A program made the translations under genes and the position numbers. From Acidobacteriota bacterium (GTDB taxonomy: Bacteria > Acidobacteriota > UBA6911 > RPQK01 > DATIPO01), in assembly GCA_035471925.1 (NCBI GenBank), contig DATIPO010000203.1, positions 15,426 to 79,425 on the forward strand: 64,000 nucleotides of DNA, given 5' to 3'. Numbering within the stretch: position 1 is the stretch's first letter; every line of letters begins with the position of its first letter. The notes beneath the pieces were generated by a model. That model had not been told where the DNA came from and searched no databases. It saw only the letters and a program-made list of their open reading frames with translations. Of this stretch, positions 1 through 64,000 are shown one piece after another.

Positions 1-62
1 TCCTGCCACTGTCCTGCCGCCAAAAAGCGGAACGCCCCTGGCCGGCGGACGTTGTTAGAGCT

Positions 63-2522
63 ATGTTCCAGAGATCATTGGAGGATGTTCGGCTGGCTTG
101 TCGGGCGCTGCTTCGGCGGCCTGCCGTCACGCTGCTGGCCGTGTTGACATTGTCGCTGGGGCTGGGCGCGGGGACGCTCGTCTTCAGCGTGACCAGCCAC
201 GTGCTGCTCAACCCTCTCCCCTACGACGAACCCGGACGACTGGTCATGATGTGGAACCGGTTCCCGCGTCAGGAATTGGATCGGGCAGCTTTCTCCGGTC
301 CCGAAATCATGGATTTGCGGGAGTTGGAGGACGTCTTTCAAGGCGTAGCGGCGATTTGGCAGCGATATGGCAGCTTCGGCGACGGAGAGGGCGACCCGGA
401 GCAGGTCCACATTGGCTGGGTGACCCACGACTTTTTTCCAGTGCTGGGCGCATCGCCCGCTCTGGGTCGTCACTTTGAAGCCTCCGACGACGTACGCGGA
501 GCGCCGCCTGTCATCCTTTTGTCGCACCGTATCTGGAGCAGCCGCTACGCCTCTGATCCCGATATCGTGGGCAAGTCGGTGCTTTATAACGGCGAGCCGA
601 TCACGGTTGTCGGCGTGATGCCCAAGGACTTCCGCGTCCTGCTGCCGGCGGACGCCTCCATCCCCAGCCGTTTGGACGCCTGGCTTCCCTGGGGCGGCGG
701 ATACGAAGAGATGTCGCGCGGTTTCCACCGCTTCAGCGTCATCGGACGCCTGCGCCCCGGCGTGTCCCTGCAAGAGGCCCGCCAGCAGGTGGCCGCCATG
801 AGCAGCCGGGTGGAAGCCGAGGAGGCAGCCTACACCCGTTCAGGATACGCCGTCGATGTCGAGCCCCTCCACGGAGACTTGGTGGCGCCCGTGCGGCAAC
901 CGCTCATGGCGCTCATCGGAACCGTCTTCCTGGTCCTGCTTATCGCCTGCGCCAATGTGGCCAACCTGCTGCTGGTGCGCGCGGCCTCGCGTGAATCCGA
1001 GATCGCTCTGCGGGCCGCGCTGGGCGCCTCGCGCTTCCGGCTCCTGCGGCTTTTTTGGACCGAGTCGCTGATACTGGCCGCGGTATCCTGCGCCTTGGCG
1101 GCTTCTCTGGTGTGGGCCGGACTCCTGGTCATCCGCTCGGCCTCCATCAGCGCCTTGCCGCGTCCCGAGGCCATCGAGATGAACTGGACGGTCCTGGCCT
1201 TCGCGCTAGGCGCGTCCTTGCTCAGCAGCCTGGTCTTCGGCAGCGCTCCGGCTCTTCAGGGAGCGCGGGTGGAACTGGTGCAGGCCCTCAAGCAGGGCAC
1301 GCGGTCCTCGCGGGGAATGGGCCTGATGCGCAAGGGCATCCTGGGCATCGAAATGGCGCTTTGCGTCCTGCTCTTGATTGGAGCCGGGCTACTCCTGCGC
1401 AGCTTCGACAACCTTCGCAACGTCGACGGCGGCGTTCATCCCCACAACGTCCTGACGCTGAAGCTTTCGCTCCCCTTCACCCGTTACTTCTACAGCCAAC
1501 CGGTTCCCATCATCGACTTCTACAAAGGGCTTTCGGAGGCTGTCTCTGAGATGCCCGGCGTGCGGACAGCGGGCTTGACCAACTTTCTGCCTCTCAGCGG
1601 CGTCAGCAACTGGGAAGATCCTTACAGCTATGACACGCCGGACGGCCCCCTCGAGTGGGGCGCGGCCTCAGCCGACTACCGCATCGTCACCCCCGAGTAT
1701 CTGTCGGCGGTGGGAACCCGGCTGCTGCAGGGACGGTTCTTCGACCGCCAAGACGATCTTGAGCACCCGCTGGTGGCTCTTGTCGATGAGGAACTGGCCG
1801 CCCGCGCCTGGCCCGACGAATCGCCCCTGGGCCAGCGCCTGCGCGTTAACCGCTTCCTCAACGGCAGCTACTCTCCCGAGTGGGCGCAGGTGGTTGGAGT
1901 GGTGGAAAGCGTCCGCTCTCACGGGCTGGAGATGGAGGCCGTGGGGACGCTCTATCTCCCCCATGCCCAGTCGCCCCTGCGCAGCATGGCTCTTGCAGTC
2001 CAGACCGAGGCCGGGGCCTCGCAAGGCCTGGTGGAATCGATCCGTGAAGCGGTGCTGGAGCAGGACGCCCTGTTGCCGATCTTCGACGTCCTTCCCATGC
2101 AGCGCTACATGGAGCAGGCCCAGAGCCGTCTTCGACTGGTCTTCCTTCTGGTTCTCTCCTTCGCTCTGCTGGCACTAACGTTGGCCGCCGCCGGAACCTA
2201 CGGAGTGATGTCGTTCATCGTCCGCAACTCGACCCGCGAGATCGGCATCCGAGCCGCTTTGGGCGCCGACCGGCTGCGCATCTTGCGCTGGGCTTCCTCG
2301 CGCTGCTTGGTCCCTGCCTTCTGGGGGATCGCGGCTGGCGCGGCGGCCGCATTCCTGCTGGGCATGTCGTTCTCGGACCTGCTCTTTCAGGTCTCCCCCG
2401 GCGATCCCATGACCTATGTCGCCTGCTGCCTGCTGGCCCTGACCGTAGCGCTGGCGGCCACCTTCCGTCCCGCTTTGCGCGCGGCCTCCATCCATCCCTC
2501 CCAAGCCCTGCGCAGCGAATGA
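63..2522 (+). CDS. FtsX/MacB-like ABC transporter permease, 'ADOP' type (two MacB periplasmic domains plus two FtsX 4-TM domains)
   Basis: 819 aa. N-terminal conserved ADOP leader (LRRPAVTLLAVLTLSLGLGAGTLVFSV), two FtsX-like TM blocks, typical C-terminus ...IHPSQALRSE. Confidence 0.8.
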   Translation: MFQRSLEDVRLACRALLRRPAVTLLAVLTLSLGLGAGTLVFSVTSHVLLNPLPYDEPGRLVMMWNRFPRQELDRAAFSGPEIMDLRELEDVFQGVAAIWQRYGSFGDGEGDPEQVHIGWVTHDFFPVLGASPALGRHFEASDDVRGAPPVILLSHRIWSSRYASDPDIVGKSVLYNGEPITVVGVMPKDFRVLLPADASIPSRLDAWLPWGGGYEEMSRGFHRFSVIGRLRPGVSLQEARQQVAAMSSRVEAEEAAYTRSGYAVDVEPLHGDLVAPVRQPLMALIGTVFLVLLIACANVANLLLVRAASRESEIALRAALGASRFRLLRLFWTESLILAAVSCALAASLVWAGLLVIRSASISALPRPEAIEMNWTVLAFALGASLLSSLVFGSAPALQGARVELVQALKQGTRSSRGMGLMRKGILGIEMALCVLLLIGAGLLLRSFDNLRNVDGGVHPHNVLTLKLSLPFTRYFYSQPVPIIDFYKGLSEAVSEMPGVRTAGLTNFLPLSGVSNWEDPYSYDTPDGPLEWGAASADYRIVTPEYLSAVGTRLLQGRFFDRQDDLEHPLVALVDEELAARAWPDESPLGQRLRVNRFLNGSYSPEWAQVVGVVESVRSHGLEMEAVGTLYLPHAQSPLRSMALAVQTEAGASQGLVESIREAVLEQDALLPIFDVLPMQRYMEQAQSRLRLVFLLVLSFALLALTLAAAGTYGVMSFIVRNSTREIGIRAALGADRLRILRWASSRCLVPAFWGIAAGAAAAFLLGMSFSDLLFQVSPGDPMTYVACCLLALTVALAATFRPALRAASIHPSQALRSE

Positions 2523-2552
2523 CGTCCCGGCTGAAACCTCATTCAGTCCTGG

Positions 2553-2880
2553 CTCGCTGAAGGCAAGCCACGTGCCCTCCTTCGCCGAGGCCATGCAGGT
2601 GTCAGGCGTTGAAAGCCATAGTCAGAGCTCGCTGAAGGCGAGCCATGTCCCCTCCTTCGCCGAGGCCATGCAGGTGTCAAGCGTTGAAAGCCATCGTCCG
2701 GGCTCGCTGAAGGCGAGCCATAGGCCAGCCCAGGGTAGAGCGAAGCCGCGCAGCGGCAGGGCGGCACCCTGGGTCCAGATGACCAAACCAAACGAACCCT
2801 GAGAGGGTGGAATGGCGGTACTTCGAAGCCCTCGGTTGCGGTTTGCAGGGACATTGGTGCCCCCTCTGAAAATGTGCCCC
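2553..2880. repeat. Intergenic structured repeat, copy A: three tandem ~75-bp units, each starting with hairpin GGCTCGCTGAAGGCGAGCC, followed by a ~100-nt conserved tail
   Basis: Units at about 2553-2627, 2628-2703 and 2704-2780 share the hairpin. The third unit and its downstream tail are homologous to loci at 52713-52795 and 63326-63500. Confidence 0.6.
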
Positions 2881-2954
2881 GGCGGTGGAAACCCCTGACG
2901 TGCGCAGCATCCCCGTGCAAGCAGGTTCAGATCGGCTATGGCAGGATATTAAAC

Positions 2955-3449
2955 ATGCAGGTCACGATCAGGAAGGCGTCCGTGGAGGACGCCGCCGAGG
3001 TCGTTGCGGTGATCAATACGGTCATCGCGGAAGGCGGCTTGACGCTCTTCGACAAGCCCTTTTCGGTTGACCAGGAGCGACGTTTCATCGCTTCCCTAGA
3101 CGAGAGGAGCGCCCTTTTTGTCGCCCAATCGCCTCAGGGCATCGTCGGCGTCCAATCGGTGGACGGCTTTTCTGACTACTCCGCGTCAGGACGTCACGTC
3201 GCCACCATCGGCACCTGGCTCCTGCCCGAAGCCCGCGGCAGCGGTGCGGCCACTCTTCTGGCCCGAGAATCCTTCCGCTTCGCCCGTGCAAACGGATACG
3301 AAAAAGTCGTCATCCAGGTCTTGGCTGAAAACGCCCGCGCCCTGGCCTTCTACCGCAAGCTGGGCTTCCAATCCATCGGCACCGCCCGCCGCCACGTCAA
3401 ACTCAATGGCCGGTATCATGACGAGGTGTTTCTGGAGAGATTTTTCTAG
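2955..3449 (+). CDS. GNAT family N-acetyltransferase
   Basis: MQVTIRKASVEDAAEVVAVINTVI... acetyl-CoA binding-like motif RGSGAATLL. The ORF-track start at 2874 lies inside the repeat, so the internal ATG at 2955 is preferred. Confidence 0.65.
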   Translation: MQVTIRKASVEDAAEVVAVINTVIAEGGLTLFDKPFSVDQERRFIASLDERSALFVAQSPQGIVGVQSVDGFSDYSASGRHVATIGTWLLPEARGSGAATLLARESFRFARANGYEKVVIQVLAENARALAFYRKLGFQSIGTARRHVKLNGRYHDEVFLERFF

Positions 3450-3695
3450 CCAAGCCTGCACTCAGATCTCCCACCCGCCATGGAAGTGTGGGATAACGTT
3501 AAAAGGCTGCCCGGCACAAGGATCCTGCACAGGCGGGGGCGGAAGCGAATGCTGAAGCCGACTTCCTCGCCTCCCCGGGGCCACAGATAGCAAATGCGTG
3601 ATGCGTTGAAGCGTTGTTTGAGAGCGACCCGCGCAGCAGGATGGAGCCAGCCAGAGATGAGAAGAGCCAACGACTGAGAAGACAAGTGGAGGACG

Positions 3696-4127
3696 ATGAT
3701 GAAGAGATTCATGCTGGTGGTGATCACGGCAGCCTTGACCCTCGCCGGGAGCCTGGGAGCTCAAGAAGCCGACCAAATCAAGGTCGAGGAACTGGCCAAG
3801 ACTACGACAAGCTGGGACGGCAGGGCGATACCCGCCTATCCCGAGGGACAGCCTCAGGTCACGGTCAGCAAGGTGACAATCCCGAGCGGGCTCAAGCTGC
3901 AGTGGCACAAGCACCCCGTACTCACGGCAGGTGTTGTCCTCAAAGGCCAACTCACGGTCATCACTGACAAAGACGAGAGGCTGCACCTCAAGGCCGGCGA
4001 GTCGATTGTCGAAGTCATCAACAAGTGGCATCATGGCGTCAACGAAGGTGACGAGCCCACCGAGATCATCGTTTTTTACGCTGGCGTCGAAGGCCAGCCC
4101 GTCACGGTGTTGAAGCCCGAACAATGA
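3696..4127 (+). CDS. secreted cupin-domain protein
   Basis: Signal peptide MMKRFMLVVITAALTLAGSLGAQ; cupin_2-like core (LKLQWHKHP...GESIVEVINKWHHGVNEG). GGAGG-like RBS upstream. Confidence 0.6.
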   Translation: MMKRFMLVVITAALTLAGSLGAQEADQIKVEELAKTTTSWDGRAIPAYPEGQPQVTVSKVTIPSGLKLQWHKHPVLTAGVVLKGQLTVITDKDERLHLKAGESIVEVINKWHHGVNEGDEPTEIIVFYAGVEGQPVTVLKPEQ

Positions 4128-4333
4128 TCAACGGCGCCCCCGCGGTCATTTACAACAAGAATGGGATGCAGACCTGACCTTTCTCCGGGACGGCACATGC
4201 GAGATCGAGCCGACTAATTCGAAGTTCATGTTGAAGCTCGCTTCTCGCTCCAAGGCTCATAACTCGTTCCTACCTCTAGATCGAACCAAGATGAGTTGAA
4301 GCGATTCGTCGAGGTTTTCGCCAAGACAAGACA

Positions 4334-4366
4334 TTGACTCCTGAGCCTTTCAATATTACAATGTAA
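4334..4366 (+). promoter_or_regulatory. sigma70-like promoter (TTGACT-N17-TACAAT) overlapping a 5-1-5 palindrome TTACAaTGTAA; candidate PadR autoregulatory operator
   Basis: TTGACT at 4334-4339, TACAAT at 4357-4362, palindrome at 4356-4366. padR ATG at 4371, so a leaderless or very short leader. Confidence 0.35.
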
Positions 4367-4370
4367 GCAT

Positions 4371-4709
4371 ATGGCCCAGCGGACATCTTTAGGAGAGTTT
4401 GAACAGATGGTGTTGCTGGCGGTGCTGCACTTGGATGAAGAGGCCTACGGGAACGCGATTTGCGAGGCCATCGAAGAGAGGACGCGCAGAGCGGTTTCGC
4501 GCAGCTCGTTGTATGTCACGTTCGACCGGCTGGAGGCCAAGGGGTTCCTCAAGTCAAGGCTGGCTGATTCCAGCGCCGAGCGTGGAGGGCGTCCCCGGCG
4601 CTATGTCGAGGTGACGGCTCAGGGCCTCGCCTCGCTGGCCGAGTCACGCCAAGCCCTTTTGAGCATGTGGAGAGGGCTGGAAGACGTGCTGGAGGAGGCG
4701 AGTTCGTGA
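4371..4709 (+). CDS. PadR family transcriptional regulator
   Basis: 112 aa winged-helix PadR signature (LLAVLHLDEEAYGNAICEAIEERT...SLYVTFDRLEAKGFL). Immediately precedes an ADOP permease, the arrangement usual in Acidobacteria. Confidence 0.8.
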   Translation: MAQRTSLGEFEQMVLLAVLHLDEEAYGNAICEAIEERTRRAVSRSSLYVTFDRLEAKGFLKSRLADSSAERGGRPRRYVEVTAQGLASLAESRQALLSMWRGLEDVLEEASS

Positions 4710-7636
4710 CCCCAGCACGCCATCCAGAGAATTCACCTCATCCGCCCCGCTTGGCGGTGTGGCTGTTGGAACGCTGCATCAGGCGCGAACCGGCCCGCTC
4801 CGGTGTGGTGGGCGATCTCTTCGAGGACTACCGGCATCTGCGCGACCGCCTGGGACGTTGGAGGTCAGACGGGTGGTTCTGGCAGCAGTCCTTCGCCATC
4901 AGTGCAAAATACCTGTTGGCTCGGGACAGACTGCCACGGACGGCTTCCCGCCCGCCCGCCCCGGTCCGCCAGGCCAAGTCTCAGCGGGCCAGAGAAAGGA
5001 GAACCCTCGTGCCCAAGAATCTTATCCTCGATCTCCGTCAGGCCCTTCGCTCCTTGGCCAGGACTCCGACTTTGACCCTGGCGGCAGTCTTGGTGGCGGG
5101 ACTGGCCGTCGGGGCCAACGTGGCGGTCTTCAGCTTGCTCAACGCGGCCTACTTTCGTCCGCTGCCGTTTCCCGCGGCTGAGCAGCTTGTCATGGTTTGG
5201 AATCTCACTCAGGAAGGCGAGACCGACAACATTTCTCCAGCCGACTTTCTCGACTGGCGGCGGGAAAACCGCGTTTTCGAGAGTCTGGCGGCCTACCACA
5301 GCGCCAGCTTCAATCTGACCGGACGTGGCCAGCCCTTGCGCTTGGAGGGGTATCGGGTTTCGGGAGAATTCTTCCAGACCTTGGCGACTCCCGCGATGAT
5401 GGGACAGCCTTTTGGCCAGTCCTCTGACAGGCCCGGGGCGGAGCCGGTCGTGGTGCTCAGCTATGGATTCTGGCAGAACCGCCTGGGCGGCGACACGGGA
5501 GTGGTCGGCCAGTCCCTGAACCTCAACGGGACGCCCCACACGGTGACGGCGGTCATGCCGGCCGAGTTCCGTTTCCCCCACCCTCAGGCCAAGTTGTGGG
5601 TGCCGCTGGCCCTGACGCCGGAGCAGCGTGAGCAGCGGAGCTCTTTTTATTTGATCGGCGTGGGACGGCTGGCCGCGGATGTTTCAGCCGCTCAAGGCGA
5701 AGAGGCCATGGTGGCTCTCAATGGCCGCATCCAGCAGGAGCACTCGCCCGACGAGGACTCATCGGTGGTCCTGCAGCCGCTGCGCGAGAACTGGGCCGGA
5801 GATTCGGGGGCCGCGGCCCTCTTGCTGCAAGGCGCCGTGCTGCTGATCCTGCTGGCGGCCGGCGTCAACATCGCTCACGTCCAGCTTTCCCGTGCGCTGG
5901 GAAAGCGCAGGGAAGTGGCGACCCGGCTGGCCCTGGGGGCCGGACGGGGACGGGTGTTCCTGCAGCCCTTGATGGAAAGCTTCTTGATCACTCTCGGTGC
6001 AGCGGTGGTCGGTTTGGCGCTGGCGCTCATCGCCATTCCGATCTCCTTGAGGTTTCTAGCGGACGAGCCGACTTGGTCGGCGGACATCCACATCGACGGG
6101 ACGGTAGTGGCCTTTACGTTGGCGATCGCGGGCTTGGCCGGAGTCTTGGCAGGACTGGCGCCCGCCCTTCGAGCCCTGCGTTCCGACCCCGCCCGGTCTC
6201 TCACCGAAGACGCACGCGGGGTTGGCCTTTCACGGGGATTCCGCCTGCGCGGACTGCTGGCGGCGGGAGAAGTGTCCTTGGCCCTCATCCTCCTCATCGC
6301 CGCCGGACTCTTGGTCCGCACCACCCTCCACCTCCTGTCGCTTGATCTCGGCTTCCAGCACCGAGGTCTCCTCAGCCTGCGCATGGACCCGCCCGAATCG
6401 CGTTACCCTAACGGGCCGGCCCGCCACCAGTTCTACCGACAAGTGCTGGACGAAGTCACAGCCCTTCCCCAAGTCGAGTCGGCCGGATTCACCGCCGGCC
6501 TCCCCTTCACGCTTGCCGGCGGATCGCTGGGCTTCACCGCCGAAGGCATCGAAGTAGCGCCCGACGAGCCCGTCTTCGCCGCCTACCGCGGCGTCAGCGA
6601 AGGCTACCTGCAGACCATGGGCATCCCTCTCCTCAGCGGACGCTACTTCACCCGTGACGACCTGCGCCCCGGACGTGCCGCCGTTATCATCAACCGGGCC
6701 ATGGCCCGCCGTTTCTGGCCTAACGGCGACGCCCTGGGCAAGCGCCTCAAGCTTTTCGGAGAGAACTCCAGCCAGCCTTGGGCCGAGATCGTGGGAATCG
6801 TGGCCAACGTCCGCCGTTTCGACTTGGCCGCCGATCCTCCTCCAGCCTTCTATGCCCCCTACACCCAAGTCCCCATTACCCACTTTACCCCCCGCGACCT
6901 CGCCATCCGTGTTCGTGGACCCGATTCGAGCGGCTCAGGCGCTGGAGATCCACAAGACACGAGCGCGGCATCCGGAATGCCATCCTCTCGCCCGTCATCG
7001 GCAATCCCTTCGAACCCGCCGCAGTCAGAAGCAACCTTGGCCCGTCGGTCTTCGGGAGTTGCTGCGAACCAAACGACTTCCCCGCAAGGTGCATGTCAAG
7101 GACTAAGTCGCCAAGGCCAACTGGCAGCCAGCCCGCTACAGATCGCCGAAGCCGTGCGCCAAGCCATCCGCCGCGTCGATCCTAGTCTGCCGGTCTACAA
7201 CCTGCGTCCCGTGAGCGACATTGTGGACGAGTCCTCCCGCGCCACCCGCTCTCAACTGGCCTTGCTGGGCACCTTCGCAGTCCTGGCCTGCCTTCTCAGT
7301 GCCCTGGGCGTCTACGGAGTCATCGCCCACTCGGTCCGCTCCCGTTCCGCCGAGCTGGGCTTGCGCATGGCCCTCGGCGCCGCCCCTGGGACCATCAAGA
7401 AGTCCATACTTCGCCAGGGCGCCCTCATCGCCTTGACCGGCTTGGCCCTAGGCCTCCCCGCCTCACTGGCCCTGACCCGATTCATCACTTCCTGGCTCCA
7501 CGGCGTCCGCCCCGCCGACTGGCCTACCTACGCCGCCGCCTCCCTCTTTCTGCTGCTCATCGTCCTGGCCGCCAGCTACCTTCCCGCGCGCACTGCCTCC
7601 ACCCTAGATCCCGCCACCACCATGCGGTCTGATTAG
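4706..7636 (+). CDS. FtsX/MacB-like ABC transporter permease, 'ADOP' type, paralog 2, carrying a ~65-aa low-complexity insertion
   Basis: GTG at 4706 overlaps the padR stop (GTGA) with GGAGGAGG 5 bp upstream; the ORF track begins at 4667. Conserved PPRLAVWLLER leader, two FtsX domains. Ser/Pro-rich insert between RVRGPD and LAASPLQIAEAVRQAIRRVDP (~6907-7125). Confidence 0.75.
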   Translation: MTPARHPENSPHPPRLAVWLLERCIRREPARSGVVGDLFEDYRHLRDRLGRWRSDGWFWQQSFAISAKYLLARDRLPRTASRPPAPVRQAKSQRARERRTLVPKNLILDLRQALRSLARTPTLTLAAVLVAGLAVGANVAVFSLLNAAYFRPLPFPAAEQLVMVWNLTQEGETDNISPADFLDWRRENRVFESLAAYHSASFNLTGRGQPLRLEGYRVSGEFFQTLATPAMMGQPFGQSSDRPGAEPVVVLSYGFWQNRLGGDTGVVGQSLNLNGTPHTVTAVMPAEFRFPHPQAKLWVPLALTPEQREQRSSFYLIGVGRLAADVSAAQGEEAMVALNGRIQQEHSPDEDSSVVLQPLRENWAGDSGAAALLLQGAVLLILLAAGVNIAHVQLSRALGKRREVATRLALGAGRGRVFLQPLMESFLITLGAAVVGLALALIAIPISLRFLADEPTWSADIHIDGTVVAFTLAIAGLAGVLAGLAPALRALRSDPARSLTEDARGVGLSRGFRLRGLLAAGEVSLALILLIAAGLLVRTTLHLLSLDLGFQHRGLLSLRMDPPESRYPNGPARHQFYRQVLDEVTALPQVESAGFTAGLPFTLAGGSLGFTAEGIEVAPDEPVFAAYRGVSEGYLQTMGIPLLSGRYFTRDDLRPGRAAVIINRAMARRFWPNGDALGKRLKLFGENSSQPWAEIVGIVANVRRFDLAADPPPAFYAPYTQVPITHFTPRDLAIRVRGPDSSGSGAGDPQDTSAASGMPSSRPSSAIPSNPPQSEATLARRSSGVAANQTTSPQGACQGLSRQGQLAASPLQIAEAVRQAIRRVDPSLPVYNLRPVSDIVDESSRATRSQLALLGTFAVLACLLSALGVYGVIAHSVRSRSAELGLRMALGAAPGTIKKSILRQGALIALTGLALGLPASLALTRFITSWLHGVRPADWPTYAAASLFLLLIVLAASYLPARTASTLDPATTMRSD

Positions 7637-7694
7637 CCTGCCGATGGAGTGCATTGCCGGGGTTGTGGAGTGGCCGGTGACGTCAATCAGATGC

Positions 7695-8129
7695 TTATGA
7701 AGTAGTCTGGCCATCGGCAGGGCGAAGGACGAAAGAGCCGTGTTCGTGTTCGCCAACGGCCCTGAAGTCACGATGATCGATGGTCAGGATTTCGCGAGTG
7801 CGCAACCGCTCCGCTACTGCAATGACAGCCGCGTCCACGAATCCCAACTGTAGACCCTGAAAGCGCTGGATGAGCTTGCGGCAGCGCTCCACGTCACTCT
7901 GGGTCATATGATCAAGCGAAAACGCACCGCTTTCGACGCTCTCTAGGAAGTCGAGTGAGGCTGGAACCCCTAGATAACGGACCAAGAAGTAGTCGAGTTC
8001 CGCAATAACGGGCAATGGCACGACGATTGGTCCTCGACAGTCTTCGACGAAATCCCTTACTGCCTCGTGGTGCTTATCGGCTCGATCGTAGAGTGCGTAC
8101 AGTGCTCCCGTGTCGGCAACTAGGGTCAT
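7695..8129 (-). CDS. vapC: PIN-domain ribonuclease toxin VapC
   Basis: 144 aa. PIN acidic residues (LVADTGALYAL...DAAVIAVAER...TIDHRDF). 4-bp overlap with the upstream antitoxin. Confidence 0.75.
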   Translation of the reverse strand: MTLVADTGALYALYDRADKHHEAVRDFVEDCRGPIVVPLPVIAELDYFLVRYLGVPASLDFLESVESGAFSLDHMTQSDVERCRKLIQRFQGLQLGFVDAAVIAVAERLRTREILTIDHRDFRAVGEHEHGSFVLRPADGQTTS

Positions 8130-8359
8130 GAACCAGACCCTCGCATCCCGTCCAGGAGTTCCTCGGCTCTTTCCGAGATGTCGCTGCGTCCACTTGAATA
8201 GGCTCCTACCCCCTTGGGCATGGGCCGCTTATCGTTCCTGTCGAGATAAGCATCGAGTGCCTCACGAATGAGAGCTGACTGCTGACGCCCCTGTTTCTTG
8301 CTGAGCTGTCTGAGTCGGAGCATAGTCGTCTCATCGAGGTAAAGAGTCGTCTTAACCAT
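8126..8359 (-). CDS. vapB: ribbon-helix-helix (CopG-type) antitoxin VapB
   Basis: 77 aa; MVKTTLYLDETTMLRLRQLSKKQGRQQSALIREALDAYL is an RHH fold. ATGA overlap with vapC. Confidence 0.7.
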   Translation of the reverse strand: MVKTTLYLDETTMLRLRQLSKKQGRQQSALIREALDAYLDRNDKRPMPKGVGAYSSGRSDISERAEELLDGMRGSGS

Positions 8360-8475
8360 ACAGTCAGTCTACCATATATGGCACCACCTATAGGCGTCTG
8401 GAAACGCCCGCCAGTGCGTGCTGAGCTCCCACAAAGGAAATTGCTGCAAAGCTCCACTGGCCATTCTCTCGAGTC

Positions 8476-9201
8476 TCAAGCGAACTCGCCCAAATACTGG
8501 GGGAGCATTGTGCGCCAGGTGGGCCAGTCGTGGTCGTATTCGGGGCCCCAGGGATCGACGCGGTTGGGGATGCTGCGCGAGCCCAGGACGTGGGCCATGC
8601 GCCAGGACTCCTGGGGATCTTCCCAGCGTCCGCCGCCATAGGGCATGACGATGTAGCGGCGCTGCAAGAGGTGCAGTTGGGGGCCGTCGGAGAGGTTGGG
8701 CAGGTAGTGCAGGGGCGAGGAGAAGTAGAAGTCATGGTTCATGTGTCCGCGCATGTACTTCTCCAGATCGTAGGTGCCGCTCATGCCGATCGCCAGCTTG
8801 AAGGCGTCGGGATGGCGGCAGACGGTGGCCACGGCGTTGAAGGCTCCGATGGAAGCGCCGACGGCGATGATCTCGATGCCAGGAGACTTGCAGTCGGCCT
8901 GGATGGCCGGAACCACCTCGTGGTAGATCATCGAATCCCAGGCGGTTTGCAGCCAGGAACAGTGCTGGGGGGGATAGCCTTCCAGCCAGGCTCGCCCAGC
9001 GATGCTGTCGAGGGAGTAGACCTTGATGCGTCCTTCTTCGATGAGGTGGCGCAGGGCGCCGACGAGGTGGAAGCGTTCGACTTCTTCGGCGTCGCCTCCG
9101 GCCGTGGGGAAGATGAGAACAGGCGTCCCGTAGTGTCCCCAGCGTACCAGGCGGACTTCGCGGTGGATCCGGTCGGAATGCCAGACCGAAGACTCCTTCA
9201 T
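8476..9201 (-). CDS. esterase family protein (PF00756, esterase D / enterochelin-esterase-like alpha/beta hydrolase)
   Basis: GASIG nucleophile elbow (IAVGASIGAFNA) and conserved His near the C-terminus. Start chosen at MKESSVWH, overlapping the upstream ATP-grasp gene. Confidence 0.6.
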   Translation of the reverse strand: MKESSVWHSDRIHREVRLVRWGHYGTPVLIFPTAGGDAEEVERFHLVGALRHLIEEGRIKVYSLDSIAGRAWLEGYPPQHCSWLQTAWDSMIYHEVVPAIQADCKSPGIEIIAVGASIGAFNAVATVCRHPDAFKLAIGMSGTYDLEKYMRGHMNHDFYFSSPLHYLPNLSDGPQLHLLQRRYIVMPYGGGRWEDPQESWRMAHVLGSRSIPNRVDPWGPEYDHDWPTWRTMLPQYLGEFA

Positions 9202-10496
9202 GGACGGCCCTCCTCCTCGCGCCATTTCTGAATCAGTTGCCAGAAGCGTTCAGTGAACTCGTCGATTTCGTGCTCGGGAAAGAGGGCGGCCACTTTTTTG
9301 CGGACGGCTTGGCGGGCGGTGTCGGAGGCGAAGAACTCCCAGGCCACCTCGTCGAGGTGTCCCAAGTGCTGGTGGCAGAATTCCTCGAAGCGTTCCACTT
9401 CAAAGGTGCGGCGGGCCAGGTCGGCGTAGCGGCGGATGCGCTCCCGGTAGGGAAGATCTTCTCGGGCGATCTCGAAGTAGGGTGCCCAGTCGAGGTTCTT
9501 GCGCATGCGGCGCTTGGTGGCGGCGCAGAAAAGCGACCAGCGGACGTTGGCGTTGACCAGCCAGGGGAAGTGGTAGTGAAGCGAGGTCACCTGCGAATCG
9601 GGGCAGGCGTTGGCGAAGTCGATGGGATGCCAGTCGCCTCCCGCGTAGAGGGCTTCGCAGGAGTTGAAGTCCCAGCCGAAGAAGCTGTTGATGGTGAGCG
9701 TGATGTCGCGCAGCAGTTGAGCGTCCTCGGAGGGCAAAAAGTCGCGCTCCAGGCGGTAGCGCTCGTGCAGAGGGGCCGAGGGGTCGTAGTTGACGATGCG
9801 CAGTTGAGGACCGAGTCCCACGCAGCGCACGAAGTGGTCATAGGGCAGGACGGCCTTCTGCAAGTGCATGACCAGCGTCCCGCTGTCGTCGTAGGCGGCT
9901 TTGAGGGCCTCTTCGTCGTCGATCTTGCTCACGCCCCGCCATCCCCCGCCGTCGTAGGGCTTCATGAAAAGCGGGTAGCCCAGTTCGCGTCCTACCGCAC
10001 CCAGGTCGAAGAGGCGGGCGTATCGCTGCAGAGTGGGCTCGAGGTCGTCTCTGGGCTCATAGCTCTTGGGAGGAATCAGCCAAGTGTCGGGAATGGGCAG
10101 CCCCAGGCGCATCATGGCGCAGTAGGTAGTCTGCTTTTCCATCGACTGCAAGGCCCAGGGATTGTTGAAGACGTAGAGGTCGTCCATGAGGACCGACTTC
10201 TTAATCCACTCGCGGCTGACGTGGTACCAGTGGGTGAGGCGGTCGATGACCACGTCGTAGCGGCAGGGCTGGCGCAGGCTGAAGGGCTCGATGGTGAGGC
10301 GTTCGACCTCGAAACTGAGGGTGTCTTCCCCCTGCGGGATGGAGAGATTGAGCCGCTTCACAATCTCTTCGTAGCAGATGGGCCAGCAGATGTCGGCTCC
10401 CAGCGAGAGACCGATGCGTCGAGTGACTTGAGCCAAATAATCCTCCTGTCGGTACGGGACCCCGTATTCTAGAACAGACGCCGGTTGGCTGTCCAA
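9198..10496 (-). CDS. ATP-grasp domain protein (carboxylate-amine ligase-like) with an N-terminal pre-ATP-grasp domain
   Basis: ELGYPLFMKPYDGGGWRGVSKIDDEEAL resembles the RimK/GshB-type ATP-grasp phosphate-binding loop. 432 aa. Confidence 0.55.
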   Translation of the reverse strand: MDSQPASVLEYGVPYRQEDYLAQVTRRIGLSLGADICWPICYEEIVKRLNLSIPQGEDTLSFEVERLTIEPFSLRQPCRYDVVIDRLTHWYHVSREWIKKSVLMDDLYVFNNPWALQSMEKQTTYCAMMRLGLPIPDTWLIPPKSYEPRDDLEPTLQRYARLFDLGAVGRELGYPLFMKPYDGGGWRGVSKIDDEEALKAAYDDSGTLVMHLQKAVLPYDHFVRCVGLGPQLRIVNYDPSAPLHERYRLERDFLPSEDAQLLRDITLTINSFFGWDFNSCEALYAGGDWHPIDFANACPDSQVTSLHYHFPWLVNANVRWSLFCAATKRRMRKNLDWAPYFEIAREDLPYRERIRRYADLARRTFEVERFEEFCHQHLGHLDEVAWEFFASDTARQAVRKKVAALFPEHEIDEFTERFWQLIQKWREEEGRP

Positions 10497-10509
10497 AGCG
10501 CCGGAGGCC

Positions 10510-11655
10510 TCACTCGTAGATCATCCACAGGGGGCCGGGGAAGAGCCAGGAGAGTGCGTCGCGGAGGCGGTCGCGCCAGTTTTCCCAGTTGTGTCCGTCG
10601 CGGGCCTCCCGGTAGCGGACCTGCATGAGTCCGCTCTCTTGCAGAAGGGGGACCAGCGAGCGGTTCTCGTAGATGAGCGACTCGTAGATGCCGCAGGTGA
10701 TGAAGATCTTGCGGGAGGGCCTGCCCGGATCCTTGCGGAAGCGGTTCATGAACTGGACCACGGGATCGAAGACGGGGCCTCGCCAGTTTTGTCCGATGTC
10801 GCTGAAGGCAAACGAGCCGGACTGCAGCAGCAGGCGTCCGAAGGTGTTCTGGTGGGCCCAGGCGGCGTGCAGCGAGGCCACGGCCCCGAAGCTGGCGCCC
10901 ATGAGTCCGCGGGCTTCGGGACGCCCGATGAGGGGCAGGCGCTTTTCCAGGTAGGGAACCAGTTCCTGCGCCAGGTGGTCGGCGTGGCGCGGATCGGCGG
11001 CGTACTCAGCTAAACGGTCGGGCGAATGGGTCAGTGCCACCACCATGGCCGGGATCTCCAACCGGTGAATGAGGTTGTCGAGCACCGTCTTGAGCGAGGC
11101 GTAGCGCAGATAGTCCGTCCCGTCGTGGACGATGAGCAGCGGATAGCGGCGTGTCTTGCGGTAGCGGGCCGGAAGATAGAGCTTGAAGCGGCGCTCGGCG
11201 CCGAAAACCTTGCTGGGCAGCGAAATGTCGTCGATGACGCCGGGACGAGCGTCGGGATCGGGCTGAGTCCAGGCCGGGGGCGTATAGCCGTAGGCCCGGC
11301 AGACCGAGTTGGCTCCGAAGGGATCGAAGGCCTTGAGGTCGTTGAGCGGGTCCTCGATCCAGCGGCCTTCGCCGTCCTTGACCACGTTGAATTTGTACTC
11401 GATGCGCGAACCTTTGGGCAGCTCCAGATGCAGGTGCCAGAGGTCTTTGTCGGCATCCAGGGCCTGGAAGCGCTGGGAGGAGGGCAGACCGTAGATCCAG
11501 TGCTGGAGGTGCACTTCATCAGCCTCTCCCCGGTACACGAATGTGACGCCGTCTTCTTCAACGATGGGAAAGTGGTGGTTCTCGAAAAACGCGTCCAGGG
11601 CCTTTTCGCCGTCCTTCTCCTTGATGTGCTTGAGCTGTTCGAGTAGAGGATTCAT
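10510..11655 (-). CDS. esterase family protein (PF00756) with an N-terminal beta-sandwich domain (enterochelin esterase Fes-like architecture)
   Basis: GASFG nucleophile motif (LMGASFGAVASL), HDGTDYL, and an N-terminal ~120-aa domain as in Fes/IroD-type esterases. Confidence 0.6.
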   Translation of the reverse strand: MNPLLEQLKHIKEKDGEKALDAFFENHHFPIVEEDGVTFVYRGEADEVHLQHWIYGLPSSQRFQALDADKDLWHLHLELPKGSRIEYKFNVVKDGEGRWIEDPLNDLKAFDPFGANSVCRAYGYTPPAWTQPDPDARPGVIDDISLPSKVFGAERRFKLYLPARYRKTRRYPLLIVHDGTDYLRYASLKTVLDNLIHRLEIPAMVVALTHSPDRLAEYAADPRHADHLAQELVPYLEKRLPLIGRPEARGLMGASFGAVASLHAAWAHQNTFGRLLLQSGSFAFSDIGQNWRGPVFDPVVQFMNRFRKDPGRPSRKIFITCGIYESLIYENRSLVPLLQESGLMQVRYREARDGHNWENWRDRLRDALSWLFPGPLWMIYE

Positions 11656-11662
11656 GGGCTGT

Positions 11663-12625
11663 TCAGTCGGCGGGTTGGATGGGACGCACCTTGCCGTCGC
11701 TGGTCAGACGCCAGGAGCGGCGGGCGGCCAGCAGGCGACTTTGGCGCCAGTGAAGCAAGCTGCCTTGCTCCAACGTGGCGCAGACCATAGGCTTCATGCG
11801 GCGGGCCAGGCGTCCCACGCGTTCGCGGTCGTCCAGCAGCAGACGGCTGCGCGCGTTGGGCAGGGGCACGACTCCCTCCACCAGTCCCAGGCCGGTTTCC
11901 AACAGTTCGGCATCGCCGGCTCCCTGGGGCGGGCAGTCGTGGAAGAGCAGGATATGCTCGCTCATGGCCATGGCTCCCGCCGACCAGGCGATGACGGGAC
12001 GCTGTGAGATCAGGTCCTTGAGATCGAAGAGGCGGATGCGGTTGAGCAAGGTGGCAATGTGTCCTCCCGCCACCAGGACGGCTTGGGAGGCCGTGATGAT
12101 CTCCTCCAGTTCATTGCGCACATGGCTGTTGCGCAGGCGCAGTTCGGGATTCTGCTGGTGGACCTTGACCACCCGTCGCAGATGGCGGCGGTCGAGAGCG
12201 CGCACGGCGTTCAGGGCCGCCTGCCTTTCGCTTCGCAGCAGGGACGGTTGAGGCGCGGACTCCTCGCGGTTGAGGGCCCGCACGGCCTCCAGCGCGTAGT
12301 GTAGGCGGATGCGGTAGAGGCGCTGCAGACGGATCAGCTTCTCCTGGCGGCTTCGGTGTTCTTCCACCAGTTTCTGATCGGCGCGGAAGAGTCCGTCGGC
12401 GCGCTGGTAGAGTTCCAGGTCGATGACTTCGCAGCCCACGTGGCTGCACAATTCCTCCAGCTCGCCTTCCCGCTCCTGCCAGCCGGCCGTAATGGCGCAC
12501 AGAGGCCCCGAGACTCCCAGTTCGTTCAAGACTTCCGCCAGGGTCGGCTGATGCCGTTGCGGACCTAAAAAAACAACATCCGGCATGGGCTGAACATGGT
12601 CCGCCAAGGCGGGGTGCCGTGTCAA
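11663..12625 (-). CDS. peptidase S51-like (cyanophycinase / dipeptidase E fold) protein
   Basis: VLVAGGHIATLL and VIAWSAGAMAMSE resemble the S51 GGGNT / G-x-S-A-G motifs. Start ambiguous between TTG 12625 and ATG 12586. Confidence 0.5.
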   Translation of the reverse strand: MTRHPALADHVQPMPDVVFLGPQRHQPTLAEVLNELGVSGPLCAITAGWQEREGELEELCSHVGCEVIDLELYQRADGLFRADQKLVEEHRSRQEKLIRLQRLYRIRLHYALEAVRALNREESAPQPSLLRSERQAALNAVRALDRRHLRRVVKVHQQNPELRLRNSHVRNELEEIITASQAVLVAGGHIATLLNRIRLFDLKDLISQRPVIAWSAGAMAMSEHILLFHDCPPQGAGDAELLETGLGLVEGVVPLPNARSRLLLDDRERVGRLARRMKPMVCATLEQGSLLHWRQSRLLAARRSWRLTSDGKVRPIQPAD

Positions 12626-12628
12626 TAC

Positions 12629-13504
12629 CTAGCGTGAGGTGGACGACTCGTCGGGAGCGCTCTCGGCGGGCGCGGCGTCTTCAGCAGGAGCCTCCCTTTC
12701 CGATTCGGCGTACTCGAAGTTGCTCCACTCGACTTGCTGACGGCGGTGGAGGCCGCTGAAGAAGATGCGTCCCTTGAGGAAAAGGTCGAAGCGCTGCGGC
12801 ATCCACAGGCCGTCCTTGACAGGACGGCGGTCAACGCGTCCTTCGAGTTGGCCGATCTTACCTATCAGGCCCCACCACAGGCGCACGGGATCGGTGAGTT
12901 CGAATTGGGCGCGGACGATCTCGTAGTTGCTCTTGGCAACCCACAGCTTGCCGATGCTCTTGTTGAGGGCCGCATCGATGCGCCGTTTGTTAGGAAGGTC
13001 GCCCTCGCGGGGACGGAAGGAGAGGATCCAGCAGTCGTAGCCGTCGAGGGATTCCTGGCCGTCCAAGGCGAAATGGTAGCGGCCGGTGAGTTCCTCATCG
13101 AACTCCATGCGGTTTTCGTTTTCTTCGCGGGGGTCCTTGCCTTGAGCGACCTTGCGGCGGAATTCCTCTTCCCGTTCCTGCTCGTCTTCGAGATCGCCGC
13201 CGTCCAACGGCTCACCGTCCTTCTCCACCAGGCGCTGGAAGGGGATGCCCTCGACCGGTATGTTGCGGTACAGCTTGGTTTCTTCTTTCTTGACCTCGTC
13301 TTGGTCGTTGAGTTCGTGGGAAACCGAGAGATAGTCGAAGTGCAGGCGGCCTTCGGGATTGCGTTCGGCAACTTCCTTGGCCCGCTCGATGGTCTTGGAG
13401 AGAATCTCATCGGCGCTCATCGGCGCTTGATCTTCGCTCCCCAAAAGAGGGGCCAAGAGGCAGAGACAGAGATGAGCAAGGAGCCAATTCGGTATCAGCT
13501 TCAT
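12629..13504 (-). CDS. secreted LolA-like / outer-membrane lipoprotein-sorting family protein, acidic C-terminus
   Basis: Signal peptide MKLIPNWLLAHLCLCLLAPLLG. Similarity to the LolA-like fold is my recollection only; low-complexity Glu/Asp-rich regions. Confidence 0.4.
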   Translation of the reverse strand: MKLIPNWLLAHLCLCLLAPLLGSEDQAPMSADEILSKTIERAKEVAERNPEGRLHFDYLSVSHELNDQDEVKKEETKLYRNIPVEGIPFQRLVEKDGEPLDGGDLEDEQEREEEFRRKVAQGKDPREENENRMEFDEELTGRYHFALDGQESLDGYDCWILSFRPREGDLPNKRRIDAALNKSIGKLWVAKSNYEIVRAQFELTDPVRLWWGLIGKIGQLEGRVDRRPVKDGLWMPQRFDLFLKGRIFFSGLHRRQQVEWSNFEYAESEREAPAEDAAPAESAPDESSTSR

Positions 13505-13627
13505 ATGAGCATTAGACGAAGGGCTGCCCAAAAAGATTCGCTCAGCCTCTCGCTCAGCGGCCAAGGTCCTGCATCAGAGTTGGTTTCGAGTGAAGTTATT
13601 CCACTCTAGACTGCAGATGGCGTGAAG

Positions 13628-14914
13628 TTAGCGGCGGTCGTGGACGATTCGGCCCGAGACGATGGTGACCAGGGGGAGGCCGTGGAGGTTCCAGCCGTGG
13701 TAGGGGGTGTTGCGCGACTTGGACTCGAAGGCCGAGGCGTCGACAGTGATTTCGCGCTCGGGATCGAAAATGGTCACGTCGGCCGCCGAGCCTTTCTTCA
13801 AGGTGCCCCGATCCAGGCCCAGGATGCGGGCCGGGTTAGTGCTCATCAGTTCGATAAGGCGGGACAGGGAGACGACCTCCTTGCGCAGCAGGAATTCGAT
13901 GCACAGCGGAAGCGAGGTTTCCAGTCCGATGATCCCGAAGGCGGCCTCTTCGAAGGTAGTGTCTTTTTCAAGAGAGGTGTGAGGGGCGTGGTCGGTGGCG
14001 ATGCAGTCGATGGACCCGTCTTTAAGGCCTTCCAGCATGGCTTCCAGGTCGCGGCGGGTGCGCAGGGGAGGCGACATCTTGTAGTTGGTGTCGTAGTCCT
14101 TGATGTCGGCGTCGGCCAGGGTGAAGTGGTGGGGACAGACCTCGGTGGTGACGGCGATCCCGTCCACTTTGCCGCGGCGGACGTGCTGAAGGCCCTCGGC
14201 GGTGGAAACGTGGCAGATGTGGGCGTGACAGCCGGTCAGCCGCGAGAGCATGACGTCGCGGGCGATGTGGACTTCCTCGGCCACGCCGGCCATGCCGTTG
14301 AGTCCCAGGCGGGTTGAAACCGAGCTTTCGTTCATGCAGCCGCCGGCCGACAAGTACTTGTCTTCGCAGTGGTCGAGCACGGGGAGGCCGAAAACGCGGG
14401 CATATTCCATGGCTCGCCGCATGACCTGTGAATTCATCACGGGATGTCCGTCGTCGCTGAGGGCCACGATTCCGGCCCGTTTCATCTCGCCGATTTCGGC
14501 CAGTTCTTCTCCTCCTTGCCCTTTGGTGACGGCTCCCGCGGTGCAGATGTTGGCTCGTCCCGCCCGCAAGCCTTGCTCCAGCACATGACGCACCACGCTC
14601 TCGTTGTCGATGACCGGATCGGTGTTGGGCATGCACATCACCGAGGTGAATCCGCCTGCGGCGGCGGCCCTCGACCCGCTGTCGATGGTTTCCTTGTCTT
14701 CGCGTCCGGGCTCGCGCAAATGGACGTGCATGTCGATGAGTCCCGGACAGACCACGCATCCTTGGGCCTCGATAACTTCAGCCTTTTCGTCGGGGGACAG
14801 CTCGATGTTGGAATCGACGGCCTCCACCTTGCCGTCCTGCAGCAAGACGTCGAGCTGGCTGTTGAGGTCTTGGCTGGGGTCGACCACCAGTCCTTGGCGA
14901 ATCAGGGTTTTCAT
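13628..14914 (-). CDS. pyrC: dihydroorotase
   Basis: DMHVHLREPG metal-binding motif, ...DHAPH..., amidohydrolase fold. Start taken at MKTLIRQG. Confidence 0.85.
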   Translation of the reverse strand: MKTLIRQGLVVDPSQDLNSQLDVLLQDGKVEAVDSNIELSPDEKAEVIEAQGCVVCPGLIDMHVHLREPGREDKETIDSGSRAAAAGGFTSVMCMPNTDPVIDNESVVRHVLEQGLRAGRANICTAGAVTKGQGGEELAEIGEMKRAGIVALSDDGHPVMNSQVMRRAMEYARVFGLPVLDHCEDKYLSAGGCMNESSVSTRLGLNGMAGVAEEVHIARDVMLSRLTGCHAHICHVSTAEGLQHVRRGKVDGIAVTTEVCPHHFTLADADIKDYDTNYKMSPPLRTRRDLEAMLEGLKDGSIDCIATDHAPHTSLEKDTTFEEAAFGIIGLETSLPLCIEFLLRKEVVSLSRLIELMSTNPARILGLDRGTLKKGSAADVTIFDPEREITVDASAFESKSRNTPYHGWNLHGLPLVTIVSGRIVHDRR

Positions 14915-14918
14915 AGGC

Positions 14919-15869
14919 TCATTCCGTTCCAATACCCAGTCCCTCTCCCGATCCCGACAGCAGGTAGAGGACGGCCATGCGGACCGCCAAACCGTTGGTC
15001 ACCTGGTCGAGGATCACCGAATAGGGGCCATCGGCCATAGCCGGATCGATTTCCACGCCTCGGTTGATGGGGCCGGGATGCATGACGATGGCGTCGGGCT
15101 TGGCCGCCTGCATCTTCTTGGCGTTGAGGCCGTAGAGGTTGAAGTATTCCTTGACCGAGGGGTAGAAGACCTCGTGCTGGCGTTCTCTCTGGGCGCGCAG
15201 CATCATGACCACGTCGGCTCCCCGCAAGGCCTTTCCCATGTCGTATTCGACGTCCACCTGGTACTGATGGAAATCAAGGGGAATCAGCGTCGGCGGACCG
15301 CACACCGCCACCTGGGCCCCGCACTTGGAGAGCAGCAGGACGTTGGAGCGCGCCACCCGGCTGTGGCGGATGTCCCCCACGATCACCACCCGCAGCCCTT
15401 CCAGCTTGCCCTTCTTGTCGATCATGGTCATGGCGTCGAGAAGGGCCTGGGTAGGGTGCTCGTGCATTCCGTCACCGGCGTTGATGAAGCGGATGTCGTG
15501 GCAGCGGCGGGCCAGCAAGTGGACCGATCCCGCCACCGGATGACGCACGATGACGATGTCGGGCCGCATGGCTTGCAGCGTGAGTCCGGTGTCGATCAGC
15601 GTTTCGCCCTTTTTCACGCTGCTGGTGGAGGCGCTGATGTTGACGGCGTCGGCGCTCAGTCGTTTGGCCGCCAGTTCAAAGGAGGAGCGGGTGCGCGTCG
15701 AAGGCTCGTAGAAGAGTCCGATCACCGATCGTCCGCGCAGGGTGGGGACCTTCTTCAGCGGGCGTTCGTTGATCTCGCGGAAACTTCGGGCTGTGTGCAG
15801 GATCAGTTCGATGTCTTTCAGAGAAAGCTCTTCGATGCCCAGGACGTGCTTGCGACTCAGTTTCATCAC
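14919..15869 (-). CDS. pyrB: aspartate carbamoyltransferase catalytic subunit
   Basis: STRTR carbamoyl-phosphate motif ([13 protein letters not shown]), HPTQAL, HPGP. 316 aa. Confidence 0.9.
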
Positions 15870-15925
15870 TGAGCACGATAATCAAAGCTTCGCCCCCAGA
15901 CAAGAGCCAGCTTCAGAAGCCGCCC

Positions 15926-17107
15926 TCAGCGGTCGGGATTTTCCGGCATTGGGATGGGATGGGACGGGATGTAGTCGCGCGCCACTAAGTCCCAGTAATT
16001 GCGGTAGGGTTCGTCTTCGGCGATTTGGAGAAATCTCTCGATGTTCTGGACCAGGGACACCGAAAGATGCCCCGCAATCGATTCGGGATGGATGTCGCGG
16101 TAGCCGGTGAGGCGGTTGAAGTAACTGCGGATGATGATCCCCTTCTCGTGCACGGGCATGGAGCCGACGTTTTCGATGAAGTAGTCCATCGTCCCGTTGC
16201 GGAAGAGATAGAACTCGACGTTGGAGGTGTAGAGAAGCGACACCTTCAGGTCCCGCCGGCGCAGCTCATCGCCCACGGTGCGCAGGGCCTTTCCCCCGGC
16301 CAGATTGCCCACTACCGGGATGAGGCGGTTCTCCTCGGCCAGTTTCTTGAGGAAGACGAAGCTTTCGTCGCGGTCCAGGTAGTGGCCGGTGCGCCCCCGC
16401 AGGTCGGTTTGGACCATCAGAGAGCCCCAGGAGGGGAAAAGACGGGCGTTGAGTTCAGGACGTCCCGGAATCTCGTAGGCCAAATCCAGTCCCTTGCGGT
16501 GGAAGGCCGAAGCGATGCGCTCGATGGTCCGGCGGTCGTCGGGCTTGGTCAGGCGCGGATACTTGCTGTGGATCAATTGCCACAGCTTCTCAATGTTGCT
16601 CTCGTAGAACTCCTTGTCAGCCGGCAGCCCCTCAAAGAGCTTAGCCAAGTCGCGGGCGTCGGCCCCGGGTCCGGCCTTGAAGCCTCCGGGCAGGGGCTTG
16701 CCGAAGAGCTGGGACATGAATTCGCCGCGTCCCTCGGAGGTCAGAAAAATCGATTTCAGCCACAAATGGTGGAGCAGATTGTCTCGCCGGATGTCGACGA
16801 TGAAGACCATCTTGGGTTTGGCGGCGACGATATAGCTGAAGTTCTGTTCCGGCCCCACCCCCACGTAGGCTTGCCCCGGCTCCACGTACTTCCTGATCTG
16901 GGGCAGGACGTGCAGGTAGGAGGTCTCGTTGGAAACCAGGTTGTCGGTGGGGAAGAAGCCATTGTCTTCGCTGAGCTTGAGCGAAAGCTCTTCGAATTCC
17001 TTGTCGCTCAGCCCCTGGGCCTGCAGCGCGCAGTTGGAACCCGACAGTACCAGCAGGGCCATCAAAGGCAGGATGCGCAGGATGGATCGAAACAGCATGT
17101 TATTCAT
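15926..17107 (-). CDS. secreted hypothetical protein
   Basis: Signal peptide MNNMLFRSILRILPLMALLVLSGSNCALQA. No family confidently recognised. Confidence 0.45.
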   Translation of the reverse strand: MNNMLFRSILRILPLMALLVLSGSNCALQAQGLSDKEFEELSLKLSEDNGFFPTDNLVSNETSYLHVLPQIRKYVEPGQAYVGVGPEQNFSYIVAAKPKMVFIVDIRRDNLLHHLWLKSIFLTSEGRGEFMSQLFGKPLPGGFKAGPGADARDLAKLFEGLPADKEFYESNIEKLWQLIHSKYPRLTKPDDRRTIERIASAFHRKGLDLAYEIPGRPELNARLFPSWGSLMVQTDLRGRTGHYLDRDESFVFLKKLAEENRLIPVVGNLAGGKALRTVGDELRRRDLKVSLLYTSNVEFYLFRNGTMDYFIENVGSMPVHEKGIIIRSYFNRLTGYRDIHPESIAGHLSVSLVQNIERFLQIAEDEPYRNYWDLVARDYIPSHPIPMPENPDR

Positions 17108-17128
17108 TGTACAGGAATCCCGTCCTTT

Positions 17129-18214
17129 TCATTTTTTCTCAAGCCACTCACGATAAAGGCGTTCGCTGAGTTCAATTTTGCGCTCCATGGTGAAGTTATC
17201 CTCCACCCGCTTGCGTCCCGCTTGCCCCATGCGGTGGCGCAAGGTCTGGGAGTCAATCAGCTTCCACAGCGCCTCGGCCAGTTGGGCGGGCTCACCCGGC
17301 GGAACCAGCAGTCCGGTCTCCCCATCGGTCACTAACTCGCGGTTGCCTCCCACCGCCGAGGCCACCACCGGCAAGCGGTTGGCCATAGCCGCCAGGACGG
17401 CCGAACTGAATCCCTCGGAGTGAGAGGGCAGGCAAAAGACATCCAGCCGCTTCATCAGCGCCTCGCTGTCTTTGCGGAAGCCGGTGAAGCGGACGAAGTC
17501 ATCCAGCCGCAGCTCTTGGCTGAGAGCCTCCAGTTCTTGGCGCAGGGGTCCGTCGCCGATAATCGCGTAGCGGACGTCGGAGAAGCGTGAAGCGAGAAGG
17601 GAGGCGGCCTCCAGCAGGTCACGGTGGCCCTTCTCGTGGCTCAGGTGGGCCACGATGCCGATCCAAACCTCATCCAGTCCGCGTTGGAACTCCGCCGCCT
17701 CCAAGTCGTCGAACCATCGCAAGTCGACTCCCTCGTAGACGACCCGGACGCGCTGTCGGTTCACTCCAGCCTGAGTCAGTACCTGGCGGATGCTGTCGCA
17801 GACGGTGAAAATGAGGTCGTTGCAGGCGTTGTATTTCCAGCGGCTGAAGGGCGAGCTGAGGGGAAAGATGACGCGCCGGGAAGAGACCCGCAGCGGCACG
17901 CCGCACAGCTTGGCCGCCAGTCCGCCGGCCAGGATGGGGCGGGGCGTATTGAAATGGACGACCTGGAAGTTCTCCCCCAGCATCACCTCGCGCAGGCGCC
18001 GGAAGGCTTTGGGGCTCCATTCCGAGCGCTGCTGGAAGTCCTCAACGGGCACTTTCAAGGCCCGGCACCGTTCGGCCAGAGGCGCACCGCCGGGGGCAGC
18101 CAGAAAGCACTGGTGGCCCCGGGCCTGCAAGCCGCGGATGAGGGTGTAGAGCTGTTCCTGGCCTCCCCTCCAGACCTGTTCCGTGTCGACGTAGAGGATC
18201 TTGAGGGGTTTCAA
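17129..18214 (-). CDS. glycosyltransferase family 4 (GT1-fold, RfaG-like)
   Basis: C-terminal EX7E-type motif region (FCLPSHSEGFSSAVLAAMANRLPVVAS...GETGLLV). Start assigned to a TTG that overlaps the stop of the upstream GT2 (TTGA). The ORF track extends to 18871, but that N-terminus is low-complexity and overlaps the GT2. Confidence 0.65.
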   Translation of the reverse strand: MKPLKILYVDTEQVWRGGQEQLYTLIRGLQARGHQCFLAAPGGAPLAERCRALKVPVEDFQQRSEWSPKAFRRLREVMLGENFQVVHFNTPRPILAGGLAAKLCGVPLRVSSRRVIFPLSSPFSRWKYNACNDLIFTVCDSIRQVLTQAGVNRQRVRVVYEGVDLRWFDDLEAAEFQRGLDEVWIGIVAHLSHEKGHRDLLEAASLLASRFSDVRYAIIGDGPLRQELEALSQELRLDDFVRFTGFRKDSEALMKRLDVFCLPSHSEGFSSAVLAAMANRLPVVASAVGGNRELVTDGETGLLVPPGEPAQLAEALWKLIDSQTLRHRMGQAGRKRVEDNFTMERKIELSERLYREWLEKK

Positions 18215-19041
18215 CGCGTCCGCCCCCCTCCGGTCTGGCCTGGGGACCCTTGGGAGTTGGATCTCGGTCTCTGCTTCTTGGGCCCGCGGCCTCGCAGTTC
18301 CCACAGCTTGAGGTGCTTGAAGAGGACGGAAACAGCGGAAAGGAAGGAGACAGCCAAGCCGGCCCTTCCGTCCAGGAAGCCCCGTCGCAGGATGTAGTTC
18401 TTGAGGAACACCAGCGGGGGCGTCAGCGCCACCCGCAGCGGACCCACCCCCTTGCCCCGGTCGAGATAATCGGCGGCCGCCAAGGAAGAAAAGCGGTCCA
18501 ACTGGCCCAGGTACTCGGAAAGATCGCTGTAGGTGAAGTGCAGGATGTGGCCCCCGAGCCGTCCCTGGACGGTGCCGTTCTTGAGGCGGAACGACTCGTG
18601 GACGCGACCTCCCCGCCAACGTCCCGAGTCTGGACGGAAGAGCCGCATCTGTAGGTCGGGATACCACGTCGTGTGGCGGATCCAGCGTCCCATGAAATAG
18701 GTCTGGCGGGGAATGGCATAGCCTTTCTCGGGCCCTTCGGGACGCCTTTTCCAGTCCCGCAACTCGCTGCGAAGGTCGGCGCTCAGCCGTTCGTCGCAAT
18801 CCAGGCTCAGGACCCAGGGATGACTCGCCTGATCGGTGGCGAATTGCTTCTGGGCCCGATAGCCCGGCCACTCCCGCTGGATGACGTGCTCGGTGAAGCG
18901 CCGGCAGATCTCGGGAGTGCGGTCGCTGGAGAAGGAGTCCACGACAATGATCTCATCGGCGATTCCCCGCAGGCTCGACAGGGCGTCCTCGATCTTCTCT
19001 TCTTCGTTGAAGCTGATCAATACGGCTGAGATCTTCTTCAA
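18211..19041 (-). CDS. glycosyltransferase family 2 (KdtX/WaaE-like)
   Basis: MKKISAVLISFNEEEKIEDAL...VVDSFSSDRT...LDCDERL, the GT2 DxD region. Confidence 0.7.
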   Translation of the reverse strand: MKKISAVLISFNEEEKIEDALSSLRGIADEIIVVDSFSSDRTPEICRRFTEHVIQREWPGYRAQKQFATDQASHPWVLSLDCDERLSADLRSELRDWKRRPEGPEKGYAIPRQTYFMGRWIRHTTWYPDLQMRLFRPDSGRWRGGRVHESFRLKNGTVQGRLGGHILHFTYSDLSEYLGQLDRFSSLAAADYLDRGKGVGPLRVALTPPLVFLKNYILRRGFLDGRAGLAVSFLSAVSVLFKHLKLWELRGRGPKKQRPRSNSQGSPGQTGGGRTR

Positions 19042-20144
19042 GAGGCGTCTCTTTCGGCTCGTCTCGATGAGGGTTGGGGCTGCCTTTCCGCCGGTTCCGG
19101 GAGTCCGGGGTGGCGGCTGACCACTTGGGAGCGATTATAGTAAACGCCGATGGGGGCACGGGCATAGAATTCACTCAGCAACTCCGCCACCTGAGAGTCC
19201 CTGCGGCGGGCGGCGGACTTCTCCAGGCGACGCAGGCGGCGCACTTCAGGCCATCGCTTCAAGGCGCCCCACAGAGCCCGGTAGAAGCCCCGGTCGCCTG
19301 CCAGGATGCGGGTCAGGATCTTGACCTTGAGGGAGAGCAAGTGAGCCGCCATCCAGGACAGGCTGTGGCAGTTGATCCAGTGAAAGAGCAGGCGGTTGCG
19401 CAGCGAGGCCTCTTCCACCTGAGGACGTTTGTAGTGAGCTTCGATGGTGGCGCTGGTGCGGTGGCGGGCCAGGCTGCGGGGCTCGTAGCGGACCTCCCAC
19501 CCCCGCTTCCAGGCCCGGTAGGAGAGGTCGATGTCCTCCCAGTGGAAGGGAGCCAGGATCTCCAGGAAGCCGCCCAGCTCCTCAAGCTTGTCCCGACGGT
19601 AGGCCGCGAATCCCCCCACCGCGTAGAAGGAGAGCAGCCGCCGCTCCGCGGTCCAGCGTCGGGCTTGGGGGCTGTCGTCCACGTCGTAGTTGAAGTAGAC
19701 GCTCCAGAATCCCCTTCGGAAGCGTCCCACCTTGCCGCCGGTGGCAAAGACGGGCTCGTCCCACTCGAAGACGCGGGCGGTGACGGCGAAGAGGCGCTCG
19801 GCCGGGTCACCCTCGCTGAAGTGGCCGGCCAGGTGGACGAAGTAGTCCTCCTCCACCCTGACGTCGTTGTTGAGCAGCGCCACCACCGGATAGCGGCAGT
19901 GGCGGAAGCCGGTATTGCAGGCCGGAGAGAAGCCTCCGTTGAGGGGACGGCGCACCAGTTCGACCTGCGGAAACTCGCGGGGGAGGGCTTGAGCCGTGTC
20001 ATCATCCCCGCCGTCGTCGACCACGATGATCTCCCAGGGACGCTGGCCGTGCTGTCCGAAGTAGTCCGCCGCCCGCAGGACCGAAGGCAGGTTCTCCCTC
20101 AGCAGGTGGAGGCCGTTCCAGGTGGGGATGACGATGCTGAGCAT
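19038..20144 (-). CDS. glycosyltransferase family 2
   Basis: MLSIVIPTWNG...VVDDGGDDDT...NNDV; ATGA overlap with the downstream GT2. Confidence 0.7.
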   Translation of the reverse strand: MLSIVIPTWNGLHLLRENLPSVLRAADYFGQHGQRPWEIIVVDDGGDDDTAQALPREFPQVELVRRPLNGGFSPACNTGFRHCRYPVVALLNNDVRVEEDYFVHLAGHFSEGDPAERLFAVTARVFEWDEPVFATGGKVGRFRRGFWSVYFNYDVDDSPQARRWTAERRLLSFYAVGGFAAYRRDKLEELGGFLEILAPFHWEDIDLSYRAWKRGWEVRYEPRSLARHRTSATIEAHYKRPQVEEASLRNRLLFHWINCHSLSWMAAHLLSLKVKILTRILAGDRGFYRALWGALKRWPEVRRLRRLEKSAARRRDSQVAELLSEFYARAPIGVYYNRSQVVSRHPGLPEPAERQPQPSSRRAERDAS

Positions 20145-20177
20145 GACCTTGCGCTCCTGGCCGGGAGAGGGCTTCTC

Positions 20178-21182
20178 TCAGCCCGCTTGCGCCTGCAATA
20201 CGGTGATGGCCGCCACGTTGACGATGTCTTGGGCGTGGCAGCCGCGGCTGAGGTCGTTCATGGGACGGTCGAGGCCTTGTAGGACGGGTCCGATGGCTTC
20301 GGCTCCAGCCAGCCGCTGAGTCAGCTTGTAGGCGATGTTGCCGGCGTCCAGGCTGGGGAAGATGAGCGTGTTGGCGTCCCCCTTGAGGCCGCCGCCCGGA
20401 GCCTTGGAGGCCGCCACCTGGGGAACCAGCGCCGCGTCAGCCTGCAACTCGCCGTCGCAGGCCAAGTCTGGAGCGCGCTCCTTGAGGGTGCGGACCGCCT
20501 CGGCTACTTTGTCGACAAAGGGATGGCGGGCGCTTCCCTTGGTGGAAAAGGAAAGCAGCGCCACCCGAGGCTCCTCTTCCAGGTAGAGCCGCGTGTTTTC
20601 AGCCGCCAGCATGGCGATCTCGGCCAGTTGAGGGGAAGTGGGGTCGGGCACCACCCCGCAGTCGGCGTAGATCAGGGCCTTCTGCCCGCCGGGGGCAGGA
20701 CGGCTGAGTGCCATGATGAAGAAGCTGGAAAGCATGGAAACGTCTTGGCGCAGTCCAATGCAGTGGAGGGCCGCCCGCACCGTTTGGGCCGTGGGGTAGA
20801 CAGCCCCCGCCACGCATCCCCGGGCCTGGCCCGCCGCAACCAGCAGGGCGGCGCAAAAAGCGGGATGGCTGGCAGCCTTGAAGGCTTCCTCGGGAGAGAT
20901 GCCCTTGGCCCTTCGGCGCTCAAAATAGAGGGCGTCGAGCTTGTACTTGCGGACGGCTTGCGCGGGGTCGAGGACCGTAAAGCCGGTCTTCACGCCGCGC
21001 TCCCGCGCCAAAGCGGCGATCGTGCCCTCATTTCCCAGAAGTAGGGGCAGTGCGATGCCCTCCTCGAGCAAGATCGAGGCCGCCTCCACCACCCGCTGAT
21101 CCTCGCCTTCAGCCAGCACCACTTTGCAGGACGAACGGCGTGCCCGCGCCCGGATTCGCTCCAACAACGACATGGGGCGCAT
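20178..21182 (-). CDS. pta: phosphate acetyltransferase (phosphotransacetylase)
   Basis: PTA_PTB family signature: ...[15 protein letters not shown]...SFFIM...DCGVVPDP...[13 protein letters not shown]. Confidence 0.8.
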
Positions 21183-21219
21183 GTTGACCTTTAAATAAGG
21201 TCATGTCAAGATTGCACAC

Positions 21220-21558
21220 GTGAAGTTGACCAGCGAAAAGCACGACGGGATCTGCTTCATCATTCCTGAAGGGGAACTCTTGGCCGGACAGGGCGATGCC
21301 GAACTCAAAGCTGAGATGGAACGCCTCATCGAAGAAGGCCAGCGCAGGATCGCGGTCGACTTCTCCGACGTGCCTTACATCGACAGTTCCATCCTGGGAC
21401 AGCTCGTCCACGGCTACTCCATCCTCAAGAAAGAAGGCGGCGCGCTCAAGCTGCTCAATCCCTCCAAGCGCATCGTCGACGTCCTCAACCTGACCCGCCT
21501 CATCTCGGTCTTCGAAGTCTACGAAGACAAACACAAGCTGATCGAGAGCTTTCAATAG
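21220..21558 (+). CDS. STAS-domain anti-sigma-factor antagonist (SpoIIAA-like)
   Basis: 112 aa; ...IAVDFSDVPYIDSSILGQLVHGYSILKKEGGALKLLNPSKRIVDVLNLTRL. GTG start. Confidence 0.65.
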   Translation: MKLTSEKHDGICFIIPEGELLAGQGDAELKAEMERLIEEGQRRIAVDFSDVPYIDSSILGQLVHGYSILKKEGGALKLLNPSKRIVDVLNLTRLISVFEVYEDKHKLIESFQ

Positions 21559-21634
21559 GGGCTACAGCCATACAAGGTCGGCGATCTTGGTCGCAAGGCC
21601 GACTCGTGCGCAAACTTGTGGGCCACCTGGGGGC

Positions 21635-22603
21635 CTAGCTTGACTCGCGGCTGATGCGCTCCTTGACGCGGTCGACGGCTTGTTTCAGTGCCGCCCGCTG
21701 GGAGGCTTGGTAGGCCTTTTGGTAAGCGGCCAGCGATTTCTGGTACTTGCCAGTGACTTCGTAGATGTAGCCCAGCCGCTCTTGGATCTCCCATTTGCCG
21801 GGCAGGTGCTGGGCGGCGTTGAGGAAGGCGCTTTCGGCGTCGGCATGGCGCTTCTCCAGCAGGTAGGCCTCGCCCAGGTTGTACCAGGCCTCTCCGTCCT
21901 GAGGATTGGATCCTACGAATTCCTCCAGCAGGCTGATGGCTCGGCCCGACTGTTTGGCGGCCAGAGCCTGCAGGGCCCGGTCATAGGTGACACGGTTGAG
22001 GAACTTGGGGGCTTGGGGCTCGGAGGGGTCGAGCGCTTTGGCCTGGCGCAAGTACTGTTCAGCCTTGTCGAAGTTCTTGAGCTGATAGTGGGCCAGGCCC
22101 AATTGCAGGATGACCTTGGGGTTGCCGCGGTTGATCTGCTGAGCCTTCTCCAGGTCGTCGATGGCTTCGGCGTAGGACCCTTGATTGAAGTAGGCGGCAC
22201 CCCGCAGCCGGTAGATGGGCAGCCGTTCGCGATTATCGCTGGCGAAGCGCTCTCCCCTCAGCAGGGTTGCCGCGGCGTCGCTGTAGCGTCCGGCGTTGTA
22301 GTAGGCGTTGGCCAATCCCAGGTAGGTGCCCAGGTTGCCGTCCTTGAGGGACATGGCTTTCTTGAAGTGCTCGATCGACTTCTGCAACTGGCGGGTCTGC
22401 AAGTAGCAGTGTCCCAGAATGCGGTGGCCGTCCTCGTATTCGGGATTCTCTTCGACGATGGGCTCAAACTCGCTGATGGCCTGCCGGTACTTGCCCTGTT
22501 TATAGTAGGAAAGCCCCTTCTGGAAGTCGCCCTGGGCCAAGACGGCAGTGCCGCACAGGGCCACAAGCAAAAGACTGCTGAAGAGGTTGCGCACAAGTGT
22601 CAT
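21635..22603 (-). CDS. secreted TPR-repeat protein
   Basis: Signal peptide plus multiple TPR units (YYKQGKYRQAISEFE..., AYYNAGRYSDA...). Confidence 0.65.
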   Translation of the reverse strand: MTLVRNLFSSLLLVALCGTAVLAQGDFQKGLSYYKQGKYRQAISEFEPIVEENPEYEDGHRILGHCYLQTRQLQKSIEHFKKAMSLKDGNLGTYLGLANAYYNAGRYSDAAATLLRGERFASDNRERLPIYRLRGAAYFNQGSYAEAIDDLEKAQQINRGNPKVILQLGLAHYQLKNFDKAEQYLRQAKALDPSEPQAPKFLNRVTYDRALQALAAKQSGRAISLLEEFVGSNPQDGEAWYNLGEAYLLEKRHADAESAFLNAAQHLPGKWEIQERLGYIYEVTGKYQKSLAAYQKAYQASQRAALKQAVDRVKERISRESS

Positions 22604-22657
22604 GTCGTCTCCTCGGCTGGGTGGATCTCGATCGTGCCTCGGCCCGAGGCGGGAAGG

Positions 22658-23104
22658 CTATTCGAAGTAGCCGTAGGCCTTCCAGGCGTCCACTTCCGAC
22701 TGCGTGGGGATCGAGACATTCTCGACTCCCATCTGGCGAAGCAGGTCGAAGACTTCCACCATCTCGGAATAAGGGACATCGGGCTTAGGCCGGATGATGA
22801 AGGGCTTGCCGGGATTGGTGTCGAGGACGGTCTGAATATAGCCGCCCAACTGGGCCAGCCCCATCACCTGATTGTTCACCGCGTATTGTCCCTCTCCCTC
22901 AATCTTGATGAGAACCGACTCTTCAGGTTGCACATTGGTGGGATCTTGGTCGGGATATCCGAAGCGCAGACCCTGCCGCGAAGTGAAGACGGCCGTCAGC
23001 ATGAAGAAGATGATGAGCAGGAAGGCGATGTCGGCCATCGAGGAGGTGGGGATCTCAGGCACGTTGTTGAGACGCCTGCGCTCTTCCAAGCGTGATCTAG
23101 CCAT
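22658..23104 (-). CDS. exbD: biopolymer transport protein ExbD/TolR
   Basis: ADIAFLLIIFFMLTAVF TM helix and periplasmic domain. Start at MARSRLEE; overlaps the upstream exbD copy. Confidence 0.75.
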   Translation of the reverse strand: MARSRLEERRRLNNVPEIPTSSMADIAFLLIIFFMLTAVFTSRQGLRFGYPDQDPTNVQPEESVLIKIEGEGQYAVNNQVMGLAQLGGYIQTVLDTNPGKPFIIRPKPDVPYSEMVEVFDLLRQMGVENVSIPTQSEVDAWKAYGYFE

Positions 23105-23591
23105 TGCCGTCCTCCTCTTGGGTTGGGCTGGGGCTTTCCGGGGACTCCTCATCAGGGGCCGCGATGCCTCCGCTCACTTCCTGAGTCGTGAGGAGGCCGA
23201 TGTCCTGAGCGCCCCCATTGCGCAGGGCTTCCAGAACGCCGTCGATGAAGCGGTACTGTACTGACCGGTCGGCCTTGATGACGAATTCGGTTCCGGGGAA
23301 GTCTTGCAGCAAGGCCTCGGTCCTGGTCTGAAGCTCGTCCATCGACAGGACCGGTTCGGAGGCGCTTTCACCGTCCGAGAAGGCCACCGTTCCATCGGCT
23401 GTGATGGCCACGATGGCCGGGTTCTCACGTACCTGCTCCCGGGTCACCGAGGACGGCATGGTGACTTGAGTGCGTTCGGGCGAGAAGCTTGTGGTGAGCA
23501 TGAAGAAAATGATGAGCAGGAAGGCGATGTCCGCCATCGATGCCGTCGGCACCACGGGTACGGGCTTGGCTCTGTGGATGCGCCGTTTCAT
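23097..23591 (-). CDS. exbD: biopolymer transport protein ExbD/TolR (second copy)
   Basis: MADIAFLLIIFFMLTTSF; paralog of the downstream gene. Confidence 0.75.
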   Translation of the reverse strand: MKRRIHRAKPVPVVPTASMADIAFLLIIFFMLTTSFSPERTQVTMPSSVTREQVRENPAIVAITADGTVAFSDGESASEPVLSMDELQTRTEALLQDFPGTEFVIKADRSVQYRFIDGVLEALRNGGAQDIGLLTTQEVSGGIAAPDEESPESPSPTQEEDGNG

Positions 23592-24250
23592 TGTCTCCCC
23601 GCGGCGGCCACCTTGGTCGGTGATTCTTCAATTTCGCTGAAGGTCTCGAGCAGCATGGAAGTGCTGGTTTCCATGTCCAGGGCGAAATTGGAAACGCGGC
23701 TGTTGAAGTAGTTGTAGGCGGTCTGGACGGGCAGCGCGATGGCCAGCCCGGTGGCGGTGGTGATGAGGGCCTGCGAGATGCCCTGTCCCACGGCCTGGGG
23801 ATTGCCCAGTCCTTGTTCGGAAAGGGCGTCGAAGGCCAAGATCATGCCCACCACGGTTCCCAGGAATCCGAAGAGGGGAGCAATGTTGGCCACTGTCAGC
23901 AGCACCCACAGTCCGCGCTCCAATTTGGAAACCTCGTGCAGTGCCACCGATTCCATGGCCTTCTCGATCTCTTCGTTGCTCTTGCCATAGCGCAGAAGTC
24001 CCGACTTGAGGTTGGTGGCCACGGGATGGTCGTAGCTTTCGCAGATTTCCACGGCCTGGCGCAGGTCGCCGCCCAGCAACGCCTCTCTCACTCCCGAAAA
24101 GATCTCGCCCGTGTCGCCCTTGATCCGCGCATAGGCGATGGCGCGCTCGATAATGTAAAACAGTCCGACCAGGGAACAAATGATCAAGGCGTACATCATC
24201 GCCCCGCCGTCCTGGATCAGATTAAACAACCAGCCAATCGCTAGTACCAC
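23588..24250 (-). CDS. exbB: MotA/TolQ/ExbB proton channel
   Basis: Three TM helices; ...ANIAPLFGFLGTVVGMILAF...ALITTATGLAIALP signature. ATGA overlap with exbD. Confidence 0.8.
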   Translation of the reverse strand: MVLAIGWLFNLIQDGGAMMYALIICSLVGLFYIIERAIAYARIKGDTGEIFSGVREALLGGDLRQAVEICESYDHPVATNLKSGLLRYGKSNEEIEKAMESVALHEVSKLERGLWVLLTVANIAPLFGFLGTVVGMILAFDALSEQGLGNPQAVGQGISQALITTATGLAIALPVQTAYNYFNSRVSNFALDMETSTSMLLETFSEIEESPTKVAAAGRQ

Positions 24251-24508
24251 TGTGTCGGTCCTCCAAATGCTCTATGTGATCACGCCGTCGGTTTGAGCCT
24301 TCTCCGGCGGCAAAGCCTCACTCTGCCAAACTTCCATGATAACGATCCGGACTCGTTTGAGTCAAAAGGGCGCTCTGAGGTTCAGATGCCATTCTGGGCC
24401 TGACTGCAGATCTCTCTTTCCTCCAGCCCCAACATCAACAACAGACGCCAAAACCCCGGGTGACGTTCAGTAAAAGGCCGATTCGCTGCGGAAGAAAGGC
24501 AAGCCTTG

Positions 24509-25366
24509 TTACCCGGCTTCGGGGTTGACGGGTTCGTCCTCCAGCCCCGCCAGAGCAGAGCGGGCCGCTTCCTGCTCGGCCTCTTTCTTGGAGAGGCCTT
24601 GGCCCTTGGCCAGCGAACGTCCGGCTGAGAGCACTTCTACCACGAATTCCTTGCGGTGATCGGGGCCGCTTTCGGCCACAACACGATAGTCTGGCTCGCT
24701 GCGTCCGATGCTGTGCAGTTCCTCTTGGAGGGCGCTCTTAAAGTCCTTGACGCGCACCTTCTTAGGATCGATTTCATCAAGAAGGGGCCCGAAGCGCCGC
24801 AGCAAGAAGCGGCGGGCCGACTCAAGGCCTCCGTCCAGATAAATGGCCGCCGTTACACTCTCGAAGATGTCGGCCAGGATGGCCCGCTTCTGACGTCCGC
24901 CGGTCTTTTCCTCGCCGTGGCTGAGCAGCAGGTAATCGCTCAGCCCCAGTTGGCGCGACAGCCGTCCCAGTTGGCGGGCCGAGACCAAGTGGGCTTTGAG
25001 TTTCGAGAGACCGCCCTCCCGCAAGGTCGGATAGGCTCTCAGCAGCGCCTCGCTGACCACCAGGCCGACGACCGTATCGCCGAAGAATTCCAGGGCTTCG
25101 TAATCTCCTCCCTCGGTAGGATTGCCGGCATCGTGCAGATAGGAGCGGTGGGTCAGAGCCTGATTAAGAAGGGCGTAGTTCTTGAACCGGTAGCCTAAGG
25201 TCTCTTCCAGTCGGCGTAGAGAAGCCGTGCGTTCGGCATCTGGCGGAGCCGCCGTCATGGTGGCCGTTTCAGCCTTGCTCAGCGATCCCCGAAATTTCTG
25301 CAGCCAGTTCATGGACCCTTCCCGGACGCCTCCGGACAGAGTGCGCCGGGAGGCCATCACACTCAA
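24509..25366 (-). CDS. rnc: ribonuclease III
   Basis: RNase III signature ERLEFLGDTV-like (ALEFFGDTVVG) and C-terminal dsRBD. True start may be the internal ATG (MNWLQKF, ~25312). Confidence 0.8.
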   Translation of the reverse strand: MSVMASRRTLSGGVREGSMNWLQKFRGSLSKAETATMTAAPPDAERTASLRRLEETLGYRFKNYALLNQALTHRSYLHDAGNPTEGGDYEALEFFGDTVVGLVVSEALLRAYPTLREGGLSKLKAHLVSARQLGRLSRQLGLSDYLLLSHGEEKTGGRQKRAILADIFESVTAAIYLDGGLESARRFLLRRFGPLLDEIDPKKVRVKDFKSALQEELHSIGRSEPDYRVVAESGPDHRKEFVVEVLSAGRSLAKGQGLSKKEAEQEAARSALAGLEDEPVNPEAG

Positions 25367-25372
25367 GCCGAA

Positions 25373-26380
25373 TCAACCTCCCTCGCCGGGAGGAGGAGAA
25401 GAGGAGCCTCCGGGCGGTGGAGAAGCGGGTTCGCCGGGAGGAGGCGTCTCGGCCGGAGGCGTCGTCCTGGCCGCGGCTTCCTGGGCCCACTGCTGCTGCT
25501 TCTCACCCAGCTTCTCGCGCAGGCTCTCCTGGGCGTCCTGGATGCGGGCCTCGATCTTCGACTTGTCCTTCTCCAGCAGGTCGTAAATCTCGCCCAGCGT
25601 CCTCGTTGCCGCGTTGCCGACCGCTGTTCCCGTGGCAGCCGCCAAGGTGAAGTAGTGGATGGCCTGATCGGCATCATTCTTTTGGCGATAGGCGCTGCCC
25701 AAGCGGTAATAGGCGTAAGCGTCCGTCGGGTCGAGATCGGCGGCCATCTCCAGATTCTCGATGGCTTTGTCGAGCTTGGTCTGGTCTTCCTTGTTCTGCA
25801 TGAACTCGCCCAGTTGGGAGCGGCCGATGGCGAAGTGAGCCGAGCACAGAAGCTTGTCCCGCTGTTGAGGTTGAAAACTGTTTCGGACTTGTTCGTCGGC
25901 CATTACCGAGGTCACTTTGCCGGCCATTGTCTGAGCCTTGTCGAACTTCTTGGTTTCGGCATAGAAGAAAGCCAGATGGCTGGCCAGGTCGAGTGCCTGC
26001 GGCAGTTCCTCTAAGGCCTGCTCGCCGTGCATCATGAAGTCGGCGAAGTTGTTGTTGGTGAAGGCCGACATCGCGATCACGTAATGGGCATGAGGCGTCA
26101 TGCCGCTATCGGGAAACTGTTCCAGGAATATCCGGGCTTTGGCCGGCTGCTCCGGGCTGGGGGCATTGACAACCGCATTCCAGGCTTCCATTTCAGCCTG
26201 CGAGCGGACTTGCCCCACCACGCGCGGCGGCGGAGGAGCCGGTTCGGCTGTTTCCTCTTGTTGGGCTGGCTGCTCTTCTTGTGTTTGGCCCTGCTCTTGA
26301 GTCCCCTGTTGCTGGGCCACCGACCAGCCCCAAACCAGGGTCAGGACTCCCGCCAGCATTAAATATCGAACGAATTTCAT
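25373..26380 (-). CDS. secreted TPR-like protein with Gln/Pro-rich N- and C-termini
   Basis: Start at MKFVRYLMLAGVLTLVWGWSVA with GGAGG RBS. The ORF track's 5' extension to 26584 was rejected. TPR-like helices (AYAYYRLGSAYRQKND). Confidence 0.55.
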   Translation of the reverse strand: MKFVRYLMLAGVLTLVWGWSVAQQQGTQEQGQTQEEQPAQQEETAEPAPPPPRVVGQVRSQAEMEAWNAVVNAPSPEQPAKARIFLEQFPDSGMTPHAHYVIAMSAFTNNNFADFMMHGEQALEELPQALDLASHLAFFYAETKKFDKAQTMAGKVTSVMADEQVRNSFQPQQRDKLLCSAHFAIGRSQLGEFMQNKEDQTKLDKAIENLEMAADLDPTDAYAYYRLGSAYRQKNDADQAIHYFTLAAATGTAVGNAATRTLGEIYDLLEKDKSKIEARIQDAQESLREKLGEKQQQWAQEAAARTTPPAETPPPGEPASPPPGGSSSPPPGEGG

Positions 26381-26478
26381 AAATCCTCCCAGTTCATAAC
26401 TGCAACGTTTTATTTTGCCATATCTGTGGTCGAAGGCCAATCGCACCCGGCTATGCTTGGCTGTGATGCGGGACCCGC

Positions 26479-29187
26479 CTAAGAGTTGCATTGAGAGGCC
26501 AGGCTGCGGACCGCATCCTCCACTTGACGGGCCGCCAGGCGGGGATCGTCCAGACAGGGGAAACGCAAGGCCGATCCGAAGCACACTCTCACCGGGCCCG
26601 CCTTGGGACGCGAAACATGCTTGTTATAAACTTCGAAGAGTCCCTGCAAGTAGACTGGCACCACCGGAAGCTTCATTTCCATCGCCATTACTCCCACCCC
26701 CGGCCGGAATGCCTGCATCTCCCCGTCCTCGCTGCGGCGTCCCTCGGGAAAGATGAGCGGACAGCATCCTCGTTCCACCAGCAGGCCCGTCCTGCGCAGG
26801 GTCTTGCGTACCCCGCCCATGCGCTGCGGCAGGGGATAGGCATTGAAGAGTCCCCTGGCCAGCAAATAGAACCAAGCGGCCGCCGCGCGCTCTTTGAGCC
26901 CATAGCGCTGGGGAGCGAAGAGCGGCAGGAAGTGCTCCTTGGCCATGGCCGGAGCCAACCGGTATCTCCACGAGAAGGGCAGCGCCAAGGCCACGGCCGG
27001 CGTGTCGAGATGGCTGTTGTGGTTGGCGGCCAGGATGACGGGAGGAGAGAGTTCCCGCAGGTGCTCCAGCCCCTCTATCTGCATGCGGGCCAGTTTCCGG
27101 AAGAGGTGGAAGACGATCAGCTCATCCGCCAGCACGCGCGGGATCTTAATGAGGGGACCGTGCCATCCCCAGAAACGGATTCTCTCCGCAGCTCGGCTTG
27201 ACGGCGGCGTATCCTTGCGGCTGCTCTGGGGCCCAGGCTCCTGACCTGTTTCGGGTTCGGCCGCTTGCTTCCCGTGGCCTTCTCGGGCGCTCTGGTGGCC
27301 GCTTTCTTGGGCCACGGTCCCCAACTCGCCGGCCTGCGCTGCCTCCTCAAAGTCTCCTTCCTGCTCCGGATGCGAGGCGTCCTCTTGAGCTCGCAGGGAG
27401 CGCAGCCAGGCACGCAATTGGCCCACGGTTTCCAGTTGAGCGAAACGTTCTTCGTCTAAACGAACGCGGTAGGCCTCCTCCAGGGCTGCCATCAGCTCGA
27501 TGCGGTCGAGTGAGGAAAGACCGAGGTGGCGCTCCAAGCTGGTTTCGTCGCGGAGGGACGAAGAGGGCTGTCCGCTGATGCGCTGCAGGGCCTGTTCCAG
27601 GGCCGAGCCTTGGGGAGATGTCGTGGTGGGGCCTTGCATCTGGCGTCCTACCGCTTCGGCCACTTTGCGGCGCTGCACTTTGAGCGTGGAGGAGGTGCGG
27701 GGGAAGTCCTCATCAGGCCACACCGACCAACTGCGGACGCGCTGATGGGATTCCAGCCGCGAGTTGGCCCGCTGCACGGCTTGCGACAGATCGGCCCCGG
27801 CTTGGACGGGAATGATGGCGGCGTGCACCAGTTCGGCGCCCTGGCTCTTGCGCGCAACCACCACCGCCTCCCGAACTTCGGCCATCTCGTTGAGCATGTC
27901 TTCAACGTCGCCGGGGTGAACGTTGAGCCCTTCCGAAGTGACGATCAGGTCTTTCTTGCGTCCACGGTAGTAGAGCCGTCCTTCCTCGTCGAACTCGCCC
28001 AGATCGCCGGTGTGCAGCCAGCCGTCCTCGGCCACCGTCTGCTTTTCGCCCTCGGCCCCCAGGTATTCGCTGACCACCGAATCGCCCCTGACCAAGATCT
28101 CGCCGTCCTGGCTGAGGCGCACCTGCTGACCCGGAAGGACGCTGCCGATCGAGCCCGCGCGGCTGTGGAAAGGATGGTTGACGGCTACCACAGGAGAGGT
28201 TTCAGTCATGCCATAGCCCTGAACGACGACGTATCCCAGACGTCCCCAAAAGGACTCGATGGAGGCCTCCACTTCGGCACCGCCCACCACCAGGGCCCAG
28301 AACTTCCATCCCAACGCCCGGTGGATTTCCCGGCTGCGCCACCAGCGCTGCAAGATGCCTGTCCAGCCTCCGGCATGGGGACGCGCCTCGGGCACTCGAA
28401 AGCGCTGCTCGATGTGGGACTGCAAAGTCTGGGCGATGCGGGGCACGCACACTAGCGCCGAAACCCGCTCCCGCCGGATGACTCCTGACAGCGAGTCAGG
28501 ATGGAGGTCGTCGCTGAAGACCGCCGCCCCGCCCAGCAGAATCGGAATGAAGAGCCCCAGAGACTGCCCGAACATGTGGCTCAAGGGCAGCAGGTCGAGC
28601 AGGCGGATGGGCTGAAAGGGCCGGGCGTATTTGCGGTAGCGGGCGATTTCACCTTGCAGCGGACGCAGGTTGGAGCAGATGTTGCGGTGGCGGTGAACGA
28701 CTCCCTTGGGTTCGCCGGTTGTGCCCGAGGTGTAGACGATCTCGACGATGTCGTCGGGTTGGGCGGGGACGTAGTCCAATTGCCTGGCCCGCGGTAGATG
28801 GCGGACCTCATCGAGGCACAAGCGGGCCCCGAGTTGGCCGGCGGCTCCCTCGACCCGGCTGCCGTAGAGGAGGATGCGGGCCCCGGTCTGTTCACGAATG
28901 CGGGCCACGAATGAAGGCGAGGATCGGAAATCCAACGGCACGGCCACCGCTCCCCGGCAAAGGCAGGCCCAGAAGGAAGCCGTCCACTCGGGGCGGTTCT
29001 CGCTCCACAGGAGCACCTTGTCGCCGCGTCCCACGCCCTGCGCGCGCAGGTAGGCGGTCATGGATGCGATTTGCTGACGGAGGTGGCCATAGCTCATCCG
29101 CCAAGTGCGGTAACCGTTGAAGTAGCGGATCGCTTCGCGGCCGCTGAGGGGGCCGGTCTGATCGAGAAGATCAAGCAGAGTCTGCAT
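26479..29187 (-). CDS. tri-domain fusion: AMP-dependent acyl-CoA/ACP synthetase, acyl-carrier (PP-binding) domain, and 1-acyl-sn-glycerol-3-phosphate acyltransferase (LPLAT/PlsC) domain
   Basis: AMP-binding motif YTSGTTGEPKGV plus GYGMTETS; carrier LGLSSLDRIELMAALEE; acyltransferase HNSHLD (HX4D) and FPEGRRS motifs. 902 aa. Confidence 0.75.
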   Translation of the reverse strand: MQTLLDLLDQTGPLSGREAIRYFNGYRTWRMSYGHLRQQIASMTAYLRAQGVGRGDKVLLWSENRPEWTASFWACLCRGAVAVPLDFRSSPSFVARIREQTGARILLYGSRVEGAAGQLGARLCLDEVRHLPRARQLDYVPAQPDDIVEIVYTSGTTGEPKGVVHRHRNICSNLRPLQGEIARYRKYARPFQPIRLLDLLPLSHMFGQSLGLFIPILLGGAAVFSDDLHPDSLSGVIRRERVSALVCVPRIAQTLQSHIEQRFRVPEARPHAGGWTGILQRWWRSREIHRALGWKFWALVVGGAEVEASIESFWGRLGYVVVQGYGMTETSPVVAVNHPFHSRAGSIGSVLPGQQVRLSQDGEILVRGDSVVSEYLGAEGEKQTVAEDGWLHTGDLGEFDEEGRLYYRGRKKDLIVTSEGLNVHPGDVEDMLNEMAEVREAVVVARKSQGAELVHAAIIPVQAGADLSQAVQRANSRLESHQRVRSWSVWPDEDFPRTSSTLKVQRRKVAEAVGRQMQGPTTTSPQGSALEQALQRISGQPSSSLRDETSLERHLGLSSLDRIELMAALEEAYRVRLDEERFAQLETVGQLRAWLRSLRAQEDASHPEQEGDFEEAAQAGELGTVAQESGHQSAREGHGKQAAEPETGQEPGPQSSRKDTPPSSRAAERIRFWGWHGPLIKIPRVLADELIVFHLFRKLARMQIEGLEHLRELSPPVILAANHNSHLDTPAVALALPFSWRYRLAPAMAKEHFLPLFAPQRYGLKERAAAAWFYLLARGLFNAYPLPQRMGGVRKTLRRTGLLVERGCCPLIFPEGRRSEDGEMQAFRPGVGVMAMEMKLPVVPVYLQGLFEVYNKHVSRPKAGPVRVCFGSALRFPCLDDPRLAARQVEDAVRSLASQCNS

Positions 29188-29224
29188 GCATGGGTCCCGT
29201 GCTCAGGACCTGCTCCGCGGGACG

Positions 29225-29713
29225 TTATTCCCAGTTTTCCTTGCGGATCTCCGAGCCGTCCTCCAGGTACCAGGTATCGGAGCCGTAGTCTTTGGCCACG
29301 AAGATGAAGAAGCGGTTGAGCCGGTCGGCTTCGGCTCGAGGCATGGTGATCTGAAGCTGCACCCTGACGTCGGGGGTGAGGTCTGAGCCGCTGAAGACAA
29401 AACCTTTGGCGGGAATCTCCTCAAGTCCGAACCAAGCCGAGAGATAACCCTGGGTGAAGGTGCTTTCCCGTACGGGCAGAGGCTTCTCGGATTGCTCCAG
29501 AGTCATTTGGTAGTCGTTGATGGTCTTGGCCGGAGAACCGACCCCGATGCGGTAGTTGGATTCGGGGTCGAAGGAGGTGAAGCTGGCGGTCACCACGATC
29601 TCTTCAGTGCTGGTCTTGAGGATGGGCGCCGCCATTTCGGCACGTCCCGCGGCTGCCAAGACAAGTGCGGCGGCTGCCAAGAGAATGATCAGGAATGTCG
29701 TTTTCTGTCTCAT
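29225..29713 (-). CDS. secreted hypothetical protein
   Basis: Signal peptide MRQKTTFLIILLAAAALVLAAAG. No recognised domain. Confidence 0.45.
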   Translation of the reverse strand: MRQKTTFLIILLAAAALVLAAAGRAEMAAPILKTSTEEIVVTASFTSFDPESNYRIGVGSPAKTINDYQMTLEQSEKPLPVRESTFTQGYLSAWFGLEEIPAKGFVFSGSDLTPDVRVQLQITMPRAEADRLNRFFIFVAKDYGSDTWYLEDGSEIRKENWE

Positions 29714-29868
29714 GAGCGTCCTACCCTTGCTTTTGGTTGTTCGGTCGCAGCAAGCCGGGAAGCTGCCCGCTCCCGTTCGACGACGGCTGCCCGTGTCCTA
29801 AAGAATTTAGCCTTCTCAATGTTATACTCAATTTTGGCCTCTGTCGAAACCCCCTTGCTCCTGAAGTG

Positions 29869-30864
29869 ATGTGCGTTATGACGAAAAGTTGGACCCCTCC
29901 CGCTCAACGCTGGTGGCTGAGGTGCCTTTGGACGCTGCTGCTGGCCGTCGCCTTCACCGTCCCTCTGGCAGCCGAGAAGAAGATCGCTCTGACCTTTAAC
30001 GACCTCCCCTCGCGGGGGCCCTTCGGCTATTGGCGGCCGCGCGAGATTTCCAACAAGATTCTGCGAACCTTGGACGACCACAAAGTGCCCGCTGCAGGGT
30101 TCGTCGTGCAGGAGAGAATCGACGATTCACCCATGCTCTACGTGGTGCTCGACGACTGGGCGGAACGCGGACTCATCCTGGGCAACCAGACCTACTCGCG
30201 GGTCGACTACAACGTCCTGGAATTCCGCGACTACCTTCAGCACTTCAGGGACGGTCAGAAGGACATCGCCCGGCTGGGACGGCTCAAGAGGATCCCTTAT
30301 CGTTTTTTCCGCCCGCCTCAACTGCACTACGGCAACAGCGAGGGCAAGGTCAAAGACCTGCACCGCATGATGAGGCGCTTTGACTACCAACTGGCTCACG
30401 TCACGGTCAAGACCTCAGACCAATTCTTCATCCGTCCTTATCTGGAGCACGAGCGCGAGCCCGAAAACGTGGCCCGGCTCAAGAACCTCTTCCTGGCCCA
30501 CGTCAACCAAAGCCTGGAATATGCCGAAACCCAGTCCGAGAAGGTGTTCGGACGCAACATCCGCCACATCCTGCTGCTGCGGACCGGCATCTCCACGGCC
30601 ATGTTCCTGGGTGATTTGATCGAGTTTCTGAAGGAGAAGGGCTATTCCTTCGTGACCTTGGCCGAGGCCCTCGAGGACACAGCCTATCAAGCCGAGGACG
30701 AGTACCATGGCTCCGAGGGCCTCATTTTCATCGACCGCATCGCCGCCACCCGCGGCTTGCCCTACCAAGCCCAGGAGGGAGAGCTGCAGCGGGGAGACGT
30801 GGAGCGCTGGCTGCAAGAAATCATCGCGGAAGAGTCGAAATCCACTCAGGACCCTCCCCGCTAG
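29869..30864 (+). CDS. polysaccharide deacetylase (NodB-homology, CE4) family protein, secreted
   Basis: ALTFNDLP (TFDD-like motif 1), signal peptide WWLRCLWTLLLAVAFTVPLAA. Start ATG at 29869 or 29878; the ORF track's TTG at 29737 gives an unlikely leader. Confidence 0.6.
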   Translation: MCVMTKSWTPPAQRWWLRCLWTLLLAVAFTVPLAAEKKIALTFNDLPSRGPFGYWRPREISNKILRTLDDHKVPAAGFVVQERIDDSPMLYVVLDDWAERGLILGNQTYSRVDYNVLEFRDYLQHFRDGQKDIARLGRLKRIPYRFFRPPQLHYGNSEGKVKDLHRMMRRFDYQLAHVTVKTSDQFFIRPYLEHEREPENVARLKNLFLAHVNQSLEYAETQSEKVFGRNIRHILLLRTGISTAMFLGDLIEFLKEKGYSFVTLAEALEDTAYQAEDEYHGSEGLIFIDRIAATRGLPYQAQEGELQRGDVERWLQEIIAEESKSTQDPPR

Positions 30865-30991
30865 AAGCAGCGAGCAGCAACCATGCCCGCAGGACTTGAC
30901 TGGCCTGTGAGCCTGTTGGTCATCTTTAGGGCCTGGAAACCTGCCAAAGATTGGCTAACCATTCCCTCCTCGGCGTGTCTGGATAAGACGA

Positions 30992-31540
30992 ATGGAGTAC
31001 GAGGACGACCAATTGGTGGCGCAGATCCTGCGCGGCTCTGACTTGGCCTTCGAGCGGCTGATGAGGCGCTACGAACGCTTGGTCTTCACGGTCGCCTACG
31101 GCTACGTGGGCTGTCCCGAGCAGGCCATGGACGTGGTCCAAAACGTCTTTCTGAAAGCCCACCGAAAACTAAAATCCTACGCCGCCGGCGGACGCTTCAA
31201 AGCTTGGCTGATGCGCATCGCCGCCAACGAGAGCCTGAACTGGATCCGCTCTCAGAAACGACATCGCCATGATGCCCAAGTGCGCGAAGACATCTCTCCG
31301 GCGCCTCAGCCGGGACAGGAGCGGCTGATCATGCAACGGCAAAGAAGGGAATTGCTCTTGAGCTGCCTCAACCGGCTCAATCCGCGCCAGCGCTCAGCCG
31401 TCGTGCTTCGCTACTTCGAGGATCTGCCCATCCGCGAGATCGCGGCCTTGCTGGAATGCAGTGAGGGAGTCGCCAAGAACATCCTCTTCCGCAGCCTCAA
31501 GAAAATGCGCGAAGACGTGGCCCAAAGGGAGGCCTGCTGA
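30992..31540 (+). CDS. ECF (sigma-70 family, group IV) RNA polymerase sigma factor
   Basis: Region 2 (FERLMRRYERLVFTVAYGYVG...DVVQNVFLKAH) and region 4 (LPIREIAALLECSEGVAKNILFRSLKKM). Confidence 0.8.
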   Translation: MEYEDDQLVAQILRGSDLAFERLMRRYERLVFTVAYGYVGCPEQAMDVVQNVFLKAHRKLKSYAAGGRFKAWLMRIAANESLNWIRSQKRHRHDAQVREDISPAPQPGQERLIMQRQRRELLLSCLNRLNPRQRSAVVLRYFEDLPIREIAALLECSEGVAKNILFRSLKKMREDVAQREAC

Positions 31541-32526
31541 TGACATCCTGCTCAGACTTTGAAGACCTGTTTCAGTCGCTTCTGGCCGGAGAACAACTCA
31601 GCCAAAAGCACCTCGAAGATCTTGAGGGCCATGCCCGCCAGTGTCCCCAGTGCCGGGGTCTGCTGGAGCTGCACCGGGAACTGGGCCAGCAAGGGGCCGA
31701 TTTGGCGGGTGTGTCCGAAAGCCGCTTCGCTTCCATGCGCCGCCGGGTTCTGGCCCAGACCGCGGGTAAGACAAAGGCCGCCGCAGCAAGCGCATTCGAG
31801 GATCCGGCGGCGGCCCGGCAAGCGGAAGCTTCGAGACCTCGACGCTACTCGCCGGCTTGGGCTGTTGCAGCCGGATTGCTGCTCCTGCTGGGAGGCGCCT
31901 TGCTGGGGCGGATGTCAGTTGCCGAAGCACCCTTCCAGAACCTCGCAGGAATGTCCCAGGATCCCTCTCTGATCCGCGAAATCAGCCAGGAAGCTGAAGG
32001 CAACGACGATTTCTCCGATGCCGAAGACTCGCCCTTCATCTATTCGGACGTGAAATTCCGCCCCTTGGATGACGGGCAGGTCGCTCTCAGCTTCAACGTG
32101 GCCCGCCATGTCGAAGTGATCGAACCCGTCGACTCGCCTTTGGTCAAGGAGGTCCTCGTGCAGTCGCTGCTGGTGCGCGGCGAATCAGAGTCGCTGGGCT
32201 CGCGCCTCAAGGCTGTTTCGCTGGCGTCCCAGACCATGGACCCCAAGGTGCGGCAGGCTCTGACCTTCGCCATGCATCACGACGACAGTCTGGCCGTGCG
32301 CCAGAAAGCCCTGTCCATTCTCGCCGAACTCCCCGTGGACGCCGACCTGGAGGAAGCCTTGTTGCAGACGCTGCGCGAGGACCCCTCGGTGCAGATGCGT
32401 CTGCTGGCGCTGGAAGTGATGGGACGCCGTGAGATGGACTCGGAGACGCTGCGCGAGGCCATTAGCGAATTGGAGCAGCGGGGCGACCGGGCTCTTCTAC
32501 TCAAAGCCACCGAATTCCGCCAATGA
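31540..32526 (+). CDS. anti-sigma factor (zf-HC2 type, single TM, C-terminal HEAT/ARM-like repeats)
   Basis: HARQCPQCRGLLELH zinc-finger anti-sigma motif; TM WAVAAGLLLLLGGALLG. Start overlaps the sigma factor stop (ATGA). Confidence 0.65.
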   Translation: MTSCSDFEDLFQSLLAGEQLSQKHLEDLEGHARQCPQCRGLLELHRELGQQGADLAGVSESRFASMRRRVLAQTAGKTKAAAASAFEDPAAARQAEASRPRRYSPAWAVAAGLLLLLGGALLGRMSVAEAPFQNLAGMSQDPSLIREISQEAEGNDDFSDAEDSPFIYSDVKFRPLDDGQVALSFNVARHVEVIEPVDSPLVKEVLVQSLLVRGESESLGSRLKAVSLASQTMDPKVRQALTFAMHHDDSLAVRQKALSILAELPVDADLEEALLQTLREDPSVQMRLLALEVMGRREMDSETLREAISELEQRGDRALLLKATEFRQ

Positions 32527-32589
32527 CGGCGCTTTTGGATCGAATTTGAACACACCTACATTTAACCGAAATAGACGGAGGAGAAAGCC

Positions 32590-33765
32590 ATGATGAACTT
32601 GAAACGATGGACCTTAACCGCACCGATAGGGGTGCTCATCCTATTGCTGTCGGCGGCCTTGCCGCTGATGGCCCAGCAGCAGAAGAGCCTTAACGCCTCG
32701 CCTGGGCAGATCCTGATACTCGATTTGCAGGCGGGAGGCTCGGCCCGGGTGACCGGCTGGGACCGCAACCAGGTCCTGGTCAGCTATGATGTGCGCGATG
32801 GCCGGCCCTCGGACTTCAACATCGAGATCGAGGAGACCTCTCAAGGCGTGCTCGTTCATTCCGAATATGTGGGCTCGTCGCGGACCTGGTCGAGCAATAT
32901 GAGCTACGACATCCGTGTACCCCGCCAGTACAACATCGAACTTGACTCCATGGGCGGCGGACTGTCGGTGAACGACGTGGAAGGCCGCTTCACGGGCAAG
33001 ACCATGGGCGGCGAGCTCAACTTCCGCAACGTGCGGGGAGAAGCCGACATGAAGACCATGGGCGGCGAAATCCACTTGGAGGACTCCGACCTCGACGGGA
33101 CGCTCAAGACCATGGGCGGCGAGGTGCTGCTGAAGAACGTCACGGGCGACGTGACGGGCAGTTCGATGGGCGGCAACGTCCGCTATGTCAACGTCCGCCG
33201 CCGGGACGGCTCGCTGGCCGGACCCAAGGGAACTTCCGGCGTCCCGGCCACTCCTGAGACCGTACAGATCTCGACCATGGGCGGCAAGATCGATGTCGAC
33301 GAGGCCCCCGCCGGAGCTTCCGTGCGCACCATGGGCGGAGACATCGACATCCGCAGCGCCTCGCGCTTCACCCGCGCGCGCACGCTGGGCGGCGACGTCT
33401 ACGTCGAATCCCTGGACGGATGGGTGGAGGCTGGGACCAACGGCGGCGATGTCGAGGTGCACGTCCTGGGTACGGGAGGCGACCAGCACATCGACCTGAC
33501 TTCCCTGTCCGGCGACATTATCCTCTATCTCCCGGCTGATTTCTCGGCCGACTTCGATCTGGAAATCGCCTATACCCGCGACAGCGGAAAGCGTTACCGG
33601 GTCATCAGCGACTTCGGCATCCGTCAGCGCAGCGATACGGGCCAATGGGATTACTCCAAGGGCAGTCCCCGCAAGTACATCCTGGGAAGCGGTTCGGTCA
33701 ACGGGGGAGCCAACCCGGTCCGCATCAAGACCATCAACGGCAACATCACCATTCGCCAGCAGTGA
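32590..33765 (+). CDS. secreted DUF4097-like ('toast-rack' / putative adhesin) beta-helical repeat protein
   Basis: Signal peptide plus more than 8 degenerate repeats of the K/RTMGGE(L/I)... unit, the recurring TMGG-D/E-I/V motif typical of DUF4097. This gene-order position downstream of an ECF sigma/anti-sigma pair is common for the family. Confidence 0.6.
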   Translation: MMNLKRWTLTAPIGVLILLLSAALPLMAQQQKSLNASPGQILILDLQAGGSARVTGWDRNQVLVSYDVRDGRPSDFNIEIEETSQGVLVHSEYVGSSRTWSSNMSYDIRVPRQYNIELDSMGGGLSVNDVEGRFTGKTMGGELNFRNVRGEADMKTMGGEIHLEDSDLDGTLKTMGGEVLLKNVTGDVTGSSMGGNVRYVNVRRRDGSLAGPKGTSGVPATPETVQISTMGGKIDVDEAPAGASVRTMGGDIDIRSASRFTRARTLGGDVYVESLDGWVEAGTNGGDVEVHVLGTGGDQHIDLTSLSGDIILYLPADFSADFDLEIAYTRDSGKRYRVISDFGIRQRSDTGQWDYSKGSPRKYILGSGSVNGGANPVRIKTINGNITIRQQ

Positions 33766-34026
33766 ACTGGCTGTTTCCTCATCTACAGGGCTGACCGATC
33801 TCTGCACAAGATCCTTGGCATGATCGGTCAGCCCGTCCTTCAGACCCGCCTGACCACCCGACTGAAGAGCTTGGCCAAGCCGCTCAAAGTCCCGCCTGTC
33901 CCCGCTTCCCGCCGGATTGCTCGTGAAGCATGCCTTGCCTAGGCTGCGGTTGCGCTATTGCATTAAGCAATGAGCCTGGGAATCGGAGGGCGTAGTTTCC
34001 GGGTTCGAACTCAAGGAGCAATCACC

Positions 34027-34410
34027 ATGAAGGACAAGACCAATCTCTACTCTCTGCTCATGCTGTGTCTGCTGGCCGCGGTGACCGCCGTGGGCGTGCT
34101 GACCGTGGCCCAACCGGCTGAAGCCGCCATTGGCGGCGGCTGGGACTGCCCCACCGCCAACTGCTCAGGCGGTTTTTTTACGGCCCAATCGTGGGGCAAG
34201 GCCTCCGACTGTCAGACGGCGCGGTCCAGGTGCACCTTGGGTGTCTACGGAGACGCTCACCGCATCTGCGAAAAAAAGATCACCTCCAACGGCGAGCCCT
34301 GCGATTTCCAGCCCATCAGTTACAGCAACTGCTACTGGTCGAACGGAATGTGGGTCGTCGACTGCGTCATGCAGCACCGCTGTGAGATCTGCCAGTTCTC
34401 GCTGAGCTAA
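34027..34410 (+). CDS. small secreted cysteine-rich protein (12 Cys in a ~95-aa mature region)
   Basis: AAGGAG RBS 9 nt upstream of ATG 34027. Signal peptide MKDKTNLYSLLMLCLLAAVTAVGVLTVAQPAEA, then a Cys-rich body (CPTANC...CEIC). No recognised family. Confidence 0.5.
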   Translation: MKDKTNLYSLLMLCLLAAVTAVGVLTVAQPAEAAIGGGWDCPTANCSGGFFTAQSWGKASDCQTARSRCTLGVYGDAHRICEKKITSNGEPCDFQPISYSNCYWSNGMWVVDCVMQHRCEICQFSLS

Positions 34411-34424
34411 GCTGAGCCCGTCGT

Positions 34425-34446
34425 GGGAGGGGAGCCGTCCCCTCCC
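34425..34446. terminator. bidirectional stem-loop (GGGAGGGGA-gccg-TCCCCTCCC) between convergent genes
   Basis: Perfect 9-bp GC-rich stem immediately after the Cys-rich gene stop and before the convergent Rieske gene end. No clear T-tract, so the intrinsic-terminator call is tentative. Confidence 0.4.
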
Positions 34447-34506
34447 GCGACCCTGCTTCCAGACTTGTGCCCGCGAAGTTCGAGGGCCGCTGACCGCAAG
34501 CTGAAC

Positions 34507-34920
34507 CTAACCGGCGGCAGATTCCGGACGGGAAACGATGACTTGATCCTCCTCGACTCTCACCGGGAAGCTCTGTAAAGGGACAACGGGAGGACCGCCC
34601 ACAATGCGGCCCTGCAAGTCGAAACGCCCGTCGTGACAAGGGCAGAAAAGATCTCGCTGTTGAGACCGGAATTCCACCGTGCAGCGGCCATGGGTGCAGT
34701 CGGCGGCCACGGCATAGTAGCGTCCGGGCGTGGCGTGCACGAGAAGAGCCAGGACGTGTCCGTAGCGGAACTTCTTGGAGGAGCCGGGGGCGACTTCGCC
34801 CACTTGGGCGGCTACCACCTGTCGGGGAAGCTGGGGAGGTCCGCAGGCGGCCGCCGCGGCCGAGCCCACTACGAGCTGGAGAAGACGCCGCCTGGGAATT
34901 TCGCGTTTGGAATCTGACAT
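34507..34920 (-). CDS. Tat-secreted Rieske [2Fe-2S] domain protein
   Basis: Twin-arginine leader MSDSKREIPRRRLLQLVVGSAAAAA; Rieske boxes CTHGRC and CPCHDGRF. Confidence 0.75.
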   Translation of the reverse strand: MSDSKREIPRRRLLQLVVGSAAAAACGPPQLPRQVVAAQVGEVAPGSSKKFRYGHVLALLVHATPGRYYAVAADCTHGRCTVEFRSQQRDLFCPCHDGRFDLQGRIVGGPPVVPLQSFPVRVEEDQVIVSRPESAAG

Positions 34921-35105
34921 GCCCGCATTGTAACCAATGACGCTACGCAAGCAGGGCTTCTCGTGCTGGCTCCGGGGCTGTCGTACCCTCATCTCCGTTC
35001 AAGCCGGGCTGCTTCCCGCTCTTACGGTGGCCCTGGTTCTCCCGCGCTCAGAAAGACGGATCAATGAGGTTGCCCTCCGTTCTCTCTGCGGCTCGCCGGC
35101 ACCGG

Positions 35106-36365
35106 CTAGCGCTGGGAAGGTTTCGAGACGGGGATCAGGACCCGGGCGGCCAGGGGTTGGTTCTCTGCGGTGCGGGCTTGGATGGGAGTACCTTCCTGGC
35201 CCAAAGCGGTGATCTGCATGTCTTCGCCTTCGATTTCGACCAGCAGGAAATGAGGCTCGGGCGACCACAGGGCCATGCCGTGTTTCTCCAAGTCGTCGAC
35301 GATGTTCTTGTCGCGGGTGTCGGCGCCGCCGCCGCTGATGATGTAGCGGATGCCCCCGGTTCGCTCAGGGTCACTGACCTGAAGGTTATGCTCGTGACCG
35401 TTGAAGATGACCTGCACGCCGCTCTCTCCCAGCAGCGCTTCGACGTAGTCGAAGCGCTGATCGCGGTCTTCGTAGCGGGGTCCGGCGTTGTAGAGAGGGT
35501 TATGGAAGACGGCCACCCTCCAAGGGAGCCGGGCTGTTGCAAGGGTTGCCTTCAGCCACTGGTGCTGGGCCCCGCGTTCCCGGTAGATAAATCCCTCTTC
35601 CGACCCTTTGTGCCGGGTGCTGTCAAGGATCCAGAACTGGGCCAGATCGGCGAAGGTAAAGGCATAGTAACGTCCAGTGGAGCCTTCGAGGCTGTCGGGA
35701 GGGGGCAGAAAGAAATTGTCCAGGTAGACGGGCAGATCATCGCCCCGTTCACTTTCACTGCCGTCGTGATTCCCCAAGGCCGGATAGAAGGGCACCCGCA
35801 AGAGCAGTTCGCGGTAGGGCCGGAAAAAGCGCTTGTGCCAGTCCTTGTCGCGTTTGCCGGTGTGGCGCTGGTAGAAAAAACTGCCGTAGATGTTGTCGCC
35901 GGTTGTGAGCACGAAGCGAACGGGATTGCCCTCTTGCTCCTGGCTTCGAAGGGTCCTGAACATGACCTGTCCCAGGCGGCTTTGAGTGTCGTTGCCCTTG
36001 CCGTAGTCGCCGATGACCAAAAACGCTACACGCCGGGCCTTCAAGGGGGAGGTCCGCAGGGTCGATTGGGCCAGCAGCCGCTCTCCCAGCCGGACCCGGT
36101 AAGCGTACGGGCGATCGGGTTCGAGTCCCTCGATCACCGTCCAACTGCGCTCCTCCTCCGACATCCGCCGTCCGTCGATCTCGACCTCTACGCGTCCCAG
36201 GGGACGCGCCTGGCGTCCGATGGTGTTGCCGCGGCCCTCGGTTGAGCCCCAGGCCAAACGGGCCGAGTGGGAGGTGAGGCCGGTGATGTAGACGAACGTC
36301 CGCTCTTGGGCTCGCACCAGACCGCAGGTCAGCAACAGCAGGGTAACCGTTTGAAGCTTTCGCAT
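35106..36365 (-). CDS. secreted calcineurin-like metallophosphoesterase (purple-acid-phosphatase-like, with N-terminal FN3-like domain)
   Basis: GDYGKG / GDNIY / GNHD / GHEH metallophosphoesterase motifs. Signal peptide MRKLQTVTLLLLTCGLVRA. Confidence 0.7.
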   Translation of the reverse strand: MRKLQTVTLLLLTCGLVRAQERTFVYITGLTSHSARLAWGSTEGRGNTIGRQARPLGRVEVEIDGRRMSEEERSWTVIEGLEPDRPYAYRVRLGERLLAQSTLRTSPLKARRVAFLVIGDYGKGNDTQSRLGQVMFRTLRSQEQEGNPVRFVLTTGDNIYGSFFYQRHTGKRDKDWHKRFFRPYRELLLRVPFYPALGNHDGSESERGDDLPVYLDNFFLPPPDSLEGSTGRYYAFTFADLAQFWILDSTRHKGSEEGFIYRERGAQHQWLKATLATARLPWRVAVFHNPLYNAGPRYEDRDQRFDYVEALLGESGVQVIFNGHEHNLQVSDPERTGGIRYIISGGGADTRDKNIVDDLEKHGMALWSPEPHFLLVEIEGEDMQITALGQEGTPIQARTAENQPLAARVLIPVSKPSQR

Positions 36366-36437
36366 CGCTTTTCCTATAGTACGGTAATGAAGCATGGGCG
36401 GACACCGGGATGGCGGAAAACGGGGAGTGGAGGAGCG

Positions 36438-37499
36438 ATGATAAACCTCTTCAAGTCAGCCTGTCTGGCGACGCTGCTCCTTTTCTTGGGGGCCTGCGGG
36501 GATGGCCGTCCAGCGGCAAGGGGGCAGCAAGACGATCAACCCGAGGAGGCGCTGGTCACAGTCTATTCCCACCGCGGCTTCGAGGCCGACCAGGAGCTTT
36601 TCCAGCGCTTCAGCGAGCGGACGGGGATCGAGGTCCGCGTGGAGCGGGGCGGGGCCGACGACCTTATTCGGAGATTGCAGCAGGAAGGCCTGGAGTCTCC
36701 GGCCGACATCCTGATGACGGTTGATGCCGGACGCCTCCACCGGGCCAAGACGGAGGGTCTGTTTCAGCCCGTCCGCTCCAAGGTCTTGGAGGCCAACATC
36801 CCCGTCCACCTGCGCGACCCGGCGGGAGAGTGGTTCGGACTCACCAAGCGGGCCCGCGTCATTGCCTACGCGCGGGAACAAGTCACTCCCGGGCAGCTTT
36901 CCAGCTACGAAGACTTGGCTGATGCCCGGTGGAAGGGCAGGATCCTGACCGGATCGGCGGACAACATCTTCACCCAGTCGCTCCTGGCCTCCATCATTCT
37001 GGTCCACGCCCGGCGCGAGGCCGAGGCTTGGGCCCGCGACGTGGTCGCTAACATGGCCGGACCGCCTCCCGCCGACGACCGCGGCCGGATTATGGCGCTG
37101 GCCTCCGGCGAGGCCGATCTGGCCTTGGTCAACACCTATTCGCTGGCTCTGATGTTGAAGTCGGGCAACCCTCGCGAGACTGAGGCCGCCCGGGCGATCG
37201 GTGTCGTCTTTCCCAACCAGCAAGACCGGGGAGCCCACGTCAACATCAGCGGCGCCGGGGTGGCCCGCCACGCTCCCCATCCCGGCAATGCCGTCCGCCT
37301 TCTGGAGTTTCTGAGCGGGGAAGAGGCTCAGCGAGTTTTCGCCTCATCTAACTGCGAGTACCCGGTCAAGGAAGGCGTGGAGTGGGCCGAGCCTCTTCAG
37401 GAGTGGGGGCGATTCCGCGAAGACCAACTCAGCCTCACCGTGGTAGGCGTCTACAATGCCGAAGCCGTGGAGATCATGGGGGAAGTCGGCTGGCCTTGA
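36438..37499 (+). CDS. periplasmic solute-binding lipoprotein, ferric-iron (FbpA/AfuA) type ABC substrate-binding family
   Basis: Lipobox LLLFLGACG after MINLFKSACLATL; SBP_bac_1-like two-lobe architecture. No cognate permease or ATPase adjacent. Confidence 0.6.
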   Translation: MINLFKSACLATLLLFLGACGDGRPAARGQQDDQPEEALVTVYSHRGFEADQELFQRFSERTGIEVRVERGGADDLIRRLQQEGLESPADILMTVDAGRLHRAKTEGLFQPVRSKVLEANIPVHLRDPAGEWFGLTKRARVIAYAREQVTPGQLSSYEDLADARWKGRILTGSADNIFTQSLLASIILVHARREAEAWARDVVANMAGPPPADDRGRIMALASGEADLALVNTYSLALMLKSGNPRETEAARAIGVVFPNQQDRGAHVNISGAGVARHAPHPGNAVRLLEFLSGEEAQRVFASSNCEYPVKEGVEWAEPLQEWGRFREDQLSLTVVGVYNAEAVEIMGEVGWP

Positions 37500-37764
37500 C
37501 GGCAGGGCGGTTATCCCCTCCATTGTGCGATTTGCCCCAGGGCACGCCCGAGCCCGAACTGGGGAGCCGCGATGCTGGAAGCGGTAGACACCGCCAATGT
37601 TTCATTGCCGCCGCTCCGCATGACCAGCATCGGCTTGTCCTCGTCAGTCTTGCCTGGCCTTTCGCCCGTTTCTGTCGGGCACCCCTTCACGCCGTAATGG
37701 CTCCATGATTGCTTGCCTGTTTCTTGGGTTACTCAAGACACTATTGCTCCCGAGGAGGAGCCTC

Positions 37765-38457
37765 ATGAGATATTCGAAATTGCTCGCCTGTTCGTTGTTC
37801 GCGATGGCCTTGGCGCTCTCGCTGATCGTCGTGGCAGCCCAGTCCGAGGGTAAGGCCTGCCCCTATCAGCCGACCGTCCAGCAAGAGCAGCCGCAGGCGC
37901 AGCCTGCACAGGGCCGGCCCATGTACGGAAGACAAGGCCAGGGGCAACGGCATCGTCACGGACAGGGCCATCATGGACAGGGCGCGGGTCAACGCTGCGA
38001 TAATCCCAATTGCCAACACCGCGGAGCGGGTCCAGGCCAATGTCCGGATTGTCCTCAGGGGATGATGAACGATCCTGACCATCAGGACTTCCGCTTCTTG
38101 CTCGACAACCGCCAAGCCATCGACCGCCAAGTGCACCAGTTGGAGAATGGGGTGGAGACTCTGACCGAGTCAGACGATCCTCAGGTGGCGGCCCGCATAC
38201 GCAAGCATGTCAGGGCCATGTACCAGCGCCTCGAAGAGGGGCGTCCGATCCATGCCCGTGACCCGCTTTTCGCCGAAATCTTCCGCCATGTCGACCAGAT
38301 CGACCTGGAAATGGAGGACACTGAGAAGGGGATCCGCGTGCGGGAGACCGCGGCCGATCCGCAAGTGGTCAAGCTCATCAAGGCCCACGCCGAGGTGGTC
38401 AACCTCTTCATCGAGAACGGCCACGCCGAGATGCACCGCAATCACGAGGTGCCCTGA
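37765..38457 (+). CDS. secreted protein with a His/Gly/Gln-rich, Cys-containing N-terminal region and a helical C-terminal domain
   Basis: Signal peptide MRYSKLLACSLFAMALALSLIVVAAQSEG, then ...GQGQRHRHGQGHHGQGAGQRCDNPNCQHRGAGPGQCPDCPQG... GAGGAGG RBS. Confidence 0.5.
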   Translation: MRYSKLLACSLFAMALALSLIVVAAQSEGKACPYQPTVQQEQPQAQPAQGRPMYGRQGQGQRHRHGQGHHGQGAGQRCDNPNCQHRGAGPGQCPDCPQGMMNDPDHQDFRFLLDNRQAIDRQVHQLENGVETLTESDDPQVAARIRKHVRAMYQRLEEGRPIHARDPLFAEIFRHVDQIDLEMEDTEKGIRVRETAADPQVVKLIKAHAEVVNLFIENGHAEMHRNHEVP

Positions 38458-38626
38458 GCCGGCCTGCCTTAAGACTGCATTTGGACCCGCTTGGGCAGGG
38501 CGCCTGCCGCATGGCATGATCAGAAGCCTCCTGGGTCGTCGGGTGCATTCCAAGGCATCCTGACGACATCGCAGGGGAGCTTTCTCCCTTGGCGGGGCCC
38601 TGTGGGTGCAGGGTGCCAGGCGAGGA

Positions 38627-39679
38627 TCACTCGCTGGAAGAGCGGATCCCGGGAAGATGGCCGAAGACTTCTCGAAAGCGCGCCGAACATCGAAAAGAGA
38701 CTCGATCGCCGTCGTTTCCCGGAATGAGGAAACAAGCCGCGATGCCGCGCTCCTGGGCCCATTTCGAGCCCTGATCCGTTCCCATCACGTAGAGAGCGGT
38801 GGAGAGAACGTCGGACGCCAGCCCGCTTTGGTGCCACACCACCGTCGATCCCCGAAAGGACACGGGCCTGCCCGTGCGCGGATCGATGATGTGGGAGACG
38901 GCCTCCCCGTCCACGGTCAGATCGCGCTCAGAGCCACCGCTGACGGCCAAAGAGCCGGCCGCCAGCTTAAGTGCAGTGAGGGTCTGCTGCCGGTGGCGGG
39001 GATGGGCAACCCGGACGTCCCAGTCCAGGCCTCGGGGAGGGTTGCCCCACACCCCGATCTGCCCCCCCAGGTCGGCCATCCAGCCCTTCAGGCCCAGCTT
39101 TTGGGAGTGGGCGAAGGCCCGGTCGAGGGCTTCTCCCTTGCCGAAGGCGCCGGCGTCGATGAGCACCTCACGCTCTTTGGCCACGGTACAGGCCTGGGGA
39201 TCGAAGCGAATGTGCCGGAGTCCGCTGGCCTGCAAGGCCGCCTCCAGTTCGGGGGCTTGGGCCAGATGTCCTCGGCCGCGGATGTCCCAGGCTTCGAGGA
39301 GGCGTCCGATGAAGGGGTCAAAAGCGCCCCCGGTCTCGTAATGCCAGCGGCGCAGTTCCTCGAAAAGCCGGCAGAGTCCTGGATGGAGGGCCAAGGGCTG
39401 AAAGAGTGGTTGCTGGTTGAGGAGGCTGAGACGGCTATTGGGGCGCCAAGTGCTCAGCTCGCCCTCGCTTGCCTCCAGCAGGGTCAACAAGCTTTCAAGT
39501 CCCCTGATGGCGGACTCGCGATCGGCAGCCACGGCCGCCAGACGGCAGCGCGTCCCCATCAGATAGACTTGCCGTTCCACCACTACTTGGGGCCCCTCGC
39601 GGCCTCCCTGGGCGGCCGGCTGCGAGGCGAGAAATCCGATGCTGATCCAGGTCAGGACTAAGGCAGAGGATAAGCGCAT
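38627..39679 (-). CDS. apbE: FAD:protein FMN transferase (ApbE family flavin transferase), secreted or lipoprotein
   Basis: ApbE motifs (GGAFDPFIGRLLEAWDI; IDAGAFGKGEALDRA; SVSGGSERD). Start at MRLSSALVLTWISIGFLAS. The ORF-track extension to 40105 was rejected because it overlaps the upstream gene. Confidence 0.75.
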   Translation of the reverse strand: MRLSSALVLTWISIGFLASQPAAQGGREGPQVVVERQVYLMGTRCRLAAVAADRESAIRGLESLLTLLEASEGELSTWRPNSRLSLLNQQPLFQPLALHPGLCRLFEELRRWHYETGGAFDPFIGRLLEAWDIRGRGHLAQAPELEAALQASGLRHIRFDPQACTVAKEREVLIDAGAFGKGEALDRAFAHSQKLGLKGWMADLGGQIGVWGNPPRGLDWDVRVAHPRHRQQTLTALKLAAGSLAVSGGSERDLTVDGEAVSHIIDPRTGRPVSFRGSTVVWHQSGLASDVLSTALYVMGTDQGSKWAQERGIAACFLIPGNDGDRVSFRCSARFREVFGHLPGIRSSSE

Positions 39680-39696
39680 TGTTTGAGCCCACCCGC

Positions 39697-40176
39697 TCAG
39701 GCCGCAATGGCCTTGTTTCCCCGGCGGGAGCTGTGCTTGAGGTTCGAGGCCGGACGCCAGTTGCGCAGACCTACGATGAGGTGGACCAAGTAGACCAGCG
39801 CGAACAGTCCGCCGCTGACCAGGTGGACGATCAGAGCCGCCTGCAGGACCGTTTCCTGAGTGACCACTTGAAGGGCGTATCCGCTGATGGCCATGAGGGG
39901 GAAAACCAGCAGGCTGGCCAATCCGCTGCGGCGTCCCTGGGGCTGCCCGTTCCGCAGCTTGCGCATGACGTGGCTGTTGAAGAAGACCCCGAAGACGAAG
40001 AGCAGCAGGGGCGAAAACAAAATGTGGCCGTGCAGCATCAGGTTCTGCCAGGGATGGTTGATGATGCTGAAAGGATCTTCGCTCTCCAGCAGATACTTCA
40101 TCCAAAAGTAGAGGACGCCGGTGGCCGTCACGCCCAATGTCAGCAAATGGAGAGACCAGCGGTAAAAGCTTTTCAT
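39697..40176 (-). CDS. small 4-TM membrane protein with conserved His residues (DUF4405-like, candidate b-type haem-binding electron-transfer subunit)
   Basis: 159 aa, four hydrophobic helices with His in or near them (HLLTLGV..., HPWQNLMLHGHILF..., NSHVMRK, HLVSGGLFALVYLVHLIVG). AGGAGG RBS. ATGA overlap with the upstream FMN-binding gene. Confidence 0.5.
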   Translation of the reverse strand: MKSFYRWSLHLLTLGVTATGVLYFWMKYLLESEDPFSIINHPWQNLMLHGHILFSPLLLFVFGVFFNSHVMRKLRNGQPQGRRSGLASLLVFPLMAISGYALQVVTQETVLQAALIVHLVSGGLFALVYLVHLIVGLRNWRPASNLKHSSRRGNKAIAA

Positions 40177-40790
40177 CGGCCTCCTCCTTTTCCGGGCGCG
40201 GGTCGGCCCGGCTCCTGCCGCAGGACCTGATCGATGGCCATGACCCTGCGGACGGCCCGGTTGACAGCCCGCGCCGTCAAGGTGGCGCCGGCCAGCGGAC
40301 GGATGTCGCGGTTGAGGTTGAGGTCGCCCTTCAGTGCTTTGCCGTGATACTGACGCCGCCATTCCTCGGGCGCTTCATATTCGGGCGGTTCCAGGAAGGC
40401 CGTTGTTTCAATCCGTTTCAGTGTGCCGTCGGCGTTCAGGCAGATCAGCAGAGATTCCTTCTTGGTGCGCACCACGTGGGTGTCGACGTAGGCCCGTCCG
40501 ACTTGCTGGCCGTCGCGGGAGGCCAGGTAGCGGGCGATCAGCGCGGTAGGTACCTCCACGCCCGCTATCTCTGCGGCCTGGTTCTGTTGGTCTTGGCTCA
40601 GGAAAACCCGCTCTGACCTGAATTCGGCCTGGGGATAGGCGGCCTTCAAAGCTTCCTGGCGGCTGATGGCAGCCCATGCCGGAAGCCAAGCCGTCAGCAG
40701 GACGGCAGCCAGGGCCGCCGTCCGCCGAAGGACATTGGGACGGACGGCTTCCCCGTCCTGTGGCTGTCGGAATGGGCTTTCGGCTTTCAA
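40173..40790 (-). CDS. FMN-binding domain protein (FMN_bind, RnfG/NqrC-like) carrying the ApbE flavinylation motif
   Basis: C-terminal DIRPLAGATLTARAVNRAVRRV matches the D-x-x-S/T-G-A-T-L/I-T-S/A flavinylation and FMN_bind signature. Start set at TTG 40790 (GGGAGA RBS), giving a signal-like MKAESP...RRTAALAAVLLTAWLPAWAA. The ATG at 40865 would overlap the porin gene by 53 bp. Confidence 0.65.
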   Translation of the reverse strand: MKAESPFRQPQDGEAVRPNVLRRTAALAAVLLTAWLPAWAAISRQEALKAAYPQAEFRSERVFLSQDQQNQAAEIAGVEVPTALIARYLASRDGQQVGRAYVDTHVVRTKKESLLICLNADGTLKRIETTAFLEPPEYEAPEEWRRQYHGKALKGDLNLNRDIRPLAGATLTARAVNRAVRRVMAIDQVLRQEPGRPAPGKGGGR

Positions 40791-40812
40791 GTCGTTGTGT
40801 CTCCCGATTCGA

Positions 40813-42246
40813 TCAGAAGGAGTATCCCAACGCCACGTTGAACTGGTTAACTCCCGTGTCGGCATCGTTGCTGATCCACTGATAATCGGCCTTGAGGACG
40901 ACGTTGTAGATCGGCTTGTACTCCAGGCCCAGGGTGTTGAAGACGCGTTCGCGGGAAGGATCAGGCAGGAATCCCGCTAAGACCTCGTCCTGCGTGTCCA
41001 GGAACTCGAAGCGGTAGTAAGGCATGAGGCTGGCGGTCTCGTTGAACTCGTTGAGCACGTTGTAGCCCACATGAAAATAGCCGCCCTGCATGCTTTCGGC
41101 CACCGAATCGTCGCCGCTCAGTCCCAGGAACTGATTGAGCTCCACTGCGTCGTCGATGCTCGACTTGGCGTAGAGGCCGCGTATGTCGAATCCCCTCAAC
41201 TGGACCTGTCCGTGCAACTCGCCGATAGTGGTGGCCACGTCGAAGTCTTGCCCTTCCAGGACGATCTCCCCTTGTCCCGAACCGCCACGGTAAATGGAGC
41301 CTCCGAAGAAGATTCCCGGGGTGGGGTTGACGTCGAGGCGTCCTACAAAGGCCAGGTTGTCGGCCCGGGCTTCGGAGCCCTTCTGGCGTCCGCCGCGGAA
41401 ACCGTTGGAACTGAACTGGCTGGCGCGGAGTCCGTTGACCACGTAGGCGCGGTAGTCGAAGATCCCCGCCGAGCCGTGGAAGCCGAAGCCGTTCTCCCGC
41501 CATGTGGTGGGAATGATGCGCTGCTCTACGACGGGACGGCGGGCGCCCACGAAAACGTTGGGCTCGTGGAATTCGTTGACCAGCCCCATGGGAACCAGCA
41601 GAATGCCCCCTCGCAGATTGAAGCTTTCGTGGGCAAGATAGTCGATGTAGGCGAATTCCACCGAAACGCTGCCTTCGACGTCGGTCGACCCATGTTCGAC
41701 TTCGATCTCTGAGTTGAAGAGGAACTTGTCGTTGAAGCGGTAGCCGGCATAGAGGATGGCCCGCAAAAAGTCGAGTCGCGTGGTCTGGTCGACGTCTTCA
41801 CCCGACTCGTTTTCATTGGCGAAGTTCTCATAGAGCATCTCGCCGTATCCGGCCAAGGCCACGCCCCGCCTCTTGCGGTAGACCGATGCGGCCGAGGGAG
41901 CGATGCCCAAGGACTTGGCGTCCTCGTTCGTGACCACTAACTCCTCTTCGCCGCTGCGTACCTTCTCAAGCTCTTCGGCCAGGACGTCGACTTGACGGCG
42001 CAGTTCATCGACGTCCACCGTCATTTCATCAGCGGGTTTTTTCTCAGCTTCTTTCTGGTCCTGCTTTTTCTCTTGCTTCTCGGCGGATTCCTCCTCTTGC
42101 TGCTTCTCTTCCAGCCGTTTGAGGCGCTTCTCGATTTCTTCCAGCTTCTTCAAAACCTCCTGATTGAGGTCCTGGCCTTGAAGGGTGACCGGAGCCGCCA
42201 AGAAAAGGGCGGCGATACAGACCGTTACAATCCACTTTCTTGCCAT
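40813..42246 (-). CDS. outer-membrane beta-barrel porin with N-terminal coiled-coil (phosphate-selective porin O/P-like family)
   Basis: Signal peptide MARKWIVTVCIAALFLAAPVTLQG, Lys/Glu coiled-coil, alternating beta-strand pattern, C-terminal ...VALGYSF (terminal Phe). Confidence 0.65.
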   Translation of the reverse strand: MARKWIVTVCIAALFLAAPVTLQGQDLNQEVLKKLEEIEKRLKRLEEKQQEEESAEKQEKKQDQKEAEKKPADEMTVDVDELRRQVDVLAEELEKVRSGEEELVVTNEDAKSLGIAPSAASVYRKRRGVALAGYGEMLYENFANENESGEDVDQTTRLDFLRAILYAGYRFNDKFLFNSEIEVEHGSTDVEGSVSVEFAYIDYLAHESFNLRGGILLVPMGLVNEFHEPNVFVGARRPVVEQRIIPTTWRENGFGFHGSAGIFDYRAYVVNGLRASQFSSNGFRGGRQKGSEARADNLAFVGRLDVNPTPGIFFGGSIYRGGSGQGEIVLEGQDFDVATTIGELHGQVQLRGFDIRGLYAKSSIDDAVELNQFLGLSGDDSVAESMQGGYFHVGYNVLNEFNETASLMPYYRFEFLDTQDEVLAGFLPDPSRERVFNTLGLEYKPIYNVVLKADYQWISNDADTGVNQFNVALGYSF

Positions 42247-42457
42247 GATTCAAGTGTTCCTTTCCGGAAAACGGCGAATTGACTCCCTTCTGAGGACGGG
42301 CCTATACTGGAAGCACGTGAAATTTTGGGTTGAGACCGTTTCACGTTGGGGCGCGTCATGTTCCAGGCGCGTCCCTTTTCTTATCCACCGCTCGTCTAGA
42401 ATTTCTGGCCTTTCGGCCTTCCTGCGAAGACGCATAAAAGCGCCCTCGTTTTTTTGT

Positions 42458-42480
42458 TGTTGAGAATCATTCTCAACAAG
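42458..42480. promoter_or_regulatory. perfect 23-bp palindrome TTGTTGAGAAT-C-ATTCTCAACAA; candidate Fur-family (Zur/Fur-like) operator
   Basis: An 11-1-11 perfect inverted repeat in the divergent intergenic region between the porin (start 42246, minus strand) and tandem ZIP metal transporters (start 42725, plus strand). Core TGAGAATCATTCTCA resembles 7-1-7 Fur-family boxes. Confidence 0.5.
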
Positions 42481-42724
42481 ACGGGCCAAAGGGTACTAGC
42501 TTGGTCCCATTTATGTCAAGCCCCTTTATGGAGAAGCGGGTGCCCCTTCTTTCCAGCGGCCACGAGGAATCGGTCGAGGGGGCTTGAGGCGGGCTCAGTC
42601 GCTCTTTTTCTGAGCTCCTCCGGGCTACCCATGAGGCCAGCGATTGCGGGCCGATGGGGCCTGTCAGGGCTGTTTGACGGCTGAGGGCTCTTTTCCATTC
42701 GAGGCCGCTTTGTTAAATAATGAA

Positions 42725-43477
42725 CAGATGGATCAGCAACCGGTCCTTGTCGTGCTCTTGTACAGTGGTTTGGCGGCTGCATTCGCCAGCCTGGGCGCTT
42801 TGCCCTTTTTGCGGCGGGGCGGGCCTGGACGTTTTTCCATCGGGTCGGCCTACAGTTTCGCCTCCGGTCTCATGCTGGGGGCCGGATACCTTCTGATGAG
42901 CGAAGCGTTGGTTCACGGCAAGGCCGACCTCGTCGTCGTCGGCGCAGCCTTGGGTGTGGGATTCACCTGGTGGACGCAATCTTACGCCGGCACCGAGGAA
43001 CTGCGGCGCGATGCCCAAGCCAAGCCCGACCGTCCGGAATACGGGTATAAGATCCTGCTTCAGAACGCCCTGCATTCTGCTGCTGAGGGCGTGGCCATTG
43101 GAGCCTCCATGGCCTACGATCTTGGTCTCGGCGTTTTCATCGCTTTAGCCTTAGCCGTTCACAATGTCGGCGAGGCCACGGCTTTGACTTCGCTCTTGAC
43201 GCAGCGAGGAGTCACGGTGCGCCAGTCGGCTGGACTGTGTGTTTCGGTCAAGACGCCTCAGGCGGTTTTCGCCATCACCGCCTTCGCCCTTACTTCGGCT
43301 CTCCGCCCCTGGCTGCCTCTGGCTTTGGGATTGGCGGCCGGAGCCATGGTTTACCTGGTCATTTCGGAATTGTTGCCTTCCTCATACAAGCGCGCCCCCA
43401 AGTCGGCGGTGGCCTTGTTGGTGAGCATCAGCGCGGGAGCCGTGATACTGCTCAGGTCGTTCTTCATGGCGTCCTGA
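42725..43477 (+). CDS. ZIP family divalent-metal (zinc) transporter
   Basis: Eight TM helices; HSAAEGVAIG and HNVGEATAL metal-binding motifs typical of ZupT/ZIP. Confidence 0.7.
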   Translation, partial: QMDQQPVLVVLLYSGLAAAFASLGALPFLRRGGPGRFSIGSAYSFASGLMLGAGYLLMSEALVHGKADLVVVGAALGVGFTWWTQSYAGTEELRRDAQAKPDRPEYGYKILLQNALHSAAEGVAIGASMAYDLGLGVFIALALAVHNVGEATALTSLLTQRGVTVRQSAGLCVSVKTPQAVFAITAFALTSALRPWLPLALGLAAGAMVYLVISELLPSSYKRAPKSAVALLVSISAGAVILLRSFFMAS

Positions 43478-43499
43478 GGGGTGTTGGGAGGATCCGATC

Positions 43500-44231
43500 A
43501 TGTACTACGAACTTGGGATCGTTTTCCTGGCTGGACTGATCACCGCCGTGGCAACCGGACTCGGTGCCATCCCCTTCGCCTTCATGCGTACGGTATCGGG
43601 ACGCACCCTGGGGCTGGCTAACGGAGTGGCTTCCGGACTCATGCTGGGCGCCAGCTTCGGACTCTTCAGCGAAGGCAGCGTCTACGGACTGTGGCAGACT
43701 GTGGCGGGCGCGGCCGTGGGAGTGGCCTTCGTGTTTTTCGGCGAGCGCTTTTTGCAGGACAAGGAGGTCGAATTCGGCGACATCCGGGGCGCGGGAGCCC
43801 GGCGCATCCTGCTCATCATCGCCATCATGACGCTGCATTCCTTCTCAGAGGGCGTTGCCGTCGGCGTCAGTTTCGGGGGCGGTGAGAAGCTGGCGGCGTT
43901 GATCACCATCGCCATCGCCGTCCACAACATCCCTGAAGGGCTGGCCATCAGCGCCGTGATGCGTCCCCGCGGCAGCAGCGTGTGGGCGTGTGCCGGGTGG
44001 AGCGTCTTTTCCTCCCTTCCCCAGCCCCTGATGGCGGTTCCGGCGTTTGCCTTCGTCGAGGCTTTCCGAGCCGTTCTTCCCTACGGACTGGGCTTCGCGG
44101 CCGGCGCCATGGTCTACATGGTGTTTCTGGAACTCCTGCCGGAGGCCTTCGAAGAGGCCAATCCCAGCCGGGTGGGCTTGTTGGTCAGTTTGACTTTAGG
44201 GGCCATGATCCTCTTCCAGAAATACCTGTAA
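43500..44231 (+). CDS. ZIP family divalent-metal (zinc) transporter, tandem paralog
   Basis: HSFSEGVAVG and HNIPEGLAIS motifs, ZupT-like. Confidence 0.7.
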   Translation: MYYELGIVFLAGLITAVATGLGAIPFAFMRTVSGRTLGLANGVASGLMLGASFGLFSEGSVYGLWQTVAGAAVGVAFVFFGERFLQDKEVEFGDIRGAGARRILLIIAIMTLHSFSEGVAVGVSFGGGEKLAALITIAIAVHNIPEGLAISAVMRPRGSSVWACAGWSVFSSLPQPLMAVPAFAFVEAFRAVLPYGLGFAAGAMVYMVFLELLPEAFEEANPSRVGLLVSLTLGAMILFQKYL

Positions 44232-44260
44232 GATGGTTCACTCACGAAGGGAGCGGGGGC

Positions 44261-44689
44261 ATGCACTGGGGCGGGGAAGCGGCTTGGGGACTGGCGGCGG
44301 GAGTTGCACTGGCGCTTCTCGTCTATTGGGTGGTCCGCGGACGCTCCTGGCGGGGACGCCGCAGGCTCTTCATGTGGGTGGTGGCACTGACTCACCTGCC
44401 TTATTTGGCCTTCGCCTTGATCTGGCGGCCTCCGGCTCTGGGACATGAGGCGCTGATCCTGATTCCCTTCCTGGCGGCGGCGCTGGCAGGCGGACGTTGG
44501 ATGCCCCTCTTGCTGGGACTGGGACTAGCGGCTCACAGCCTGGTCGACATCTTCCATCCGCTTCAGGACGGCCCGGCCTATGCGCCCCATTGGTACCGCT
44601 GGGCCTGCATTTCATTTGACTGGCTGCTGGGCGGCTACGCCCTTTGGGCGCTGCGCGACTCCAGCCACTCGATCAGTTCACCCAGGTGA
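44261..44689 (+). CDS. hypothetical membrane protein
   Basis: About 142 aa, 4 predicted TM helices, GAAGGGA RBS. No recognised family. Confidence 0.4.
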   Translation: MHWGGEAAWGLAAGVALALLVYWVVRGRSWRGRRRLFMWVVALTHLPYLAFALIWRPPALGHEALILIPFLAAALAGGRWMPLLLGLGLAAHSLVDIFHPLQDGPAYAPHWYRWACISFDWLLGGYALWALRDSSHSISSPR

Positions 44690-45351
44690 GCAATCTCGTG
44701 GTAGTCGGCTTGTCGTACCTTGTCCTCATCGGCCATCTCGTTGACCCAGGTGTCGTGGTAAGGAACGTGCAGCGCATGTCCGCCGATGGAGAGCACCGGC
44801 AAGATGTCGGACTTGAGCGAATTGCCCACCATCAAGAAGCGCTCGGGAGCCAAGCTGTAGCGGCGCAGGATGGTGCGGTAGGTGTCAGGCGCTTTCTCGC
44901 TGACGATTTCCACATGTTCGAAGAAATCGGCCAGCCCTGAGCGTGCCACTTTGGCTTCCTGATCGAAGAGGTCTCCCTTGGTGATGATCATCAGGGGGAT
45001 GCCTCCGTGCAGCCGGCGAATGGTCTCTTCGACGTGCGGCAGCAAGTCGATGGGGGCTTTGAGCATGGCTTTGCCGAACTCGAGAATGCGTTCGATTTCG
45101 CTGCCCGACACCCGGCCCTCGCTCATCTCGATGGCGGTCTCGATCATGGAGAGGGTGTAGCCTTTGACGCCGTATCCAAAGATCTCCAGGTTGCGGCGCT
45201 CGGTTTCGATCAGGCGCTGTGCAATCCAATCGGGATCCTTATAGGCCGACAGCATTTCCCCGAAGCGTTCTTCGGTTTGGGTGAAGAGGTCGAGGTTGCG
45301 CCAAAGCGTGTCGTCGGCGTCAAAAGCGATGATGTCGAAGCGCTGGTTCAT
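44635..45351 (-). CDS. HAD-superfamily hydrolase
   Basis: DIIAFDADDTLW (the DxDx[T/V] motif I); motif III/IV region ...MVGNSLKSDILP. Confidence 0.65.
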   Translation of the reverse strand: MNQRFDIIAFDADDTLWRNLDLFTQTEERFGEMLSAYKDPDWIAQRLIETERRNLEIFGYGVKGYTLSMIETAIEMSEGRVSGSEIERILEFGKAMLKAPIDLLPHVEETIRRLHGGIPLMIITKGDLFDQEAKVARSGLADFFEHVEIVSEKAPDTYRTILRRYSLAPERFLMVGNSLKSDILPVLSIGGHALHVPYHDTWVNEMADEDKVRQADYHEIAHLGELIEWLESRSAQRA

Positions 45352-45367
45352 TCCGGTTGCGGACTCC

Positions 45368-46045
45368 TCAGGGGGCTTTCCAGATGGGTCCCAACGAGGG
45401 ATAGAGTTCGATGGAGGGCTCGTTGCGGGGCGGCTGCACGGCCACATTCAACTGAGGACGGGCGTTGGGCGCGAAAAAGGTCAGCGCCGGACGGCCCTGC
45501 TGGTCGAGCACCAGCGCGGCCCGGGAGTTGTTGGCCTGGTCCTTGAGAAAGAACTGGGGACGTCCTTCCTCGTCCACCAACAGCGCCAGCCGGTCGTCGC
45601 CGTCGCCGTCGCGCATGCGCAGCATGGGATAGTCGTTGTCGGCCACGCCCAGCCGCGAACGGATGGTGCCCTGCTGGTCATGCAGCGTCACATTGGGCGT
45701 CCCGTCGGGAAAGATGGCCAGTCCTACGCGGATGGCGCCTTCCCGACTGCGCAGAGCCAGGCCGGGACTTCCGTCGGGCAGCAATCCCAAGATGGCCCGG
45801 GCGTTTCCGTCGCGGTCGTAGAGGTAGATGCTGCTGCGGCCTTCCTCATCGGCCTCCAGGCGCATGCGCAAATTGCCCAGTTCGTCCACCAGTTCAAGCT
45901 GGCGGAGGCGCAGGGTCTGATCGGCGTCCTGCCCCTGTTGACGGGCCCAGGCTCCCTGGGGAACCATGATCCAGCAGACTGCTGCGCTGACCACCACCGC
46001 CGTCAGGGCGGTAAACACCATCGACTTCAACTGACGTGCATCCAT
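45368..46045 (-). CDS. membrane-anchored or secreted protein with ~23-residue periodic repeats
   Basis: N-terminal hydrophobic helix, then more than 5 repeats of D..G..R..LGL/ALL..D..G.P... spacing. Start ATG at 46045; the ORF-track extension to 46849 overlaps the permease gene on the same strand and was rejected. Confidence 0.45.
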   Translation of the reverse strand: MDARQLKSMVFTALTAVVVSAAVCWIMVPQGAWARQQGQDADQTLRLRQLELVDELGNLRMRLEADEEGRSSIYLYDRDGNARAILGLLPDGSPGLALRSREGAIRVGLAIFPDGTPNVTLHDQQGTIRSRLGVADNDYPMLRMRDGDGDDRLALLVDEEGRPQFFLKDQANNSRAALVLDQQGRPALTFFAPNARPQLNVAVQPPRNEPSIELYPSLGPIWKAP

Positions 46046-46155
46046 AGGCTGGGTCCCTTTCCGTTCTCGGCTCGCCTGCCGCGTTTTACAAGAAGTCATC
46101 TTAGCATTCCGGTATGCCTGCCCACAGGCCGCGACGGGTTGCCGCTTCGGCTGGC

Positions 46156-47430
46156 TCACAGACGCAATGAGATGCCCAAGATCCAAGGCAGGAGTAATCC
46201 GCAGACGAGGGTCAGCAGCAGGGCTCCCAGGAGGTTCAGGACCAAGCCCGCAGCGGCGAAGCGCCAGATGGAAAGATGGCGGATTTCTCCGAAGGCCAAG
46301 CTGTTCACGGGTGTGGCGATGGGCGACATGAAAGCGCAGGTGGAGGCCATTCCCACTCCCACGAAAAGCGGCAGCGGGTGCAATCCGAAAGCTGGGGCCA
46401 GTGCGGCGGCACTGGTCATGAAGACGGTGGCCACGAGGGTGTTGCTGAGGACTTCGGTCAGGAAGATGGTGGCTGCGATGAGCAGGAACAGGGTGGCCAA
46501 GGCAGGCGCGTCCTGAGGGATGTTGCCCGAAAGCCAATCGGTCATCTGCTGGTCGAAGCCGCTGGCTTCGGCCCACCGTGCCGTGAGGGCGAAAAAAACG
46601 CCCACGGCGGCTACCAGCGCCAGGCCTTTCCAGGGAAGCCGCGCCCACAGGTCTCGGACGTCGAGCAGAGAGCCGGGCAGGCTCAGCAGGCGACGTCCCG
46701 CCGCAGGCCAGAAGAGCAACAGCATGAAGAGGCTTCCTCCGGCCAACGCCGACAGGTTGAGGAACACCATCCAGGCGGTCCGGTCGCGGAGCGCAAAGCC
46801 GGCCACCGCCAAGAAGGCCGAGAAGAGCAGAATCGATCCCGCTGCCCAAGCGGCGGCCCGCATGTTTTGGTCAAGGACGGGCACCTCGGGAGGCGGAGCG
46901 TCCAAGCGCAGGCGTGCCCGCCGGAAGGCCGCCATTCCCAGCAGCCAGCCGGCCAAGTCCAACGCCAGTACCAAGGGCAGTCCCCAGGCCATCCAGGTGA
47001 GGAATCCGACTTGATCGCCGGCTGGAACCTGGAAGACCTCTAAGAAGAACAGCAACAGCAGGTTGGCCGGAGAGCCGATGACTGAGGCATTGCCGCCGAT
47101 GTTGGATCCCCAGATCAGCGAACAGGCCAGATAGGTGGTCAGTTGGCGGCGTTCGCGAGGACCGGCGTCCTGGGGCATCAGGCGTTCGATCAGGAGGAGG
47201 ACCGCCGGCAGCAATGTCAAGGTGGTGATGACGTTAGGAATGAAGGACGAAAGCAGCGAAGCTCCCAACAGGAGACACAGGGAAATCAGCGGCAAACTGC
47301 GATGCACGCGCCGGATCAGCCCCAGGACGATCCACTCCGCCAGCCCGCTTCGCACGAAGAGGCGGGAGACCAGGAAACCCAGGACGAAGATGACGATGAT
47401 CTGTATTCGGTCACCCGCCAAAAATCCCAT
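46156..47430 (-). CDS. anion permease of the ArsB/NhaD (DASS/SLC13-like) superfamily
   Basis: About 12 TM helices; ...SNIGGNASVIGSPANLL... and ...MSPIATPVNSLAFG... hairpin motifs. Confidence 0.6.
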   Translation of the reverse strand: MGFLAGDRIQIIVIFVLGFLVSRLFVRSGLAEWIVLGLIRRVHRSLPLISLCLLLGASLLSSFIPNVITTLTLLPAVLLLIERLMPQDAGPRERRQLTTYLACSLIWGSNIGGNASVIGSPANLLLLFFLEVFQVPAGDQVGFLTWMAWGLPLVLALDLAGWLLGMAAFRRARLRLDAPPPEVPVLDQNMRAAAWAAGSILLFSAFLAVAGFALRDRTAWMVFLNLSALAGGSLFMLLLFWPAAGRRLLSLPGSLLDVRDLWARLPWKGLALVAAVGVFFALTARWAEASGFDQQMTDWLSGNIPQDAPALATLFLLIAATIFLTEVLSNTLVATVFMTSAAALAPAFGLHPLPLFVGVGMASTCAFMSPIATPVNSLAFGEIRHLSIWRFAAAGLVLNLLGALLLTLVCGLLLPWILGISLRL

Positions 47431-47540
47431 GGAGCGAATATCTTAGCCCATGTGGGCGGCTTGAAGCGCTCCTGCCCAGATGCTAAAATTTCACTCGTAC
47501 GACTATGCATTTAGCAAGGCGGAACCCTCCTCCGCTGTTA

Positions 47541-47555
47541 CTTGATTTTGTCAAG
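47541..47555. promoter_or_regulatory. 5-5-5 palindrome CTTGA-TTTTG-TCAAG immediately upstream of paaA (candidate PaaR/PaaX-type operator or promoter element)
   Basis: Lies 26 bp upstream of the paaA GTG start. Confidence 0.3.
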
Positions 47556-47580
47556 TGGACATAGATAAGGAAACCCAATC

Positions 47581-48525
47581 GTGAGCGAACTTCAAGAAGA
47601 CCGATTTCAGGACAGGATCGGGGCCGGAGAAAAAATCGAGCCCAAGGACTGGATGCCGGACCGCTACCGCAAGCAGTTGGTGCGCATGATCTCCCAGCAC
47701 GCTCATTCCGAGATCGTGGGGATGCTGCCGGAAGGCAACTGGATCACCCGGGCTCCCAGCCTCAAGCGCAAGAAGACGCTTTTGGCCAAAGTCCAGGACG
47801 AAGCCGGCCACGGGCTCTACCTCTACTGCGCCGCTGAAACTCTTGGCGTCGACCGCAAAGAACTGGTGGACCAGCTTCTCACCGGCCAGGCCAAGTACGC
47901 CAGCATCTTCAACTATCCCACTTTGACTTGGGCCGACATTGGAGTCATTGGCTGGCTGGTGGACGGTGCCGCAATCGTCAATCAGACCATGCTGGCCCGA
48001 TGCTCCTATGGACCCTATTCGCGGGCCATGATCCGCATTTGCAAGGAAGAGAACTTCCACAAGGTGCAGGGATTCGAAATCGTGGCCACCATGGCCAAAG
48101 GGACGCCCGAGCAGAAGAAGATGGTTCAAGATGCCGTCAACCGTTGGTGGTGGCCCACGCTGATGATGTTCGGCCCTCACGACTCTGAGTCCCCCAATTC
48201 GGCTGAGCTGATGAAGTGGAAGGTCAAGACCAAGAGCAACGACGAACTGCGCCAGCGCTTCGTCAATCTGACCGTGCGGCAGGCCAATGCCGTAGGGTTG
48301 ACCATTCCCGACGCTGAGCTGAAATACAATACCGAAACCGACAACTGGGACTTTGGCGAGATCGATTGGGACGAATTCTGGAACGTGGTCCGCGGCAGCG
48401 GTCCCTGCAACCGGGAGCGCTTGGAGACCCGCCGCAAAGCCCATCGGGATGGCGCCTGGGTGCGCGATGCGGCCCGAGCCTATGCCTCCAAACGCCGGGG
48501 CGAGGCTCTCAAACAGCCCGCCTGA
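47581..48525 (+). CDS. paaA: 1,2-phenylacetyl-CoA epoxidase subunit A
   Basis: Highly conserved PaaA N-terminus ([36 protein letters not shown]) and di-iron ligand region. Confidence 0.85.
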
Positions 48526-48543
48526 ACAAGAAGGTAGCTCGTC

Positions 48544-48888
48544 ATGCCGGATGATTTCACGCCTCAGGACGACGACACCCAATGGCCGATTTGGGAGGTC
48601 TTCCTACAGCCCCGTTCTGGGGCCCCGCACGAGCACGCGGGAAGCCTCCATGCTCCAGACTTCGAATCGGCCCTTGAGAACGCCCGCGACGTCTACTTGC
48701 GCCATGGCGATCCCCAATCCGGCATCTGGGTGGTGGAATCGCGCCACATTCGTTCGGCCGAGTCGGAGAACAATCCGGAATTCTTCGAATACACCAAGTA
48801 CAACATCTACCGTCACCCGCAGTTCTACGACGTTCCGCGGGGAAAGAGGACTGAGATTGAGCGAAAAGCAGCCCGCAATCGAGATTGA
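48544..48888 (+). CDS. paaB: 1,2-phenylacetyl-CoA epoxidase subunit B
   Basis: WPIWEVFLQPRSG...HEHAGSLHAPD, the PaaB family. Confidence 0.8.
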   Translation: MPDDFTPQDDDTQWPIWEVFLQPRSGAPHEHAGSLHAPDFESALENARDVYLRHGDPQSGIWVVESRHIRSAESENNPEFFEYTKYNIYRHPQFYDVPRGKRTEIERKAARNRD

Positions 48889-49654
48889 GGGCGAGGCGCT
48901 GCGCAGCCATCTTTTTGAGTATTGCCTGCGCCTGGGGGACGACCGCCTGGTGCTGGGCCACCGCCTCTCCGAATGGTGCGGACACGCCGCCATCCTGGAA
49001 GAGGACATCGCCCTGGCCAACGTCGCCTTGGACTTCATTGGACAGGCCGAATACATCCTCGATCTGGCGGGAAGAATCGAAGGCGCCGGACGCGACGCCG
49101 ACCGCCTGGTCTATTTCCGAGAGGCCATCGACTACCGAAACCTCAAGCTGGTCGAGCTGCCCCGCGGCGATTTCGCCTTCACCATCGCCCGCCAGTTCCT
49201 CTTCGACGCCTATGACGTGGAGCTGATGGAGGCGCTGCTGGACTCGTCCTTCCAGCCGCTGGCCGAGGTGGCCGCCAAGGTGATCAAGGAGGCCCGCTAC
49301 CACCTCCGTCACTCGCGGCGCTGGGTGGTGCAGTTGGGCGACGGCACCGAGGAGAGTCATCAGCGCATGCAGAAGGCGCTGGACGAGGTCTGGATGTACA
49401 CCGGGGAGATCTTCCAGGCCGATGACATCGACCGTCGTCTGCATGAAGACGACATGGCCCCCGATTTGGAGGAATTGCGTCCCCGCTGGACGAAAGCCGT
49501 CCAGGACGCCGTCGAGGAAGCCACTTTGAAGCTGCCCGACCCCGATCAGTACATGGCAGAAGGCGGCCGTCAGGGACGGCACACCGAGCATCTGGGTCAT
49601 CTGCTCAGCGAAATGCAGATTCTCCCCCGTTCTTATCCCGATGCCACCTGGTAG
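48857..49654 (+). CDS. paaC: 1,2-phenylacetyl-CoA epoxidase subunit C
   Basis: PaaC-like ferritin-fold (RLGDDRLVLGHRLSEWCGHAAILEEDIALANVALD). Start uncertain: TTG 48857 or CTG 48851, overlapping the paaB 3' end. Confidence 0.7.
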   Translation: MSEKQPAIEIEGEALRSHLFEYCLRLGDDRLVLGHRLSEWCGHAAILEEDIALANVALDFIGQAEYILDLAGRIEGAGRDADRLVYFREAIDYRNLKLVELPRGDFAFTIARQFLFDAYDVELMEALLDSSFQPLAEVAAKVIKEARYHLRHSRRWVVQLGDGTEESHQRMQKALDEVWMYTGEIFQADDIDRRLHEDDMAPDLEELRPRWTKAVQDAVEEATLKLPDPDQYMAEGGRQGRHTEHLGHLLSEMQILPRSYPDATW

Positions 49655-49699
49655 GGGAAGCCCTGCTGCCAGGCTCCTGGCGGCGGTTAGGATCGCAAC

Positions 49700-50188
49700 A
49701 TGGATTACGAACAAACTGCGGCCGCCGGCAAAGAGGCCGTGATGGACATTTTGCAAGAGGTCAAGGACCCCGAGGTGCCTGTCCTCAGCGTTGTCGAGTT
49801 GGGCGTGGTGCGCGATGTGAAGCTCAAGGAAGGCCATGTGGAGGTCGTCATCACCCCCACTTATTCCGGGTGTCCCGCCATGCAGGCCATCCGCGAGGGG
49901 ATTATCAATGCCTTGCGCAGTCACGGATTCGACAAGGCTTCCACCCGAACCGTCCTCTCGCCGCCCTGGACGACCGACTGGATGAGCGAGGAGGCCAAGG
50001 GCAAGCTCAGGGAATACGGCATCGCCCCGCCCGGACACACCCGCGACCGAGAAGACCGGCCCGTGGCTTGTCCCTTTTGCGATTCTGAAGACACCGCGCT
50101 ACGCAGCGAATTCGGCTCGACGGCCTGCAAAGCGCTCTATTTCTGCAACGCCTGCCAGCAGCCCTTTGAACAGTTCAAGTGCATCTGA
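49700..50188 (+). CDS. paaD: phenylacetate-CoA oxygenase subunit PaaD (PaaJ in some nomenclatures)
   Basis: DUF59/SufT-like N-terminus (VPVLSVVELGVVRDV) plus C-terminal Cys cluster CPFCDS...CNAC. Confidence 0.8.
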   Translation: MDYEQTAAAGKEAVMDILQEVKDPEVPVLSVVELGVVRDVKLKEGHVEVVITPTYSGCPAMQAIREGIINALRSHGFDKASTRTVLSPPWTTDWMSEEAKGKLREYGIAPPGHTRDREDRPVACPFCDSEDTALRSEFGSTACKALYFCNACQQPFEQFKCI

Positions 50189-50213
50189 CCCGCCGCTTCG
50201 ATAAAGTGAACCC

Positions 50214-51002
50214 ATGAGCGAAACCATCCTCTACGGCTTGGATTTAGGCGTGGCCCGCATCACGCTCAACCGTCCCGAAAAGCTCAACAGCTTCAACCGT
50301 CCCATGGCCAAACGACTGCGGGAAGCCCTCGACGATGCGGCTCAGCGGGTCGAAGTGCGGAGCGTGCTGATCACCGGCTCGGGACGCGCCTTCTGCGCCG
50401 GCCAGGATCTTTCCGAAGCCGTTTCTGATGAAGGCGACGATCCCACCGACTTGGGCCAGATCGTGGAGGACAGCTACAACCCCGTCATCCGGGCCATCGT
50501 GGGGCTGGAGAAACCGGTTGTGTGCGCCGTCAACGGCGTGGCGGCCGGAGCCGGCGCCAATCTGGCCCTGGCCTGCGACCTCGTGCTGGCTTCCAAGAAG
50601 GCCAAGTTCATCCAGAGCTTCTGCAACATCGGACTGATTCCCGACAGCGGCGGCACCTACCACCTCCCCCGTCTGGTGGGGATGGCTCGGGCCAAGGCCA
50701 TGATGCTGCTGGGTGAACCCGTTGAAGCCGAGCAGGCCGAGCAGTGGGGCCTGATCTCTGCCACGGCGGAGCATCATGAACTGGAAGACAAGGCCCTGGA
50801 AGTAGCTCGCCACTTGGCCAAGCAGCCTACCCGCGGGCTGGGACTCATCAAGCGGGCCCTCAACCGCACCCTCGACCACACTCTGGACGAGCAGCTCGAG
50901 CTGGAAAAGCAACTCCAGTCGAAAGCCGGCTTCACCAAGGACTATCAGGAAGGCGTGCGGGCCTTCATGGAAAAGCGCAAGCCCGTCTTCAAGGGCGAAT
51001 GA
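50214..51002 (+). CDS. paaG: crotonase-fold 1,2-epoxyphenylacetyl-CoA isomerase / enoyl-CoA hydratase
   Basis: Aligns closely with E. coli PaaG over its whole length (LNRPEKLNSF...FCAGQDL...ICAVNGVAAGAGANLAL...GLIPDSGGT). Confidence 0.8.
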   Translation: MSETILYGLDLGVARITLNRPEKLNSFNRPMAKRLREALDDAAQRVEVRSVLITGSGRAFCAGQDLSEAVSDEGDDPTDLGQIVEDSYNPVIRAIVGLEKPVVCAVNGVAAGAGANLALACDLVLASKKAKFIQSFCNIGLIPDSGGTYHLPRLVGMARAKAMMLLGEPVEAEQAEQWGLISATAEHHELEDKALEVARHLAKQPTRGLGLIKRALNRTLDHTLDEQLELEKQLQSKAGFTKDYQEGVRAFMEKRKPVFKGE

Positions 51003-51021
51003 ACCAGCCAAGGAGCTTCTC

Positions 51022-52233
51022 GTGAACCAGAGCCCAGGACATTCTGAAACGACGCATGGCGAGTCCAAGGTCGTCGTGGGCGTGGTGGGCGCAGGGACCA
51101 TGGGCCGGGGCATCGCCCAAGTGGCGGCTACCGCGGGTCATCCCCTCCTGCTCTACGATTCCGACCCGGACGTCATAGCTGAAGCTCGTGCTTTCCTGAA
51201 CAAGATCCACGACCGCCTGGTGGAGAAAGGCCGGCTGTCGCGGGAGGAAGCCGACGCCATTCTTGCACGCATTCAGGACGCCGAGGAGATCGCCGACCTG
51301 GCTTCTTCATCCCTGATCGTCGAGGCCATCATCGAGAATCTGGACGTCAAGCGTGAGGTCTTCTCTCATCTGGAAGACATGGTTGAGGACGAGGTGCTGC
51401 TGGCTACCAACACTTCTTCCCTCTCGGTCACCTCGGTGGCTTCTTCCTGCCGGCGTCCTCAGCGGGTGCTGGGCGCCCACTTCTTCAATCCCGCTCCCTT
51501 GATGGCGTTGGTGGAGATCGTGCCCGGACTGGCCACCTCCGACAGCGCCCTGGAATGCTGCCGGGGATTGATCGATTCCTGGGGCAAGACCACTGTCCTG
51601 GCCAAGGACACGCCCGGATTCATTGTCAACCGGGTGGCCCGTCCCTTCTACGGCGAGGCGCTGCGCATCTTTGACGAGGGCATCGCTGACGCGGCCACAA
51701 TCGACTGGGCCATGCGCGAGTTCGGCGACTTCCGCATGGGGCCTTTCCAACTCATGGACCTGATCGGCAACGACGTCAACCTCAAGGTAACCGAGTCGGT
51801 CTTCGAGGCCTTCTACTATGACCCGCGCTTCAAGCCCTCCTTCACCCAGAAGCGCATGGTTGAGGCGGGACGACTGGGACGCAAGTCGGGCCGCGGGTAC
51901 TACGATTACTCCGACCAGGCCCAAGCGCCCCAGCCCAACAAGAATCCTGACTTGGGCCAGCGCATCTTCGACCGAATCCTGGCCATGCTCATCAACGAGG
52001 CCGCTGACGCCGTCTTCATGCAGGTGGCCAGCGCCGAGGACGTCGACTTGGCCATGACCAAGGGCGTGAACTATCCCCAAGGATTGCTGGAATGGGCCGA
52101 CGAGATCGGTCCTGAAGTGGTTTTGCGCCGCATTGAGGAGCTTCAGGCCGAGTACGGCGAAGACCGCTACCGCCCCAACCCTCTCCTGCGCCGCGTCGTC
52201 CGCCAGGGCCTCCGCTTCCGCCAGTCGTTCTAG
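51022..52233 (+). CDS. paaH: 3-hydroxyacyl-CoA dehydrogenase (3-hydroxyadipyl-CoA dehydrogenase type)
   Basis: GTG start; NAD-binding VGVVGAGTMGRGIA; 3HCDH N- and C-domains. Confidence 0.75.
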   Translation: MNQSPGHSETTHGESKVVVGVVGAGTMGRGIAQVAATAGHPLLLYDSDPDVIAEARAFLNKIHDRLVEKGRLSREEADAILARIQDAEEIADLASSSLIVEAIIENLDVKREVFSHLEDMVEDEVLLATNTSSLSVTSVASSCRRPQRVLGAHFFNPAPLMALVEIVPGLATSDSALECCRGLIDSWGKTTVLAKDTPGFIVNRVARPFYGEALRIFDEGIADAATIDWAMREFGDFRMGPFQLMDLIGNDVNLKVTESVFEAFYYDPRFKPSFTQKRMVEAGRLGRKSGRGYYDYSDQAQAPQPNKNPDLGQRIFDRILAMLINEAADAVFMQVASAEDVDLAMTKGVNYPQGLLEWADEIGPEVVLRRIEELQAEYGEDRYRPNPLLRRVVRQGLRFRQSF

Positions 52234-52712
52234 ATGGCATTTCTGACGGGTTGTCGTGGCGAGGGGCCGCAGGTGCCGTGATGACAAGGCGTCGCGAGCG
52301 AGGGCAACGCAGTCAGCGCGGATGGATGGGCACCGCAGCCGACCACCTGTGAGAAATGCAAGCTGGGCGTTTCAAGTGCATGCCCCCCGCACAGAGCCAT
52401 AAGATGAGGGCTTGGGGCGGAAGCATGGCAGTCGGAGACAAGTTCTGGCAAGCCATCTCAGCGGCCTTCCACGAGGCGGTATCCGGCCACTCCCTTCTTC
52501 GCTAAGGCTATCGAGGGCAGGCGGCGCTGGGGGCTTGCGTCGGCCTTCGATGTGGTGACATCTGGACTCATAGTGCCTCAAAGAAAGGCGTGCTCTTCAG
52601 GTTGCGAACCTTTTGTAGAATATCATGCCAATCGAGCCGTTATCCCCATGGTGATATGCATGTTGAGCGCCGTGGACTGTGTTGGCCGGGGACGGTGTCG
52701 AATGTCGAGTCC

Positions 52713-52795
52713 GGGCTCGCTGTAGGCGAGCCATAAGCTAGCCCAGGGTCAGCCGGGGCGAGCACAGCGAGGCGCGGCGCCACCCTGGGGTTGAG
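52713..52795. repeat. Intergenic structured repeat, copy B
   Basis: GGGCTCGCTGTAGGCGAGCCATAAGCTAGCCCAGGGT...CACCCTGGGG, homologous to 2704-2780 and 63326-63400. Sits in a 634-bp non-coding gap inside the paa cluster. Confidence 0.55.
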
Positions 52796-52868
52796 GCATT
52801 CTTGAGGGGAAGACGCTGAAAGCGTGAAATAAAAAAAGCGGACGTGGCAACTAAATCAGGAAGGAAAC

Positions 52869-54074
52869 ATGAAGGAAGCTTTCATCATCGATGCTGTGCG
52901 AACCCCGGTGGGCAAGATCGGCGGGACGCTTTCGCCGATCCGGGCCGACGACATGGCCGCCCTGGTCATCGAAGAGATCCTGCGGCGCAATGAGTCGCTG
53001 GACCCTGCGGCAGTCGAGGACGTGATCATGGGCTGCGCCAATCAAGCCGGCGAGGACAACCGCAATGTTGCCCGCATGGCGCTCCTTTTGGCGGGATTGC
53101 CGCAGAGCGTCCCGGGCGAAACCGTCAACCGCCTCTGCGCTTCGGGACTCAGCGCCGCCGCCAGCGCCGCGCGCGCCCTCCAAGTGGGCCAGGGCGACGT
53201 CTTCATCGCCGGAGGCGTCGAGCAAATGACCCGCGCCCCCTACGTGCTCTCCAAGCCGTCCTACGCCTTCGGACGCGACGCCCAGCTCTTCGACACCAGC
53301 CTGGGATGGCGCTTCGTCAATCCCAAGATGAAGCGTCTCTACGGCTGCGATGCCATGGGCGAGACGGCCGAGAACGTGGCCGAGGAATACTCCATTTCCC
53401 GCGAGGACCAGGACCGCTTCGCCCTGCGCTCCCAGCAAAAGGCCGCCAAGGCGCGGGGGGAGGGCCGCTTCCTCCGCGAGATCGTGCCCGTCGAGATTCC
53501 TCAGCGCAAGGCCGACCCCATCCTCTTCCAAGAGGACGAGTACATCCGTCCTGACACCTCGCTGGAGGCCCTCTCCAAGCTGCGCACGGTCTTCCGCGAA
53601 AACGGCTGCGTTACCGCGGGCAACGCCTCAGGACTCAACGACGGTGCCTGCGCCGTCCTGCTGGCCAGTCCCGAGGGCGCCCGCCGCTTCGGATTCCAGC
53701 CTCGGGCCCGTTTCATCACCTCCGCGGTGGTGGGCGTAGAGCCACGCCTGATGGGCATGGGACCGGTCGACGCCACCCGCAAAGTCCTCGACCGCGCCGG
53801 ACTGGCTCTCGACCAGATCGACGTCATCGAACTCAACGAGGCCTTCGCGGCCCAGTCCTTGGCCTGCCTGCGCCAACTGGGCGTCGATGACGACGATCCC
53901 CGCGTCAACCCCAACGGCGGCGCCATCGCGCTGGGTCATCCCTTGGGAATGTCGGGCGCCCGCCTCCTCACAACCGCCCTCAACGAGCTGGAGGCGCAAG
54001 ACAAGCGCTATGCCCTCTGCACTCTGTGCGTCGGCGTCGGCCAGGGAATGGCCGCCGTCATCGAACGCCTGTAG
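52869..54074 (+). CDS. paaJ: acetyl-CoA C-acyltransferase (3-oxoadipyl-CoA thiolase type)
   Basis: Thiolase active-site regions (NRLCASGL..., NPNGGAIALGHPLGMSGARL, CVGVGQGMA). Confidence 0.8.
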   Translation: MKEAFIIDAVRTPVGKIGGTLSPIRADDMAALVIEEILRRNESLDPAAVEDVIMGCANQAGEDNRNVARMALLLAGLPQSVPGETVNRLCASGLSAAASAARALQVGQGDVFIAGGVEQMTRAPYVLSKPSYAFGRDAQLFDTSLGWRFVNPKMKRLYGCDAMGETAENVAEEYSISREDQDRFALRSQQKAAKARGEGRFLREIVPVEIPQRKADPILFQEDEYIRPDTSLEALSKLRTVFRENGCVTAGNASGLNDGACAVLLASPEGARRFGFQPRARFITSAVVGVEPRLMGMGPVDATRKVLDRAGLALDQIDVIELNEAFAAQSLACLRQLGVDDDDPRVNPNGGAIALGHPLGMSGARLLTTALNELEAQDKRYALCTLCVGVGQGMAAVIERL

Positions 54075-54351
54075 GGGTTCCGCAACAGCCGCAGAGGGCA
54101 CAGTGGAGCCGAGAGCCCATCCGAGGGTGCACTGCAGGTCGTGGCGCAAGCGAGGTTTTCGACTGCCGGCTAACACCCGCAACTCTCACGGGTGGGCTTG
54201 CTTCGTTGCCGCATCCATCCGGCCTGACTGCGCTGCGCTCGGTCGGACTGCTCAAAGTACCCTGCAGTACCTCGCCGCGGGCCTCGGTCGCGACGCCTTG
54301 TCAGTATGGCGCCTGCGGTTTCTCGTGACGACAACCCGCGAGAAACGTGGA

Positions 54352-55536
54352 CTAGCTGCGGCGCAGGGTCTGCGACGGGGGCGGCCAGGGGACGCCGGAG
54401 TCGATTGAGCGATTGGCCTGGTAATCGTGCCCATTCTCGTCGCGGATCAGCCTTGGCAGGTAGACCTCGAAGGTTGTGCCTTGCCCTGGTTCGCTCTCCA
54501 GGGTGATGACGCCGCCCAGGCTGCGCACGATGCCGTGTACGACTGAGAGGCCCAATCCCGTCCCCTCGCCCACTTCGCTGGTGGTGAAGAAGGGATCGAA
54601 GACGTGCCTGGCCACTCCCGAGTCGATGCCATGTCCGCTGTCGCCGATGGTGAATTTGATGAAGGGACCCATGTACTCGTTGCGGTCTTCAGCCAGAAGT
54701 CCCAGGCAGTCGCCTTCGGCTTCGCTGAGGCTGACGTGAAGCTGGCCCCCTTCGGCGTTCATAGCCTTGACGGCGTTGCGCACCAACTGCTGGACCACTT
54801 CCTGCAATTCCGCCGGATCGGCCGAGACCCGCGCGTCCACATCGGGCAATTTCAGGTCGAGAGTAACGTTTTCTGGCAGTTCCTTGGTCAATGGCTGCAG
54901 GCATTGACGCAGTGAATCACGCAGGACCAGGGGACGCCTCTGGAGGCGGCTGCTTCCGCTGAAGACCAGCATCTGCTCCACCAAGTCATGGGCCCGCCCT
55001 CCGGCCTGCTGGACCTCGCGCAGGCGTTCGGCATTGCGGCTGTCCTGGGGAAGGTCGTCCAGCACCAGGGCCGAATAGCCCATCATGACCGAAAGCAGAT
55101 TGTTGAAGTCGTGGGCGATGCCTCCGGCCAGGATGCCCAGGCTTTCCAGCCGTGAACGGTGTTTGAGATTGGGTTGTCGCAGGTTGGAGAGGTCGCGCAG
55201 AAAGCAGCAGATGCGCCCCTCCTCGCTGCGGCTGTAAAAGAGGCTGAGTTCGGCTTGCAACGCCCTCTGTCCGGGACGGCTGAGGACGGTCTCGATGCGG
55301 GCGCTGCCGGCTTGCGAGGCGCGTTCCAGCTTGCGCCTGAGAGTGGATTGGTCGGCGGGAGGCACCAGATGGACAAGATCGCTGCTCAGCAGGTCCTCGC
55401 GGCGGTAGCCGCTCAAGCGGCAGGCGGAGGGGTTGGCCTCCAACACCCGCCCCTTGCGGTCGAGAAGCAAGAAACCCTCTTCGGCCTCTTGCAAGAGAGG
55501 TTCGACGGGCCCTTGGTTCAGACGAAAATCAGACAT
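54352..55536 (-). CDS. PAS-domain sensor histidine kinase (orphan, no adjacent response regulator)
   Basis: PAS (LLDRKGRVLEANPSACRLSGY), HisKA H-box (IAHDFNNLL), HATPase_c G-boxes (DSGHGID, GTGLGLS). Confidence 0.75.
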   Translation of the reverse strand: MSDFRLNQGPVEPLLQEAEEGFLLLDRKGRVLEANPSACRLSGYRREDLLSSDLVHLVPPADQSTLRRKLERASQAGSARIETVLSRPGQRALQAELSLFYSRSEEGRICCFLRDLSNLRQPNLKHRSRLESLGILAGGIAHDFNNLLSVMMGYSALVLDDLPQDSRNAERLREVQQAGGRAHDLVEQMLVFSGSSRLQRRPLVLRDSLRQCLQPLTKELPENVTLDLKLPDVDARVSADPAELQEVVQQLVRNAVKAMNAEGGQLHVSLSEAEGDCLGLLAEDRNEYMGPFIKFTIGDSGHGIDSGVARHVFDPFFTTSEVGEGTGLGLSVVHGIVRSLGGVITLESEPGQGTTFEVYLPRLIRDENGHDYQANRSIDSGVPWPPPSQTLRRS

Positions 55537-55657
55537 GCGTTTCTCTCCTTCGGCTTCAGGCTCGCAAACGGAAGCCCGGCTCAGTGTCGACTATCTTATC
55601 GGTGCGGGAGGGCAAAACTGTGTGCGCAGGATTACCAGGTTCCGTTGTTTTTCGGCA

Positions 55658-57970
55658 TTACTGCGACGGCTTTGCCTTGGAATCGGGGAGGGGCGCGGGC
55701 TTAGGCTCGGACTCTTCTTCTGGGCCGGAGTCCTTGCGCAGGCGCACTTCGATGGGGCTGAGGGAATCGAGGTGGACGTCCCGCTGAGGAAAGGCGATGG
55801 TGATGCCGGCCTCGCGAAAGAGGTGATCGATGCGGTGCCGCAGGTCGCTCTGAACCGTCTTGGAGTCCATCAGCCGCCGCATGCGCAGCCAGAAATGGAC
55901 TTCGAAGATCAGGGCGTTGTCGCCGAAATCGGAGAAGAGAAGGATGGGATGGGGCGTCTTGAGCACCTTGCCGTGCTCGCTGACCGCCCGTTCCATCAGG
56001 CGGACTACATCCCGGGTGGGCGAGCCGTAGGCGACTCCCACTGTGACCTTGGCGCGGTAGCGGTCGTCGGAGAGCGTCCAGTTGACAACGTTTTGCTCCA
56101 GGAAGGAGCTGTTGGGGACAACGATGTCGACGTTTTCCGCGCTCAGCACCTGGGTGCTGCGCAGTCCGATGCGTTTGATGGTGCCGTAAAGGTCGTCGAT
56201 TTGAACCAGATCGCCCACCCGGATGGGACGCTCGGTCAGCAGGATGATTCCGCTGATGAAGTTGCGCACCACGTTCTGAGATCCGAAACCGATTCCGATG
56301 GCCAGGGCGCCTCCGGCCACTGTAAAGGCGGTCAAGGGAACGTTGACGGCGTAGAGGGCGATGAGGGCGAAGATGACGACCAGGGTGTAGTAGAAGAGCG
56401 CCTGAGCGGCTGCTGCCGAGCCTTCGTCCAGACCCATGCGGGGAAAGAGCCTCTTTCCCAAGCCTTGGCTGATGCGCCGGGAGATCCATAGCCCGAAGAT
56501 GAGGAGCAGCAGCACCCAGATGATCTTGGCCACCGTGATGGGCTGGTCGTCGACCGAGGTCAGCTCGCTATACCAGATGGCTAAGAAGCTGTCCCACCAG
56601 CGGCTGAGGCGTTGCCCCAAGTCTTCGCCGCCCAGAGTCAGGCTGATTTCCTCCTGCAGTCCGTTGACCAGGCGCAGGCTGTCGTCGATGCGCAGGATGG
56701 CGATTTCATAGGCGTCCGCCAGCGATTGGACGGTGGCGATTTGCCCCTCCAATATTTGGGCCTCGGGACTGCCGTCCTGGGCGGCTTCGAGCTGCTGCTG
56801 AAGGGTGAGGATGCGCTGGCGGGCCTCGTCGCCCTGCAATCGGTCTAACTGGCGGTCGATCTCCAACTGCCGGCGGGCCTGCTGGGCCTCCAGGCTCCAG
56901 TCCTCCAGGTTGTTGTCGGCTTCCTGGTGGAAAACGCTGAAGCGCTGGGACCAGATGCGCTCTTGCAGGCCGAGCTGCGTCTGGTATTCGTTTTCCAGCT
57001 TGAGGCGGGTCTGGAGTGCTTCCAAGCGGCTCCGCAAGGCGGAGTGCCGGCGGTCTTCGAGGGGGTCTCCCGGAGCTTGTCCTTCCGTCCCCTGGCTGAC
57101 TTGGCCGCGGATCTCCTGCAATTGTTCGCGCAACTCTCTTTGCCGCTCGGCCGAGCTTTCCTGGTGGTCGCGGATTTGGGCCAGCTCACGCGCCAAGACG
57201 TCCCTGGGGAACTCGGCCTCGCGGCTCAACCAGGCCACCTGTTCGCGCAGGAAGTCGCTGCGCAGCGAGTAGATTTCGTCGGAAAGCCGGCGGGCCTCCA
57301 GCTCGGCTCTCCGCAGGTTGAGCCTTTCCAGGGCCACCCAGCTCTCTAACTCGGCGGTGCGGAGTTGGGCCGAAAGCCGCGGCAGGCGCGAAGAGTCGGT
57401 GTTGCCCTCCAGATTCTCCTTGATGCGGCGGCGGTCGGCTTCCCGTTCCTGGCGCTGGCGGTTGGCCGAAGCCACCGCGGCCTGCAAGGCCTGGCGGGCC
57501 GACTGCAGCATTTCGCCCTGGCGAAGATGAGCCCGCAATTCGCTGCGCACGGCCGACAGGCGCAAGAAACTGTAGGGAGGCTGGTCGCGGGGACCGCTGT
57601 CGCGCATCGACTGCAGATCCTGATCGAGTTGCCGCCCTTCCTCCCGCAGGTCGGCCACGATGTTCTGCTGGGTCTGGAGCTGATCGAGAAGCGATTCGAT
57701 TTGCTCTAGCAGAGCGAGGTGGCGCTCAGCGCTGGAGTCAGCCTGGGCTTCGGCGGAGGCCAGCCGGCTGCGGGCTCGGCTCATTTCATCATCGAGGCGC
57801 TGCATGCGTTCCTGCAGGGAGGGTCCCTGCTCAGCCTCGCCCGACGCCTGGTCCGGGTCCTGGCTCAGAAACTCGAGGGGGTTGCGGGTCTGAGCGCTCA
57901 CCTGGCAGCAAAGGGCGGCCCAGCCGAGCCACAGCACGGCCAAAACGAGGATGCGGCAGCTCTGTCTCAT
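55658..57970 (-). CDS. MscK/KefA-like mechanosensitive channel (large periplasmic coiled-coil domain plus MscS core)
   Basis: Signal peptide, ~480-aa coiled-coil region, then the MscS signature (GFGSQNVVRNFISGIILLTERPIRVGDLVQIDDLYGTIKRIGLRST). Confidence 0.75.
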   Translation of the reverse strand: MRQSCRILVLAVLWLGWAALCCQVSAQTRNPLEFLSQDPDQASGEAEQGPSLQERMQRLDDEMSRARSRLASAEAQADSSAERHLALLEQIESLLDQLQTQQNIVADLREEGRQLDQDLQSMRDSGPRDQPPYSFLRLSAVRSELRAHLRQGEMLQSARQALQAAVASANRQRQEREADRRRIKENLEGNTDSSRLPRLSAQLRTAELESWVALERLNLRRAELEARRLSDEIYSLRSDFLREQVAWLSREAEFPRDVLARELAQIRDHQESSAERQRELREQLQEIRGQVSQGTEGQAPGDPLEDRRHSALRSRLEALQTRLKLENEYQTQLGLQERIWSQRFSVFHQEADNNLEDWSLEAQQARRQLEIDRQLDRLQGDEARQRILTLQQQLEAAQDGSPEAQILEGQIATVQSLADAYEIAILRIDDSLRLVNGLQEEISLTLGGEDLGQRLSRWWDSFLAIWYSELTSVDDQPITVAKIIWVLLLLIFGLWISRRISQGLGKRLFPRMGLDEGSAAAAQALFYYTLVVIFALIALYAVNVPLTAFTVAGGALAIGIGFGSQNVVRNFISGIILLTERPIRVGDLVQIDDLYGTIKRIGLRSTQVLSAENVDIVVPNSSFLEQNVVNWTLSDDRYRAKVTVGVAYGSPTRDVVRLMERAVSEHGKVLKTPHPILLFSDFGDNALIFEVHFWLRMRRLMDSKTVQSDLRHRIDHLFREAGITIAFPQRDVHLDSLSPIEVRLRKDSGPEEESEPKPAPLPDSKAKPSQ

Positions 57971-58124
57971 GCTTTTTTCCTCTGCTGGGCCGACATGGCC
58001 CTTATGTTAGCAGGAAGGCGTCAGGGGACGCTGTTTTCAGAAAATGAGCCGTGGGTGTGAGGGGAACCGCCAAGCAGCAACGTTGATTGAGGTTGAACAA
58101 GTACCTCCCACTTGGATGCAGTCG

Positions 58125-58157
58125 AAAAAGGGCCTCCTCCCCTCGAGGCCCTTTTTC
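58125..58157. terminator. bidirectional intrinsic-terminator-like hairpin (AAAAA-GGGCCTC-loop-GAGGCCC-TTTTT) in the 5' region of the ABC operon
   Basis: 7-bp GC stem flanked by an A5 and a T5 run. It sits between divergent gene starts, which argues for a leader or attenuator or a small RNA rather than a gene-end terminator. Confidence 0.4.
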
Positions 58158-58247
58158 ATTGGTCCTGAGAAACCGCCGGTCCAGAACAGTGCTGGTCCTG
58201 AAAAGCCGCCCTCCCGGTCGCTCGGCCTCTATAATGGCCTGGAAAAC

Positions 58248-59273
58248 ATGGCTGCCAACCTCGATACCCACTCAGATCTGGATACCGTTCCGGTGGTCTC
58301 CCGGGAGTCTCGTCCCCTTCTCGGGACCCACCACCTCAGCAAAAGCTTCGGCAAAGTTCGGGCTGTGGACGACCTCTCCATTTCGGTTCCTCCGGGCAAG
58401 ATCTACGGCTTTCTGGGACGCAACGGAGCCGGGAAGACCACCACTCTGCGCATGCTGATGGGAATCATCAGGCCCGACCAAGGCCAGATCGAATTGGACG
58501 CCCAGCGCTTCCAGCGCATCGGCAACGCTCAGAAGCGCTCCATCGGATACGTGTCGCAGGAGCAGTATTTCTATCCCTGGATGACCTGCGCCGCCATCGG
58601 CAAGTTCGTGTCGGGCTTTTATCCCACCTGGGACGAGGCCGAATACGGGCGACTGACAGGACTGCTGGAGCTGCCCCCTGAACGCAAGATCTCGGCTCTC
58701 TCCGGCGGCATGAAAGTCAAGCTGGCGCTGGCCTTGGCCCTGGCCCACCGTCCGCGGCTGCTGGTGCTGGACGAACCCACGTCAGGACTCGATCCTTACG
58801 CCCGCCGCGAGTTTCTCGACATGATCGCCGGCCAGGCCCGCAAGTACGGACGCACTACCCTCTTTTCGTCGCACATCATCGAGGAGGTGGAACGGGTGGC
58901 CGACTTGGTGGGCATCATTCACGACGGACGGCTACTTTACGAGGGCGATCTGCCGACCCTCAAGCGCTCCGTGCGCCGCCTGGTTCAGCCGCCGCCGCAA
59001 TCCGAACAGCCTTGGGACGACACTTCGGCCGACACCATGGGAGCCGGCTTGGACGCTCCCGACGCCGCCCCCCAGGAGGAAGAACTGCACCGGCCCATCC
59101 TTGACGATCTGGAAGTGTTACGCGACACCACCCTGCCCAACGGCAGCCGCGAAATGGTGCTCTTCGGCAATCCCCACACTTGGGAGCAGTGGCGCATCCC
59201 GCCTTCGCGCACCGAAGACATGTCCCTGGAGGACATTTTCATCGCTCTGACCGGGAAAAGGCCTGAGCTATGA
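58248..59273 (+). CDS. ABC transporter ATP-binding protein (ABC-2/DrrA-like) with a ~110-aa C-terminal extension
   Basis: Walker A GRNGAGKTT, signature LSGGMKVKLALALAL, Walker B LLVLDEPTSGLD, H-loop. Start at ATG 58248 (MAANLD); the ORF-track start at 58044 adds an unlikely leader. Confidence 0.8.
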   Translation: MAANLDTHSDLDTVPVVSRESRPLLGTHHLSKSFGKVRAVDDLSISVPPGKIYGFLGRNGAGKTTTLRMLMGIIRPDQGQIELDAQRFQRIGNAQKRSIGYVSQEQYFYPWMTCAAIGKFVSGFYPTWDEAEYGRLTGLLELPPERKISALSGGMKVKLALALALAHRPRLLVLDEPTSGLDPYARREFLDMIAGQARKYGRTTLFSSHIIEEVERVADLVGIIHDGRLLYEGDLPTLKRSVRRLVQPPPQSEQPWDDTSADTMGAGLDAPDAAPQEEELHRPILDDLEVLRDTTLPNGSREMVLFGNPHTWEQWRIPPSRTEDMSLEDIFIALTGKRPEL

Positions 59274-61153
59274 AGACATGGCTGATTCTGGTCCGCAAGG
59301 AGGTCCGACAGCACCTCTGGGCCCTGGCGGGACTGCTGCTGATCTGCATGCTGGCCTATCTCAATCTGGTCGCCTATTCCCTGACCGAGGCGGCGCCATC
59401 AGCGCCTCTGCAGGCTCTGCGCGCCTTCCTGATCGTGTACATGCCGCTGACGGCGTTGCTGCTCAGCGGACGCCTGGTGGTGGCCGAGTACAGCGCCGGC
59501 ACCCAGGTCTTTCTGGAGGGGCTGCCTCTGGCCCGGGTCACCATGGTGACGGTCAAATACCTCCTGGGACTGGTGCTGCTTTTCCTGGCCCTGGCGCTGG
59601 CCCTGACCCTGGCCTTCTCCTTCTCATCGGTTCAGCCCGACCTGCGCCAGTCGACCATCATCGCCTTGCGCAGCGCCGTCTACCTTTGGACGATTTATTC
59701 GTTTTTCTTCTTGGGCGGGTTTCTGGGACGCTACCGCTTCCCTTTTTACGGGCTGGTGGGACTGGGCTTCCTGCTGCTGACTTACTCCACCGACGTTGAC
59801 CTTTCGCGCTGGGGCCCTTTCGCCTTGGTCGACAATACGCTGGCCTTCGAACGCAGCAACTTGCCCTGGATGGCCCTGCTCTGGAGCGCCGCATTGCTGA
59901 TTGTCCTCACTTCTGCGGCCTATGCCCTGGCCCTGATCCGCGAAGGATCGGTGGCGGCTTTGACGGCCCAGAAGATGTCCTACCGCGAGAAGATCGCCTT
60001 CACCATGGTCTTCATGGCCTTCCTCACCACCTTCACTTACCTGGATGAACGCAAAGATCCCGAGCCCTTTGAGCTGGTCCTCGGCAGCTCGGCTCATGAC
60101 GGATACGCCACGGCCACCGTGCTGACGGCCTATGAGAGCGAGGAGACGGACCATCAGATGGCCCAGGAGTGGAGCCGCGAATTGGCTGCCATGCAGCGTT
60201 TTCTCGATTTGGCCTGGGTTCCCCAGGTCTTCATCGTCGAGCGCACCGACCTCGATCCCGATCTCTTTGAGCAGGGCCAGATCCAGGACGCCTCAGGCGT
60301 CTTGGCGCGGGCTCACATCACCCATCCCGACTTCCGGGCGGGCGCCTTCAAAGCCTGGCTGCTGCGGCGTGTCTTGCTGGACGCTTCACGGCAGCGGCTG
60401 GAGGAGGAGACCTACGCTTGGGTCCTCGACGGATTCTCTCTCTACTGGCTCGACGAGCGCTCTCAGATCGACCGCGGAATCCTCATGCTGCGCGCCCTGT
60501 GGGCCGTCCCCCAAGAGGACGAACTCGAAGCCGCCTTGTTGGGCCGCTGGCTGTCGGTGCGCGAGCAGTTGGGCCAGGAGGTGGCAGCCGGACTGGCTTA
60601 CTCGGGCTTGGCCGCCTTGCGCCAACGCTGCGGACCGGAAGGCGTCCAAGACTTTCTGCGCCGCGTCCTGGCTACCCCCGTCCCCCGCGACTTGAGGGCC
60701 CTGTGGACGGCTCCCGCCGCCCGTCCGGTTCGGGCCCTGCAAGAGGCCTGCGGACTTTCGCTCGAGGAACTGGTGCAAGACTGGAAGGCCCTGCTGGCCG
60801 AGAACCGCCGCCAGTCAGGACTCCTCGTGGAGTCCCTGCCCCGCCTTGAGATGGACCTTGAAGTGGAAGCTTTCTCGTCCCTCTCGCGCGGCCTCCGCCA
60901 CCGCATCACGGTCACGCCCCGGCCAGCCCAGGCGCTGCTGCTGGAGGTCCGCTACGGGCGCCTTCAAGGGCTGGAAGTCCGCAAAGAGCCTCAAAAGCTG
61001 CATCTGCAAGTCGTACGCTATCCCGACCGGGCCGAGGACGCCCTCCCCGGCACCTACACGCCGGGCGAGCGCGTCTATGCGGCGGCTCAGCTCTATGTCC
61101 CCCTGCTCAGATGCAATGTGGTGTCGGGCTGGCGCGCCTGGGAGGTGGACTGA
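59270..61153 (+). CDS. ABC-2-type permease (6 TM) fused to a large C-terminal extracytoplasmic M1/gluzincin-like domain whose HEXXH motif is degenerate
   Basis: ATGA overlap with the ATPase. The N-terminal ~260 aa is hydrophobic, ABC-2-like. The C-terminal ~360 aa is homologous to the next gene, but the motif position reads YAWVLDGFSLYWLDE in place of HETAHVLID...EGLASYLE. Confidence 0.6.
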   Translation: MKTWLILVRKEVRQHLWALAGLLLICMLAYLNLVAYSLTEAAPSAPLQALRAFLIVYMPLTALLLSGRLVVAEYSAGTQVFLEGLPLARVTMVTVKYLLGLVLLFLALALALTLAFSFSSVQPDLRQSTIIALRSAVYLWTIYSFFFLGGFLGRYRFPFYGLVGLGFLLLTYSTDVDLSRWGPFALVDNTLAFERSNLPWMALLWSAALLIVLTSAAYALALIREGSVAALTAQKMSYREKIAFTMVFMAFLTTFTYLDERKDPEPFELVLGSSAHDGYATATVLTAYESEETDHQMAQEWSRELAAMQRFLDLAWVPQVFIVERTDLDPDLFEQGQIQDASGVLARAHITHPDFRAGAFKAWLLRRVLLDASRQRLEEETYAWVLDGFSLYWLDERSQIDRGILMLRALWAVPQEDELEAALLGRWLSVREQLGQEVAAGLAYSGLAALRQRCGPEGVQDFLRRVLATPVPRDLRALWTAPAARPVRALQEACGLSLEELVQDWKALLAENRRQSGLLVESLPRLEMDLEVEAFSSLSRGLRHRITVTPRPAQALLLEVRYGRLQGLEVRKEPQKLHLQVVRYPDRAEDALPGTYTPGERVYAAAQLYVPLLRCNVVSGWRAWEVD

Positions 61154-63081
61154 TGGCGTCCCCCTTCAGAGTTCTGGTCGGCAAAGAACTGCTGGCCTTC
61201 CGGCCGTTCCTGGCCTTTTCGGTCTTTCTGGCAGTGCTGGACTCGGTGCTGGTGCTGCTGACCGAGTATCCGACTCGAGTCAGGCTCGACTTTCTGACCA
61301 CCCAGCACTCCGACTCGGCGGCCGTCCTCTTCTTCATCTTTGCGGCGCTGGCGCTGGCGCTGACCTCGGGCATCCTGCTGCGCGAATACGACGAGAGGAC
61401 GCTGGAATTCCTCGACGGCCTGCCCGTTTCCCGCAGCCAGCTTTTCGCCGCCAAGGTCCTGGCCGCGCTGGGAACGGTCATGGCCTACCCTCTGCTCGCC
61501 TCGCTGGAGGGCTTGGTCATGCATGCCTTCGCCCGCGACTCTCTCCATCAGGCCTGGCATCTTGGCCTGCTGGCTCAGTCGCTCTGGCTCGACGGTGTCT
61601 TGATTCTCTTTTTGATCGGTGTGGGAACGCTTCTCTCCCTGCTCAGGCGCTTTTCCTGGATGGCGGCGCTGTTGATGATCTTCTCCTTTCGTCTGGCCGC
61701 CGGGTGGTTTCCCGCCCTGGAAGGCTACAGCCCGCTCGTCCTCATCGCGCCTCCCATACGCGGCGGACTCTACGTCGTTCCCTGGAAAGCCGTCTTGGCG
61801 CTGGGCTCGATCGGCCTGCTTTCGCTGCTCCTGGCCTGGGTCCAGTTCGCACGGGGAAGCGACTGGCTGCTCATTGCCTGGGGACGCTTTCAGCGCTCCA
61901 CGCCCGGAAAGATACTGCTGGTCTTGGCCCTGTTCCCGGTCCTCGGCGTGTGCATTTTCCTGTTGGCCTCCTTTGCGCTCGAAGACCCGCCGCCCGCGGG
62001 CGTCCAAGTCGACTCCGACTTGGGCAGCGCCGAAGTCCGATTTCCAGACTGGAAGACGGCTGAGCTTCGGACCCAACTCTATGAGTTCGTCTATCCTTCC
62101 AACCTCCGCTCCCGGGTGCTGGAGCTGGCGCCTGTGGCCGACGCTGCGGGGCGCAAAGTCTTCGACTTCTTCCAAACCGAGCCCGGAGAGCCTATCGCCG
62201 TCGACGCCACCGCCAACGATGCCACCCACTATGCCGGGTTGGCCGAATGGCAGAGCATCACCTTGGCCTTGGCCCATCAGCCCGACCTGAAAGAACTGGA
62301 AGGCACCCTGGTCCATGAGACGGCCCACGTGCTCATCGACGAGCTTTCCAACCGCCGTTTGAGGGATCATTTCAATACCGTTCGGGTCTTTCACGAGGGG
62401 CTGGCCTCCTACCTGGAGCATGACTTCGTCCTGACCGAGAAGCGAGCCCAACTGCGGTTTCCAGCAATAGTGCTGCGCGACCGGCGACTCTTCGACTTCG
62501 AGTTGATGGCCGACAGCACGCGCTTGGAAGCCGAGCTGGGCATCGAGGTGATTTATTCGCTGGGCGAACGCCTGGCCGCCACCCTGGTAAAGGGCATGGG
62601 TCAGGACGGCATCGTCTGCCTGCTGCGAAATCCCGACTTGGCCGCAGGGCTGCGCCATCTGCAGGGCGTCCCCTTCTGGCAGGCCTGGATTCAGTCCTGC
62701 GGCCATGACCTGGAGAGCCTGCTGGGAGACTTCTATCTAGCCCTCGATCAGGACGCCCGCCGCCTGCGCGGGCAGATCGACGCCCTGCCGCGTCCGCGGG
62801 GACGCATCGAAGTCGAGGAAGGCAACATTCTGGTCTACGTGTTGGCCCCCGGGCTGCCCAAGCCCTGGGAACCCGTGTGCCGCTTCAAGTCCGACCCCCA
62901 GGCGAGTGTCGACGACGTCCACGTCTCCTACGCCTATCTTGAGGAGCCTTGCAGGGCCGAAGCCCAGTCGATCGCCCCTAACGGCACCTTCTACCTGCAA
63001 ATCGGCATCACCAACTTCGACGCCGGCTACACCCTCTACGAACCCTGGTTCCCCGCCACTACCACCCCCGCCGCCCAGTGA
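61153..63081 (+). CDS. ABC-2-type permease (6 TM) fused to a C-terminal M1/gluzincin-like zinc-metallopeptidase domain (HEXXH...E intact)
   Basis: TGATG overlap with the previous gene. LVHETAHVLIDE...(23 aa)...EGLASYLE is the gluzincin HEXXH plus downstream-Glu arrangement. Paralog of the upstream gene. Confidence 0.6.
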   Translation: MASPFRVLVGKELLAFRPFLAFSVFLAVLDSVLVLLTEYPTRVRLDFLTTQHSDSAAVLFFIFAALALALTSGILLREYDERTLEFLDGLPVSRSQLFAAKVLAALGTVMAYPLLASLEGLVMHAFARDSLHQAWHLGLLAQSLWLDGVLILFLIGVGTLLSLLRRFSWMAALLMIFSFRLAAGWFPALEGYSPLVLIAPPIRGGLYVVPWKAVLALGSIGLLSLLLAWVQFARGSDWLLIAWGRFQRSTPGKILLVLALFPVLGVCIFLLASFALEDPPPAGVQVDSDLGSAEVRFPDWKTAELRTQLYEFVYPSNLRSRVLELAPVADAAGRKVFDFFQTEPGEPIAVDATANDATHYAGLAEWQSITLALAHQPDLKELEGTLVHETAHVLIDELSNRRLRDHFNTVRVFHEGLASYLEHDFVLTEKRAQLRFPAIVLRDRRLFDFELMADSTRLEAELGIEVIYSLGERLAATLVKGMGQDGIVCLLRNPDLAAGLRHLQGVPFWQAWIQSCGHDLESLLGDFYLALDQDARRLRGQIDALPRPRGRIEVEEGNILVYVLAPGLPKPWEPVCRFKSDPQASVDDVHVSYAYLEEPCRAEAQSIAPNGTFYLQIGITNFDAGYTLYEPWFPATTTPAAQ

Positions 63082-63325
63082 CCCTGGCGTCCTCGTGCGG
63101 GGACGCACCCTGTGTGGAACGTCATGGCCGATCCAGCCAACGCCTCGACGACCCGCAGCGAAGGGACGCTGACCGCCGCAGCCGGATAGTCCCATCGCAG
63201 AGCGAACTCGGCCTCGGCCACTCGTTGAAGTTTGCGGCTTAGGCCCGGGCCAGGTTGCGGTAGAGGATGACGCCGATGTCGGGGCGGAGAGGATGCGCCT
63301 TAGGGGTGCTTTGCAACTCAAGTCT

Positions 63326-63500
63326 GGGCTCCCTGAATGGGAGCCATAGGCCAGCCCAGTGTAGAGCGAAAGCGCGCAGCGGTTGAGCGGCACCCTGGGT
63401 AAGAAACCAACAAGAAAGGAACTCTGAAAAGGGTGCAATAGCGGACCCTCGAGGGTGCCGTGTTGCGGACTTCGCGACAGCCTCCTCAAGCGGTTGCGTT
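63326..63500. repeat. Intergenic structured repeat, copy C (hairpin with compensatory changes plus conserved tail)
   Basis: GGGCTCCCTGAATGGGAGCCATAGGCCAGCCCAGTGTAGAGCGAAAGCGCGCAGCGG...GGCACCCTGGGT, then a ~100-nt tail homologous to 2780-2880. Confidence 0.55.
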
Positions 63501-63583
63501 GGTCCGAAGCGCCTCCCCCGGCACTTTCCAGAAGGGTGAAGAGAAAACCCGGTATCAGACCCTATCGCTACACTTGGACCGTA

Positions 63584-64000
63584 ATGATCGTCGCCGTTGG
63601 CAGCACTCGTCCTCCCAAAGTCGAAGCCGTGCGGGAAGCATTCCGGCGCATCCGTGAATGCAGCGGCTGGCCTGCGGACGAGCCCGAGGTGCTGGCCCGC
63701 GACGTGCCCCATTCGGCCCCGTCGATGCCGGTTACTGTCGATGAGTTGGTCGGCGGCGCCTTCCTGCGCGTCCGCGCCCTGCGCCGCGATCTGGCCCGGC
63801 GCAGAGAACACGCCGACCTGTGGATCGGCCTGGAAGGCGGCCTGAACGTTTTGGACGCACCGGCGGCCAAGACATACACCGCCAAGGGAGCCGCGTCCGA
63901 AGAGGAGACCGCATCGGTTGGCGCAGGACCGGCCACGACTGGAGCCGCTGCCTTGAGGATGACCAGCGGGGCAGCTCCGCAAAAAGCAAGGTCCGCAGAA
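63584..64000 (+). CDS. partial (3'-truncated by the window end) inosine/xanthosine triphosphatase-like protein (DUF84/YjjX family, Maf/Ham1 superfamily)
   Basis: ATG 63584 with an open frame to the window end. MIVAVGSTRPPKVEAVREAF...ADLWIGLEGGL resembles the YjjX N-terminus. The frame is not in the supplied ORF track because it has no stop within the window. Confidence 0.45.
   Translation, partial: MIVAVGSTRPPKVEAVREAFRRIRECSGWPADEPEVLARDVPHSAPSMPVTVDELVGGAFLRVRALRRDLARRREHADLWIGLEGGLNVLDAPAAKTYTAKGAASEEETASVGAGPATTGAAALRMTSGAAPQKARSAE

Follow-up and report, generated by a model that had tools for sequence, protein, structure and literature searches.

The window, by which we mean the whole 64,000-nucleotide stretch of Acidobacteriota DNA analyzed here, contains at 34027–34410 (+) a genuine and self-contained gene, the product of which is a small, cysteine-rich exported protein. 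Our best overall explanation, to which we assign a probability of roughly 0.55, is an autonomous gene for a Sec-exported, disulfide-stabilized, non-enzymatic protein of the binding or inhibitor type. The structural and genetic description within this reading is held with high confidence. As to function, we offer a tentative guess from the sequence: the product may be a stable, soluble binding protein of the periplasm or extracellular space, inhibitor-like or envelope-associated. Sequence comparison places it in a rare, unannotated, and unnamed family.

The coding sequence opens with an ATG at 34027 and closes with a stop codon at 34408–34410, giving a precursor of 127 codons. A Shine–Dalgarno sequence, AAGGAG, can be read directly at 34014–34019 (+), about 7–8 nt 5′ of the ATG, and (A)AGGAG stands at equal spacing 5′ of the homologous genes. 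A longer ORF is listed from position 33970; this alternative start is less likely because the Shine–Dalgarno sequence precedes the internal ATG and homologues begin at the equivalent Met. The GC3 of the gene (0.78) is similar to that of neighboring genes. The precursor begins with MKDK, a basic n-region, continues with a hydrophobic core of 20 residues, and then reads AQPAEA|A, an architecture common to all 21 aligned homologues. Residues 1–33 (34027–34125, +) are accordingly read as a Sec-type signal peptide with AEA/A as the probable cleavage site and no lipobox. The predicted mature domain (34126–34407, +) has 94 residues and carries ten cysteines in the pattern Cx4Cx15Cx6Cx11Cx10Cx9Cx10Cx5Cx2C; an eleventh cysteine lies inside the signal peptide. 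The sequence-only reading had proposed a small, exported, cysteine-dense protein, and the ORF, the signal peptide-like N terminus, and the ten mature cysteines bear this out. Its estimate of ∼95 mature residues agrees with the predicted 94, but not its 12 cysteines, of which we count ten.

A 950-bp Logan contig (L016, from SRR31012004) corresponds to window 33504–34453 and represents a strain variant with 98.8% identity. Within the cysteine-rich gene, the variant differs by four synonymous and no missense changes, together with a nonsense change (TCG to TAG) at codon 125 that removes the last three residues (SLS). Because this change strips the C-terminal SLS, the tail after C122-Q-F appears to be dispensable.

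Homologues are few. A word-indexed search of 5.8 billion proteins returned a near-identical copy alone (P0001), and phmmer, run exhaustively on 1.84 billion representatives, returned six small homologues at 36–48% identity. Giant or repetitive proteins also matched in the phmmer search (P0002, with 5236 aa, P0006, P0008, and P0009); on inspection, their scores proved to be inflated by repeats, and they were rejected. Two profile iterations led to a family of ∼29 clusters of 103–137 aa, all of them unnamed or labeled “hypothetical protein” and none with a Pfam domain. An alignment of 21 sequences has nine invariant columns, namely C46, C62, C69, C81, C92, C102, C113, and C119 (precursor numbering) and W56. 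The family signature is a signal peptide followed by an ∼80-aa domain of the form C-x(9-11)-W-x5-C-x6-C-x11-C-x(4-10)-C-x(8-10)-C-x(7-11)-C-x5-C. The window protein carries this signature of the eight-cysteine family (P0003–P0033), aligns over its full mature length with every invariant column present, and matches the family profile with E-values of 2.4e-25 to 1.4e-32. The eight-cysteine family is under purifying selection, with pairwise dN/dS of 0.14–0.24 in four pairs comprising paralogues and orthologues. Counted from the first conserved cysteine, the core domains are mostly acidic (pI 4.0–5.3, net charge −2 to −9); that of the window protein, at pI 6.9, is neutral.

Curated resources gave no name to this family. 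Pfam, NCBIfam, and PADLOC scans of the window protein returned nothing above threshold, nor did Pfam and PADLOC scans of the 21 aligned members, and sequence profile searches of the PDB gave no match below E 0.35. The best Pfam match, the Paramecium surface antigen domain (PF01508), reached 12 bits (E 0.31) against a gathering threshold of 21.2 bits, was seen in one of the 21 members, and was discarded. The lack of any recognizable curated family, claimed at the outset from the sequence, is thus upheld by the Pfam, NCBIfam, PADLOC, and PDB profile searches, and homology to a known family, named beforehand as the observation that would speak against the claim, was found in none of these four sources. 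A search of the contigs of Genome Taxonomy Database (GTDB) species representatives with the protein found no relative, tblastn against plasmid and phage collections found no family match, and the family HMM, run against six-frame translations of the window and of all homologue and related loci, found no second paralogue in the window. A literature search gave nothing relevant. As far as sequence searches reach, the family occurs so far only on Acidobacteria-like contigs and is known only from unannotated metagenomic ORFs. As a sequence family it is new to curated resources; its general kind, small exported proteins stabilized by disulfides, is already known.

We modeled the protein by AlphaFold2 with the family alignment. 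The mean pLDDT was 78.5, and core residues 50–120 reached ∼97; low values were limited to the termini and the signal peptide, which was modeled with a helical segment. The elements follow in the order strand 51–59, helix 62–84, strand 103–105, and strand 108–121. The core is thus confidently predicted to be a compact β-α-β-β two-layer sandwich, and this element order would make the fold a common small α/β sandwich. It holds the eight family-invariant cysteines and W56; two further cysteines of the mature domain, C41 and C122, are lineage specific.

These features suggest how the protein would mature. Signal peptidase I would cleave after Ala33, and the 94-aa domain would then be oxidized in the periplasm to form the four conserved disulfides, which would pin both the long helix (C62, C69, C81) and the loops onto the sheet (C102, C113, C119). 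In the window lineage, a fifth disulfide between C41 and C122 may tie the N and C termini together; this pairing is suggested because an extra N-terminal and an extra C-terminal cysteine co-occur in the window protein and in P0007, P0024, and P0025. In all, the window protein is predicted to be held by four to five disulfides. In several family members, nine cysteines remain past the presumed cleavage site; these members may therefore carry a free thiol or form an intermolecular disulfide. Only structural residues (Cys, Trp, and Gly) are invariant and the surface varies, so the protein is most likely not an enzyme. Once mature, it would act outside the cytoplasm, much as other small, stand-alone proteins of the periplasm do, among them hydrolase inhibitors and the β-α-β-β proteins of the Lpp20, RcsF, and YdgH type.

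That the cysteines are instead thiolate ligands of a periplasmic metal or redox protein (metallothionein-like, a Cu/Zn chaperone, Fe–S binding, or heme attaching) seems to us very unlikely. The eight conserved cysteines are even in number and, in the confidently predicted compact fold, are dispersed among helix, strands, and loops, as for structural disulfides, and Sec export leads into an oxidizing compartment. No heme c, Fe–S, or metallothionein ligand motif was found: the one CxxC (C119-E-I-C122), like the Cx4C, is lineage specific rather than conserved, and the family has no CxxCH, no conserved His, and no Fe–S spacing. There is also no match to a Pfam metal-binding family, and the neighboring genes are not conserved.

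Upstream of the gene lies an operon of three genes on the same strand, comprising an ECF sigma factor (30992–31540, +), an anti-sigma factor with an HxxxCxxC motif and HEAT repeats (31540–32526, +), and, directly upstream, a DUF4097 toastrack protein (32590–33765, +). The intergenic region 5′ of the cysteine-rich gene then measures 261 bp, in agreement with the 260 bp first read from the sequence. It contains a strong stem–loop at 33788–33834 (+), with a perfect 13-bp stem and a 21-nt loop region, that starts 23 nt after the toastrack stop codon and lies ∼190 nt 5′ of the ATG of the cysteine-rich gene. Its arms, GGGCTGACCGATC and GATCGGTCAGCCC (33788–33800 and 33822–33834), are complementary at 13 of 13 positions; the inverted repeat noted earlier at 33790–33832 is therefore present but longer than the 11 bp given for it. 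We calculate that ∼0.03 perfect inverted repeats of 13 bp with spacers of up to 30 nt are expected per 64 kb, and the window has two. The hairpin folds at −34.5 kcal/mol (z = −6.8) and is the strongest 3′-end hairpin among the ∼40 gene 3′ ends in the window. In the strain variant, the sole difference within it, at 33819, falls between the 13-bp arms.

A search of GTDB species representatives with the toastrack protein found one Thermoanaerobaculia metagenome-assembled genome (MAG) (L001, 45% identity), in which the syntenic toastrack gene is likewise followed by a hairpin immediately past the stop codon. The three-gene operon itself, an ECF sigma factor, a ZAS-like anti-sigma factor with C-terminal HEAT repeats, and a toastrack protein, is conserved between the two (window 30992–33765, +; L001 6113–9059), and both sigma genes have GAAACCT about 40–55 nt 5′ of the start codon. 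The upstream hairpin probably terminates this operon and so insulates the cysteine-rich gene from read-through. An operator function for the cysteine-rich gene is not supported by the position of the inverted repeat, 23 nt past the toastrack stop codon and ∼190 nt from the start of the cysteine-rich gene, which instead suggests a terminator of the preceding operon.

The position of the gene, directly downstream and on the same strand, nevertheless raises the question of whether it belongs to the output of the neighboring ECF sigma/anti-sigma/toastrack module for envelope stress, reached through an ECF-type promoter or by read-through. A sigma-70-type promoter scan of the window's upstream region found none that passes, and a GGAAT-N19-GTT string at about 33979–34005 loosely resembles the consensus of ECF promoters. 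We nevertheless consider this reading quite unlikely. The −34.5 kcal/mol hairpin stands between operon and gene; the candidate autoregulatory promoters of the two sigma genes, with GAAACCT in both the window and L001, share no motif with the upstream region of the cysteine-rich gene and are not matched by its GGAAT-N19-GTT string; the L001 operon is followed by a PadR gene and a permease gene of the ADOP family, with no cysteine-rich family member at the syntenic site; and an ECF or toastrack neighbor occurs in none of nine homologue contexts. Two homologues, moreover, have sigma-70-like promoters. These came from a scan of three homologue upstream regions, in which two matched: TTGACC-18-TATAAT about 120 nt 5′ of the ATG in L008 and TTGATG-17-TATACT about 50 nt 5′ of the ATG in L007.

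The same intergenic region holds an AT-rich imperfect palindrome, ATTGCATTAAGCAAT, with 5-bp arms (ATTGC/GCAAT) around a 5-nt center. Previously placed at ∼33955–33969, it actually lies at 33957–33971, 56–70 nt 5′ of the ATG, and as a palindrome it is at chance level: the fold has a z-score of −0.65 and is equaled by 44 of 200 shuffled sequences, and by our own arithmetic, a few 5+5 palindromes with spacers of 0–10 nt are expected per 260 bp. The patch may be part of the promoter region, and its distance to the ATG is within the 50–120 nt range of the homologue promoter matches.

Downstream, a GC-rich stem–loop at 34420–34451 begins 10 nt past the stop codon, between the cysteine-rich gene (+) and a convergent Rieske protein gene (34507–34992, −) that is followed by genes for a metallophosphoesterase and a solute-binding protein. 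A GC hairpin after the stop codon had been noted before, at 9 bp; the stem in fact spans 14 bp. It is 93% complementary, folds at −34 kcal/mol (z = −5.7), and ranks second in strength among the hairpins at the window's ∼40 gene 3′ ends; the strain variant differs at 34437, within its loop. This hairpin is probably a bidirectional terminator. No U-tract follows either hairpin, and for that reason, we infer rather than observe a terminator function for each; on the simplest view, each would serve as a transcription terminator or as an RNA-stabilizing 3′ structure. The upstream hairpin would then end the ECF operon, the downstream hairpin would end both the cysteine-rich gene and the convergent Rieske gene, and the cysteine-rich gene would be transcribed from its own putative promoter within the ∼190 nt between hairpin and ATG. 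By its sequence layout, the gene thus appears to be an autonomous, monocistronic unit bracketed by strong hairpins. Of the earlier picture of an independently regulated module, the stand-alone unit between hairpins is retained, and the inverted repeat as its regulator is not. An Rfam scan of the region and of the whole window found no RNA family and no tRNAs.

Homologues are arranged in the same way. We compared nine independent homologue contexts (L002/3, L004/5, L006, L007, L008, L009, L010, L011/12, and L013–15). They share no neighbor gene, and all-vs-all BLAST of the neighboring hypothetical ORFs revealed no mutual similarity and no hidden partner. The homologous genes always stand alone, with intergenic gaps mostly of 150–480 bp, so the isolation first remarked on for the window gene extends to the family. 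Two contigs, unrelated to each other, carry tandem paralogue pairs (L004 8001–9171 and L013 8001–8973) with 72% and 70% amino acid identity and dS of about 1.0–1.4; every tandem copy is preceded by a separate upstream region of about 280–480 bp. Two homologue-bearing contigs come from genomes of 8.8 and 9.3 Mb.

Two of these contexts hold further small genes of interest in their own right. On L010, an NCBI MAG contig, a family member (129–476, +) is followed after 73 bp by a gene for a thioredoxin-fold AhpC-TSA/Redoxin protein (549–1097, +), which could be a dedicated thiol-disulfide oxidoreductase in this one context. On L008, an ORF at 8294–8668 (+), ∼1 kb downstream of the P0013 gene, encodes a small exported cysteine-rich protein of 124 aa with ten cysteines after the signal peptide. 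Its segment VGATCPKAQ recalls WGMGATCAAA of the family (E 0.055 in a tiny database), and the ORF was not recovered by the 21-sequence family HMM.

ADOP-family permeases recur in these genomes. The ADOP family is a signature of Acidobacteria, in which ADOPs are massively expanded, and has no known role. Several homologue-bearing contigs carry them, and the window has two duplicated MacB_PCD/FtsX permeases of this family (TIGR03434; 63–2522 and 4667–7636, both +; 812 and 798 bits) within 8 kb; the pair supports an Acidobacteriota origin of the window. The transcription unit next to the family member encodes an ADOP/MacB_PCD-FtsX permease in four of the nine contexts (L002, L004, L008, and L013/14). 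One could therefore suppose that the cysteine-rich protein is a functional partner of ADOP permeases, as ligand, substrate, or periplasmic accessory, and direct adjacency at this rate has p of about 0.02 in a rough binomial with ∼3.6% ADOP genes, before allowing for ADOP clustering. ADOPs are indeed clustered and very abundant, with three in 12 kb of L004 for example. The adjoining permeases are not orthologous (25–36% identity), their orientation and side vary, they are absent from five contexts, a hairpin with a T-run separates permease and gene in L013, and none adjoins the window gene, the nearest being 26 kb away. Such a partnership is thus improbable, and the adjacency is probably due to chance, given non-orthologous permeases on varying sides and in varying orientations, the density of ADOPs, and their absence near the window gene. 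The still bolder view, that the protein is the founding member of an undescribed, Acidobacteriota-restricted family of disulfide-locked exported proteins working with ADOP “orphan” permeases, we regard as most improbable; if true, the link would be the first functional handle on ADOPs.

The neighborhoods also bear on whether the protein is a bacteriocin-like or defensin-like toxin, Sec-exported to kill competitors. It is small, secreted, and rich in disulfides, its distribution is patchy and rare, tandem duplication has occurred in two lineages, and the permeases adjoining in four of nine contexts belong to the MacB/FtsX type, which can serve as peptide-resistance pumps in other bacteria. These permeases are, however, the same non-orthologous ADOP paralogues that are dense in such genomes, and no linked immunity, maturation, or transporter gene, as would go with a bacteriocin, is conserved among the nine contexts; nor is there a curated-family match in Pfam and NCBIfam for the window protein or in Pfam for the 21 members. 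The family is acidic rather than cationic, its dN/dS of 0.14–0.24 gives no arms-race signal, it lacks the CxxxC...CxC cysteine-stabilized α/β motif, and its domain is twice the size of a defensin. A toxin is therefore unlikely in our view. The likening of the protein to defensins, bacteriocins, and metal-binding modules, with which the sequence-only reading had begun, breaks down on its acidity, the missing CxxxC/CxC, the lack of conserved immunity or transporter neighbors, and the nonconserved CxxC.

We return to the stand-alone, disulfide-stabilized binding or inhibitor-type protein as the preferred reading. Small exported proteins with multiple disulfides have received far less attention in bacteria than in eukaryotes, and here is a family of ∼29 clusters among 5.8 billion proteins, absent from curated databases, with a confidently predicted core. 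If its target were found, be it a hydrolase that it inhibits, a component of the envelope, or a permease, the family would offer a stable new scaffold and tell us something about how large-genome Acidobacteriota operate outside the cytoplasm. For now, the family is a modest curiosity, one of very many uncharacterized small-protein families, with no sign of an unusual mechanism.

Three other features of the window deserve mention. The gene at 37705–38457 (+) encodes a predicted exported protein of 250 aa without a Pfam match, in which a His/Gly/Gln-rich stretch is followed by CDNPNC...CPDC motifs (QGQGQRHRHGQGHHGQG...) and which may bind metal. At 58124–58157, a 13-bp inverted repeat without mismatches, flanked by A/T runs (GAAAAAGGGCCTC-N8-GAGGCCCTTTTTC), resembles a classical bidirectional intrinsic terminator. 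This repeat falls within a listed ORF (58044–59273), the true start of which is probably 3′ of the hairpin because the ABC_tran domain begins only at residue 109. Finally, the gene at 26479–29187 (−), adjoining a polysaccharide deacetylase gene, encodes a 902-aa fusion of AMP-binding, PP-binding (carrier), and acyltransferase domains that may be an acyl-lipid or lipid-remodeling enzyme.

We compared the cysteine-rich protein with known systems of similar design. Like the CS-αβ defensins, including the bacterial defensin-like peptides, it is secreted and cysteine rich, with a helix that is predicted to be disulfide-stapled to a β-sheet. Defensins are cationic peptides of 35–50 aa in which a helix CxxxC pairs with a strand CxC, whereas the domain here has 80–94 aa and is mostly acidic, with helix cysteines spaced Cx6Cx11C and strand cysteines Cx5C. 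Neither a CxxxC/CxC arrangement in 35–50 aa with three to four disulfides nor a net cationic charge was found, and no defensin is among the fold matches listed. The small β-α-β-β domains of the dodecin and YbjQ (DUF74) type show 3–9% identity. Dodecin/YbjQ proteins are cytoplasmic, oligomeric, and cysteine free, with flavin or other ligands bound between subunits. The window protein has no Pfam Dodecin match and lacks the character of a cytoplasmic dodecamer with a flavin-stacking Trp in β2: its invariant Trp is predicted to lie at the junction of β1 and the helix, whereas that of archaeal dodecin lies at the start of β2. The periplasmic stress proteins RcsF and YdgH/BhsA (DUF1471) belong to Enterobacteria, another phylum, and show no sequence relationship; RcsF is a lipoprotein with four cysteines, and nothing points to a signaling partner for the cysteine-rich protein. 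The Lpp20/HP1454-type proteins of Helicobacter (Lpp20 fold) bear a weak fold resemblance, with scores below significance and 8–11% identity. Lpp20 proteins are not known to be locked by four disulfides, and the window protein has no Pfam LPP20 match and a signal peptide ending AEA|A without the L-x-x-C lipobox. Since every defining feature that could be tested failed, the protein belongs to none of these systems; by analogy, it would work most like the small exported α/β domains of the Lpp20, RcsF, and YdgH type.

What the first reader, a model, noticed from the sequence alone, without database searches (positions are those of the whole stretch)
38627..42246. Porin / FMN-binding / His-rich 4-TM / ApbE operon: candidate extracytosolic flavin-based electron-transfer module
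Four minus-strand genes are tightly packed: ATGA overlap between the FMN_bind and 4-TM genes, an 18-bp gap before apbE, and a 23-bp gap after the porin. ApbE is the enzyme that covalently attaches FMN to Thr/Ser in the motif D-x-x-S/T-G-A-T, and the adjacent FMN_bind protein carries exactly this motif (DIRPLAGATLTARAV), so it is the predicted substrate. The small 4-TM protein has several His near or inside its helices, like DUF4405-type dihaem cytochrome-b partners reported in ApbE-associated clusters. An outer-membrane porin at the head of the operon would complete a conduit from the inner membrane to the periplasm and outer membrane. This resembles flavin-based extracellular electron transfer loci (Listeria EET; Méheust et al. 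survey) but adds a dedicated porin and occurs in an Acidobacteria-like background where such systems are not characterised.
Basis: partly seen in the sequence, partly recalled or inferred. Interest (0 to 1): 0.65.

Follow-up and report, generated by a model that had tools for sequence, protein, structure and literature searches.

The report
Iron-regulated porin–flavoprotein–cytochrome b operon
A four-gene operon (outer-membrane porin, periplasmic flavin-carrying protein, small inner-membrane cytochrome-b-like protein, flavin-attaching enzyme ApbE) is real, is conserved in at least 181 mostly acidobacterial species, and sits behind the same DNA operator as classical iron-uptake genes, so it is most likely an undescribed way of reducing and acquiring iron, not a respiratory electron outlet.

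Summary
Four tightly packed minus-strand genes encode an OprP-like 16-strand porin, an RnfG-like FMN-binding protein with an export signal, a 159-aa 4-TM protein and ApbE.

The same set recurs in about 69 of 80 related genome loci. No other neighbour is conserved.

The 4-TM protein belongs to an unannotated family of at least 1,500 clusters. Four histidines are essentially invariant and are placed as two transmembrane pairs. Its fold is closest to dihaem cytochromes b (HyaC, FdnI, CybB). It is not DUF4405. Natural 4-TM–ApbE fusions exist.

The flavinylation motif is not "exact". The family carries R-P-[ILV]-A-G-A-[T/S]-L-T, which lacks the canonical Asp and the -3 Ser/Thr. The Thr does align with the flavinylated Thr of RnfG.

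The new finding is a 7-1-7 palindrome (TGAGAATCATTCTCA, 42461-42475) at the operon head. It is present in 59 of 80 loci. Its common 19-mer variant also precedes PepSY_TM, TonB-dependent receptor, FeoAB, FTR1, P19 and ferritin genes, so it marks a Fur-type iron regulon.

Best reading: an iron-starvation-induced reductive iron-acquisition module. It is a new variant of the known flavinylation/iron-assimilation systems, not Listeria-type extracellular electron transfer (EET). All biochemistry is inferred.

The parts
42457..42479 (.). Perfect 23-bp palindrome TTGTTGAGAATCATTCTCAACAA. Its core is a 7-1-7 Fur-family-type operator, TGAGAATCATTCTCA, at 42461-42475.
   Evidence: Found by the repeat finder. 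It is the only match in the 64-kb window and is conserved in the close relative L001. The TGA[GA]A-N5-T[CT]TCA box lies within -450..+250 of the first module gene in 59 of 80 loci, with about 5 boxes elsewhere in 900 kb. Degenerate copies occur in about 7 more loci. The 19-mer variant also precedes iron-uptake genes.
42514..42519 (-). TTGACA -35-like hexamer of the putative operon promoter. It lies 44 nt upstream of the operator, the same geometry as in the two-box loci (TTGAC to second box, about 41 nt).
   Evidence: Conserved block in the window/L001 alignment. Box-to-TTGAC arrangement seen across loci. The -10 element is not clear: the consensus scan did not call this promoter.
40813..42246 (-). 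Outer-membrane porin, 477 aa. It has a signal peptide, a helical (coiled-coil-like) N-terminal region of about 75 residues with a conserved segment at 78-100, a 16-strand OprP-like barrel, and a C-terminal ...GYSF.
40173..40790 (-). Exported RnfG/NqrC-like FMN-binding protein, 205 aa. The signal-like N-terminus is ...RRTAALAAVLLTAWLPAWA|AIS. The predicted flavinylation site is T170, in R-P-L-A-G-A-T-L-T.
   Evidence: Pfam FMN_bind 20.9 bits against a cut-off of 22. At least 1,359 homologues. T170 is T in 109 and S in 11 of 120 sequences; G168 is 120/120 and A169 118/120. The family profile hits RnfG 9eri_G at E 1.3e-4, with T170 aligned to the flavinylated Thr. All 29 aligned members have N-terminal hydrophobic segments.
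39697..40176 (-). 4-TM inner-membrane protein, 159 aa: a probable dihaem cytochrome b of an unannotated family. H51 and H118 lie near the periplasmic face, H69 and H132 near the cytoplasmic face, and H41 sits in the periplasmic loop motif NHPWQ.
38627..39679 (-). ApbE, the FAD:protein FMN transferase, 350 aa, with an N-terminal signal-like segment.
   Evidence: PF02424 at 194 bits. Best PDB hit is V. cholerae ApbE 6nxi, E 2e-28. The window's ...SHIIDPRTGRP aligns with the catalytic His that is mutated in 6nxj.
42728..44231 (+). Two tandem ZIP-family (ZupT-like) divalent-metal importer genes, divergent from the operon. They are possible Fe(II) sinks in this lineage. They are context only, not part of the conserved module.
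   Evidence: Pfam Zip and NCBIfam ZupT hits. The pair is conserved next to the module only in the close relative L001 and is absent from the other 80 loci.

Best explanation
This is an iron-starvation-induced, self-contained reductive iron-acquisition module. The proposed mechanism has five steps.

1. A Fur-type repressor occupies the 7-1-7 operator just downstream of the operon promoter. When iron is scarce it leaves, and the four genes are co-transcribed.
2. ApbE, outside the cytoplasm, transfers FMN from FAD onto Thr170 of the exported RnfG-like protein.
3. The 4-TM protein binds two b-type haems, one pair of histidines (H51/H118) near the periplasm and one pair (H69/H132) near the cytoplasm. 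It carries electrons from the (mena)quinol pool or a cytoplasmic donor across the inner membrane to that flavin.
4. The trimeric OprP-like porin admits a small soluble iron species, such as a ferric carboxylate or other low-molecular-weight chelate, or a diffusible redox shuttle.
5. The reduced flavoprotein converts Fe(III) to Fe(II). Co-regulated or neighbouring Fe(II) importers then take it up: ZIP here, FeoAB or FTR1/P19 elsewhere.

What is shown here: gene identity, packing and synteny; residue conservation; the predicted folds; and the sharing of the operator with iron-uptake genes.

What is inferred: haem binding, flavinylation, the direction of electron flow, the porin's substrate, and ferric reduction itself.
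For: Module unity:
- The genes overlap or lie 17-22 nt apart.
- The same four genes occur together in about 69 of 80 genome loci, and in permuted order (ApbE first) in L003 and L007.
- No other neighbour is conserved in more than 16 of 80 loci.
- Natural 4-TM-ApbE fusion proteins exist.

Components:
- ApbE scores 194 bits and keeps the catalytic His.
- The FMN_bind family profile matches RnfG, with the Thr aligned and a T/S-only exchange at that position.
- The 4-TM protein has four essentially invariant His in TM2 and TM4. The positive-inside rule places them as two cross-membrane pairs (sequence). The fold is closest to dihaem cytochromes b.

Iron link:
- The palindrome sits at the operon head in 59 of 80 loci, with about 5 boxes elsewhere in 900 kb.
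- It precedes whichever gene comes first: ApbE in L003, FMN_bind in barrel-less loci.
- It flanks a TTGAC -35 element.
- Of 84 metagenome contigs carrying the 19-mer, about 26 have the module next to it, 16 PepSY_TM, 13 a TonB-dependent receptor, 4 FTR1, 4 FeoA-FeoB and 3 ferritin.
- Extra boxes precede a P19 gene in L069 and an Fbp-like ABC operon in L019.
- In the window the operon is flanked by two ZIP importers, a CitMHS metal-citrate-type transporter and an SBP_bac_6 binding protein.

Precedent: flavinylation clusters with PepSY-like, MsrQ-like or P19 partners are already linked to Fur-regulated iron assimilation (PMC8238504; Caulobacter Fur regulon, PMC3751524).
Against: - No biochemical step is demonstrated.
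- The flavinylation motif departs from D-x-x-[S/T]-G-A-[S/T] at two of its five specified positions.
- The regulon was mapped with the Vicinamibacterales variant of the operator (TGAGACTCAGTCTCA), not the window's variant (TGAGAATCATTCTCA). For the window organism the link rests on shared architecture and position only.
- No Fur gene was found in the window or the loci, and Fur-, Zur- and PerR-type boxes look alike.
- Ferritin behind the same box is atypical for simple Fur repression.
- About 11 of 80 loci lack an adjacent porin. In one case the porin gene appears to lie elsewhere in what is probably the same genome (L008 and L025 come from contigs of identical length).
- The porin's selectivity is unknown. 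Its lumen carries conserved acidic, basic and His residues (a rough analysis).
- Direction of electron flow cannot be read from sequence.
Confidence: 0.6

Rival explanations
1. Respiratory or extracellular electron transfer. The module would export respiratory electrons from the quinol pool via cytochrome b and the flavoprotein to extracellular acceptors such as Fe(III) minerals or electrodes. The porin would let a flavin or other soluble shuttle cycle across the outer membrane.
For: The architecture (membrane electron carrier, flavinylated extracytosolic protein, ApbE) is the same logic as the Listeria EET and other flavinylated systems (PMC8238504). An OprP-like, anion-type channel could in principle pass phosphorylated flavins (fold only).
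Against: - The module lies in an iron-uptake regulon with TonB receptors, FeoAB, FTR1 and PepSY_TM. That indicates induction by iron scarcity, the opposite of what is expected for use of abundant Fe(III) as a respiratory acceptor.
- No Ndh2, EetA/B, Dmk, multihaem cytochrome or terminal reductase is conserved nearby.
- None of the four proteins has a CXXCH motif (sequence).
- A 16-strand porin cannot itself conduct electrons.
Confidence: 0.12
2. Homeostasis of another metal. The box would be a Zur-, Mur- or copper-related operator, and the module would reduce or handle another metal, for example Cu(II) to Cu(I) for uptake, or would support zinc or manganese acquisition through the adjacent ZIP importers.
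For: - Two ZIP (ZupT-like) genes are divergently adjacent in the window and in L001.
- Some loci carry TGAAAATGATTTTCA. From my memory, this resembles actinobacterial Zur boxes.
- Zur also binds 7-1-7 palindromes (PMC3323870).
- PepSY_TM proteins have recently been tied to copper supply for oxidases (title and abstract of PMC13038864).
Against: The genes sharing the operator are the classic iron set: FeoAB, FTR1, P19, ferritin, TonB-dependent receptors. No ZnuABC, COG0523, ribosomal-protein paralogues or copper genes were seen among them. ZIP genes are absent from the other 80 loci. Zinc needs no redox chemistry.
Confidence: 0.12
3. Periplasmic redox maintenance or oxidative-stress defence, or electron flow in the reverse direction. 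The cytochrome b and flavoprotein would collect electrons from a periplasmic or incoming reductant (superoxide as for CybB, a reduced shuttle, or Fe(II)) and deliver them to the quinone pool. Alternatively they would re-reduce damaged periplasmic components as MsrPQ does. Iron regulation would then reflect an iron-sparing substitution.
For: The closest folds include CybB superoxide oxidase and the quinone-reducing HyaC and FdnI, which carry electrons inward. Meheust et al. note that direction could be reversed in such systems. PerR boxes are also 7-1-7 (from my memory; not checked in a paper here).
Against: No partner reductase or oxidase (such as MsrP) is conserved in the cluster. The co-regulated genes are uptake systems, not catalases, peroxidases or Dps. 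A dihaem protein is a poor iron-sparing device.
Confidence: 0.1

Closest known systems
Flavinylation-associated iron-assimilation clusters: PepSY-like/FoxB with DUF2271 and ApbE; MsrQ-like with FMN_bind; P19-FTR1 with FMN_bind (Meheust et al. 2021, PMC8238504; Huang et al. 2024, PMC11334425)
   Same: The logic is the same: ApbE, an ApbE-flavinylated extracytosolic protein, and a His-ligated haem membrane protein for transmembrane electron transfer. These systems are Fur-regulated and linked to iron uptake. In these Acidobacteriota, PepSY_TM genes sit behind the same operator as the module.
Prokaryotic cytochrome b561 / Ni_hydr_CYTB family (PF01292): HyaC, FdnI, CybB
   Different: The window protein scores 18 bits against a cut-off of 30.1. 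The family profile finds no PDB sequence. Both TM2 and TM4 carry two His, and TM1 has no invariant His. From my memory, FdnI uses TM1, TM2 and TM4. The partner is a flavinylated periplasmic protein, not a hydrogenase or formate dehydrogenase.
RnfG / NqrC FMN-binding subunits
   Same: Full-length profile match to RnfG 9eri_G (E 1.3e-4), with the flavinylated Thr aligned. The G-A-T-L-T core and the N-terminal hydrophobic segment are shared.
   Different: No RnfD/E or NqrB/D/E partners are present. Motif positions -6 (Arg, not Asp) and -3 (Ala, not Ser/Thr) are non-canonical. Pfam FMN_bind scores are at or below the cut-off for most members.
OprP/OprO phosphate-selective porins and DcaP
   Different: Only 16% identity. 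There is no Porin_O_P hit for the window protein, and 3 of 50 members hit weakly. The family has its own signature motifs (NSEIExEH, NEFHEP, RIIP[ST]TWRENG, RGGRQKG). It is operonic with redox genes and under an iron-regulon operator.
Listeria EET locus (Ndh2, EetA/B, DmkA/B, PplA, FmnA/B) and porin-cytochrome conduits (MtrCAB)
   Same: An extracytosolic flavinylated protein plus an ApbE-type enzyme, as in Listeria. An outer-membrane barrel is co-encoded with electron carriers, as in Mtr.
DUF4405 (PF14358) flavinylation-associated cytochromes and FezC
   Same: A small His-rich membrane protein next to apbE. Four conserved His are proposed to bind haem b.
   Different: DUF4405 is described as having six TM helices and occurring in Proteobacteria and Firmicutes. 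None of 17 members of this family hits PF14358 even at E<=1. This family has 4 TM helices.

Membership tests
ApbE (PF02424, FAD:protein FMN transferase) | Pfam score above the gathering cut-off over the full domain | tested here: met
   194.4 bits against a cut-off of 25.6, covering profile positions 1-266 of 266.
ApbE (PF02424, FAD:protein FMN transferase) | Catalytic His (V. cholerae His257) and the surrounding H-I-I-D-P-x-T-G motif | tested here: met
   The window's ...vsHIIDPRTGRP aligns with ...ysHIIDPTTGRP of 6nxi. The 6nxj mutant has Gly at that position.
ApbE (PF02424, FAD:protein FMN transferase) | Extracytosolic location (signal peptide or lipobox) | tested here: inconclusive
   The N-terminus MRLSSALVLTWISIGFLASQPAAQG is signal-like by inspection and has no Cys lipobox. 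No signal-peptide predictor was available.
FMN_bind / RnfG-NqrC type flavinylation substrate (PF04205) | Pfam score above the gathering cut-off | tested here: not met
   20.9 bits against 22. Only 6 of the 120 listed homologues carry a precomputed PF04205 hit.
FMN_bind / RnfG-NqrC type flavinylation substrate (PF04205) | Homology to a structurally characterised flavinylated subunit, with the target Thr aligned | tested here: met
   Family profile against RnfG 9eri_G: E 1.3e-4 over residues 40-197. 'irPlaGatLta' aligns with 'iqaITGSTITS'.
FMN_bind / RnfG-NqrC type flavinylation substrate (PF04205) | Canonical motif D-x-x-[S/T]-G-A-[S/T] (PMC12052999) | tested here: not met
   The family motif is R-P-[ILV]-A-G-A-[T/S]. 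Position -6 is R in 119/120 and position -3 is A in 115/120. G, A and the T (109) or S (11) are kept. The review reports that D-to-A substitution had only minor effects on flavinylation, so attachment remains plausible.
FMN_bind / RnfG-NqrC type flavinylation substrate (PF04205) | Covalent FMN on the Thr | not testable with these tools
   Needs co-expression with ApbE followed by UV-fluorescence SDS-PAGE or mass spectrometry.
DUF4405 (PF14358) | Pfam match and the six-TM architecture described by Huang et al. 2024 | tested here: not met
   No PF14358 hit for any of the 17 members at E<=1. The model has four TM helices. DUF4405 is described as six-TM.
Prokaryotic cytochrome b561 / Ni_hydr_CYTB (PF01292) | Pfam score above the gathering cut-off | tested here: not met
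   18 bits against 30.1 for the window protein. Six of 17 members hit weakly, best E 4.2e-6.
Prokaryotic cytochrome b561 / Ni_hydr_CYTB (PF01292) | Four-helix TM bundle fold resembling HyaC, FdnI or CybB | tested here: inconclusive
Prokaryotic cytochrome b561 / Ni_hydr_CYTB (PF01292) | Four conserved His able to form two bis-His haem sites across the membrane | tested here: met
   H51 and H69 conserved in 150/150, H118 and H132 in 147/150 divergent cluster representatives. Their placement follows from the helix limits and the positive-inside rule (inference).
Prokaryotic cytochrome b561 / Ni_hydr_CYTB (PF01292) | Haem b binding | not testable with these tools
   Needs a pyridine haemochrome assay or spectra of purified protein.
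OprP/OprO-type general porin (PF07396) | Sequence membership (Pfam) | tested here: not met
   No hit for the window protein. Three of 50 family members hit at best E 9.5e-4.
OprP/OprO-type general porin (PF07396) | 16-strand barrel fold with an outer-membrane targeting signal | tested here: met
Listeria-type flavin-based EET locus | Ndh2, EetA/EetB, DmkA/DmkB and PplA together with FmnB | tested here: not met
   Only ApbE and one FMN_bind protein are present. Neighbours are ZIP, HAD, CitMHS, an SBP and a metallophosphatase. Nothing else is conserved in 80 loci.
Porin-cytochrome conduit (MtrCAB/Pcc) | Multihaem c-type cytochromes (CXXCH) and a large sheath barrel | tested here: not met
Fur-type iron regulon member | 7-1-7 inverted-repeat operator at the promoter, shared with iron-uptake genes | tested here: met
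   Operator at 42461-42475. Present in 59 of 80 loci. It abuts a TTGAC -35 element. The same 19-mer lies upstream of PepSY_TM, TonB-dependent receptor, FeoAB, FTR1 and ferritin genes and of P19 and Fbp-like ABC genes. The 7-1-7 architecture is described for Fur in PMC11353095.
Fur-type iron regulon member | Binding by Fur and derepression under iron limitation | not testable with these tools
   No Fur gene was found in the held DNA. Needs EMSA or ChIP and expression data.

The most novel reading that the evidence does not exclude
This would be a TonB-independent reductive iron-uptake route built from a dedicated outer-membrane diffusion porin, a covalently flavinylated periplasmic ferric reductase, and a previously unrecognised family of minimal (about 150 aa, 4-TM) dihaem cytochromes b that powers it from the quinol pool. 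It would be a major iron-acquisition strategy of soil and sediment Acidobacteriota. It would also be the first case where a porin is an obligate, co-regulated part of a flavin-based extracytosolic electron-transfer system.
Probability: 0.35. Interest if true: 0.75.

Novelty: new variant of a known kind. Interest (0 to 1): 0.62.

Why it matters
**Iron biology of Acidobacteriota.** Acidobacteriota, especially Vicinamibacterales, are among the most abundant soil bacteria, and their iron acquisition is essentially uncharacterised. This operon is the most frequent target of their apparent Fur operator: about 26 of 84 operator sites sampled. If it is a ferric reductase system, it is probably a main route of iron supply.

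**Three unannotated protein families gain a working hypothesis.**
- A porin family with more than 4,000 sequences and no Pfam domain.
- A 4-TM family with at least 1,500 clusters and five near-invariant histidines.
- An RnfG-like family that falls at or under the Pfam cut-off and carries a non-canonical ApbE motif. That may be why Pfam- and motif-based flavinylation surveys could have missed it.

**A predicted operator.** The 7-1-7 operator gives a usable Fur-box model for a phylum that has none to my knowledge.

**Directly testable claims.** Each inferred step can be tested: haem content, covalent flavin on T170, iron-dependent expression, and ferric reductase activity.

Tried and rejected
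**DUF4405 membership.** Rejected. No Pfam hit in 17 of 17 members, and 4 TM helices against the 6 described.

**Flavinylated barrel (DUF3570-like).** Rejected. The window barrel and the four homologues checked contain no [STA]G[AS][ST] motif, and the window protein has no DUF3570 hit.

**Listeria-type EET and Mtr-type conduit.** Rejected on missing components.

**Functional clues from conserved neighbours.** All-against-all clustering of ORFs in 80 loci found nothing beyond the four genes in more than 16 loci. The commonest extras (PAP2, SBP_bac_3, NifU, NhaC, Mrp) look like lineage-specific synteny.

**Other iron genes in the loci.** ZIP, SBP_bac_6, FbpBC and P19 are adjacent only sporadically.

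**Steps that could not be run or that found nothing.**
- The search for related loci with the 4-TM alignment failed because no stretch was conserved enough. The FMN_bind alignment was used instead.
It was rebuilt.
- The AFDB50 fold library was unavailable.
- An Rfam scan of 38400-42800 found nothing meaningful.
- The 4-TM family profile found no PDB sequence relatives.
- The lumen-facing residue analysis of the barrel used a hand-copied secondary-structure string that was one character too long. It is only indicative.
- Full-text searches for ApbE combined with porin, cytochrome b or Acidobacteria found no description of this module.

Full report

Yes. On the minus strand of 38627-42246 there are four co-directional genes:
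- a 477-aa protein at 40813-42246;
- a 205-aa protein at 40173-40790, with a TTG start preceded by GGGAG, identical to the public annotation P0138;
- a 159-aa protein at 39697-40176, whose ATG overlaps the upstream stop as ATGA and follows AAGGAGGAGG;
- a 350-aa protein at 38627-39679.

The gaps are 22 nt and 17 nt.

Pfam gives ApbE at 194 bits, FMN_bind at 20.9 bits (cut-off 22), a sub-threshold Ni_hydr_CYTB hit for the small membrane protein (18 bits, cut-off 30.1), and nothing for the first protein. NCBIfam recognises only ApbE.

**2. The four genes are a conserved unit.**

- The exact 4-TM protein is from an Acidobacteriota MAG.
- A 78%-identical relative (L001) has the same four genes and the same two upstream ZIP genes.
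- Distant homologues at 37-47% identity keep the set but in the order ApbE-barrel-FMN_bind-4TM (L003, L007).
- A scan of species-representative genomes with the FMN_bind family signature found 181 loci. Most are Acidobacteriota (many Vicinamibacterales, also Terriglobia and Aminicenantes), with a few labelled Gemmatimonadota, Latescibacterota and other phyla.
- In the 80 loci fetched, my HMM searches found barrel-FMN_bind-4TM-ApbE in about 69. Eleven lack an adjacent barrel. In one of those, the barrel gene appears to lie elsewhere in what is probably the same genome: L008 and L025 come from contigs of identical length, 6,077,182 bp.
- The 4-nt FMN_bind/4-TM overlap is kept in 58 of 78 loci.
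- Clustering all neighbouring ORFs showed nothing else conserved in more than 16 of 80 loci.
- Six of six long proteins found by the 4-TM profile are 4-TM-ApbE fusions.

**3. What each protein is.**

*ApbE.* The best solved relative is V. cholerae ApbE (E 2e-28). The catalytic His is conserved: it aligns with the residue that differs between 6nxi and the 6nxj mutant.

*FMN_bind protein.* The family has at least 1,359 members at about 60% identity. All 29 aligned members begin with a hydrophobic, signal-like segment. The family profile matches RnfG (9eri_G, E 1.3e-4) over its whole length and aligns T170 with the flavinylated Thr.

In 120 homologues the site is T in 109 and S in 11, and G168 and A169 are nearly invariant. 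Position -6 is Arg (119/120) and position -3 is Ala (115/120). This deviates from the canonical D-x-x-[S/T]-G-A-[S/T]. The review that states that motif also reports that D-to-A substitution had only minor effects (PMC12052999).

*4-TM protein.* The word-indexed search found only 17 relatives. A profile search of 1.84 billion cluster representatives found 1,502 at E<=1e-3 and 268 at E<=1e-30. Among the best 150, H51 and H69 are conserved in 150/150, H118 and H132 in 147/150, and H41 in 145/150.

The AF2 model (pLDDT 84.7) has four long helices. By the positive-inside rule (my inference from the sequence), the N- and C-termini and the R/K-rich 70-84 loop are cytoplasmic. That puts H51 (TM2) and H118 (TM4) near the periplasm, and H69 (TM2) and H132 (TM4) near the cytoplasm, which is the layout of a dihaem transmembrane wire.

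I therefore file this as a new family, analogous to and perhaps remotely related to the HyaC/cytochrome b561 family, and not as DUF4405.

The most conserved parts are the segment 78-100, strand motifs such as NSEIExEH, and the long 219-250 loop (NEFHEP...RIIPxTWRENG). I take that loop to be the constriction loop (inference). The barrel has no flavinylation-like motif. "Porin" is therefore supported by fold. Its selectivity is unknown.

**4. The unexpected part: an iron-regulon operator.**

The intergenic region upstream of the barrel gene contains a perfect 23-bp palindrome at 42457-42479. Its core is the 7-1-7 repeat TGAGAATCATTCTCA. It is the only such site in the 64-kb window, and it is conserved, together with an adjacent TTGACA block, in L001.

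Across the 80 genome loci:
- A box TGA[GA]A-N5-T[CT]TCA lies within -450..+250 of the first module gene in 59 loci. Only about 5 boxes lie elsewhere in 900 kb. My estimate of chance occurrence is about 2 per 900 kb.
- About 7 more loci have one-off variants, some with the classical Fur half-site TGATAAT.
- The box precedes whichever gene is first: ApbE in L003, FMN_bind in barrel-less loci.
- Many loci have two boxes about 64 bp apart. The first abuts a TTGAC -35 element. The window's TTGACA-to-box distance (44 nt) matches the position of the second box.

Extra boxes in the loci lie directly upstream of a P19 / Fe2+-transport gene (L069) and of an FbpC-like ATPase / SBP_bac_6 / permease operon (L019).

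To map the regulon I scanned metagenome contigs for the commonest 19-mer, AAAGTGAGACTCAGTCTCA. It gave 84 contigs. The adjacent genes were:
- the module, about 26 contigs;
- PepSY_TM, 16;
- TonB-dependent receptors, 13;
- FTR1, 4;
- FeoA-FeoB, 4;
- ferritin, 3;
- a few others (Pfam confirmation).

This is an iron regulon, and 7-1-7 repeats are the recognised unit of Fur boxes (PMC11353095). There are two caveats. The scan used the Vicinamibacterales variant of the box, not the window's variant. No Fur gene is in the DNA I hold.

**5. Mechanism.**

The best-supported reading is an iron-starvation-induced reductive iron-acquisition module:
- ApbE flavinylates the exported RnfG-like protein.
- The dihaem 4-TM protein passes electrons across the inner membrane to the flavin.
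- The flavoprotein reduces Fe(III) species in the periplasm.
- The porin supplies the substrate or a shuttle.
- Fe(II) enters through ZIP, FeoB or FTR1 transporters.

In the window the operon is flanked by two ZIP importers, a CitMHS-family transporter and an SBP_bac_6 protein. This context is suggestive but is not conserved elsewhere.

The precedent is direct. Flavinylation clusters with PepSY-like, MsrQ-like or P19 partners are linked to Fur-regulated iron assimilation (PMC8238504; PMC3751524). Periplasmic ferric-siderophore reduction followed by FeoAB uptake is described in Bradyrhizobium (abstract of PMC10760861).

Haem binding, flavin attachment, electron direction, porin substrate and ferric reduction are all inferred.

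**6. Rivals.**

- *A Zur- or copper-type system.* Adjacent ZIP genes and Zur-like box variants hint at this, but the co-regulated genes are iron-specific.
- *Reverse or protective electron flow (CybB-like).* This cannot be excluded from sequence, but no partner enzyme is conserved.

**7. Novelty.**

'Porin' and 'Acidobacter...' do not occur in the main text of either flavinylation survey. 'Cytochrome b' did not occur in the 2021 survey and 'b561' did not occur in the 2024 one, each term being searched in one paper only. The membrane partners they list are Nqr, Rnf, NosR, Pce-type and EET systems, then NapH-like, MsrQ-like, PepSY-like, DsbD and NQR/RNF-like, and later DUF4405. Full-text searches found no description of this module.

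I rate it a new variant of a known kind: flavinylation-linked extracytosolic electron transfer for iron assimilation, with a new cytochrome family, a non-canonical substrate motif and a dedicated porin. The absence from the literature is limited to the library I could search.

Noticed in passing
window 42279-42388 (+): A good sigma-70-type promoter (TTGACT-N18-TATACT, 42279-42308) is followed by a 77-nt stretch that folds into two strong hairpins (-30.7 kcal/mol, z -3.7). The second hairpin (42348-42375) is GC-rich and followed by a U-run, which is terminator-like. The element is antisense to the roughly 240-nt leader of the porin operon. Its promoter hexamers and its terminator stem and T-run are conserved in L001. 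It is a candidate small cis-antisense RNA.
   Followed up: partly
window 37705-38457 (+): A 250-aa protein with a signal-like N-terminus, convergent with apbE. It has a Gln/Gly/His-rich low-complexity stretch (…GQGQRHRHGQGHHGQG…) and a C-x4-C…C-x2-C cluster. It has no Pfam, NCBIfam or PDB match and may be a periplasmic metal-binding protein.
   Followed up: partly
window 42728-44231 (+), 44635-45447 (-), 46156-47430 (-), 36267-37499 (+): The window-specific metal-transport neighbourhood consists of two tandem ZIP (ZupT-like) importers, a HAD hydrolase, a CitMHS citrate/metal-citrate-type transporter and an SBP_bac_6 (Fe3+/thiamine/AEP-type) binding protein. The ZIP-HAD-CitMHS side is syntenic in L001. 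None of it is conserved in the other loci.
   Followed up: partly
P0268, P0287, P0324, P0326, P0331, P0334; L020 6504-7979; L034 6570-8039; P0345: Natural fusions of the 4-TM protein to ApbE were Pfam-confirmed for six proteins. The L020 and L034 ORFs look the same by length only. P0345 joins the 4-TM domain to a Phenol_MetA_deg outer-membrane barrel domain, which may be a gene-call artefact or a variant module with a different barrel.
   Followed up: partly
L019 591 and 4524: The promoter/operator is duplicated. Nearly the same sequence, (A/G)AATCTGAAAGTGAGACTCAGTCTCAGT, precedes both an FbpC-like ATPase / SBP_bac_6 / permease operon and the porin operon immediately downstream.
   Followed up: yes
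L038 2930-4644: A DDE_5 transposase is inserted between the operator and the porin gene. This probably uncouples that copy of the operon from its promoter.
   Followed up: partly
L070 7989-8552 (-), L083 10433-11011 (+), L089 11006-11560 (+): Some Vicinamibacterales genomes carry a second FMN_bind paralogue (about 200-212 bits to the family HMM) within 1.5-5 kb downstream of the module.
   Followed up: no
L093-L176 (metagenome contigs with the 19-mer operator): Apart from iron-uptake genes, the operator also sits next to M16 peptidase (4 contigs), VWA-domain protein (2) and ABC ATPase (2) genes. Ferritin (3 contigs) behind the same box suggests the regulator may act on storage as well as on uptake.
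   Followed up: partly
window 34507-34992 (-), 35106-36395 (-): A small exported Rieske [2Fe-2S] protein and a calcineurin-like metallophosphoesterase lie just beyond the SBP gene. No link to the module was found.
   Followed up: no

What the first reader, a model, noticed from the sequence alone, without database searches (positions are those of the whole stretch)
42458..42480. Perfect 23-bp palindrome upstream of tandem ZIP transporters: candidate Zur/Fur-family operator
TTGTTGAGAAT-C-ATTCTCAACAA is a flawless 11-1-11 inverted repeat, far longer than chance in a 64-kb window. It sits in the divergent region between the porin operon and two ZIP (ZupT-like) metal importers, which are classical Zur targets. 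The core TGAGAATCATTCTCA follows the 7-1-7 architecture of Fur-family boxes. It could co-regulate both divergent transcription units, metal uptake and the flavin-redox operon.
Basis: seen in the sequence. Interest (0 to 1): 0.5.

Follow-up and report, generated by a model that had tools for sequence, protein, structure and literature searches.

The report
Iron-repressor (Fur) operator of porin operon
The perfect 23-bp palindrome is real and is most likely the binding site of an iron-sensing Fur-family repressor just downstream of the promoter of a porin/flavin-reductase iron-uptake operon; this is an ordinary kind of switch, shown here for a large, unstudied acidobacterial gene family, and it is not a zinc (Zur) site for the neighbouring ZIP transporters.

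Summary
The palindrome TTGTTGAGAATCATTCTCAACAA is present at 42457-42479, one base left of the stated coordinates. It is the only such site in the window. Length alone is only mildly unusual (about 4% of composition-matched random windows), but conservation shows it is functional. The 17-bp core is identical in the nearest relative. A matrix built only from orthologous loci scores it 25 bits, against 8.6 for the next best site in the window. Boxes of the form TGAGA-N5-TCTCA are about 100-fold enriched upstream of homologues of the porin gene (68 sites in 26 kb vs 10 in 388 kb). They sit at a fixed 41-44 nt from a TTGAC -35 element; the window's distance is 44. The same promoter-operator module, including a 22/23 match to the palindrome, precedes fur-family genes that head fur-ApbE-porin and fur-FTR1-FtsX-FtsX-ABC-ApbE-porin operons. 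Other copies precede feoB and fur. Exact copies in other phyla flank fur genes, TonB-dependent receptors, FbpA-type proteins, FTR1 and FeoB. No zinc genes recur, and ZIP orthologues elsewhere lack the box. Verdict: a Fur-type iron operator of the porin operon. Co-regulation of the ZIP pair is possible but unshown. New member of a known kind. A conserved candidate antisense sRNA lies next to it.

The parts
42457..42479 (.). Operator: perfect 11-1-11 palindrome with 7-1-7 core TGAGAATCATTCTCA at 42461-42475. It corresponds to 'box 2', the promoter-proximal box of orthologous loci.
   Evidence: core identical in L001; family-wide motif; distance to -35 is 44 nt; 41-44 in 28 orthologous cases; module alignment; 25.0 bits with a matrix built from other loci.
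42514..42519 (-). Predicted -35 hexamer TTGACA of the porin-operon promoter (read on the minus strand).
   Evidence: Conserved in L001. It aligns with TTGAC(G/C/A) of 21 two-box loci and of the fur-first operons. This is a prediction; no transcript data exist.
42490..42495 (-). Predicted -10 hexamer TACCCT (18-nt spacer). It implies a transcription start near 42483, which places the box core at about +8 to +22.
   Evidence: Positional equivalence with TATAGT/TATATA (porin loci) and CAGAAT (L175, L205, L208). The hexamer is weak (3/6), so this is inference.
40813..42246 (-). First gene of the regulated operon: an outer-membrane porin with a signal peptide, an N-terminal coiled coil and a 16-stranded barrel.
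   Evidence: No Pfam or NCBIfam hit. 4157 homologues. AlphaFold model pLDDT 69. Foldseek top hits are OmpM1, OmpC/F, PorB and OprP, with E down to 3e-14.
40173..40865 (-). FMN-binding-domain protein, presumably secreted. The start codon is uncertain because the ORF overlaps the porin stop.
   Evidence: Pfam FMN_bind E=7.5e-4, 20.5 bits against a curated cut-off of 22, so just below threshold. A 206-aa gene occupies the same position in L001. A gene of 180-210 aa follows the porin in most loci.
39697..40176 (-). Small membrane protein (159 aa) that is cytochrome b561-like. Inferred to be the transmembrane electron carrier.
   Evidence: Pfam Ni_hydr_CYTB E=9.5e-6, 25.9 bits against a curated cut-off of 30.1, so below threshold. 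Start refined to an ATG with a GGAGGAGG ribosome-binding site. A 157-aa gene occupies the same position in L001.
38627..39679 (-). ApbE (FAD:protein FMN transferase), the last gene of the operon.
   Evidence: Pfam ApbE E=9e-57. NCBIfam ApbE. It is the most constant neighbour of porin homologues: 28 of 216 flanking genes scanned. Start refined.
42728..44231 (+). Tandem ZIP1 (42728-43477) and ZIP2 (43500-44231), divergent from the operator. Possible co-regulated inner-membrane Fe2+ permease. This is an inferred link and is not shown.
   Evidence: Pfam Zip. ZupT-like, below the curated cut-off. Adjacency to the box was seen only here and in L001. In L004 a ZIP pair follows feoAB. No box upstream of five other ZIP pairs.

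Best explanation
The palindrome is a Fur box, the operator of an iron-responsive Fur-family repressor. It lies 14 nt downstream of the predicted -10 element of the promoter that drives the minus-strand operon (porin, FMN-binding protein, cytochrome b-like protein, ApbE), at roughly +8 to +22 of the transcript. When iron is sufficient, a metal-loaded Fur dimer bound there would block RNA polymerase. When iron is scarce, the operon is derepressed and makes an outer-membrane channel plus an ApbE-flavinylated extracytoplasmic electron-transfer module, plausibly a ferric reductase. The divergent ZIP pair may supply the inner-membrane Fe2+ permease and may share the operator. Shown here: the motif, its conservation, its fixed position relative to a conserved promoter, and its association with fur and iron-uptake genes. 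Inferred: protein binding, the identity of the metal, the transcription start, the biochemical role of the operon, and any effect on the ZIP genes.
For: (1) The core TTGAGAATCATTCTCAA is identical in the closest relative, and the symmetric position +/-9 changed on both arms together (G..C to A..T). (2) TGA[GA]A-N5-T[CT]TCA occurs 68 times in 26 kb upstream of porin homologues and 10 times in 388 kb elsewhere in the same loci. 42 of 67 loci carry it, or 44 after correcting over-extended start calls. (3) Geometry: 21 loci have two boxes 62-66 bp apart bracketing TTGAC-N17-TATAGT. The distance from -35 to the proximal box is 41-44 nt in 28 cases, 44 in the window and 42 in L001. Box 1 lies upstream of the promoter and is not transcribed, so the element acts as DNA. 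(4) The same module precedes Fur-family genes. In L175 the order is TTGACA-N18-CAGAAT-N13-TTGTTGAGAAACATTCTCAACAA (22/23 identical), then fur, ApbE, porin. In L205 and L208 it is fur, FTR1/FtrD, FtsX, FtsX, ABC, ApbE, with a porin homologue following in L208. (5) Other copies in these loci lie 8 nt upstream of a fur gene (L159) and 55 nt upstream of feoB (L196). L195/196 read feoB, dtxR-like, fur, box, porin. (6) Exact TTGAGAATNATTCTCAA sites in other phyla are 107/122 intergenic. Their neighbours include FUR (11), TonB-receptor Plug (7), FbpA-type SBP (6), FTR1 (5), ECF sigma (3), ZnuA (3), FeoB (2) and Nramp (1). (7) Fur-family genes beside the porin score best on Fur models: 104-117 bits against 37-55 for Zur. 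(8) Literature: ApbE/FMN-binding clusters are linked to iron assimilation, and some are Fur-repressed (PMC8238504). A Fur-regulated hypothetical porin with two upstream FUR boxes was predicted in Geobacter and Desulfuromonas (PMC545781).
Against: No experiment supports it: there are no binding or expression data. Only one site exists in the 64-kb window, and no fur gene is encoded there, so the regulon could not be reconstructed in this genome. The regulator encoded behind the near-identical L175 box is ambiguous by HMM (PerR 73, Fur 67, Zur 58 bits, all below curated cut-offs). The predicted -10 (TACCCT) is weak. The centre of the orthologous boxes (yyNrr) is more variable than in classical Fur boxes. 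The regex used for the enrichment count was chosen after looking at the data.
Confidence: 0.78

Rival explanations
1. Zur (zinc) operator whose main targets are the two ZIP importers. Zn-Zur would bind the palindrome and repress zinc uptake.
For: ZIP/ZupT proteins are usually annotated as zinc importers. The core differs at only one position per half-site from actinobacterial Zur boxes (TGAAAAT; my own knowledge). Three of 117 genes next to exact copies in other phyla are ZnuA-type. The L175 regulator is not clearly Fur (Zur 58 vs Fur 67 bits).
Against: The box tracks porin and fur promoters, not ZIP genes. ZIP was not among the 25 commonest Pfam families in the genes flanking the porin in 67 loci. 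Five other ZIP-pair loci lack any such box and lack zur or znuABC. Partner genes are FTR1, feoB, TonB-dependent receptors and FbpA-like proteins. No adjacent regulator scores best as Zur. One ZIP pair sits directly after feoAB.
Confidence: 0.08
2. Operator of a dedicated Fur-family paralogue that senses something other than iron (manganese or peroxide, i.e. PerR/Mur-like) and controls only this flavin/porin module.
For: The L175-type regulator scores marginally best on a PerR model. It is encoded inside the operon in some lineages. Box centres differ from the classical Fur AATnATT.
Against: The co-regulated genes are iron transporters (FTR1/FtrD, feoB). No catalase, peroxidase or Mn-transporter neighbours recur. 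All HMM scores are below cut-offs, so subfamily calls are weak.
Confidence: 0.1
3. The palindrome acts as an RNA hairpin at the 5' end of the porin mRNA (stability or translation control), or as a terminator, rather than as a protein-binding DNA site.
For: If transcription starts near 42483, the palindrome is transcribed. It folds to a 9-10 bp hairpin of -12 kcal/mol, z = -3.0. The one substitution between the two genomes preserves symmetry.
Against: Orthologous loci conserve the half-site sequence TGAGA/TCTCA itself, not merely pairing. They place an identical box upstream of the -35, where it is not transcribed. There is no T-run after it. The hairpin is weak.
Confidence: 0.03
4. Chance palindrome, or the site of an unrelated regulator family such as TetR-like.
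For: About 4% of random windows contain an equally long perfect palindrome. 7-1-7 palindromes are also used by other repressor families (my own knowledge).
Against: Conservation, the 100-fold enrichment, fixed promoter geometry and repeated linkage to fur genes.
Confidence: 0.02

Closest known systems
Classical Fur box (E. coli 19-bp GATAATGATNATCATTATC as quoted in PMC545781; the 7-1-7 reading TGATAATnATTATCA is from my own knowledge of Baichoo and Helmann 2002)
   Same: A 15-bp 7-1-7 inverted repeat with TGA-N9-TCA. 12 of 14 specified positions are identical (TGAGAAT vs TGATAAT). It overlaps a promoter or transcription start, lies upstream of iron-uptake genes and of fur itself, and is often present in two copies.
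   Different: Position 4 is G/C instead of T/A. In relatives the central five bases vary (yyNrr). The palindrome extends to 11-1-11 here. Where two boxes exist they are about 64 bp apart and bracket the promoter, rather than overlapping or lying side by side.
Delta-proteobacterial dFUR box WTGAAAATNATTTTCAW and the predicted Fur-regulated porin 'psp' of Geobacter metallireducens and Desulfuromonas (Rodionov et al. 2004, PMC545781)
   Same: A hypothetical porin predicted to be under Fur control, with two boxes far upstream of the start codon (-259/-160; -139/-86) and a proposed role in ferrous iron uptake. Some of the present loci carry exactly TGAAAATGATTTTCA (L126, L130).
   Different: Homology between psp and this porin family was not tested. 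The acidobacterial operon adds FMN-binding, cytochrome b-like and ApbE genes. The dominant half-site here is TGAGA.
Zur boxes (Gram-positive TAAATCGTAATNATTACGATTTA as quoted in PMC545781; actinobacterial TGAAAATGATTTTCA from my own knowledge)
   Same: The same family of repressors and the same 7-1-7 architecture. ZIP/ZupT genes are Zur targets in some bacteria.
   Different: The gene context here concerns iron, not zinc. The box is not conserved with ZIP orthologues. Neighbouring regulators do not score as Zur.
ApbE-dependent extracytosolic flavinylation clusters implicated in iron assimilation (Meheust et al. 2021, PMC8238504)
   Same: ApbE plus a secreted FMN-binding protein plus a small membrane electron carrier. 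There is a link to FTR1-type transport, and Fur repression is reported for related PepSY-like clusters.
   Different: The paper's text does not mention a porin ('porin' occurs 0 times). The membrane component here is a small cytochrome b561-like protein rather than the PepSY-, MsrQ- or NapH-like components described there.

Membership tests
Fur-family operator (Fur box) | Inverted repeat of 7-1-7 type with TGA-N9-TCA and an A/T-rich centre | tested here: met
   TGAGAAT-C-ATTCTCA; 12/14 match to TGATAATnATTATCA.
Fur-family operator (Fur box) | Overlaps or abuts the promoter or transcription start of the repressed gene | tested here: met
   14 nt downstream of the predicted -10. Distance to the -35 is 44 nt, against 41-44 nt in 28 orthologous cases. 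The promoter is predicted, not mapped.
Fur-family operator (Fur box) | The same motif recurs upstream of metal-uptake genes and of the fur gene itself (autoregulation) | tested here: met
   Upstream of fur in L159, L175, L205 and L208; of feoB in L196; and of fur-FTR1 operons. Cross-phylum exact copies sit next to 11 FUR genes, 7 TonB receptors, 5 FTR1 and 2 FeoB.
Fur-family operator (Fur box) | Several sites per genome forming a regulon | tested here: inconclusive
   One significant site in 64 kb. The rest of the genome was not available, and the source genome was not among the rows returned by the capped genome scan.
Fur-family operator (Fur box) | Bound by a metal-loaded Fur-family dimer; expression responds to the metal | not testable with these tools
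   Needs EMSA or footprinting and transcript measurements.
Zur regulon operator | Found upstream of zinc-uptake or zinc-sparing genes (znuABC, zur, ribosomal paralogues) | tested here: not met
   None of these recur in 67 porin loci or in the fur-first operons. Only 3 of 117 neighbours of exact copies are ZnuA.
Zur regulon operator | Conserved upstream of orthologues of the proposed target (ZIP pair) | tested here: not met
   Present only in the window and L001. Absent from L003, L004, L209, L210 and L211.
Zur regulon operator | The linked regulator belongs to the Zur subfamily | tested here: not met
   Adjacent regulators score best on Fur models (104-117 bits vs 37-55 for Zur) or are ambiguous between PerR and Fur. 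All scores are below curated cut-offs.
General (16-stranded) outer-membrane porin | Signal peptide and a 16-strand beta-barrel resembling solved porins | tested here: met
   AlphaFold model, barrel pLDDT mostly 70-88. Foldseek hits OmpM1, OmpC/F, PorB and OprP at E 3e-14 to 1e-10, TM (target) 0.57-0.71. No sequence-level family hit.
Fur-regulated porin 'psp' (Rodionov 2004) | Sequence homology to Geobacter/Desulfuromonas psp | not tested
Only the regulatory architecture was compared.

The most novel reading that the evidence does not exclude
The palindrome is one part of a conserved three-part switch. The first part is a Fur paralogue with TGAGA-N5-TCTCA specificity, encoded as the first gene of the operon in some lineages. 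The second is a promoter whose spacer carries its own small inverted repeat. The third is a conserved cis-antisense small RNA transcribed across the porin leader towards the box. Together they would give two-layer iron control of a previously uncharacterised outer-membrane porin / flavin-reductase iron-uptake route that uses a ZIP heteromer as its Fe2+ permease.
Probability: 0.2. Interest if true: 0.55.

Novelty: new member of a known kind. Interest (0 to 1): 0.3.

Why it matters
The result gives a testable regulatory and functional assignment (iron-repressed, Fur-controlled) to an unannotated porin family with more than 4,000 members and to its ApbE/FMN-binding partners in Acidobacteriota, a phylum with almost no experimentally studied regulation. 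It provides a usable Fur-box model for these genomes (AAAnTGAGAyyNrrTCTCAnTTT, often two boxes about 64 bp apart around the promoter). It cautions against reading ZIP adjacency as evidence for zinc control. The principle itself, a Fur box in front of iron-uptake genes, is textbook.

Tried and rejected
(1) Rfam at gathering thresholds gave nothing for the window or for six related loci. (2) The source contig could not be found by exact ZIP2 look-up. The porin look-up returned only a 3.2-kb Logan contig, so the rest of the genome and its fur gene(s) could not be examined. It was therefore used only for cross-phylum context, not for a regulon. (4) Footprinting through ZIP1 failed because only one relative exceeds 60% identity. 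Switching to the porin solved this. (5) My greedy ORF caller chose wrong-strand shadow ORFs in high-GC DNA and missed the L175 fur gene until the sequence was read directly. (6) No degenerate upstream 'box 1' exists in the window (best score -14 bits). (7) No convincing sigma-70 promoter for the ZIP genes was found near the box. TTCTCA-N18-TACTAG is weak. The promoter-like TTTCCA-N18-AATAAT just before the ZIP1 ATG is not conserved in L001. (8) A 61-79 aa ORF in the porin leader (called in L212) was rejected as coding: GC3 is 0.51, and the alignment with L001 has indels that are not multiples of three. (9) Profile search of the porin against PDB sequences matched only coiled coils.

Full report
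OBSERVATION. The window contains TTGTTGAGAATCATTCTCAACAA at 42457-42479. This is a flawless 11-1-11 palindrome, one base to the left of the stated coordinates. It is unique in the window, and its 15-bp core TGAGAATNATTCTCA has no second copy even with three mismatches. The window is 62.5% G+C and the site is A+T-rich. Even so, 4.3% of 300 composition-matched random sequences had a perfect palindrome with arms of 11 or more and a spacer of 0 or 1. Length alone is suggestive, not decisive.

CONTEXT. On the minus strand lie four genes: a 477-aa protein (40813-42246), an FMN-binding-domain protein, a small cytochrome b561-like membrane protein and ApbE. The FMN_bind and cytochrome b Pfam matches fall just below the curated cut-offs. 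On the plus strand are two ZIP genes. The 477-aa protein has no Pfam, NCBIfam or PDB sequence relative. Its AlphaFold model shows a signal peptide, a coiled-coil stalk and a 16-strand barrel. The model matches OmpM1, OmpC/F, PorB and OprP, so 'porin' is justified. The source is an Acidobacteriota MAG. No Fur-family gene was seen in the window.

CONSERVATION. Only one relative has ZIP1 above 60% identity. That genome (L001, GCA_035471785.1) has the same divergent arrangement. In the aligned intergenic regions the 17-bp core is identical, and positions +/-9 changed together from G..C to A..T. The porin, by contrast, belongs to a family of more than 4,000 proteins. A metagenome scan returned 80 loci at 43-63% identity. 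In the 400 bp upstream of the porin start, TGA[GA]A-N5-T[CT]TCA occurs 68 times in 26 kb, against 10 times in 388 kb of the remaining DNA. It is present in 42 of 67 loci, or 44 after correcting four over-extended start calls. The consensus is AAAnTGAGAyyNrrTCTCAnTTT, and some lineages use TGAAAATGATTTTCA. A weight matrix built from these sites alone scores the window's palindrome at 25.0 bits. The next best position in 64 kb scores 8.6, and shuffled windows reach at most 14.0.

ARCHITECTURE. Twenty-one distinct loci carry two boxes 62-66 bp apart. Between them lies a canonical promoter pointing at the porin: box 1, 7 nt, TTGAC(G/C), N17, TATAGT/TATATA, about 13 nt, box 2. The distance from TTGAC to the proximal box is 41-44 nt in 28 cases, 44 nt in the window and 42 nt in L001. 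In the window the corresponding elements are TTGACA (42519 to 42514), an 18-nt spacer and TACCCT (42495 to 42490). This predicts a start near 42483 and puts the box core at about +8 to +22. The block that the window and L001 share to the right of the palindrome is therefore the porin promoter. The window lineage has no box 1. Because box 1 in other loci lies upstream of the promoter and has the same sequence, the element works as DNA and not as an RNA hairpin. As RNA, the window palindrome folds to only -12 kcal/mol.

WHICH REGULATOR. In L175 the same module (TTGACA-N18-CAGAAT-N13-TTGTTGAGAAACATTCTCAACAA, 22/23 identical to the window's palindrome including its flanks) is followed by a Fur-family gene, then ApbE, then the porin. 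Orthologues of that regulator in L205 (89% identity) and L208 (71%) sit behind the same module. They head operons that run fur, FTR1/FtrD-like, FtsX, FtsX, ABC ATPase, ApbE. In L208 a porin homologue follows (54% identity); the L205 locus ends before that position. Other copies lie 8 nt upstream of a fur gene (L159) and 55 nt upstream of feoB (L196). L195/196 read feoB, dtxR-like, fur, box, porin, an unassigned 247-aa gene, ApbE. Fur-family genes beside the porin score best on Fur models (104-117 bits, against 37-55 for Zur). The L175 regulator is ambiguous (PerR 73, Fur 67, Zur 58). All of these scores are below the curated cut-offs.

Of these sites, 107 of 122 are intergenic. Genes starting within 200 bp include 11 FUR, 7 TonB-receptor Plug, 6 FbpA-type binding proteins, 5 FTR1, 3 ZnuA, 3 ECF sigma factors, 2 FeoB and 1 Nramp. 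None of ten of those FUR genes scores best as Zur.

THE ZIP SIDE. Tandem ZIP-ZIP pairs are conserved in all seven genomes examined, but in varied contexts. None of the five loci outside the window's lineage has this box, any Fur-type 7-1-7 palindrome upstream, or zur/znuABC neighbours. One pair follows feoAB. ZIP was not among the 25 commonest Pfam families in the genes flanking the porin. I found no convincing ZIP promoter. The right arm of the box could act as a weak -35 (TTCTCA-N18-TACTAG; N16 in L001), which would allow shared repression, but this is conjecture. A functional link is still plausible. The window's operon lacks the FTR1 permease that the fur-first operons have, and the ZIP pair could fill that role. 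This is inference.

COMPARISON WITH WHAT IS KNOWN. The site fits the Fur-box definition in sequence, position and gene association. Binding and metal response cannot be tested here. Rodionov et al. (PMC545781) predicted a Fur-regulated hypothetical porin (psp) with two distant upstream FUR boxes in Geobacter and Desulfuromonas, and proposed ferrous-iron uptake as its role. Meheust et al. (PMC8238504) linked ApbE/FMN-binding clusters to iron assimilation and noted Fur repression of related clusters. Two literature searches for Acidobacteria/Acidobacteriota with Fur terms found nothing relevant. The finding is therefore a new member of a known kind. The half-site variant TGAGA and the promoter-bracketing pair of boxes are minor variations.

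SIDE FINDING. Inside the 237-nt porin leader, on the opposite strand, lies a well-formed promoter: TTGACT-N18-TATACT at 42279-42308 in the window, L001 and L152, and TTGCGC-N17-TACAAT in at least 12 other loci. It is followed by a 69-113-nt unit that ends in a strong intrinsic terminator. The consensus fold has 24 pairs, 9 of them with compensatory changes. It also has G-U pairs that are valid only on this strand. Single-sequence folds give z = -4.1 and -3.5. No Rfam family matches. This looks like a conserved cis-antisense small RNA that ends about 75 nt short of the Fur box. It was not pursued further.

VERDICT. It is probably wrong about zinc, and it remains unproven for the ZIP genes. Confidence is 0.78 that this is a Fur-type iron operator of the porin operon. 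Interest is 0.3.

Noticed in passing
window 42279-42383 (+); L001 9712-9815; opposite strand of the porin leader in L129, L140, L141, L145, L149, L151, L152, L153, L155, L158, L160, L161, L164: Candidate conserved cis-antisense small RNA inside the porin 5' leader. It has a strong promoter (TTGACT-N18-TATACT or TTGCGC-N17-TACAAT), a 69-113-nt body with a covarying fold and strand-specific G-U pairs, and an intrinsic terminator that ends 30-75 nt before the Fur box. No Rfam match.
   Followed up: partly
window 42496-42513 (porin promoter spacer); same position in L128-L164, L175, L205, L208: A small inverted repeat is conserved between the -35 and -10 of the porin/fur promoter: CGACC-N5-GGTCG, or GGACC-N5-GGTCC in the fur-first operons, and degenerate (GGGAC-N7-GTACCC) in the window. 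It could be a second regulator's site. Unexplained.
   Followed up: no
L128, L129, L134, L138, L139, L141, L143-L146, L149, L151, L153-L155, L157, L158, L160, L161, L163, L164, L179: Two Fur-type boxes 62-66 bp apart (mode 64, about six helical turns) bracket the promoter, which suggests cooperative binding or looping. The window's lineage has kept only the downstream box.
   Followed up: partly
window 40813-42246 (-); P0121-P0240: The porin belongs to an unannotated family of more than 4,000 proteins, mostly from Acidobacteriota. It has a coiled-coil stalk plus a 16-strand barrel, and OmpM1 of Veillonella is the top structural match. It is almost always next to ApbE.
   Followed up: partly
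L205 7001-13610; L208 7001-14492: Operons that run fur, FTR1/FtrD-like, FtsX, FtsX, ABC ATPase and ApbE (followed by a porin homologue in L208) combine an Ftr1-type iron permease with the flavinylation enzyme.
   Followed up: partly
window 42728-44231; L001, L003, L004, L209, L210, L211: ZIP genes occur as a conserved tandem pair of two diverged paralogues in every genome looked at, which suggests a heteromeric transporter. In L004 the pair follows feoA-feoB, with an Uma2-family gene inserted between the two ZIP genes.
   Followed up: partly
window 37705-38457 (+): Secreted 250-aa protein with a Gln/His/Gly-rich and Cys-rich segment (…GQGQRHRHGQGHHGQG…CDNPNCQH…CPDCPQG…) and no family match. 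It sits just beyond ApbE and could be a periplasmic metal-binding protein.
   Followed up: no
L155 982-1050: A 36-bp segment carrying the Fur-type box (TGTCGAGATGAGATCGATTCTCAATTTTCGC…) is tandemly duplicated, giving three boxes in that locus.
   Followed up: no
L002 and L212 (both from run SRR9656207): Contigs matching the window's genome (100% porin) and its 81%-identical relative both come from the same sequencing run, so the two related populations coexist in one sample.
   Followed up: no
window 23097-24250 (-): By eye, without a family scan, the translations printed look like an ExbB/ExbD-type (MotA/TolQ-like and ExbD-like) gene pair. The weight matrix finds no significant Fur-type box nearby (best 3.5 bits at 24758).
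   Followed up: partly
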